From assembly GCA_020860245.1 (NCBI GenBank), contig JAJBUQ010000008.1, positions 335,101 to 359,100 of the forward strand: a stretch of DNA of 24,000 nt, written 5' to 3'. Of this stretch, positions 1 to 24,000 are shown piece after piece. The position numbers and the translations under genes were made by a program. Source of the stretch: Rikenellaceae bacterium. Its GTDB lineage: Bacteria > Bacteroidota > Bacteroidia > Bacteroidales > Rikenellaceae. The notes beneath the pieces are model-generated. The model worked only from the letters and a program-made list of their open reading frames with translations. It was not told the origin of the DNA and did not search any database. Each line of letters begins with the position of its first letter. Within the stretch, counting starts at the first letter, position 1.

Positions 1-467
1 CTGTTTACGAATCCCACCAGATCATCCAGAAGCCTCCCGCTACCGAATATTGAATTATCCAAAGAAAAATTGGATAGCATCGAAACTTCGTCTACGATAA
101 ATATTGTATCTTTATTTAAATTAGGGGCAAGAGAAAATGATGAAAATTCGGATGAGAGCGACTTCTGCCTGTAAATTTTTTTGTGTATCGTATAAGCTTT
201 GCTGCCTGAAGAGGTCGCAAGGACCTTTGCCGCCCGTCCTGTCGGAGCCAGAAGGGTATATTTAATATGAAATTTCTCAAGGGTTTTTACATAAGCTGAG
301 ATTGCAGTCGTTTTACCTGTTCCCGCGTATCCGTTTACCATTAAAATCTTACCGGACGGGCGCTCCGTGGTGTATACGGACAAGCGGTCGATTAATTTTT
401 TTTGCCCGATAGTTGGTACAAAGTTAAAATTACTGTAAATTTGAGACGAAATATGTTCACTCAGCAT
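1..467 (-). CDS. RecD/TraA-like superfamily-1 DNA helicase, N-terminal part (gene runs off the window start)
   Basis: Missing from the ORF track because it is truncated by the window edge. The reverse-strand ATG at 465-467 gives MLSEHISSQIYSNFNFVPTIGQKKLIDRL..MVNGYAGTGKTTAISAY..LLAPTGRAAKVL..IFIVDEVSM. This contains a Walker A motif (GxxGTGKT), the APTGRAA motif and a DEVSM Walker B-like motif, all typical of RecD-like (AAA_30) helicases. Confidence 0.8.
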   Translation of the reverse strand, partial: MLSEHISSQIYSNFNFVPTIGQKKLIDRLSVYTTERPSGKILMVNGYAGTGKTTAISAYVKTLEKFHIKYTLLAPTGRAAKVLATSSGSKAYTIHKKIYRQKSLSSEFSSFSLAPNLNKDTIFIVDEVSMLSNFSLDNSIFGSGRLLDDLVGFVN

Positions 468-527
468 TGGTATTCTATTAAAAATTAATTACCTTTAATG
501 CCTGATATTTTTAAACTGAATTTGCAA

Positions 528-535
528 CAAACTTA
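528..535 (-). promoter_or_regulatory. candidate -7 promoter box (TAAGTTTG) for the helicase gene
   Basis: The reverse complement of caaactta is TAAGTTTG, matching the Bacteroidetes TAnnTTTG -7 consensus about 60 nt upstream of the ATG at 467. No good TTTG -33 element at the expected spacing (only CTTG at N22). Confidence 0.3.
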
Positions 536-580
536 ATTAAAATAACAATCAAAAAAGCAAGTCACCTTATTCTTTTAGTA

Positions 581-1165
581 TTGGCTATAGTTTTATGTTG
601 GGTGTTATACAGGCAGTTCGCTTCACCGATGGAATTTGAAAAGGAACGCAAATTAAGGGAGGTTGTGGTCGTACAGCGTCTTAAGGATATTCGTTCTGCC
701 CAACGTGCATTCAAACAAGTACACGGAAGATATACGCCGAGTTTCGACTCTCTTATAAACTTTGTACTTACCGATTCGCTGACCTATCGGATGTCGATCG
801 GATCTATGGATGACTCGCTTGCTGTGGCACAGGGACTTGTTCAGAACGTGGAGTTTAAGGTTCCGGTAAGGGATACTATTTATTCCGGAAGGGGATTTAC
901 TGATCGCGACATCAGGGAAATACGTATAGTTCCGTTCTCTGGCGGACAAGAGTTTATTATGGATGCAGGAGAGCTCGAAACCGAATCCAGAGTAGTAGTT
1001 CAGGTCTTCGAGGCTAAGGCTCCCTATAAAACATTCCTTGCGGATCTTGACCATCAGGAATTAGTCAATCTTATAGACCGTACCAAGAATACTTTGAACA
1101 GGTATCCGGGATTGAAAGTAGGTTCGATAACCGAAGCGACGAATGATGCAGGTAACTGGGAATAA
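581..1165 (+). CDS. hypothetical protein with N-terminal membrane anchor (pilin-like helix); true start uncertain
   Basis: The track ORF starts at TTG 581. The frame is open back to 515 and the upstream codons extend the hydrophobic segment (..TIKKASHLILLVLAIVLCWVLY), but there is no in-frame ATG. Ends with TAA. No family recognised with confidence. Confidence 0.6.
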   Translation: MAIVLCWVLYRQFASPMEFEKERKLREVVVVQRLKDIRSAQRAFKQVHGRYTPSFDSLINFVLTDSLTYRMSIGSMDDSLAVAQGLVQNVEFKVPVRDTIYSGRGFTDRDIREIRIVPFSGGQEFIMDAGELETESRVVVQVFEAKAPYKTFLADLDHQELVNLIDRTKNTLNRYPGLKVGSITEATNDAGNWE

Positions 1166-1194
1166 GGAGATTGTAATAATATAAATAAATTATC

Positions 1195-1881
1195 GTGTGT
1201 GAAGTGAAGAATCGCTACGGTATTGAAGATAAAATAAAGTCCATTCGTGTTTCGACGAATGGATTTTATTTTGATGACGAGATTGTGCTCTATTTCAGGG
1301 ATATACCGGATTGGAGAGAGGAATTGAGAAAAAAGGTAAGAGAGATATCCGCAGGAGAAAATAAAATAAAGGTGATATTCGAATCTTTTAAAACTGTCGT
1401 GATCCCGGAGGAGATATATAGCTCTAAGTATGAAAATTATTATTTACAAGGTTCTTCATTTAGTGTTACTGACACGGAAGTAATTCTTTCGGATACGATT
1501 CCTGGCTCTGTGGTATTGTATGCTGTCGATAAATATATATATCAAACGTTGTGTGTAGCGTTGGGAAAAACGGCAGAGTATAAGGGATGTCTGACCGAAT
1601 TACTCGTTTATTCGACAGGTAAAGAAAACGGTAATATGGTGCTGTATTACTCCGATAGTGCTGTGTTTATGACGGCGGCAACGGATGGAAAAATTCTTTA
1701 TGCCGACTGTCTTCCATTGAATGACGACGATATAATTGCCGGACATTTGAAGGTTCTGTTCGAGTCGTGGGAATATTCCTGTCCCGTTATCTGCTGCGGT
1801 ATAAATTCCGCGGTACACGTAGAAAATATAAAAAAAAGATTCCCGAATATTTTAGTTTCAGATGCGGATAATAAGCGGTAA
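1195..1881 (+). CDS. DUF3822-like hypothetical protein (tentative family call)
   Basis: 228-codon ORF with a GTG start; the frame opens only at 1189. It has an early IRVSTNGFYF-type motif. Its position immediately upstream of rsmD, overlapping it by 20 nt, matches the synteny I recall for DUF3822 genes in Bacteroidota. Confidence 0.55.
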   Translation: MCEVKNRYGIEDKIKSIRVSTNGFYFDDEIVLYFRDIPDWREELRKKVREISAGENKIKVIFESFKTVVIPEEIYSSKYENYYLQGSSFSVTDTEVILSDTIPGSVVLYAVDKYIYQTLCVALGKTAEYKGCLTELLVYSTGKENGNMVLYYSDSAVFMTAATDGKILYADCLPLNDDDIIAGHLKVLFESWEYSCPVICCGINSAVHVENIKKRFPNILVSDADNKR

Positions 1882-2395
1882 ATTTAAGGGAAGGATAATC
1901 ACTCCTCCGAATAATCTAAGGGCGCGTCCTACGACCGATTTTGCTAAGGAGAATTTGTTCAATGTGTTGGCAAACGCCTGTGAATTGGAGAATGCTGAAG
2001 TGCTCGATCTCTTCTCCGGAACCGGATCTATAAGCTTCGAATTTATTTCTCGTGGTGCGTTGTCCGTTACATCGGTCGAACTCAATACGGTTCATTATAA
2101 TTTTATTAAATCTACCGCCGTAAAACTTGGGATGGATAACTTATATCCTGTAAAAGCAAATGCGTTTCTATATATCAAGTCTTGTAAAAGGAAATTCGAC
2201 ATAATTTTTGCAGACCCTCCGTACGATTTAAATGGCTCGGAAACGCTTCCGGATTTGATCTTCGAGAATGAGCTGTTGAATGAGGAGGGTATATTAATTA
2301 TGGAACATTCTAAGAATATAAACTACTCTAAAGATATAAGATGTTTTGACACAAGGTCTTACGGAAGTGTTAATTTTTCCTTCTTTAAAAAATAA
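1862..2395 (+). CDS. rsmD: 16S rRNA (guanine966-N2)-methyltransferase RsmD
   Basis: MRIISGKFKGRIITPP..RPTTDFAKENLFNVL..LDLFSGTGSISFEFISRGA..IIFADPPY. This shows the RsmD N-terminal signature, the SAM-binding GxGxxxxE motif and the DPPY catalytic motif. Length (177 aa) is typical. Confidence 0.9.
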   Translation: MRIISGKFKGRIITPPNNLRARPTTDFAKENLFNVLANACELENAEVLDLFSGTGSISFEFISRGALSVTSVELNTVHYNFIKSTAVKLGMDNLYPVKANAFLYIKSCKRKFDIIFADPPYDLNGSETLPDLIFENELLNEEGILIMEHSKNINYSKDIRCFDTRSYGSVNFSFFKK

Positions 2396-2404
2396 TAGAA
2401 TATC

Positions 2405-2435
2405 TTTGGTGTTTATAAATTTTGTATTACATTTG
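2405..2435 (+). promoter_or_regulatory. Bacteroidetes-type promoter for tRNA-Asp (TTTG-N19-TACATTTG)
   Basis: TTTG at 2405-2408, a 19-nt spacer, then TACATTTG at 2428-2435. This matches TTTG-N19-21-TAnnTTTG and lies about 35 nt upstream of the tRNA 5' end. Confidence 0.6.
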
Positions 2436-2469
2436 CACTGCTGAATGAGAGAAATTTTACTCTGAAAAC

Positions 2470-2543
2470 GGTGTGGTAGTTCAGCTGGTTAGAATACCTG
2501 CCTGTCACGCAGGGGGTCGCGGGTTCGAGTCCCGTCCATACCG
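2470..2543 (+). tRNA. tRNA-Asp (anticodon GTC)
   Basis: Folded by hand into a 74-nt cloverleaf. Acceptor stem GGTGTGG/CCATACC (one G-T pair). D stem GTTC/GAAT. Anticodon stem CCTGC/GCAGG with loop CTGTCAC (anticodon GTC). 5-nt variable loop. T stem GCGGG/CCCGT with a TTCGAGT loop. Discriminator G. CCA is not encoded. Confidence 0.95.
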
Positions 2544-2550
2544 CCCTCGA

Positions 2551-2587
2551 GCCTCGTAATCAACTGATTACGAGGCTTTTTATTTTT
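2551..2587 (+). terminator. intrinsic terminator after tRNA-Asp
   Basis: Perfect 11-bp stem gcctcgtaatc/gattacgaggc (2551-2561 / 2566-2576) with loop aact, followed by tttttattttt. Confidence 0.9.
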
Positions 2588-3039
2588 CCTGTGTTGCAAA
2601 TAGCGTTTTATACTGTTTCTTCTTTTGGAAATCATGAATGATTATTATTGAGGCGTTTCCGAAAAGGAGTATACGAAAAACGACGGGAATAGTCGGTTTT
2701 ATTCTACAAAAACCAAAAACTATCCCGTGCCCGGGATTTTATTAGCCATAAAAAATCGTTGGTAATCTGTATATATGAGAATCCGGAGGGATTGCCTTAA
2801 ATAGTTAATTTCACAAAGTAATCCGTTTAATTAGGACATGGTTGTTTGACTGGTTGCGGTATCTGATGCTAAACTTGGTTCATCGTAATATTGGTTCCGG
2901 TAAAAGTTGGTATGTATTTTTACCGTTTACGTGCTATGGATTGTATTATAATATGGCTAATTGGAAGACCGGTATATTTAATTTATTGTTTTTACATTTA
3001 TTTTCAATAACTTTATTAAATGAATTTAATACGATTTTC

Positions 3040-3129
3040 ATGAAAAAGCTATTATTTTACCTTTTTATTGTAGTCTTGTCGGTTATATCAGTCGAGACGA
3101 TGCAGGTCAGCAATTTAAGTATAAAGTAA
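3040..3129 (+). other. 29-codon mini-ORF encoding only a signal-peptide-like sequence (possibly the detached 5' end of the next gene)
   Basis: ATG at 3040 gives MKKLLFYLFIVVLSVISVETMQVSNLSIK*. This is the last part of track ORF 2842..3129. The frame of the downstream ORF (3156..) is open back to 3030 and overlaps this ORF. Confidence 0.35.
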
Positions 3130-3155
3130 ATTACAAGAAGGCCTATAAGTCCAAA

Positions 3156-3671
3156 ATGAAATATTTCAATAAAGAAGGGTGGCAGATCGCCCAGTCCTCA
3201 CTTCCTATTGATGCTGCTCTTGCAAGGCATTACGACAGGATATACAATAATGACAATATGATAGAGTTGGTAGGGACTACGGTCAATGCCAAAACGCTTC
3301 GACTTGGTGCGGACGGTACCTCCGCAAATGCAATTTCGAATTACGCCAAAAATGTTTCTTCCAGTATTTTGGGAAAAATCGAAGCTAAAGGAGCTATTGA
3401 TCAGGTTACGGGAGCGCAAAGAGATTTTTTGCACAGCAATTATTCTATCGAGATAGAAAAATTGATAATAAGAGATATCGAGCCGAGTTTCACGGTGGTT
3501 AAAAAGAACAAAAAAAGTGGAACGATGGAGTATGAAACGTATTACGTTTTGGATGAAAATAAAGCCAAACTAACACGGGAAGAGGCGATGATTAATACGT
3601 TGAGAAATGCTAACGCTCCGACCGAACTGACGCAGGAAATAAGAGAAATTATCCGTCAAATGCCAGAATAA
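3156..3671 (+). CDS. hypothetical protein, tentatively LPP20-like; no signal peptide in the ORF as it stands
   Basis: 171-aa ORF, ATG start, TAA stop, 1 nt from the next gene. Its alternating alpha/beta-like pattern and operon partners suggest an envelope protein. The LPP20-like call comes from general sequence character only. Confidence 0.6.
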   Translation: MKYFNKEGWQIAQSSLPIDAALARHYDRIYNNDNMIELVGTTVNAKTLRLGADGTSANAISNYAKNVSSSILGKIEAKGAIDQVTGAQRDFLHSNYSIEIEKLIIRDIEPSFTVVKKNKKSGTMEYETYYVLDENKAKLTREEAMINTLRNANAPTELTQEIREIIRQMPE

Positions 3672-3672
3672 A

Positions 3673-4569
3673 ATGATAAAACCTATACGTTTTATTTTGT
3701 GTGTGGTCATGGTTTGCGGAATTGTTTGCAATACCAGCGCGCAAAGAATTCTATCGAAGTCAGAGAAATTAAAACCGGATTGGATGGCTAATAGAACTCC
3801 CAAGCCGTCAAACCGTAGTTTTTATTACACTCAATCTACCGAATGGGGTTCGGATATACAGGCTGCGCGCGAAGGCTCTTATGTCAACCTTTTTTCACAG
3901 GTAAGGAGTACAATTACCCGCAACCGTTCCACTACCGAGGGATTAGGAATCCTCGATCAAATCGTCCCGGATAATCAGAAAGATGTAATGATAACCCGGT
4001 ATCAAATAGGCCGGGATGTAGTTACCATTACCGCTCAGCGCGTAGACGAATATTGGGAGACTTTCATGATGGCTGATGGCGAAGTCAGATATGAGTATAC
4101 CGGACTTTATGCAGTAGGCTATCCCGAATATCCCAGCCCTGAATTCGATCAGGTAGGGTTCACTTATCGATACGGAATGAGAGGCGTTGTCCGCTCACTT
4201 ATTCCCGGATACGGACAATTATACAAAGGGCAAAAGGGTAAAGGGGCCGCAATTCTTGCGGGCGAAGTGGCTCTTATTACAGGTATAATATTTACCCATC
4301 AGGAATACGACAATTACCGCAAAAAAATTAAGCAGACACACAACATAGACCACATCAGGACCTATTCCAATAAAGCCGATAATTACAAAACAGCCCGTAA
4401 TATATGTATAGGAGGGGCTGCCGCGCTTTATATATACAATCTTGTCGATGCGGCAGTGTCGCCTGGGAGAAAAAGGCTGGTAACCAACCGTAAAAATAGT
4501 TCCTCGTTTGCCATAATTCCGGTTACGAATACGGATTATAACGGAGTTAATTTAAGTATGACATTTTAA
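3673..4569 (+). CDS. exported protein with LPP20-like N-terminal region and C-terminal two-helix membrane hairpin (PGYGQLYKG motif, DUF5683-like)
   Basis: Signal peptide MIKPIRFILCVVMVCGIVCNTSAQ. KPDW..P..YY..G.....A...A motif pattern as in LPP20-type proteins. C-terminal LIPGYGQLYKGQKGKGAAILAGEVALITGIIF .. ICIGGAAALYIYNLVDA gives two predicted TM helices. Confidence 0.7.
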   Translation: MIKPIRFILCVVMVCGIVCNTSAQRILSKSEKLKPDWMANRTPKPSNRSFYYTQSTEWGSDIQAAREGSYVNLFSQVRSTITRNRSTTEGLGILDQIVPDNQKDVMITRYQIGRDVVTITAQRVDEYWETFMMADGEVRYEYTGLYAVGYPEYPSPEFDQVGFTYRYGMRGVVRSLIPGYGQLYKGQKGKGAAILAGEVALITGIIFTHQEYDNYRKKIKQTHNIDHIRTYSNKADNYKTARNICIGGAAALYIYNLVDAAVSPGRKRLVTNRKNSSSFAIIPVTNTDYNGVNLSMTF

Positions 4570-4587
4570 AATAAAAAATAAGATAGA

Positions 4588-5937
4588 ATGAAAGGTTTAA
4601 AATTTACTTTATTCGCGTTGATCTGTTCGGTAGGGTTAACGGGGATTTTTCAGTCGTGTTCTAAGGATGAAACCGATGTGTACGGCAGTGTTTACGGTTA
4701 TGTCACTTATGGCAGTGAACCTATTCAGGCTGCGAGTACAACACTTAATCCTACGGGAAGTAAAACAACTTCAGGTTCCGACGGACGATTCGAATATAAT
4801 AGTCTGGAAGCTGGACAATACACGATCCAGGTGGTAAAAAGCGGTTATAAAACTAATGTGGCTTCGGTAACGGTAATTCCGGGCCAATCCACACGCATCG
4901 ATATACAAATTTATCCCGGTTCGAGCGATCTTACGTTAAGCAAAACCGAGCTTAATTTCAGTACGACCACTGACCAACTCACATTCGATGTAATAAACAG
5001 CGGTCAAAGTGACTTGGGATGGCAAATACAGAACAATACCGATTGGGTGCAGACGATGAATCCTTCATCAGGCACTACCTCATCTGGTCAAAACAGTACG
5101 GTAACCGTAACTATAAACCGTGCATTACTGGAGAGCGGGGTATCTTATGAAGGAACTTTGGTCGTTACATCCAATGCAGGAGACGCTTCATTAACGGTTA
5201 AGGCTGCCGGAGAGGAATCAGGTAATGGCGGAGACGGAGGAGGCAGCGGCAATGTATCCAGCGGACTATTAGCTTATTATACATTCGACAATGAGAATTG
5301 TGATGATAGTTCCATAAATGGGGCGCACGGCAGTTCGGCAAATTCACCTGCATACGTTGCGGATACTCCGAGCGGAAGCGGAAAGTCTCTGTTTCTTAAT
5401 GCTTTGCAAAACCAATACGTAAATATTCCGTATTATTTTTTCGATAGCCATCGCAGTTACACCATCTCATTATGGATTAAAGATTTTAGTACGGGATTGA
5501 TATTTACTTCTATCAGCAGTGATTATATCCGAAGCGACTATCCTCGTCTGGCAGCTGATTCCAACGGTAAATTTTATTTTTATGTACAGTACGACAATTT
5601 TGGGAATACGCCCGAATTTAGCTATGAATACAGCAATATCCAGGATGGCAACTGGCACATGGTAACTCTTACCGTGGAAGATAAAGGGGGTTATCCGGGG
5701 AGCTGTGAGAAAAAATTGTATATAGACGGACGCCTGATCGATACGGCCAGCGATTCCTACTCACAAAGTTCGCAAGGAACTCCTACTAAAATGCAGATCG
5801 GAGGCAATAACGAGGGTAAATCATGGAACGGAGTTAAATACAGCGCTACAAGCATGTATGTGGATAATTTCAGAATTTACAGCCGCGTGCTCTCTGCGAG
5901 CGACGTTCAGTCAGTGTATTCAGCGGATCGGCAATAA
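4588..5937 (+). CDS. surface lipoprotein: CarboxypepD_reg-like, BACON/Ig-like and LamG (Laminin_G_3) domains
   Basis: Lipobox ..GIFQSC followed by SKDETD, an acidic lipoprotein-export-signal-like stretch. GSVYGYVTYGSEPIQAA..SDGRFEYNSLEAGQYTIQVVKSGY is CarboxypepD_reg-like. LGWQIQNNTDWVQ..SSGQNSTVTVTIN is BACON-like. A GNGGDGGGSGN linker follows. LLAYYTFDN..YTISLWIK..GNWHMVTLT..LYIDGRL..VDNFRIYSRVLSASDVQSVY is a LamG_3 signature. Confidence 0.8.
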   Translation: MKGLKFTLFALICSVGLTGIFQSCSKDETDVYGSVYGYVTYGSEPIQAASTTLNPTGSKTTSGSDGRFEYNSLEAGQYTIQVVKSGYKTNVASVTVIPGQSTRIDIQIYPGSSDLTLSKTELNFSTTTDQLTFDVINSGQSDLGWQIQNNTDWVQTMNPSSGTTSSGQNSTVTVTINRALLESGVSYEGTLVVTSNAGDASLTVKAAGEESGNGGDGGGSGNVSSGLLAYYTFDNENCDDSSINGAHGSSANSPAYVADTPSGSGKSLFLNALQNQYVNIPYYFFDSHRSYTISLWIKDFSTGLIFTSISSDYIRSDYPRLAADSNGKFYFYVQYDNFGNTPEFSYEYSNIQDGNWHMVTLTVEDKGGYPGSCEKKLYIDGRLIDTASDSYSQSSQGTPTKMQIGGNNEGKSWNGVKYSATSMYVDNFRIYSRVLSASDVQSVYSADRQ

Positions 5938-5961
5938 AACGCCGCATAATATTTTAACTGT

Positions 5962-5993
5962 AACTGCCGGATCAGCCGGCAGTTCATGTATTT
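5962..5993 (+). terminator. terminator-like hairpin after the lipoprotein gene
   Basis: 9-bp stem aactgccgg/ccggcagtt (5962-5970 / 5976-5984) with loop atcag. The tail catgtattt is only weakly T-rich. Confidence 0.5.
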
Positions 5994-6008
5994 AAAAACT
6001 GCAGCGGT

Positions 6009-7214
6009 ATGATAAGAAAGATACTGATCCCGACATTATTTTTCCCAGCGGTCGTCTGTCTCGCGCAGATCGATCCGTTCGTGGACATAGAGGCCTTAAT
6101 TAATGGTAACAACCAAAGTTTCGACAGCTTCGTGGAAGAAAATATAGAAGCGATAGACCGAATGGACCGCGAATATGAAGCATACCTTAAGGCCGAACTG
6201 GAAGCATTCGAGAAGTTCCGCAAAGAGATCGAGGTGTGGTGGGGAGCAGATAATTTTGTGGAGAGCACTAAAAAAGATTAGGTAGAATACTCCGACGATA
6301 AAAAAAGCCGCAGCATCGTAGATTTCGAAGAAGGAACCGCCTCCATACAAATTCTTGTAGAAGACGAATCTCCGGAAGAGATCGTAGAAAAACTTCAGGA
6401 GAATTTGGCCGAGCTCCTTAACAGCAAAGGAACTACGAAAGATTACGATACCGAATACGAGAAACGCGAACCTTTGAGTAAAACGCCGATCCTTAAAGAT
6501 CAGGTGCTTGTGTCGGATAATAGGAAAATCGAGGAAGTCCCGATGGAGGTTGCCGTTAAAGATCTTACTCAAAACGGAGATCTTGAAATCACAGAGGTAG
6601 AGGGCGAGGACGGTAAAAATCGTAATATGGTCAATTTAAAGATTGATCTTGCTCCGGATAATATTAACACCCGCGCCGAACAGTTCCTCCCGCTTATCTG
6701 TAAATATGCTGAAAAATATAATCTGGATCCTGCGCTTGTGTGTGCGATCATCCATACGGAATCGTCCTTTAATCCAAAGGCAAAATCTATTGCCAATGCC
6801 CACGGATTGATGCAGATAGTCCCCACTTCCGCAGGAATCGATGCCTATGGACATATATACAAAAAAGAATGGACCCCTACTGCGCAATACCTGCTCGATC
6901 CGGAGAAAAATATAGAATTAGGAACGGTATATTTACATATGCTGATGACTTATCCCGGATATTTTACTAAAGTTGTGGAAGAAAATTCGAGAAGGCTCTG
7001 TGCCATCGCCGCTTATAATACCGGTGCGGGAAACGTAAGCAGGGCATTTACAGGTTCTACAAAGCTTTCAGAGGCGATACCGGTCATAAACCGGCATACT
7101 TATCATTCGCTGTTTAATTATATGTCCATAAATCTACCGTATGAAGAGACGCGTAAATACATTAACAACGTTACTGAACGCATGGCGAGCTACCGCTTGT
7201 GGATTAACTTATAA
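6009..7214 (+). pseudogene. mltC: MltC-like membrane-bound lytic murein transglycosylase (DUF3393 N-domain plus SLT domain) interrupted by an in-frame TAG at 6279-6281
   Basis: Track ORFs 6009..6281 and 6405..7214 are in the same frame, and 6282-6404 is open in that frame. The N-part has a signal peptide and ..[39 protein letters not shown], which parallels E. coli MltC ..[28 protein letters not shown]. The C-part has SLT motifs TESSFNP, GLMQIV and AAYNTGAGN. The TTG at 6405 is not a credible independent start. Confidence 0.8.
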
Positions 7215-7362
7215 ATTTTATTCAATAAAACTCAATACTTGTAGGCACGACGTGAATATCTTTTTTACTAATCGGTAGTGTTGAAGAAAAATAAAAAATC
7301 GCGCAATTCATATTGGCCGTTTTATTGTAATTTTATAAGGTTTAAAAGAAAAATTATTTCTA

Positions 7363-9510
7363 ATGCTGGAGCAATTGTCACAACCCCTGCCTCTGGAGAA
7401 TCCGATACTAATCTTCTCCCTGATACTCTTTATTATACTATTGGCTCCTATTATATTCCACATGTTCAAGATACCGGACCTCGTAGGGCTTATAATCGCA
7501 GGAGCCATCATAGGCCCCAACGGACTCGACATTCTCGAACGCGACAGCAGCATAGTGCTCTTCGGAACGGTGGGGCTGCTGTATCTTATGTTCGTTGCAG
7601 GGCTGGAAATAAATATGTCCGATTTCAAGAAAAACGGAAAAAAGGGACTTTTGTTCGGTTTTTTTACATTCAGCATACCTATGACGCTCGGAGGATTATC
7701 GGGTTATTATATTCTCGGATTCTCCATTCCTACTTCTATTCTTCTTGCAAGTATGTACGCGTCGCATACGCTTATAACATATCCGATAATAAGCAAATAC
7801 GGCATTACTAAAAACAGAGCGGTTACCGTAACTATTTCCGGAACAGTCATAACGGATATTCTCGCGCTTCTGGTTCTTGCCGTCATCGTGGGAATGGAGA
7901 CCGGTGAACTGTCTAATTTTTTCTGGATTAAACTCACCATCTCTACGATAGTGTTCGGTACGATAGTAATTTACGGATTCCCCTATCTGGTACGGTGGTT
8001 CTTTAAGAAGATAGACGACAGCGTAAGTAAATATATATTCGTCGTTGCTCTGGTATTCCTTGCAGCGTTTTTATCGGAACTTGCAGGATTAGAGGGCATC
8101 GTCGGAGCGTTCCTTGCAGGATTGTCGCTTAACAGGCTCATCCCAAACACCTCCGCCCTTCTTAACAGGATAGAGTTCGTCGGCAACACCCTGTTTATTC
8201 CGTTCTTCCTTATTGGTGTGGGTATGCTCATAGATTATAGGGTTTTTATAAGCGATTGGACTACAATATATGTCGCTGTAACAATGACCATAATTGCGAC
8301 CGTTTCGAAATATTCGGCTGCATGGCTTGCGCAACAGTCTTTTAGGTTCTCTAAGGACGAGAGACTTCTTATATTCGGATTAAGTAATTCACAGGCGGCG
8401 GCCACCCTTGCTGCGGTTCTGGTCGGTTATCAGGTGATAATAGGAATTACTCCGGAAGGAGAGCCTGTAAGACTTTTAAGCGACAGCATACTGAACGGAA
8501 CGATAATAATGATACTTTTTACTTGTATTATTGCTCCTTTTGCTACACAAAAAGCTTCTCAGAATATCGCCGTATCCGAGATAACGGAAGAAGAACTGGT
8601 AAATAACGAAGATATTCGGGATCGCGTTCTTGTGGCTATCCACAATCCGGAGAATATAGAAGAAATGATAAATCTTGCGGTTACGGTGAAATCGAAAAAG
8701 GCAAATGCCTCTATAACAGCTCTAAACGTGATACCGTCTGAAAATCATGACGCAGGGACCGAGAAAAAATCCAAAACACTTCTCGAAAAGGCTGCAAAAG
8801 TAGCTTCAGGCAGCGATAACCGCCTCGATACCATAATGAGATATGACGAAGATCCCGCAAACGGTATAAAAAATGCGGTAAAAGAACATAAAATCACCAA
8901 CGTTATTCTGGGAATACGCAAACATTCGGATATTATCCCTTCCTTCCTCGGAACGCTAACCGATAAGGTGCTCTCTAAATGTGCTACTACCACCATGATA
9001 TACCGTCCATATCAACCTTTATCGACGGTTAAACGCTACATGGTAGTGATCCCGCCGGACGCTGAGAAAGAAATAGGCTTCCCTTACTGGCTTATAAGGC
9101 TTTGGAATATAGGGAAGAATACCGGAAGTAAGATTCTTTTTTACGCCAATTCCACGATGATCAGTATCCTCAAAGAGGTTCAAAACAAGCAGTATATAGA
9201 TGCGGACTATATTGAATTCGGTGAATGGGAGGACTTCCTTATTATCTCGCGCGATATCAAAGACAACGATGCGCTTATAATAATTATGAGCCGCAGGACT
9301 TATCCTTCTTACACACGGAATATGAATCAGGTGCCCTCTTATTTAAGTAAATATTTCAATAAAAATAATTACATTCTGATATTCCCCGTTCAGTTGGGTA
9401 TTGGTGAACAGGATTCCGACGTTCTTAAAAGCATTCCGCATACCGATGCCAACGACGGATTCGAAGAACTCGCAAACGTGATGGCAGGACTATTCCGCAG
9501 GCTTAAATAA
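7363..9510 (+). CDS. cation:proton antiporter (CPA2/Kef-type Na_H_Exchanger domain) with C-terminal Usp-like cytoplasmic region
   Basis: 715 aa, about 12 predicted TM helices (ILIFSLILFIILLAPIIFHMFKIPDLVGLIIAGAIIGPNGL.. is a typical CPA2 N-terminus). A soluble C-terminal half follows (RVLVAIHNPENIEEMINLAVTV.. is Usp-like). ATG start, TAA stop. Confidence 0.85.
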   Translation: MLEQLSQPLPLENPILIFSLILFIILLAPIIFHMFKIPDLVGLIIAGAIIGPNGLDILERDSSIVLFGTVGLLYLMFVAGLEINMSDFKKNGKKGLLFGFFTFSIPMTLGGLSGYYILGFSIPTSILLASMYASHTLITYPIISKYGITKNRAVTVTISGTVITDILALLVLAVIVGMETGELSNFFWIKLTISTIVFGTIVIYGFPYLVRWFFKKIDDSVSKYIFVVALVFLAAFLSELAGLEGIVGAFLAGLSLNRLIPNTSALLNRIEFVGNTLFIPFFLIGVGMLIDYRVFISDWTTIYVAVTMTIIATVSKYSAAWLAQQSFRFSKDERLLIFGLSNSQAAATLAAVLVGYQVIIGITPEGEPVRLLSDSILNGTIIMILFTCIIAPFATQKASQNIAVSEITEEELVNNEDIRDRVLVAIHNPENIEEMINLAVTVKSKKANASITALNVIPSENHDAGTEKKSKTLLEKAAKVASGSDNRLDTIMRYDEDPANGIKNAVKEHKITNVILGIRKHSDIIPSFLGTLTDKVLSKCATTTMIYRPYQPLSTVKRYMVVIPPDAEKEIGFPYWLIRLWNIGKNTGSKILFYANSTMISILKEVQNKQYIDADYIEFGEWEDFLIISRDIKDNDALIIIMSRRTYPSYTRNMNQVPSYLSKYFNKNNYILIFPVQLGIGEQDSDVLKSIPHTDANDGFEELANVMAGLFRRLK

Positions 9511-9536
9511 GTATGGATAGATTTGGTTCCTGCATT

Positions 9537-10184
9537 CTACAAAATAATTTCGTGTTCCCTCTTCTCTGCGAACATTCGGTAAAATGCATCGGAGGTACGT
9601 TCCGGTGTTAAATTCTTACCTTCAGCCACCGGTTCGGTTATGGTAACGGTTCCTATAAATATTCCCGTCCCATGAAATTCATAGGCGAGATTAAGCGCGT
9701 AATTTCGTAGCGCTGCTTTACCCAGCGACATGGAGGCAGACACAGGAGACGGATTTAATGCCACTCCTCCGCCTGTAAATATTACTGCCCCGTATCCCTG
9801 TTTTTTATACATTTTTATTATTCTGTTAAAACAGGATACTCCTCCGCAGACATTAATTCCGAAGTCTGCATATATGTCTTCAACAGTCAACTCCGAAGGA
9901 CTACCTACTCGCCTGGCAACCGCATTGTATATCAAGAGTTCTATAACTTTTCCTCCTCTTTCGAGGCTGTCGAATACCGCGTCCACGGAATGCGGATCGG
10001 ATACGTCAATATGAATATATTCTGCGGTAATTCCTTTAAGAGACAGAGCGTCCGCCTGTTGTCTGAGAGTCTCTGGAGCGCGCCCTGCAAGTATTATATC
10101 GAATCCGTAACGTCCGAATTTTTCAGCTATATGGACACCGAAAGTTTTTCCAGGTCCTATTATGATTATCGAAGGATTTTTCAT
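9537..10184 (-). CDS. short-chain dehydrogenase/reductase-fold protein, atypical
   Basis: I prefer the ATG at 10184 (MKNPSIIIIGPGKTFGVHIAEKF..) over the track's TTG at 10202. It has a Rossmann GxGxxxG-like motif and an NAV motif. By manual alignment the YxxxK active-site region reads MSLGK, so the catalytic Tyr may be absent. Ends with TAG, 26 nt from the convergent antiporter gene. Confidence 0.75.
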   Translation of the reverse strand: MKNPSIIIIGPGKTFGVHIAEKFGRYGFDIILAGRAPETLRQQADALSLKGITAEYIHIDVSDPHSVDAVFDSLERGGKVIELLIYNAVARRVGSPSELTVEDIYADFGINVCGGVSCFNRIIKMYKKQGYGAVIFTGGGVALNPSPVSASMSLGKAALRNYALNLAYEFHGTGIFIGTVTITEPVAEGKNLTPERTSDAFYRMFAEKREHEIIL

Positions 10185-10220
10185 ATATTTAAAATATGGC
10201 AATTATAGTCATAATATTGT

Positions 10221-10252
10221 TAAAGATAAAAGAGGAAGATTAATCCTCCTCT
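10221..10252 (-). terminator. intrinsic terminator/attenuator hairpin in the SDR leader
   Basis: On the minus strand: AGAGGAGGA-UUAA-UCUUCCUCU, 9 bp including one G-U pair. That pair would be an A-C mismatch on the plus strand, which favours the minus orientation. It is followed by UUUAUCUUUA and ends 36 nt upstream of the ATG at 10184. Confidence 0.6.
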
Positions 10253-10286
10253 TTGGAGATTACTCTCCTATAATAGACAATTATAA

Positions 10287-10428
10287 AGGGGCTGTGGCTT
10301 CTTGGAAATACTAATACTAAAAGGCATGTACTCCAATCCGTTCCGAACAGGTTTGCGACGACCTCAAGGTAGACAGACAGAGTCCATGCCTTTTAAAGCA
10401 CAGACCCCTAACCTGACTTCCTACCTTG
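10287..10428 (-). ncRNA. candidate structured cis-regulatory RNA (riboswitch-like leader) or small RNA, family not recognised
   Basis: Nested helices found by eye. Outer helix: 10287-10296 with 10399-10409, 10 bp with one bulge. Inner helix: 10319-10332 with 10381-10394, 13 of 14 bp. An 8-bp pseudoknot-type pairing joins 10365-10372 (inside the inner loop) to 10421-10428. A promoter lies upstream and a terminator downstream on the minus strand. Confidence 0.45.
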
Positions 10429-10496
10429 TTATCCATTGTCGCAATTAATTCGGAAATGTAGGTGTTCCGGGTATCATAATATATTCTATAATGATG

Positions 10497-10529
10497 CAAA
10501 TATAGTCAATAACCGGGAAATTTAACAAA
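10497..10529 (-). promoter_or_regulatory. Bacteroidetes-type promoter (TTTG-N21-TATATTTG) driving the SDR leader
   Basis: Minus strand: TTTG (10529-10526), a 21-nt spacer, then TATATTTG (10504-10497). It sits just downstream of the terminator of the preceding minus-strand gene. Confidence 0.6.
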
Positions 10530-10560
10530 GTATTGTAATTATATTTAAAGGCCTGTGTAT

Positions 10561-10583
10561 AAAAAAAGCGGTCCGGGGACCGC
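10561..10583 (-). terminator. intrinsic terminator of the DUF937-OmpA gene
   Basis: Minus strand: GCGGTC-CCCG-GACCGC followed by TTTTTTT (10567-10561), 24 nt after the TAA stop at 10607-10609. Confidence 0.85.
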
Positions 10584-10606
10584 CTTTATCGATCGGTAAG
10601 ATCTTA

Positions 10607-11844
10607 TTATTTCATAAAACGGAATGCGATATCCCTGTCCTTTGCTCTGTCGTCGTCAGACGCGTTAGCACTGCGTGTGGCTTTCTCTTCGCCGAATCCT
10701 TCGGTAGTGATGCGGTTGGAAGCGACCCCTGCTTTTACAAGAAGAGATTTTATGTAATTAGCGCGTTGTTCCGATAATTCCATATTCGCGTCTTCACTGC
10801 CCACTTTATCTGCATAACCTGCGATCCTTATTTTAGCATTATCATAGCTCTTAAGGATTGCTGCGATATTGTTAATAGCGCGTTGTGATTCATCGTCACG
10901 GAATTCGTTTGCGCTGCCGAATACGAAATTGATATCTTCGAATTCAAACCATCTACTCTTCAGATCGTTATCCGATGCATTCTTGTAATCGTTAGAATTT
11001 AAATACCTTACCATTTTATCTATCTCGCCATTCTTGTAAACGACGATGCGCTGTCCGTCCGATAAAGTAAGGTGAGTCGTATCGCGGTCTCTGTCACCGA
11101 GCCTATCCGCAGCGCGGGAGGTCTCGTTCCTTACAGTATCGACTACCTGAGAAGTACGTGTCTCATATCTGTCCTCAATTACCGGACGCTCGGTCTTACG
11201 GCATGATCTCCACCAGAATATGAGAAGGAGTAAAAGGAGAATTATGATAAGCCACGTGATCCAGCTGTTGTTCTTTTTCTTGTTGTCCGTTGTTTTAACA
11301 TTATCGTACTTCTTATTGTCCGCGATATTATTCAGACCGAAAGAATTTTTAAGCCCTGACGGCATATCGGATAGTATGCTGCTTCTCTCTTTGTTGAGCT
11401 CTCCCATAAGATCCGCCATGCTCCACTTCTCTTTTACGAGCTTATTTCCTAAAAATCCTGCGACAACAGGGCCTAACATAGATACGAGCCTGTTCGTAGC
11501 TACTTTTGAAACTCCTGGATCCGACGATACGGCAGAGGTAAAATCTGCTGCCTTGTTTCCGAGAAGATTCTCAAGGAACTGATCGCCGATGTTCTGCTGT
11601 TCCTTGTGGGGATTATCGCAGAAAATACCGTTCATATTCGAGAGAATGTTCTGATTGCCTGCCTCCTCGAGAATGTTTTTCATCTGCATCGTGTTGCCTT
11701 TTTCATAAAAACACCGAGAAGTCCCGGGATTATGGATTTTACGGCCGATGACACTTTAGATTCGTTTTCGTCTACCAGTGAAGCTGCTTTGGAAACCATT
11801 TCACGGTTTACAGTAGCTTTAAGTGAATCGTAAATTTTCGACAT
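10607..11844 (-). pseudogene. DUF937 / TM / OmpA_C-like domain envelope protein with a frameshift at an A5G run (11699-11703)
   Basis: The ATG at 11844 gives MSKIYDSLKATVNREMVSKAASLVDENESKVSSAVKSIIPGLLGVFMKK, then ATRCR*. This is a DUF937-type N-terminus. The track ORF 10607..11689 continues in the -1 frame. One extra A would give ..GVFMKKGNTMQMKNILEEAGN... The C-terminus has the OmpA-like region ..IAGYADKVGSEDANMELSEQRANYIKSLLVKAGV.. Confidence 0.75.
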
Positions 11845-12023
11845 AATGATCTTGTATTAAATTTTAAATTAAGTTCTTTCTGTAACCATCTATGCAAATA
11901 CCATACAAATAATTTTTCCGCTAATTTATCCGACTGATCTAAAAATTAACTTAACGTGTGTTTAATAAGAAAAAAAGCCTTATATTTATATGATAGTTAA
12001 AAGAGAATTAAAAAGAACACTTT

Positions 12024-15000
12024 ATGTCCACCAACACGAAGATTAAAAAAGCTATTGTACTCGGTTCCGGAGCCTTAAAAATAGGGCAGGCCGGAGATTC
12101 GATTATTCCGGATCGCAGGCGCTTAAGGCTTTGAAGGAGGAGGGTATTTATACCATACTCATTAACCCTAACATTGCAACTATTCAGACATCCGAAGGTA
12201 TTGCGGACAAGGTATACTTCCTTCCCGTAACACCATATTTTGTAGAGGAAATAATAAAAAAAGAGAAACCCGAAGGTATTCTGCTTGCATTCGGAGGGCA
12301 GACCGCACTAAACTGCGGTACCGAGATGTATCTTAGCGGAACTCTACGGAAGTACGGAGTCGAGGTTATGGGTACCTCTGTGGAAGCAATAATGACCACT
12401 GAGGACAGAGATCTTTTCGTGAAAAAACTGGATGAGATCGCAGCCAAAACTCCGATAAGCCAGGCTGTAGAGACGATGGAAGACGCTATTGCCGCAGCAA
12501 ACAAGATAGGATTCCCGATAATGGTCCGCTCCGCTTATGCACTCGGAGGGCTCGGTAGCGGTATCTGTAACGACATGGAAGAGTTTAAGACTCTGTGTGA
12601 AAGTTCTTTTGCATATTCAAAACAGATACTCGTCGAAGAATCCCTCAAAGGCTGGAAGGAGATCGAATTCGAAGTTATCAGGGACAAGAACGACCATTGC
12701 TTTACAGTTGCCAGCATGGAGAACTTCGATCCACTCGGGATCCATACAGGAGAGAGTATCGTGGTCGCGCCTACATGTTCGCTCGACGATAAAGAATTGG
12801 CACTATTACAGGAACTATCGCGCAATATAATCCGCCATATAGGAATTGTAGGGGAATGTAATATTCAATACGCATTTAACTCCGAGACTGACGATTACAG
12901 GGTTATAGAAGTGAATGCGCGTCTGAGCCGTTCTTCCGCTCTCGCGTCCAAAGCGACAGGTTATCCGCTCGCGTTCGTCGCTGCTAAACTCGCACTGGGC
13001 TACACTCTCGATCAGATAGGCGAGATGGATACGCCGAATTCAGCATACAAGGCTCCGGAGCTGGATTACCTTATATGTAAAATCCCGCGTTGGGACCTCA
13101 GCAAATTCGCAGGAGTGTCGCGGCTTATCGGATCGAGCATGAAGTCCGTAGGAGAGATAATGTCCATAGGGAAGTCCTTCGAAGAGATCATACAGAAGGG
13201 GCTCCGAATGATAGGGCGGGGGATGCACGGTTTTGTTGGCAACCACGAACTCGAATTCGACGATATCGAAAAGGAATTGTCATGCCCGACAGATATGAGA
13301 GTTTTCGCGATTGCCAAAGCATTCGGGGAGGGTTATACGATCGAAAGAATACACGAACGTACCAAGATAGACCCATGGTTCCTTGGTAAGTTGAAAAACA
13401 TATACGACTATTCTCTAAAACTGGGAACTTACGAAAATATTGAAAAGATACCTGCCGATGTACTCATGGAGGCTAAAAGACTCGGATTCTCCGACTTCCA
13501 GATAGCGAGGTTCGTAGAAAATCCTGACGGTAACGTAGAAAAGGAGTCGTTACGCGTTCGCTCCGTAAGGAAAAAAGCCGGAGTTCTTCCGACCGTTAAG
13601 AGAATAAATACAGTGGCCTCCGATAACCCCGATCTCACGAACTACTTCTATATGACTTACGATGGTGGTGAGAACCAGGTTCCGTACTTCCAGAATGAAA
13701 AATCCGTTGTCGTTCTGGGCTCGGGAGCTTACCGGATCGGAAGCTCGGTGGAGTTCGACTGGTGTTCGGTAAATGCTGTTCAGACAGCACGTAAGTTGGG
13801 ATACAAGTCGATAATGATCAATTATAATCCTGAGACCGTATCTACCGATTACGATATGTGCGACAGACTCTACTTCGACGAACTCTCGTTCGAACGCGTA
13901 CTCGATGTTCTCGATCTTGAGAAACCTAAAGGGGTGATAGTATCGGTAGGCGGACAGATTCCGAATAATCTTGCCATAAGACTGTACCGACAGGATATTC
14001 CTATTCTCGGAACATCTCCGGTGTCTATCGACAGGGCGGAGAACAGACATAAATTCTCCAGCATGCTCGATCAACTCGGTATCGACCAACCTGCATGGAA
14101 GGAGCTTACCGATATGAACGATATATACGGATTTGTGGACAAAGTCGGTTATCCGGTACTCGTAAGACCGTCGTACGTGCTATCCGGAGCTGCAATGAAC
14201 GTGTGCTACAATAAGGAAGAACTCGAAACCTTCCTGAAACTCGCGGCAAACGTGTCGAAAGAATTCCCTGTGGTAGTATCCCAGTTCCTTCAGAATGCAA
14301 AGGAAGTGGAATTCGATGCCGTAGCCATGAATGGAGAGATAATCGAATATGCGATCTCGGAACACATTGAATTCGCGGGAGTTCATTCCGGCGATGCCAC
14401 CCTGGTATTCCCTGCACAGAAAATTTATAACGAGACTGCAAGGCGCATCAAAAAAATCAGCCGCAAGATCGCTCAGGAATTGAATATCAGCGGACCGTTC
14501 AACATTCAGTTTCTGGCCAAGAATAACGACGTCAAGGTCATCGAATGCAATCTCCGCGCTTCGAGAAGCTTCCCGTTCGTATCCAAAGTACTCAAACGAA
14601 ATTTTATAGAGACTGCGACGAGAATAATGTTGGACGCCCCTGTCGAGAAACCGGACGCATCCGCATACGATGTGGATTGGATCGGCGTCAAGGCATCACA
14701 GTTCTCGTTCTCCCGTCTGCACAACGCTGATCCCGTCCTGAGCGTGGATATGTCCTCGACAGGAGAGGTCGGATGTATAGGAGACGATTTTAGCGAAGCC
14801 CTCCTGACTTCGATGCTATCGGTTGGTTACAATATTCCGGAGAAGAGCGTTATGGTCTCTTCCGGAGACCCTAAATCCAAGGTTGATCTTCTTGAACCCT
14901 GCAAGATGCTGATGGAGAGCGGTTATAAAATATATGCGACCGCAGGAACACAAAAATTCCTCGACGATAACGGTGTCGAAGCCATGGTGGTCGGATAGCC

Positions 15001-15244
15001 GGACGAGGAGACCGAACATAACATTATGGATATGATATCTAACCATGAATTCGATCTTATAGTGAATATTCCGAAGAACCACACCCGCCGCGAGCTTACC
15101 AACGGTTATAAGATACGAAGGGGGGCTATCGACCACAATATTCCGCTTATTACCAACGCACGCCTTGCAAGCGCGTTTATCGAATCGTTCTGTGATATTA
15201 AAATGATTGATATTCCGATCAAGAGCTGGCAGGAATACATTTAA
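12024..15244 (+). pseudogene. carB: carbamoyl-phosphate synthase large subunit, disrupted twice (1-nt deletion near 12097; in-frame TAG at 14996-14998)
   Basis: The ATG at 12024 gives MSTNTKIKKAIVLGSGALKIGQAG, then shifts. The conserved continuation EFDYSGSQALKALKEEG.. is in the frame of track ORF 12131..14998 (ggagattc where ggagaattc is expected). Track ORF 15026..15244 is in that same frame after ..EAMVVG*PDEETEHNIMDMISNHEFDLIVNIPKN... The repaired length of about 1073 aa is typical of CarB. Confidence 0.9.
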
Positions 15245-15266
15245 CCGATATTCAATATTATTAAGT

Positions 15267-15306
15267 ACCCACACCGGAAATTTACTTGTGTGGGTTCTTT
15301 TTTATT
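15267..15306 (+). terminator. intrinsic terminator after carB
   Basis: 8-bp stem acccacac/gtgtgggt (15267-15274 / 15288-15295) with a 13-nt loop, followed by tcttttttatt. Confidence 0.8.
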
Positions 15307-15389
15307 ATATAAAATGTAAATATTATACTTTTTACAATAAACTGTATGCTGGCGTTGTTTATATTTAACGATATTATTCGAATCAAGTA

Positions 15390-16184
15390 ATGGAAAAATT
15401 TCAAATAATTAAACCCTCTGCGATTCTTGCTCCCTACATCAAAAATTATTGGATTTTAAAAACGGAAGGAATTTTACCCCGGAATATACGTACATTCCCC
15501 ACGGGTAATGTCTCACTTATGTTCCATCGCGGTGCGCGGATTTTTTCACATTCCGGCAGCAGGCTTCAGCCCCGTACGTACGTATGCGGACAGGAGAAAA
15601 CTTTTAACGAACTGATATATGCGGGTTCGGTGGATATGATTGCTGTTGTCTTCAATCCAGCAGGGGCTAAATTATTTTTAAAAGTACCTCTAAACGAAAT
15701 AAGCGGAATGTGTGTCGATATTCACGATCTGGATAACTCCGGTTTGGTTGAACTTCAAACTTTCGTAGAGGATGCGGTATCGGATAAAGAGTGTATTGCC
15801 TCGATAGAATGTTTCTTGATCGAACGGATCAAAGACATGGAGAATCATAATGTGAATCGTATTAATTGCGCAATAGAATTAATCGTTAAAAATGAAACGG
15901 ATATCGATTCCGTTGCGCATACCGTTTGTCTGAGCCCTAAACAATTCAATAGGATTTTTACCGGATTCGTAGGAACCAGACCGAAGGAATTCCAAAGGAT
16001 TATACGGTTTCAGCGAGCGTTGTTTCTGTTGCAAACCCGGCCTTATATTTCACTTACACAGATTGCATTCGATTGCGGTTATTACGATCAGGTGCACTTC
16101 ATAAAGGAGTTCAGACAGTTCTCCGGTTATACTCCTCTTCAATATACATCGCTCTGTCTCCCTTATTCCGATTATTTTTCATAA
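15390..16184 (+). CDS. AraC family transcriptional regulator
   Basis: C-terminal double HTH region ..LSPKQFNRIFTGFVGTRPKEFQRIIRFQRALFLL..ISLTQIAFDCGYYDQVHFIKEFRQFSGYTPLQY is typical of AraC/XylS. 264 aa. Confidence 0.85.
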   Translation: MEKFQIIKPSAILAPYIKNYWILKTEGILPRNIRTFPTGNVSLMFHRGARIFSHSGSRLQPRTYVCGQEKTFNELIYAGSVDMIAVVFNPAGAKLFLKVPLNEISGMCVDIHDLDNSGLVELQTFVEDAVSDKECIASIECFLIERIKDMENHNVNRINCAIELIVKNETDIDSVAHTVCLSPKQFNRIFTGFVGTRPKEFQRIIRFQRALFLLQTRPYISLTQIAFDCGYYDQVHFIKEFRQFSGYTPLQYTSLCLPYSDYFS

Positions 16185-16223
16185 TCTGATATCCGAATAT
16201 TTAGGAATGTCGTTTTTTTACAA

Positions 16224-16252
16224 TTTCCGCGTATCCGCTGCCTATAATTTTG
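16224..16252 (+). promoter_or_regulatory. candidate promoter for the VOC gene (TTTC-N17-TAATTTTG)
   Basis: TAATTTTG at 16245-16252 matches TAnnTTTG, 24 nt upstream of the ATG at 16276. The -33 element is imperfect (TTTC at 16224-16227, short spacer). Confidence 0.4.
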
Positions 16253-16275
16253 TACGGTAATTAAAACGTATTGAA

Positions 16276-16644
16276 ATGGAAAAATTGTTGGCATTCTTTG
16301 AGATTCCTGCAGGAGATTTTGAAAGAGCAGTGGATTTTTATGAAACGGTATTAGAACTTAAATTATCCGTAACGGAACGCGAGGCGGAAAAAATGGCCTT
16401 CTTCCCTGAAGAGAACGGGAAATATCCCGGAGCTATTTCTTTTACCAATGGATTTGAACCCTCAAAAGACGGAGTACTGATAAGTTTGCAGGTTAGAAGT
16501 ATGGAAGAGACGATTGCCCGAATCGAGACTTCCGGGGGGAGGATCGTAAAAAGTAAAACCAAAATCGAAGCAGAAGGCATGGGATTTTTTGCTCTATTCA
16601 GCGATTCTGAAGGTAACACGGTAGGACTGTACTCGGATAATTAA
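16276..16644 (+). CDS. VOC (glyoxalase/bleomycin-resistance/dioxygenase fold) family protein
   Basis: 122 aa. FEIPAGDFERAVDFYETVLELKL .. GGRIV..K..I.. GMGFFALFSDSEGNTVGLYS is the typical VOC beta-alpha-beta-beta-beta module pattern. Confidence 0.75.
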   Translation: MEKLLAFFEIPAGDFERAVDFYETVLELKLSVTEREAEKMAFFPEENGKYPGAISFTNGFEPSKDGVLISLQVRSMEETIARIETSGGRIVKSKTKIEAEGMGFFALFSDSEGNTVGLYSDN

Positions 16645-16660
16645 TTTGGGGATTCTCGTT

Positions 16661-16702
16661 AAAAAATAAATGGAGTAGTATATACTACTCCATTTATTTT
16701 TA
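16661..16702. terminator. bidirectional terminator between the convergent VOC and MBL genes
   Basis: Long hairpin aaataaatggagtagt-atat-actactccatttattt with a GC-containing core at 16671-16692. It has an A-run on one side and a T-run on the other. Confidence 0.8.
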
Positions 16703-16710
16703 TTCTTAGT

Positions 16711-17559
16711 TTATTCTGCCGGTACGAATTCGTATCCTCCATTACCGTTATCTTTAATATATCCTATACCCGGATAAGCTATGTGCATTCCTGCAACAGG
16801 AATATTATTATCTGCAACGTACTTCAGGATTGCGAACCTCGATTCCCTCGCCGCGTCCGGATCGACATCGTATGTCACCGATATCTGAGGGTAAGGCATT
16901 TGAACCGCCATGGCATGAGTAAGGTCGCCCCAAATCAGAAGCTTCTCCCCTTTGGATTCTATTAAATATACGGTATGTCCCGGAGTGTGTCCGTAAGCCT
17001 CGATGGCAGAAACTCCTTTAGTTATGGTCTTCGGGTTATCAGCGTTGCCCGGAGTAAAAGTACTCATGGATTCATCATAAAGATTCAGCACCTTATCTGC
17101 GGTTCTGTTTTTGACTTCCTTCCAATAATCCACCTCTTTTTCCGCTATGAAAACTTTGGCATTAGGGAATGCCGTCTCTCCTTTATTTTCCATACCTCCG
17201 ATATGATCTCCGTGCATGTGGGTAAGAATTATTCTGTCGATGTCATCAGCGGATTTACCTAATGATTCGAGATTACTGAATAATTTTCTTCCGTATCCGG
17301 TATCTGCGAGTATTGTCAGACAGCCGGTTTCAATGAGGAACGCGTTCACGGCATTCGGAAATGTTCCGTCCGGAATAGTCTCGTTCAATATCTCCTCGCT
17401 CGGATCGATAAGTATAGATTTATTCCCCTCGCTCTGCCCTTCGGAGAGAAGAGTTACCGTATAATCGCCAACTTTGTAAGAGAAGGTGTCCGCTGTCTGG
17501 GCTGCTGCCGTAAATGATAATACGGCAGATAATGTCAATAAAATATTGCTCTTTTTCAT
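16711..17559 (-). CDS. secreted MBL-fold metallo-hydrolase
   Basis: Signal peptide MKKSNILLTLSAVLSFTAAAQ. HxHxDH motif (THMHGDHIGG). Downstream His/Asp ligand positions (YGHTPGH, WGDLTH, GMHIAYPG). Confidence 0.85.
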   Translation of the reverse strand: MKKSNILLTLSAVLSFTAAAQTADTFSYKVGDYTVTLLSEGQSEGNKSILIDPSEEILNETIPDGTFPNAVNAFLIETGCLTILADTGYGRKLFSNLESLGKSADDIDRIILTHMHGDHIGGMENKGETAFPNAKVFIAEKEVDYWKEVKNRTADKVLNLYDESMSTFTPGNADNPKTITKGVSAIEAYGHTPGHTVYLIESKGEKLLIWGDLTHAMAVQMPYPQISVTYDVDPDAARESRFAILKYVADNNIPVAGMHIAYPGIGYIKDNGNGGYEFVPAE

Positions 17560-17658
17560 TTTTTCTTATCTTTTTCTAATGCGCAAGGTAGTAATTTTTT
17601 ACAAATCCATAAATTTTCAGGGTAAATTTCATAATTGTGATTATTTTTTAGATATCCG

Positions 17659-18951
17659 CTACATCTCTAAATTCTCTTCCTGCGGTTTTATTTTCAGAAT
17701 CCTGATAAGGAGCGGAAGTCCGAGGCCTTGAATAATAAGCATAATTATCACTACCATTACCGTCAGAAATATAATGCTGCTTCTCTCCGGGAAATTACTA
17801 CCATCGGTGAATGTAACCGGAAGGGCTATCGCCGTTGCTATCGAGATAATTCCGCGCATTCCGGATCATCCGATCACAAGCGCATTCTTCCAGTCGATGG
17901 TCATCATGTGGGAAGTATCTCCACTATTTTTATGGTGCTTTGCCTTAAGATTATGAATCTTATCCAGACGGTACTTCCTTTCGAAAATTACGAGTATCCT
18001 TATGGCCAACGCAATAACAAATATGGCGAATGAACTAAGAATCAGAGGAACGAACGAATGCTCCGGAATTTCTTGCAGAGCTTGAGGAAATTCGAGTCCT
18101 ATAAGGATGAAGATTAATCCGTTGAGAACATAAATTATTACCGACCATACCGATTTGGCCTGCACGATGGTAACTCCCGAAAATAATCTGTCATTGTGCA
18201 TCTTGCGGGATATTGCGAGTCCGGAGATAACCACGGCGAGAACTCCGGATAATTCGAGTGATTCCGCTATCTGGCAAGCGACAAACGGCAGCAATATGTT
18301 AAGGCTTACAGTCGCTGTGCTGGAGAACTTCACTTTTTCGAGCAGTTTTAAAAACAGATAAGCTAATATTAATCCTATGAGGGCGCCTCCGCATAAAATT
18401 ATTACGAATTCCAGCGCAGCTTCCCATAAAACGAACGCGCCTCCGGCAACTACGGCGAGAGCTATGCGGTATGCGGTAAGGGCGGACGCGTCGTTTACCA
18501 GACTCTCCCCTTCGAGAATAGTTTTGGTACTGTGGGGAAGATTGACATTTTTCATTATTGCAGATGCCGCGACTGCGTCGGGAGGGGATAGAATAGCTCC
18601 GATCACAAACGCGACCGGCCAGGAGATATCCGGTATCACATATCTCGCTACCAGTGCTATCGCTATTATCGTTATAAACACCATTGCAACTGCAAGCATC
18701 GATATAGTCTTAATGTGGGCTTTAAAGTCCGGGAACGAGATATTTATCGAAGCATCGTACAGCAGAGGGGGAAGAAAAATCAGGAACACGATATTCGGAT
18801 CTATCGGTATATAAACAAGGTGTGGAATAAATCCCAGAAGAATTCCTGCAACCATAAGAAGTATGGGATAAGGCAGCATAAGACGCGGAGCGACAGCGGT
18901 CAGTGCTATCGCAATGGCAAGGAGAAAAAGTATGAGATGGTAATATTCCAT
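17659..18951 (-). pseudogene. nhaP: NhaP/CPA1-type Na+/H+ antiporter interrupted by an in-frame TGA at 17866-17868
   Basis: The credible start is the ATG at 18951 (MEYYHLILFLLAIAIALTAV..). The track's TTG at 19068 lies across the upstream terminator. The gene has the ESLVNDASALT motif. Track ORFs 17866..19068 and 17659..17859 are in frame: ..DWKNALVIG*SGMRGIISIATAIALP. Homologs read ..GW.GMRG.. at this position. Confidence 0.8.
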
Positions 18952-19020
18952 AATTTGCGTTGTGACAGAGACATTGCGAACATTATGCCGGAAATGGTTA
19001 CCTTCATTCGCGGTAACCTG

Positions 19021-19051
19021 AAAATAAAAGGTCCGGCATTTATGCCGGACC
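19021..19051 (-). terminator. intrinsic terminator of the BACON-lipoprotein operon
   Basis: Minus strand: GGTCCGGCA-UAAA-UGCCGGACC followed by UUUUAUUUU, 27 nt after the TAG stop at 19078-19080. Confidence 0.85.
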
Positions 19052-19077
19052 CCCCGTTTAATTAACAATAGGCTAAC

Positions 19078-20394
19078 CTATTGATAGCTGACGGTAAACG
19101 TAGTGGTCGAACCGTATCCGCTGTTTTGAGTCAACTCGATTACACAACCGTCACCGTTGAATTTATAACTGTAAGTACACGTGGAGTTAGAGCCTCCGGA
19201 AGTTTCAGTTGTGGAAGTTACAAGATTGACACTTCTGTTTCCGTATAAGCCCAAGATATTGAAGAACTGATACTCGTCAAGGAAGTGGTATGTCTCGTCG
19301 TTATAAGCGAACCAATTGAAATCTATATTCATGATCTCGCTGTTCACATAATCTGAATTATATTGTGCTGTCGTGCTTAGGTAGTCATCCAGTTTAACAC
19401 CGGTTAGATTGCCGTTAGACCATGTGCAGCTGTAAAAGAAAGAGTAATTGTCGTCGTCGTCCGGATCAATCCATCTGTAAGATACAGATTTAATATTGTC
19501 TTTGTCGTAAGATGCAATCCACTCACTCTGCCATGTGGAAGATTCTCCCTCTTCCACCTCATATTCCACCGCCTTACCTGAAATTATATATCCGTCGCTG
19601 TTGAGGTTAACGGTAGCAGTAACTTTGTAATAATTATAGGAAATCTCTAAATCAGCTCTCGTCGCAGGGTTGATGCCCCTGAATAATCGTCCTTTAGGAG
19701 GGTGGTTTTGTAAGGATTTTACAGCTGCCTGAGATTGACCAGCCGCATAGGGGATATTATCCGTATCCCAGTAAGATATAAACTCCATCGTAACGGTACT
19801 GCTGCCGTAAGTGAATTTAACCGAACCAGTTTCAGTTTCATACCCGTTTTCAACAAATCTTATCTCGGTTACCCTGCCGACACCGTCGTAAGAGAACCCG
19901 TATTCACCGGTATAGCTCTCATCAGGATAATCGGTCGAAACGTACTTCTCTGTGATTGACTTAACGTACTTCCTGACAGGCACGGTACCGTCTTCTTTGG
20001 TGCCTGATTGGGTTACGTTGATCTCCACTGTCTGGGAACCGCTTCGAATAGTTATCGAAGCTGCTCGCGCGTTGCCTGTGGTATTGAGCGCGAGGGTAAT
20101 TGTAAGGGTGTATGTCCCTGCCGATCCGCTGTACTGGCTTAGGGTGATCCAGTCCGGATCAGATGGCGCTATCGCTTTTGCAGCAGATTTTTCCACTACT
20201 GTAGCGGTCCAATCTGCTGTGGCTGTGAACTTAACGGAGCCTTGAGCTTCGTCAGCATATAAATCCTGAGTTTTCTCGGAACTATCGGGGATGGTTACGC
20301 TTCCTCCTCCGTTGTCGTTGTTGTCGTCGTCGCTGCTGCTGCATGCACCGAATAATAATACGGCAGCTGTAAGCATTAATAAGTAATGTTTCAT
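19078..20394 (-). CDS. surface lipoprotein with N-terminal BACON domain and beta-rich YD/DUF4595-like C-terminal region
   Basis: Lipobox LLFGAC followed by SSSDDDNNDNGGG. VKFTATADWTATVV..DWITLSQYSGSAGTYTLTITLALNTTGNARAASITIRSGSQTVEINVTQ is a BACON signature. The C-terminal part is Y/D/G-rich (FSYDGVGRVTEI..). 31 nt downstream of the beta-barrel gene. Confidence 0.8.
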   Translation of the reverse strand: MKHYLLMLTAAVLLFGACSSSDDDNNDNGGGSVTIPDSSEKTQDLYADEAQGSVKFTATADWTATVVEKSAAKAIAPSDPDWITLSQYSGSAGTYTLTITLALNTTGNARAASITIRSGSQTVEINVTQSGTKEDGTVPVRKYVKSITEKYVSTDYPDESYTGEYGFSYDGVGRVTEIRFVENGYETETGSVKFTYGSSTVTMEFISYWDTDNIPYAAGQSQAAVKSLQNHPPKGRLFRGINPATRADLEISYNYYKVTATVNLNSDGYIISGKAVEYEVEEGESSTWQSEWIASYDKDNIKSVSYRWIDPDDDDNYSFFYSCTWSNGNLTGVKLDDYLSTTAQYNSDYVNSEIMNIDFNWFAYNDETYHFLDEYQFFNILGLYGNRSVNLVTSTTETSGGSNSTCTYSYKFNGDGCVIELTQNSGYGSTTTFTVSYQ

Positions 20395-20425
20395 TTTTTT
20401 ATGGATTAAGGTAAATACTCCGTTA

Positions 20426-21085
20426 TCAGAATCTGAGTGTCAAAAATATGCGTGTGGAAGTAACTTTGAATTTATCGGGAGTGCTGCGTAGTTCGTCGAA
20501 TTCGATGCGTCCGTATTTGGGTTCTCCCCAGCGCGATTCTACGCCGAGCCCTATTCCACCGAACGATACTGCTCCCCCGAATATGAAAAACGATGCGTAG
20601 GAGCCGTAAAATTCATCTGTAAAATCGTCGTAAAGGGCTGCGTAAGTAGGTGAAAACCGGAAATAAGCCTGAACATTGAGTCTGCTTATAGGATTCACCG
20701 TTACCGAAGGACTTACCTGCACGCCTATCTCCGCCTGATGTAATTTAACTTCTTCTTGAGGCTGATATTCGTACTGATCCATATAATACGGCATACTTGT
20801 CTTAGCGGAATAATGAGCATAATTCACATCGATAAACGCAGCGTCTACGGCAAAGCGGACCATTTCGAGCAGCGGTGTTTTGTGAACGTAATAAGTTCTT
20901 CCGGTAGTTATCGCAGCGCCGTATTTACTGTTGATCTTTTTATCGATATAAGTGGATTTCAGATCGAATTTCTGCGTAGTAAACGCAATGTTTGTGAATT
21001 TTTGTCGGAATACACGTTCTTCCTGTGCGGTGAGCCGCATAATGGTAATAATCGTGAAAGTGGTTAGTAGCAAGTATCGCCTCAT
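20426..21085 (-). CDS. small outer-membrane beta-barrel protein
   Basis: Signal peptide MRRYLLLTTFTIITIMRLTAQ. Alternating hydrophobic beta-strand pattern with Y/G-rich strands. C-terminal ..IFLTLRF with a terminal Phe. TGA stop followed immediately by TAA. Confidence 0.7.
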   Translation of the reverse strand: MRRYLLLTTFTIITIMRLTAQEERVFRQKFTNIAFTTQKFDLKSTYIDKKINSKYGAAITTGRTYYVHKTPLLEMVRFAVDAAFIDVNYAHYSAKTSMPYYMDQYEYQPQEEVKLHQAEIGVQVSPSVTVNPISRLNVQAYFRFSPTYAALYDDFTDEFYGSYASFFIFGGAVSFGGIGLGVESRWGEPKYGRIEFDELRSTPDKFKVTSTRIFLTLRF

Positions 21086-21353
21086 AACGGTAATGATTCT
21101 GCCATAGACTCCTGTACGGCGTTCTACACAAAAAGAAAGTGTGGAGTCTTTAGTTTATCCGTACGGAGGCTCTGACAAAGCCTGACACCAAATAAACAAT
21201 ACCCCACACCTGCCGTATGTATTCACAAATACATTACCATGCAAGTGACGAGTGTTATTGTTATCCCCGGTGTCTTTGAAATTGTCAGATTTCCGTACAG
21301 AGATAAAAGCTAAAACACTTTCATCTTAAATATGTCTGTCCCTCAGGACTTCA

Positions 21354-21361
21354 CAAATATA
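21354..21361 (-). promoter_or_regulatory. candidate -7 box (TATATTTG) for the beta-barrel/BACON operon
   Basis: The reverse complement of caaatata at 21354-21361 is TATATTTG. No TTTG at the -33 spacing. It implies a leader of about 260 nt before the ATG at 21085. Confidence 0.4.
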
Positions 21362-21420
21362 GAAAATATTTTAGTAATAAAATTCACGGGGTATTGATAT
21401 TCAAAATTAAATACAAATAA

Positions 21421-21855
21421 TTACAATGCGCAATTATTATTCAACAATGTCAGAGCTTCGCCGAGCTTTTTCCTGAATTCTACTGTTATGTGCTTATATT
21501 TATGAGATCCGGCATGTTCCATGCCTTCCAGTATACCAAGCGCATCCTCGAGGATATTTGCTGCCTTGCGCAGAGTGTATGTTATGTCATCGTTGCCGTT
21601 CTTAGCCTGATCGAGCAGGTATGCAGCATAACGACCTTGTTTAATGGCTCTTAGATCCTTTGCGCGGGTCTTACCTGCGTCTTCAAGGAATAAATTTCCC
21701 ACTTCTTCTACGGTCGTACCGTAGATTTCTACACGGTCTGCAGAGGCATAGGCCGCCCTGCCATAGAACTTTTTTTCTTCGTTACGAGGATTTTTTTTCC
21801 CATGTCCAATTAATTTGGTTAAACAATAAGCATAAACCGCCCGGCGGACTTTCAC
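21421..21855 (-). CDS. hypothetical protein (predicted helical), start uncertain
   Basis: 144-codon ORF whose only start options are GTG 21855 or later non-ATG codons. A8 and A7 runs lie near the 5' end. An out-of-frame ATG at 21879 opens a 32-codon ORF that ends inside it. No family recognised. Confidence 0.45.
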   Translation of the reverse strand: MKVRRAVYAYCLTKLIGHGKKNPRNEEKKFYGRAAYASADRVEIYGTTVEEVGNLFLEDAGKTRAKDLRAIKQGRYAAYLLDQAKNGNDDITYTLRKAANILEDALGILEGMEHAGSHKYKHITVEFRKKLGEALTLLNNNCAL

Positions 21856-21917
21856 CGTTGCGACTTAGCTCAATTGACATGTTTAAAAAAATCACTCTTT
21901 ATGATTTTAAATTTTAC

Positions 21918-21965
21918 AAAAAAAATACTGTCCGGTCCGCCCCCTTTGAGGCGCGTAAAGACAGT
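21918..21965 (-). terminator. terminator-like hairpin plus U8 immediately downstream of a promoter (attenuator or about 60-nt RNA)
   Basis: Minus strand: ACUGUC..CGCC..GGCG..GACAGU (outer 6 bp 21927-21932/21960-21965, inner 4-5 GC pairs), then A UUUUUUUU (21925-21918). Confidence 0.45.
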
Positions 21966-21984
21966 TATATTTTATTTATTCGGA

Positions 21985-22016
21985 CAAATATAAAATAACA
22001 AAAACATATTTCCAAA
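21985..22016 (-). promoter_or_regulatory. Bacteroidetes-type promoter (TTTG-N20-TATATTTG)
   Basis: Minus strand: TTTG (22016-22013), a 20-nt spacer, then TATATTTG (21992-21985). Located upstream of the orphan ORF. Confidence 0.55.
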
Positions 22017-22199
22017 AAATAAATCATTAAAGAAAATCTATGGGAAATTTTGTTCGTTAAAATAACATTTATGGATGGGGGAGCGGATGCAGCCGCATTG
22101 TTCGGTAGTTAGATCCTGTTTTATACTGGATTTTACCAAAACATATTAAATCGCTACCTTGTATTTTAAATACCAAACTATTTAAATACTATTAAAATT

Positions 22200-23627
22200 A
22201 TGCGGAAAATTATAATTATTATGTTAAGTACAGTGTTACCGATGCTTACACGAGCTGTGCCTGTAAATGATCTTCGGTTTAATCCCGAAAAAGTAACGGA
22301 GAGAACTCTCGAATTTCAGGACGGAAGTACGGTCCGATATCGTGCTTATGAAAATATATTTTATGTCGCAAATATAGTCGATTCCGCCTATCAGACATTG
22401 AATATTTATGTTCCCGAATCCGCATATAACAATAATAGAAATATTCCGATATTCCTTAAGACCAACGTGGGCGGATATATGGCAGCGAAGGCCTCCTCTC
22501 CTACAACGCGGGATGCCACAGGCAGGGCCTTGCAGGAAGGCTATATAGTAGTCATACCCGGATCGCGCGGTTCTAATTCTGTAATTAAAGGAGAGGGTGG
22601 TGAAGAAATTTACACCGGAAGAGCTCCTGCCGGATTGGTGGATCTAAAAGCTGCGATACGTTATCTGCGTTATAATAAGGAAGTTATTCCTGGCGATACG
22701 GATAAGATAATCACGGACGGAACGAGCGCCGGAGGTGCGATGTCCGCTCTTCTCGGAGCTACGGGTAACAACCCTGTATACGACTCGTACCTGAATGAAA
22801 TTGGAGCTGCGGATGATCAAGACCATATATTCGCCGCTGTGTGCTTCTGTCCGATCACAGATCTCGACCATGCAGATATGGCTTATGAATGGTTGTATGG
22901 CTGGATGAATATTCAACCGAGAGGTCTGAATCCGTATCAGGTAGAGGTATCGGACGAACTCCAGCCTTCCTTCGCACCATATCAGAAAAGTTTGAACCTT
23001 ATGAAGCCGGACGGAACCCAATTGACAGCGGATAATTATATCGACTATATAAAATATTACGTTGCGGAGTCCGCACGCAAGGCTCTCGGTCAAGGAGAGG
23101 AAATTCCTGTTTCCTCAGGTATTACGGTGATATACAATGGTTCGCAGGAACCTGCGATAGAAGTGGACATGGATAAATACCTCGAATATGTTGTAAGTAA
23201 TAAGTCGCTTAAGACGCCTCCTGCATTCGATAAGGTCAATGTTTTAACTCCTGAAGCCTCTCCTGAGAACAGGGTCTTCGGAGATAGTAATGGCAGCGCT
23301 GTAAATTTCACCGACACGAGCCTCAGGCTTGCCAACGACGATTTTTCATTGTCCATATCTCCGGAATTAGTTCACAGGGTGCATATTATGAATCCGATGA
23401 ACTTTATTGGCGACGGTGTCAGCAAGACTGCTTCGCACTGGTACATACGTCACGGAGCGCTCGACCGCGACACTGCGTTTCAGATTCCCATAAATCTTGC
23501 CACGAAACTGGAAAACAACGGTTGCGACGTTAATTTCGAGCTTGCGTGGGGCAGGGGGCATTCAGGCGACTACGATCTGGACGAACTGTTCGCGTGGATA
23601 AGAGAGATTACGGGATGGAGACGGTAA
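22200..23627 (+). CDS. subtype-B tannase (tannin acyl hydrolase), secreted alpha/beta hydrolase
   Basis: Signal peptide MRKIIIIMLSTVLPMLTRA. Strong resemblance to my recollection of Lactobacillus plantarum tannase: ..VGGYM.., APAGLVDLKAAIRYLRYNK..IPGDTDKIITDGTSAGGAMSALLGATGN (GxSxG nucleophile), CPITDLDHADMAYEW, IRHGALDRDT, GRGHSGDYDL. Confidence 0.75.
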   Translation: MRKIIIIMLSTVLPMLTRAVPVNDLRFNPEKVTERTLEFQDGSTVRYRAYENIFYVANIVDSAYQTLNIYVPESAYNNNRNIPIFLKTNVGGYMAAKASSPTTRDATGRALQEGYIVVIPGSRGSNSVIKGEGGEEIYTGRAPAGLVDLKAAIRYLRYNKEVIPGDTDKIITDGTSAGGAMSALLGATGNNPVYDSYLNEIGAADDQDHIFAAVCFCPITDLDHADMAYEWLYGWMNIQPRGLNPYQVEVSDELQPSFAPYQKSLNLMKPDGTQLTADNYIDYIKYYVAESARKALGQGEEIPVSSGITVIYNGSQEPAIEVDMDKYLEYVVSNKSLKTPPAFDKVNVLTPEASPENRVFGDSNGSAVNFTDTSLRLANDDFSLSISPELVHRVHIMNPMNFIGDGVSKTASHWYIRHGALDRDTAFQIPINLATKLENNGCDVNFELAWGRGHSGDYDLDELFAWIREITGWRR

Positions 23628-23650
23628 ATTAACAGTTAAAATCTATATTC

Positions 23651-23941
23651 ATGTTCATAATATCTCTGACATATACCAAGCCTTTTACCGAGGCGGATAA
23701 ATATCTCGCCCGTCATTACGAATATATCGATAAATATATTACGGAGGGTAAATTTATAATAGTAGGACGCAAGGTTCCCCGTACAGGAGGCGTCATAATT
23801 TGTAACGTAGAAACAAGAGGGGAACTCGAACGTATTATGCAGGAAGATCCGTTCACAGTGCACAGTATCGGAGAATTTGAAATTATCGAAATTGTGCCGA
23901 CGCGATATATTTCCGTGCTTAAAGATTTTCTGGAATTATAA
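23651..23941 (+). CDS. YciI-like family protein
   Basis: 96 aa. MFIISLTYTKP..ADKYLARHYEYIDKYITEGKFIIVGRKVPRTGGVIIC..ELERIMQEDPF is the YciI pattern. Lies 23 nt after the tannase gene, so it is probably co-transcribed. Confidence 0.7.
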   Translation: MFIISLTYTKPFTEADKYLARHYEYIDKYITEGKFIIVGRKVPRTGGVIICNVETRGELERIMQEDPFTVHSIGEFEIIEIVPTRYISVLKDFLEL

Positions 23942-24000
23942 ATTTTGGAAAACTAACCGCGAATAAGGTGGGTTTTGATTTCTGTGTCGAAACAATTATT

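Follow-up and report, generated by a model that had tools for sequence, protein, structure and literature searches.

Single-base lesions in conserved genes of a Rikenellaceae-like gut bacterium and its sister species suggest recent gene loss

The window analysed here is a 24-kb stretch of an NCBI MAG filed as 'Rikenellaceae bacterium' (locus tag prefix LIO79_), and it lies on a 363-kb contig. A preliminary description had placed five lesions in four of about 21 genes; all five are where it put them, and the tally rises to seven single-base lesions across six of about 22 genes. Three are G>A changes that turn a Trp TGG into a stop, three are single-base deletions and one removes a start codon, and their distribution over the coding sequence roughly follows gene length. 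The interrupted genes are as follows.

548..1165, + strand: pilin-like membrane protein gene, start codon lost (ATG>ATC at 548-550)
3040..3671, + strand: secreted-protein gene, split by a -1 frameshift
6009..7214, + strand: mltC-like lytic transglycosylase gene, 401 codons, in-frame TAG at 6279-6281 replacing a conserved TGG (Trp91)
10607..11844, - strand: DUF937-OmpA gene, 412 codons, 1-nt deletion (A6>A5 at 11699-11703)
12024..15244, + strand: carB (carbamoyl-phosphate synthase large subunit), 1073 codons, two lesions
17659..18951, - strand: nhaP-type Na+/H+ antiporter gene, 430 codons, TGG>TGA at 17866-17868 (Trp362)

The nearest relative, here called L084, has a carB that is 92% identical at the amino acid level and offers a syntenic locus for comparison. 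Within carB, one base is missing from codon 25 at 12096-12098 (GGA GA- TTC, against GGA GAA TTC in L084), and a TAG stands in frame at 14996-14998, where 79 of the 80 genome loci aligned have Trp and L084 reads GGA TGG CCG. The 76 residues past this TAG are 94.7% identical to L084. The TGA of nhaP likewise replaces a Trp (GWSGMRG) found in 16 of 16 homologs and encoded by TGG in L084; it divides the gene into ORFs of 361 and 66 aa, the second of which is colinear with homologs to the last residue and ends where they do. The preliminary description had placed these two stops at Trp positions, and the alignments bear this out. They add a third case that had not been claimed, as the TAG of the mltC-like gene falls on a Trp (KDWVEYS) conserved in 14 of 14 homologs, with the remainder of the gene colinear as far as the C-terminus. 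In the DUF937-OmpA gene, the frameshift reported in an A5G run is plain from the intact 411-aa L084 ortholog (ATG AAA AA- GGC in the window, ATG AAA AAA GGC in L084) and leaves ORFs of 54 and 360 aa.

Three weaker candidates had also been put forward, with differing outcomes. The membrane protein said to have no ATG does carry a real lesion, although the homologous start is the ATC at 548-550 and not the ATA at 542-544: the relative L164 has AATAACG ATG AAA AAA GTA in place of the AATAACA ATC AAA AAA GCA of the window. Homologs of this pilin-like protein measure 204-210 aa (about 205 aa in relatives), and the NCBI annotation falls back on a TTG at 581 (LIO79_03945, 194 aa). The detached signal peptide at 3040 is also genuine. 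A signal-peptide ORF at 3040-3129 in frame 1 is followed by the mature part at 3156-3671 in frame 3, which is open from 3030, so that the -1 shift lies somewhere within about 3085-3128, its exact site not being locatable. Most of the 144 homologs of the resulting 171-aa ORF are 200-220 aa long and match it from their residue 40 or so, thus beginning about 40 residues earlier, and those that were inspected have an N-terminal signal peptide. The supposed orphan ORF with A8/A7 runs (21421-21855) drops out, since it proves to be a conserved, unbroken gene that shares 75% identity with an L084 ortholog.

Across the lesions, homologs and orthologs form one uninterrupted protein. Wherever an ortholog of the lesion site was available it is intact there, in L084 for carB, DUF937-OmpA and nhaP and in L164 for the start codon, and the ancestral TGG, GAA and A6 are all found at the matching sites of L084. 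The broken genes are predicted to be non-functional. As first suspected, the density of lesions stands well above background: among about 160 carB loci from public genomes and metagenomes, the gene is interrupted only in the window, in L084 and in one marginal case, L013, in which a TAG stands 12 codons upstream of the gene end.

L084 has lesions of its own, and they differ from those of the window: one TAG interrupts carB at a conserved Ser, another interrupts a BACON-domain gene, and nhaP is frameshifted. With a G6/G7 tract difference discounted, 3 of about 19 genes are broken at that locus. All three lesions are reproduced in the Logan assembly of SRR7496047. Those in BACON and nhaP also occur in another project, SRR15221330, in a strain that is 99.86% identical (0.14% diverged) and whose 5.7-kb contig ends short of carB. 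At least two of the sister-species lesions are therefore inherited across strains and projects. Because a sister species carries independent lesions, we regard the phenomenon as a trait of the clade and not as an accident of one assembly.

Assembly or consensus error, one of the explanations first offered, is refuted at the level of the assembler. Logan contigs, built independently from run SRR15219669 by a de Bruijn method, match the window over 2516-24000 (21.5 kb) at 100% identity, lesions and split gene calls alike; a further Logan contig, L169, has matching gene calls over about 572-2499, and the contigs break only at hairpins or a tRNA. On the contigs of this one run, the lesions belong to the DNA and are not products of assembly. 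Homopolymer miscalling is unlikely, since runs of A7/A8 (or T7/T8) within genes are all in frame and the frameshifts that can be located fall at one A6 run and one AA pair. Two control MAGs of the same or an adjacent SRA series, L170 (LIO85, SRR152196xx) and L164 (LUF90, SRR152213xx), show uninterrupted housekeeping gene calls of normal length.

An artefact could also arise upstream of assembly, with lesions present in the sequenced library and absent from the living population, either through low-input amplification or DNA-damage errors or as the majority consensus of a heterogeneous or dying subpopulation. The window's own species turned up in a single run, which leaves its lesions without an independent biological replicate, and neither an intact allele nor a second copy is on record for comparison. 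The lesions are all single-nucleotide changes in strongly conserved genes with no accompanying decay, G>A is the classic artefact of cytosine deamination, and the G6/G7 tract, which varies in length between the sister-species assemblies, indicates that homopolymer calls can be unstable. We nevertheless consider such an artefact unlikely. Two different assemblers agree, the long A/T runs inside genes keep their frame, and the other MAGs of the series are uninterrupted. Sister lesions recur in independent samples, and a diverged strain shares two of them. The lineage-specific missense changes of carB show no GC>AT enrichment.

Could the interrupted genes still be decoded in full? Genes in the window end in TAA (16), TAG (3) or TGA (1). 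TAG terminates the SDR, nhaP and BACON genes and TGA terminates p219; for BACON and p219, the L084 orthologs stop at the identical residue. About 7000 codons include 59 TGG, while in-frame TGA occurs once and in-frame TAG twice. As TAG and TGA still terminate genes exactly where orthologs end, the genetic code is standard. Reassignment of UGA or UAG was rejected on the same observations, and further because the carB TAG of the sister aligns with Ser. A resemblance to the UGA>Trp codes (table 4; Mycoplasma, Hodgkinia) is limited to the one in-frame TGA at a conserved Trp; unlike in those codes, TGA here ends a gene at its orthologous end, TGG far outnumbers it and TAG is involved as well.

More specific mechanisms fared no better. 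TadA is said, by Bar-Yaacov et al. in 2017, to edit A in a TACG context within a tRNA-Arg-like loop. The three stops lie in the contexts GATTAGGTA, GGATAGCCG and GGATGATCC, and none offers TACG. Selenocysteine at the nhaP UGA was discarded, given Trp in 16 of 16 homologs and no SECIS match in Rfam. Programmed frameshifting or slippage was set aside too for the two frameshifts that can be located, as neither the A5 at 11699-11703 nor the GA|TTC at 12096-12100 is a slippery heptamer or a homopolymer of at least 9.

Taken together, suppression, readthrough or editing, which had been thought less likely from the start, is not supported. Rescue at the level of decoding, in which stops are suppressed, read through as Trp or edited, frameshifts are bypassed and the genes remain functional, would account for why these genes are still strongly conserved; all three stops sit at conserved Trp positions with conserved sequence downstream, and lesions are tolerated in two long-diverged lineages. 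We find it highly improbable nonetheless. Both stop codons retain their role at gene ends, in-frame stops are rare beside TGG, and two different suppressor tRNAs would be required, while a tRNA-Asp was the only tRNA found in the 24 kb. The sister's carB TAG falls on an invariant Ser, no stop site has the editing context and the two deletion sites that can be located are not slippery. Suppression would in any case be no help for three frameshifts or a lost start codon. A weaker version, that the clade may tolerate stops and perhaps frameshifts through leaky decoding (suppressor tRNAs or efficient near-cognate readthrough) and so make some full-length protein, strikes us as equally remote; if true, it would explain both the fresh lesions in two diverged sisters despite purifying selection and the confinement of the window's stops to Trp.

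That confinement deserves attention in itself. Under a uniform spectrum, all three stops would fall at TGG with a probability of 0.0001; a fourfold transition bias raises this to 0.003, and a spectrum restricted to GC>AT transitions to 0.057, with n=3 in each case. Three of three is thus improbable under ordinary mutation spectra, a point that weighs against plain decay. Coding-strand-specific G>A creates stops from Trp codons only. It is tempting to speculate that the lesions are real and bear the footprint of a specific mutational process, not of relaxed selection alone: mismatch-repair deficiency, which would give transitions and 1-nt indels, or coding-strand G>A by cytosine deamination of the template strand. 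Every nonsense change is TGG>TAG or TGA, every frameshift is a -1 deletion, one of them in an A6 run, and the two sister-species strains, which differ at 8 positions, do so by homopolymer length at 2 of the 8 and by transitions at 4 of the 6 SNPs. Several features of the data make such a footprint quite doubtful. The sample is three stops, the lost start codon is a G>C transversion and the sister's carB TAG requires a C>A transversion. The window-specific missense spectrum of carB is mixed (GC>AT in 3 of 9), and on the + strand the stops read G>A, G>A and C>T, which gives no replication-strand consistency. The restriction of stops to Trp is a clue, and one that is inexpensive to test, to a G>A process acting on one strand.

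Two known systems share parts of this signature. Mismatch-repair-deficient hypermutator clones also show transitions and 1-nt indels in short homopolymers, with nonsense mutations arising only via GC>AT; unlike in such clones, at least two transversions occur among the lesions of the clade, and the property is common to two species whose synonymous divergence is saturated. APOBEC3G-type retroviral G>A hypermutation likewise gives the pattern of three stops in three at TGG>TAG or TGA. This is a resemblance of signature only, as we are dealing with a bacterial chromosome in which carB has no excess of missense G>A and no known deaminase is implicated.

The reads contain the lesions and the sister shows the same habit, which makes real, very recent decay more likely than assembly error or an unusual code. 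We conclude that these are probably real loss-of-function mutations of very recent origin, which in the sampled population of this Rikenellaceae-like gut bacterium would be fixed or carried by the majority. Their youth follows from the divergence of the broken genes: dN is 0.047 for carB and 0.14 for DUF937-OmpA, far below a dS at which synonymous sites are saturated (pS 0.73-0.76). Each pseudogene in the window bears one or two fresh lesions only. Disabling mutations would at present escape purging, possibly owing to a small or clonal population, a relaxed need for the functions or a raised mutation rate, and the underlying cause may be weak purifying selection or a mutator.

Ongoing decay was among the explanations proposed at the outset, and it is the best supported of them, with lesions that lie in the reads and with independent lesions in the sister, at least two of them inherited there. 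Its attribution to a host-restricted or auxotrophic lineage found no support in the window. A high pseudogene fraction does recur between the relatives. Secondary decay, eroded remnants, old or multiply hit pseudogenes, IS elements or their proliferation and low coding density are absent from the 24 kb, and Pfam scans of the window found no transposases. GC content is 42% (36-49% over 1-kb windows) without a drop, and intergenic spacers are the same size as in L084.

Some observations sit uneasily with decay. Every lesion looks brand new. Errors, too, would be expected to leave nothing but fresh lesions in two lineages whose synonymous divergence is saturated, and the pattern calls for a steady-state explanation, for example a passing load of deleterious mutations or a mutator clade. 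Nor is the window's carB evolving faster than that of L084, with 14 lineage-specific residues against 29.

Mass pseudogenisation is known from recently host-restricted bacteria such as Sodalis glossinidius, the Sitophilus primary endosymbiont, Mycobacterium leprae and, within the Bacteroidales, 'Candidatus Azobacteroides pseudotrichonymphae'. As in these, many housekeeping genes are broken regardless of function and with a deletion bias; unlike in them, the lesions are single and fresh, and the window has no IS expansion, eroded remnants, low coding density or GC drop. Another parallel is with the young, strain-specific bacterial pseudogenes reportedly described by Kuo & Ochman in 2010 ('The extinction dynamics of bacterial pseudogenes'). 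Here too, conserved genes are inactivated by single lesions that differ between close relatives and appear short-lived, although the density is about ten times that of free-living genomes and central metabolism (carB) is included.

If this density holds genome-wide, a gut Bacteroidales lineage and its sister species would be seen just as gene erosion sets in, a stage that to our knowledge has rarely been observed beyond insect endosymbionts and a few pathogens. They may then provide a natural system in which to study what triggers erosion, be it population bottlenecks, impaired or lost DNA repair, or cross-feeding through which carB and other genes become dispensable. On a practical level, annotation pipelines have split several of the broken genes into 'hypothetical proteins' (LIO79_03980, _04005 and _04030), which inflates gene counts and would mislead a metabolic reconstruction of this MAG.

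We consider that the seven lesions in the window, spread over six of its roughly 22 protein genes (a tRNA-Asp gene is also present), probably reflect real and very recent pseudogenisation in a clade that purges disabling mutations poorly. As such, the case is a further example of an already known kind of phenomenon, young pseudogenes. Five of the lesions had been claimed in a preliminary description, and their coordinates were all confirmed by alignment to homologs and to the sister-species locus. Two weaker candidates, a detached signal peptide and a membrane protein without ATG, also proved real, and an "orphan ORF" with A7 and A8 runs turned out to be an intact, conserved gene. The lesions are:

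548-550, plus strand: start codon loss in the pilin-like gene (548-1165), which reads ATC where the relative L164 has ATG
3040-3671, plus strand: split secreted-protein gene, the signal peptide (3040-3129) lying one frame off the ORF at 3156-3671 (171 aa; homologs 200-220 aa, with signal peptide); the third -1 shift in the window
6279-6281, plus strand: TAG in the mltC-like gene (6009-7214); Trp at the aligned position in 14/14 homologs
10607-11844, minus strand: DUF937-OmpA gene, frameshifted where an A6 run has become A5
12024-15244, plus strand: carB, frameshifted, with GGA GA- TTC aligned to GGA GAA TTC
14996-14998, plus strand: TAG in carB; Trp in 79/80 homologs, TGG in the sister-species locus L084
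17866-17868, minus strand: TGA in nhaP (17659-18951); Trp in 16/16 homologs, TGG in L084

The TGG codons of L084 bear out the proposal that the carB and nhaP stops arose as TGG>TAG and TGG>TGA. Lesions aside, each of the four genes hit by the five initially claimed lesions is colinear with its homologs up to the last residue. A second start-codon loss is possible in the DUF3822 gene (1195-1881), which has AAG at 1237-1239 where L164 has an in-frame ATG, used as start by one gene caller, and which must use GTG 1195; the case is ambiguous, given this upstream GTG and the varying start positions in relatives.

An assembly or consensus error had been put forward as one explanation. Three Logan contigs, assembled independently from the reads by de Bruijn graph, match window 2516-24000 at 100% identity, split genes included, and their only breaks are at hairpins and the tRNA; a fourth, L169, gives gene calls matching those of the window over about 572-2499. 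Homopolymer miscalling was rejected, since all A7/A8 (or T7/T8) runs within genes are in frame, and of the two frameshifts with a located site one lies in an A6 run and the other in an AA pair, the reverse of the miscalling pattern. Over the 12-20 kb covered in each comparison, housekeeping gene calls were unbroken and of normal length in two control MAGs, LIO85 (GCA_020859685.1) from the window's own series (runs SRR15219646, 49, 53) and LUF90 (GCA_021201795.1) from the adjacent one (SRR152213xx). Taken together, the Logan identity, the in-frame runs and the clean controls show that assembler and pipeline are not the cause. Exact matches of its proteins assign the window to a MAG at NCBI titled 'Rikenellaceae bacterium', on a contig of 363,289 bp. 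Within Logan, the window proteins (MCC8088407-422, tags LIO79_) occur in one run only, SRR15219669, and we regard an artefact at the level of that single library as unlikely. No exact match to the repaired nhaP, mltC-like, DUF937-OmpA or pilin-like proteins was found among 15 billion proteins, a search for intact alleles. The Logan contigs reach from window position 572 to 24157; L169 starts at 572, near the lost start codon, without visible reason. Other contig ends coincide with a hairpin upstream of the SDR gene (10226-10250) and with a perfect 30-bp palindrome (16672-16701) between the convergent glyoxalase and MBL genes.

Judged by carB, the closest genomes belong to uncultured Bacteroidales, Dysgonomonas and Tidjanibacter (85-88% amino acid identity); for other window genes, Alistipes and Rikenellaceae MAGs are closest. 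A literature search with the run, assembly, IMG and locus-tag identifiers yielded nothing relevant, and a herbivorous fish gut is a tentative guess at the source. L084 (JGI contig Ga0192240_10003, 234 kb) shares synteny with window 7399-22002, and its carB matches that of the window at 92% amino acid and 76.6% nucleotide identity. It is intact at every window lesion site that it covers (carB, DUF937-OmpA and nhaP), and carries different lesions of its own, namely a carB TAG at an invariant Ser, a TAG in the BACON-domain gene and nhaP frameshifts. A Logan assembly of SRR7496047 is an exact copy of the 20-kb L084 region save one G6/G7 tract, a difference that abolishes one of the two nhaP shifts. 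A strain from a different project (SRR15221330; 99.86% identical) is represented by a 5.7-kb contig over the BACON and nhaP genes, without carB, and carries both the TAG in BACON and the nhaP frameshift that remains, so at least these two lesions are inherited genomic features of the sister species. Among about 160 carB loci in public genomes and metagenomes, only those of the window, of L084 and, marginally, of L013 are interrupted; in L013 (JAVBLA010000016.1, Bacteroidales MAG EPI_MAG_00011) a TAG at 8201-8203 lies 12 codons ahead of the usual C-terminus.

Homopolymer lengths vary within the sister species. Across five assemblies of one strain or of near-identical strains (L174-L178), the first nhaP poly-G tract (L175 position 9415) is G7 in L174 and L176 and G6 in L175, L177 and L178, switching the reading frame; either sequencing tract instability or slipped-strand variation would account for this. 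A second G7 tract lies near the remaining nhaP frameshift. In the ortholog of window gene 20426-21085, the 5' end has a run just after the start codon that is T9 in one strain and T8 in another (L176 position 285, L175 position 6798), changing the called start (208 vs 219 aa). The window and L084 also differ by clean gene blocks, with no remnants (window 15245-16710; L084 13201-13251 and 14100-16287). AraC regulator and glyoxalase genes are present only in the window, and cytidylyltransferase, zeta-toxin-like kinase and histidine phosphatase genes only in the sister species.

Synonymous divergence between the window and L084 has reached saturation (pS 0.66-0.84; 0.49 in the short p144 gene), and carB and DUF937-OmpA have dN values of 0.047 and 0.14, a comparison informative solely on the youth of the lesions relative to the split. 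The carB tail after the TAG retains 94.7% identity to L084, and carB has fewer lineage-specific residues in the window (14) than in L084 (29). Together, these sequence comparisons indicate that all lesions are very young relative to the split. Ongoing decay, as proposed in the preliminary description, stands as the most likely reading, with a sister species bearing lesions of its own, at least two of them inherited. Nothing old or eroded was seen among pseudogenes within the window. The main tension is that both long-separated lineages hold only fresh lesions, which calls for either rescue of some kind or a steady state. The latter could be maintained by small clonal populations constantly carrying a deleterious load, or by a mutation rate raised across the clade.

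The three in-frame stops all replace Trp. Enumerating, over the codons used in the window, every single-base change that creates a stop, we obtain a chance of 3/3 nonsense mutations at TGG of 0.0001 under a uniform spectrum, 0.003 under a fourfold transition bias and 0.057 with GC>AT transitions only; at n = 3, the pattern is a lead. A coding-strand G>A process would yield 100% Trp stops, and the eight differences between two sister-species strains (four transitions, two transversions, two homopolymer length changes) hint weakly at a repair-deficient spectrum. However, the start loss at 548-550 is G>C, the sister species' carB TAG requires C>A and the other lineage-specific changes in carB are of mixed spectrum. 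We find a specific mutator or deaminase origin improbable. A GC>AT burst or deaminase damage over the region was rejected on this mixed spectrum and on the lower number of lineage-specific residues than in L084 carB. Window carB deviates at eight conserved columns against a median of two; other intact homologs reach 8-15, so it is no clear outlier. A shared methylation or recognition motif was also rejected: the carB and nhaP stops share TCGGAT..CCGGA flanks, largely reflecting the similar peptides VVGW and VIGW, and these flanks are absent at the mltC stop. Inspection of the three stops revealed no constant position within GGCC, GGWCC or CCGG sites.

Rescue by suppression, readthrough or editing, already thought less likely at the outset, is unsupported, as TAG and TGA end genes and the contexts are unfit. 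Twenty window genes end in 16 TAA, three TAG and one TGA, a TAA share that seems rather high given a GC content of about 42%, in a small sample. The BACON (TAG) and p219 (TGA) genes end at the identical residue in their L084 orthologs, and the terminal TAG of nhaP coincides with the homologs' end. A genetic-code change was rejected given such termination and the rarity of in-frame stops (three in about 7000 codons, vs 59 TGG), A-to-I editing because the TACG motif of TadA editing is absent from the stop contexts, selenocysteine because the TGA site is Trp in homologs, not Cys/Sec, and programmed frameshifting because the located shift sites are not slippery. Standard decoding is a reasonable assumption, and we give decoding rescue of the broken genes very little credence.

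Two non-coding regions were also observed. Between the SDR (9537-10202) and DUF937-OmpA genes, an imperfect hairpin of about 120 nt (10325-10455) is kept in L084 (about 8250-8400) within an otherwise poorly conserved spacer. A search of Rfam gave no match to it, and RNAalifold predicts 44 pairs, three compensatory; this predicted hairpin may represent a small RNA or 5'-UTR element not described before. The tRNA-Asp (2469-2546) lies just downstream of rsmD, where L164 (12200-14648) and a second relative, L170 (12515-13441), carry integrase genes or fragments, which points to an integration hot spot, unoccupied in the window.

Follow-up and report, generated by a model that had tools for sequence, protein, structure and literature searches.

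Background

The trp leader is organized in the helices 1:2, 2:3 and 3:4, and the PyrR-controlled pyr leaders in anti-antiterminator, antiterminator and terminator. To our knowledge, few cis-regulatory RNAs or small RNAs (sRNAs) have been characterized in Bacteroidales, and almost none in uncultured families, although the phylum dominates gut and anaerobic communities. The RNA described here resides in the genome of a Rikenellaceae bacterium, within the window, as the whole 24,000-nt stretch of DNA analyzed is called in the following. Its sequence suggests a new genetic switch or else a small RNA, known from only two lineages.

Like the trp and pyr attenuators, it is a promoter-proximal leader which ends in an intrinsic terminator just before a gene. 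Two conserved partners compete for one strand (10394-10373) and exclude each other, purine-rich segments alternate with pyrimidine-rich ones, and the tail may pair weakly with the 5' strand of the terminator. In contrast to these systems, it has neither a conserved leader peptide nor a known protein-binding motif. The swapped helices are found about 60-70 nt away from the terminator, to which they might be coupled, and the alternative fold requires the opening of a 41-bp hairpin. The order promoter, conserved structured domain, terminator and gene, as well as strand exchange between the putative sensor domain and downstream sequences, are shared with terminator riboswitches. In contrast to these, the RNA is matched by no Rfam riboswitch model, is conserved in stems and not in loops or junctions, has a rod-like geometry, and lies in a gene context which does not point to a ligand.

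The length range used for Bacteroides sRNAs, exemplified by GibS and the BTnc series, is 30-500 nt (PMC7366714). The RNA falls within this range, has a sigma-ABfr-type promoter and a Rho-independent terminator as these sRNAs do, and comes from Bacteroidales too; yet it has no sequence similarity to any catalogued sRNA and, unlike them, carries a long bistable domain. Typical genus-restricted sRNAs are far less structured and, at saturating divergence, less conserved.

Results

Organization of the locus

All the elements lie on the minus strand, in the order promoter, structured region, small hairpin, intrinsic terminator and start codon of a gene encoding an SDR-fold protein. Three sequences were compared, the window and the loci L002 and L003, representing two lineages; L002 belongs to the one relative found, an uncultured Rikenellaceae lineage with matching gene order. 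The upstream gene, which encodes a DUF937-OmpA protein, has an intrinsic terminator of its own (10561..10586, GGCGGUCC..GGACCGC followed by U7), so a separate transcription unit starts there. An equivalent hairpin and U-tract are found in L002, 3' of the orthologous gene.

The Bacteroidetes-type promoter which the earlier note had spotted at 10529-10497 directly adjoins this terminator (~10586-10561). It consists of TTTG at 10529-10526 (-33), a 21-nt spacer and TATATTTG at 10504-10497 (-7), and at the motif level fits the sigma-ABfr consensus, TTTG at -33 and TAnnTTTG at -7 (PMC7366714). In L002 the promoter is kept as CTTG-N19-TATCTTTG. Transcription is predicted to start near 10491-10488. 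A conserved 5' block, CCCGGAACACCUACAUU (10456..10472), is unpaired in the main fold described below, and 9 out of 13 aligned columns are identical. Two hairpins drawn by the earlier note in the 5' region, an AT-rich one and a cggaa/ttccg one, are specific to the window's lineage and absent in the relative; the AT-rich hairpin partly precedes the likely transcription start.

A poorly conserved spacer (10281..10318), which contains the window-specific segment CACAGCCCCU (10296-10287), separates the structured region from a conserved block, UUGUCUAUUAUAGG, and a small hairpin (10255..10280 altogether). The latter, correctly placed beforehand at 10255-10268, is GGAGA-GUAA-UCUCC, and its stem undergoes compensatory and wobble changes, being GGAGA/UCUCC in the window, GGAGG/CCUCC in L002 and GGGGG/CCUCC in L003. 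The intrinsic terminator (10221..10254, AAAGAGGAGGA-UUAA-UCUUCCUCUUU followed by a U-rich tail) had been assigned a stem of 9 bp at 10221-10252; hairpin and U-rich tail are indeed there, and the stem is made up of 11 bp at 10254-10229. The L002 terminator resides in the same place, differs in sequence, and has a 10-bp stem and U7. The distance from terminator to ATG is 36 nt in the window, where the start codon lies at 10184 as first reported, and 52 nt in L002 (hairpin end at 2948, SDR start at 3001).

The AT-rich segment between terminator and ATG (10185..10220) contains a sole weak -7-like box, TATAATTG, at 10207-10200, which has one mismatch, ends 15 nt before the SDR ATG, and is not conserved in L002. 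Motif inspection revealed no canonical -7 box between terminator and ATG in either the window or L002. Transcription from the weak box would leave at most some 10 nt of 5' UTR; 5' UTRs shorter than 10 nt are featured by about 3.7% of B. thetaiotaomicron mRNAs (PMC7366714). Because a canonical -7 box is missing, and the weak box gives a rarely short 5' UTR, the promoter of the RNA is probably the only good promoter for the SDR gene, which may still have a weak one of its own. The succession of promoter, intrinsic terminator and co-oriented gene, a mark of attenuators, is found at the motif level both in the window and in L002.

The SDR gene (9537..10184, minus strand; ATG 10184-10182) encodes a protein of 215 aa (Pfam adh_short, E = 7e-23). 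The lack of the catalytic Tyr, suspected from the start, holds for the whole protein family, in which Met replaces Tyr and the motif SMSxxK, instead of YxxxK, is invariant in the alignment. The gene shares 49% amino-acid and 55% nucleotide identity with its syntenic orthologue, and is far less conserved than the RNA. The RNA precedes one pair of SDR orthologues only, and is not recurrently associated with genes of one pathway.

A long conserved hairpin

The conserved core of the region is one long hairpin (10455-10341, minus strand; fold H), found both by minimum free energy (MFE) and by alignment folding. Its about 41 bp are distributed in the stems P1 (10455-10448 with 10348-10341), P2 (10444-10438 with 10359-10353), P3 (10428-10420 with 10373-10365), P4 (10415-10410 with 10379-10374) and P5 (10407-10397 with 10390-10380), closed by a terminal loop at 10396-10391. 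The largest internal loop, about 9 by 3 nt, is asymmetric and poorly conserved. This hairpin had been overlooked in the earlier note, and the multi-helix pseudoknot model put forward there is replaced here by two mutually exclusive folds. The 8-bp pairing of 10428-10421 with 10372-10365, taken for a pseudoknot, exists as complementarity and equals stem P3.

The MFE of the 10185-10500 segment is -93.2 kcal/mol (z = -4.1), and 0 out of 100 shuffled sequences fold as well; the folding z-scores were -4.1 and -3.6. The minus strand folds better than the plus strand by 11 kcal/mol, and 8 G-U pairs are found in the hairpin on the minus strand. Over the 41 pairs, 97.6% of cells are paired, a share which drops to 31-45% if the 3' partners are shifted by 1-3 columns. 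Three changes in the hairpin are compensatory and three one-sided. The covariation statistic observed for the two lineages is reached by 21 out of 500 shuffles, covariation statistics being weak because just two lineages are known.

Between the two genomes, identity at four-fold degenerate sites of the flanking genes is 34-37%, a sign of saturation. In contrast, 70 out of 82 paired columns of the hairpin are identical (85%), and the RNA of the one syntenic relative is conserved far beyond what neutral sites show. Such similarity of the stems, 85% against a background of saturated neutral sites, indicates strong purifying selection on the RNA element. Among the columns left unpaired in the hairpin, which make up its internal loops, bulges and terminal loop, 18 out of 37 (49%) are identical and 7 contain gaps. 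The 3' tail, ACGGAUUGGAGUACAUGCCUUUU, is 80% identical between lineages. Strains of the second lineage differ at 0 positions in the hairpin, and at 4 in the flanks.

An alternative fold

The RNA can adopt two mutually exclusive folds, both conserved, the long hairpin H and an apex-tail helix (fold A). The strand shared by the two, AAAAGGCAUGGACUCUGUCUGU (10373..10394, minus strand), includes the loop and the 3' strand of P5/P4; its partner is the 5' strand of the hairpin in H, the 3' tail ACGGAUUGGAGUACAUGCCUUUU (10319..10341, minus strand) in A. The tail is single-stranded in H. Conserved, mutually exclusive structures, as attenuators have, are thus provided by H and A. The 13 out of 14 bp previously drawn between 10332-10319 and 10394-10381 are a true complementarity, and are part of this alternative fold, which excludes hairpin H.

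Sixteen pairs of the apex-tail helix are conserved in the window, L002 and L003; one change, located in the apical loop, is compensatory (an A-U to G-C swap), and two are one-sided. The duplex energy is -27.9 kcal/mol for the window, -30.1 for L002 and -34.7 for L003, against a mean of about -11 kcal/mol for shuffled tails, and none of 2000 shuffles attained the observed value in either lineage. The energy gap between H and A is about 1-11 kcal/mol, and its sign differs between lineages; in L002, the MFE structure corresponds to H, the centroid structure to A. In the window, the strand 10409-10399, displaced in fold A, can be captured by CACAGCCCCU (10296-10287), forming a duplex of -19.7 kcal/mol, equalled by 13 out of 1000 shuffles. 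This is the 10-bp helix of the earlier note, real in the window and specific to its lineage; the relative lacks it, the corresponding segments giving -9.8 kcal/mol, equalled by 591 out of 1000 shuffles.

Formation of the whole tail helix as a pseudoknot alongside the intact hairpin was rejected, as we infer from the geometry that the tail, which starts at the base of P1, would have to pair beside the top of P3. A contact between loop and tail limited to about 6 bp is possible. Fold A was also considered as an internal terminator, which is unlikely, the U-tract being poor in L002 and a second terminator being located downstream.

In the window and in L002 alike, homologous positions allow CCUUUY in the tail to base-pair with the terminator's 5' strand. 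The energy of this pairing is -5.9 kcal/mol in the window (96 out of 2000 shuffles as strong) and -12.6 kcal/mol in L002 (3 out of 2000), and one position covaries across all three partner strands. The pairing gives a weak hint of coupling of the switch to the terminator. In constrained ensembles of all the three sequences, going from H to A leaves the partners of the terminator's 5' strand unchanged; the link between switch and terminator is therefore conjectural. The two are separated by the poorly conserved spacer of about 40 nt, and the distance from the tail to the small hairpin is about 60 nt.

Comparison with known RNA families

Rfam 15 (4227 models) was searched as the earlier note had suggested. 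In gathering mode, nothing but a tRNA at 2470-2543 was found in the whole window. At E<=10, no family matched the intervals 10000-10700 and 10300-10470 (171-nt query) or the interval 2575-3000 of L002, so the view that the RNA belongs to no known family holds. The models include all riboswitch classes, 6S, 6S-Flavo, SRP, RNase P, tmRNA, T-box, ribozymes, and Bacteroid*/Bacteroides-* motifs; neither 6S nor 6S-Flavo was matched at E<=10. The best sub-threshold scores are 12-28 bits, vs. thresholds of 38-229. Sub-threshold matches were discarded because located on terminators or the wrong strand, or because given by miRNA hairpin models.

A divergent member of a known family (6S RNA, SRP RNA, ribosomal-protein leader, T-box, ribozyme) missed by the models is very improbable. 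The rod-like hairpin superficially recalls 6S or SRP RNA, and conservation is as high as in housekeeping RNAs. As 6S RNA, it is a long, largely double-stranded rod for which an alternative fold is possible. Yet none of the 4227 models matches the core on the RNA strand in either lineage, and both the large central bubble and the GNRA-capped SRP helix 8 are missing, the largest internal loop being small and variable where 6S RNA has its bubble. The narrow distribution, with a single pattern match among 185,579 species representatives, also sets the RNA apart from 6S RNA, and does not fit a widespread housekeeping RNA.

Distribution

The DNA pattern of two conserved blocks was found in one copy in one genome among the 185,579 species representatives, the Rikenellaceae MAG MI.7_1, which belongs to the second lineage. 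A search of species-representative genomes with the SDR protein yielded no confirmed relative. A looser three-block pattern retrieved 32 loci in metagenome contigs; the covariance model R1 accepts L016 alone, from the second lineage, the remaining loci being chance matches in coding or unrelated regions. In viral contigs, a pattern made from the switch segments gave two chance matches inside a phage terminase-like gene, and blastn against phage and plasmid collections gave no match to the RNA. The DUF937-OmpA homologues show a drop in identity from 77% to about 50%, and at the lower level the two loci examined have neither synteny nor the RNA. Seven other loci of the SDR family were searched with R1, filters off, and no significant hit was found (best E-value 0.065, scores <=13.2 bits). 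The RNA is single copy in every locus searched, and no difference from the window was seen in the Logan contigs of its own organism.

Discussion

We tentatively regard the RNA as a cis-acting attenuator leader for the SDR gene, which would act as sensor of some signal. The sigma-ABfr-type promoter would drive a transcription unit of its own, producing a structured RNA of ~270 nt which ends at the terminator 36 nt before the SDR ATG. Fold H, a rod-like hairpin of 41 bp, would form first during transcription. Synthesis of the conserved 3' tail would then make fold A possible, in which the tail pairs with the hairpin apex, both with its loop and with its 3' strand; such pairing is predicted to be stronger than the G-U-rich pairing of the apex, but the whole hairpin must open. 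The balance between H and A may be set by some factor, a protein, an RNA or a physical cue being likelier than a small metabolite, and may in turn determine how much transcription reads through the terminator into the SDR gene. Transcripts that stop there would build up as a 5'-UTR-derived RNA of about 270 nt. Transcription, read-through into the SDR gene, coupling of H and A to termination and the nature of the signal are thus all presumed in this scheme, against which stands the lack of the RNA at the seven other loci of the SDR family. The RNA might even define a new class of RNA switches, in which a rod-like sensor hairpin hands its apex strand to a 3' tail, and refolding, triggered by a metabolite, a protein, an RNA or temperature, controls a terminator or the activity of the RNA itself. 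This is a possible but more doubtful proposal, the class being so far confined to an uncultured Rikenellaceae-like clade.

Nearly as likely as an attenuator leader is a stand-alone sRNA of ~270 nt acting in trans, by base pairing or protein binding, in which case the terminator would mark its 3' end, adjacency to the SDR gene would be incidental, and the latter would be served by a weak promoter of its own or by low read-through. The RNA has a consensus promoter of its own and a strong terminator, hallmarks of validated B. thetaiotaomicron intergenic sRNAs (PMC7366714). Its conservation is much higher than that of the SDR gene, homologues of which are found elsewhere without the RNA, in unrelated and partly mobile contexts, and no fold-dependent anti-terminator was found. 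The weak box TATAATTG might be the promoter that a stand-alone sRNA leaves to the SDR gene, but L002 does not share it, and a leader starting from it would be very short. Moreover, long conserved mutually exclusive helices typify cis switches and are needless for a simple base-pairing sRNA, and no target or conserved single-stranded seed came to light, the duplex scan for targets being crude and confined to the window's 19 start regions. Of the initial alternatives, a canonical riboswitch or attenuator leader, or else an sRNA of ~270 nt, an unclassified leader/attenuator or an sRNA stands, while a small-molecule riboswitch is disfavored and no fold-dependent block of the terminator was found. 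A riboswitch, in which H, or H plus a loop-tail pseudoknot, is the aptamer and a ligand stabilizes one fold and thereby controls termination, is unlikely. The layout is the same as for an attenuator; the compensatory change lies in the apical loop, which pairs with the tail, and this could equally reflect a pseudoknot; since no known class matches, it would be a new one. The evidence leans against it because unpaired positions of the hairpin vary, and include indels, while stems are conserved, the reverse of the usual aptamer pattern. The rod shape, in place of a multi-helix junction, the lack of a ligand clue from the downstream gene, and the restriction to two lineages point the same way.

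As a regulated attenuator, the RNA would provide a new sensor architecture for the phylum and a handle on the function of the Tyr-less SDR subfamily; if trans-acting, it would be an unusually constrained RNA. Its value is for now limited by the two-lineage distribution, the RNA being known here from sequence alone.

Least probable of all, and hardly credible, is that the region does not act as RNA, and is a conserved regulatory stretch of DNA, encodes a small protein or is a repeat. Each genome does offer ORFs of 48-70 codons spanning the region, but their frames differ between lineages, with indels of 1, 1, 2, 1 and 3 nt, and protein coding was rejected on this ground. Substitutions keep pairing, and G-U pairs are found on one strand only; the element is single copy at all loci searched, and has no match in the phage and plasmid collections. 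Leader-peptide attenuation was likewise rejected, as the 10-codon ORF of the window (MIPGTPTFPN) and its start codon are missing in L002. In the translated ORFs across the region, the two lineages share almost no 5-residue words.

Organization of the locus

The interval between a DUF937-OmpA gene, ending at 10607 on the minus strand, and an SDR-fold gene of 215 aa (ATG at 10184, same strand) encodes a real, conserved and structured RNA, which features two competing folds and lies outside Rfam. A promoter made up by TTTG (10529-10526), a 21-nt spacer and TATATTTG (10504-10497) is found on the minus strand right behind the clean terminator of the DUF937-OmpA gene, visible in the sequence at about 10586-10561. 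At the motif level it matches the Bacteroidetes sigma-ABfr consensus (TTTG at -33, TAnnTTTG at -7; PMC7366714). About 265 nt beyond the promoter, a small hairpin (10268-10255, minus) is followed by a terminator that folds into an 11-bp stem with a U-rich tail (10254-10221, minus), and then by the SDR gene. The MFE of 10185-10500 is -93.2 kcal/mol (z = -4.1). The RNA is assigned to the minus strand because this folds better than the plus strand by 11 kcal/mol, and its main helix includes 8 G-U pairs. The promoter, hairpin, terminator and ATG that the earlier note described on this strand are thus confirmed.

Comparison with catalogued families

Rfam 15, run in gathering mode on the whole window, returned nothing at the RNA; the sole match at threshold is a tRNA gene elsewhere (2470-2543, plus strand). 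Permissive searches (E<=10) of 10000-10700, of the 171-nt core and of the orthologous region of the relative gave scattered sub-threshold matches, which are terminator look-alikes, wrong-strand matches and miRNA hairpin models, and no family recurred over the core in both lineages. The RNA is no recognisable member of catalogued families, including all riboswitch classes, 6S, 6S-Flavo, SRP, T-box and ribozymes, in agreement with the earlier note, which could match it to none of the families it considered.

Relatives and conservation

The window organism is a Bacteroidales bacterium, whose nearest named protein homologues come from Rikenellaceae MAGs; its SDR protein is without close homologue (best identity 49-51%). 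One lineage has the same gene order (carB / DUF937-OmpA / 427-nt gap / SDR / Na+/H+ exchanger); its loci, L002-L005, L009 and L016, derive from a JGI metagenome, from Logan runs and from MAG MI.7_1. A strict two-block pattern matched 1 genome among 185,579 species representatives. A looser three-block pattern picked 32 loci in metagenome contigs, among which the covariance model of the RNA (R1) accepted the known lineage only. Phage and plasmid collections gave no match to the RNA, and at the two loci checked among next-tier OmpA homologues (~50% identity) synteny is lost and the RNA was not found. The RNA is known from two lineages, a distribution which limits the claims that can be made.

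Proteins of the two lineages are 92% (carB), 78% (exchanger and OmpA) and 49% (SDR) identical. Identity at four-fold degenerate sites drops to 34-37%, and neutral positions are therefore saturated. The intergenic region aligns well from promoter through terminator; in the core, identity is 85% at paired positions, vs. the 34-37% of neutral sites, 80% in the 3' tail, and 49% at unpaired positions inside the hairpin. Strain variants of the second lineage feature 4 intergenic differences, none in the hairpin. Conservation in relatives, a check proposed in the earlier note, thus holds in the one syntenic lineage, and sequence comparison provides strong evidence that purifying selection acts on an RNA here.

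Two competing folds

The conserved core is one long minus-strand hairpin, H (10455-10341), made up by stems P1 (10455-10448 with 10348-10341), P2 (10444-10438 with 10359-10353), P3 (10428-10420 with 10373-10365), P4 (10415-10410 with 10379-10374) and P5 (10407-10397 with 10390-10380). Over its 41 pairs, 97.6% of cells are paired in three distinct sequences, as compared with 31-45% after shifting the 3' partners by 1-3 columns. Changes are 3 compensatory and 3 one-sided; two lineages make for a weak shuffle control, the observed value being reached in 21/500 shuffles. An 8-bp pairing read at first as a pseudoknot is stem P3, and the AT-rich and cggaa/ttccg hairpins proposed at the 5' end are absent in the relative. 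The small hairpin is maintained by compensatory and wobble changes (GGAGA/UCUCC, GGAGG/CCUCC, GGGGG/CCUCC), and the terminator retains its structure with a different sequence.

The tail right behind P1 (10341-10319, ACGGAUUGGAGUACAUGCCUUUU) shows complementarity to the stretch made up by the apical loop and the 3' strand of P5/P4 (10394-10373). This helix, noted earlier as 13 of 14 bp, is real and conserved, but competes with H. Sixteen pairs are kept in all sequences, with one A-U to G-C swap and two one-sided changes. Duplex energies are -27.9 kcal/mol in the window, -30.1 and -34.7 in the second-lineage sequences L002 and L003; for dinucleotide-shuffled tails the energy is -11 +/- 3, and the observed one was reached in 0/2000. 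The G-U-rich pairing of the apex with itself is weaker (-22.1 and -15.0). The tail begins at the base of P1 but pairs beside the top of P3, and the complete alternative fold, A, would therefore require opening of the entire hairpin. By constrained folding, H and A are 1-11 kcal/mol apart, the window favouring H and L003 favouring A; in L002 the MFE structure is H, the ensemble centroid A. In the window the spacer can capture the displaced 5' strand by the 10-bp helix of the earlier note (10287-10296/10399-10409), which is significant there only; in the A fold predicted for L002 by constrained folding, the displaced strand would pair with the 5' leader instead. Stems are conserved in sequence, beyond mere pairing, because of the double constraint.

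Possible roles

The RNA is classed as a leader/attenuator or sRNA; it is attractive for its bistability and for how strongly it is selected. A cis-acting attenuator and a stand-alone or 5'-UTR-derived sRNA are two near-equal readings. As an attenuator, the leader RNA would control the terminator ahead of the SDR gene. The promoter-RNA-terminator-gene layout and the conserved bistable domain fit this role, as does the lack of a canonical -7 box between terminator and ATG in both lineages inspected. The single weak box, TATAATTG (10207-10200), would yield a leader no longer than about 10 nt, a size found in about 3.7% of B. thetaiotaomicron mRNAs (PMC7366714). The tail CCUUUY can moreover pair with the terminator 5' strand at homologous positions in the window (-5.9 kcal/mol, reached by 96/2000 shuffles) and in L002 (-12.6, 3/2000); with this pairing, four alternative helices would form a chain resembling trp/pyr leaders. 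Against attenuation, and in favour of an sRNA, partners of the terminator 5' strand are the same in ensemble calculations with H or A imposed, the spacer between switch and terminator is poorly conserved, and the SDR diverges far more rapidly than the RNA. The RNA is also absent from 7 other loci of the SDR family, where the gene follows a BACON-domain gene, is flanked by integrases, shares an operon with DUF1706 or has its own canonical promoter, among other contexts. The unclassified status and leader layout proposed in the earlier note stand, but conservation is lowest in loops and junctions, which makes a small-molecule riboswitch less likely.

Leader-peptide control and protein coding were excluded, ORFs and, for coding, frames not being common to both lineages. 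In the window, a 10-codon ORF (10445-10477, minus; AUG AUA CCC GGA ACA CCU ACA UUU CCG AAU UAA) begins in a 5' insertion specific to the window and terminates within P1; the relative lacks it, and it therefore does not qualify as a conserved leader peptide.

Neighbouring genes and other elements

The SDR subfamily (9537-10184, minus; proteins P0001-P0013, P0035) features an invariant TGGG...SMSxxKAxLRN; in all members, Met stands where YxxxK has its catalytic Tyr. Mutual identities are 33-51%, in a star-like pattern, and the genes reside in unrelated surroundings, which in locus L008 are two integrase genes, one on either side.

The DUF937-OmpA gene is split into two minus-strand ORFs, 11683-11844 and 10607-11689. 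The 54-aa ORF matches residues 1-51 of a 411-aa orthologue (P0121) at 86% identity, and the main ORF carries on in a different frame, the shift being near GAAAAAGGCAACACGATGCAGATG. The same split is called in L051, an independent Logan contig; possible explanations are a frameshift, a pseudogene and a homopolymer error.

A second conserved intergenic element (UUUCCGAAAAAAAUUUCAGGUUUUUUUUGAC...GGGCAUGGAU...CACGGAACGGAUACA..ACAUGAGGA) was caught by chance with the looser metagenome pattern in five contigs from several metagenomes (L022 826-906, L028 5347-5428, L037 303-385, L041 10273-10354, L045 578-659). It matches neither Rfam nor R1, has an extra UUUCCGAA block in common with the window RNA, and in L022, the only context inspected, lies between divergent genes.

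In the Logan assembly of SRR15219669, contigs of the window's own organism (L001, 1-20, and L051, 4440-4458; corresponding to about 10226-10241 of the window) break right inside the terminator hairpin. Their ends overlap by AATCTTCCTCTTTTAT, and the remaining sequence is that of the window; the pattern suggests that the assembly graph broke at an inverted repeat, rather than strain variation.
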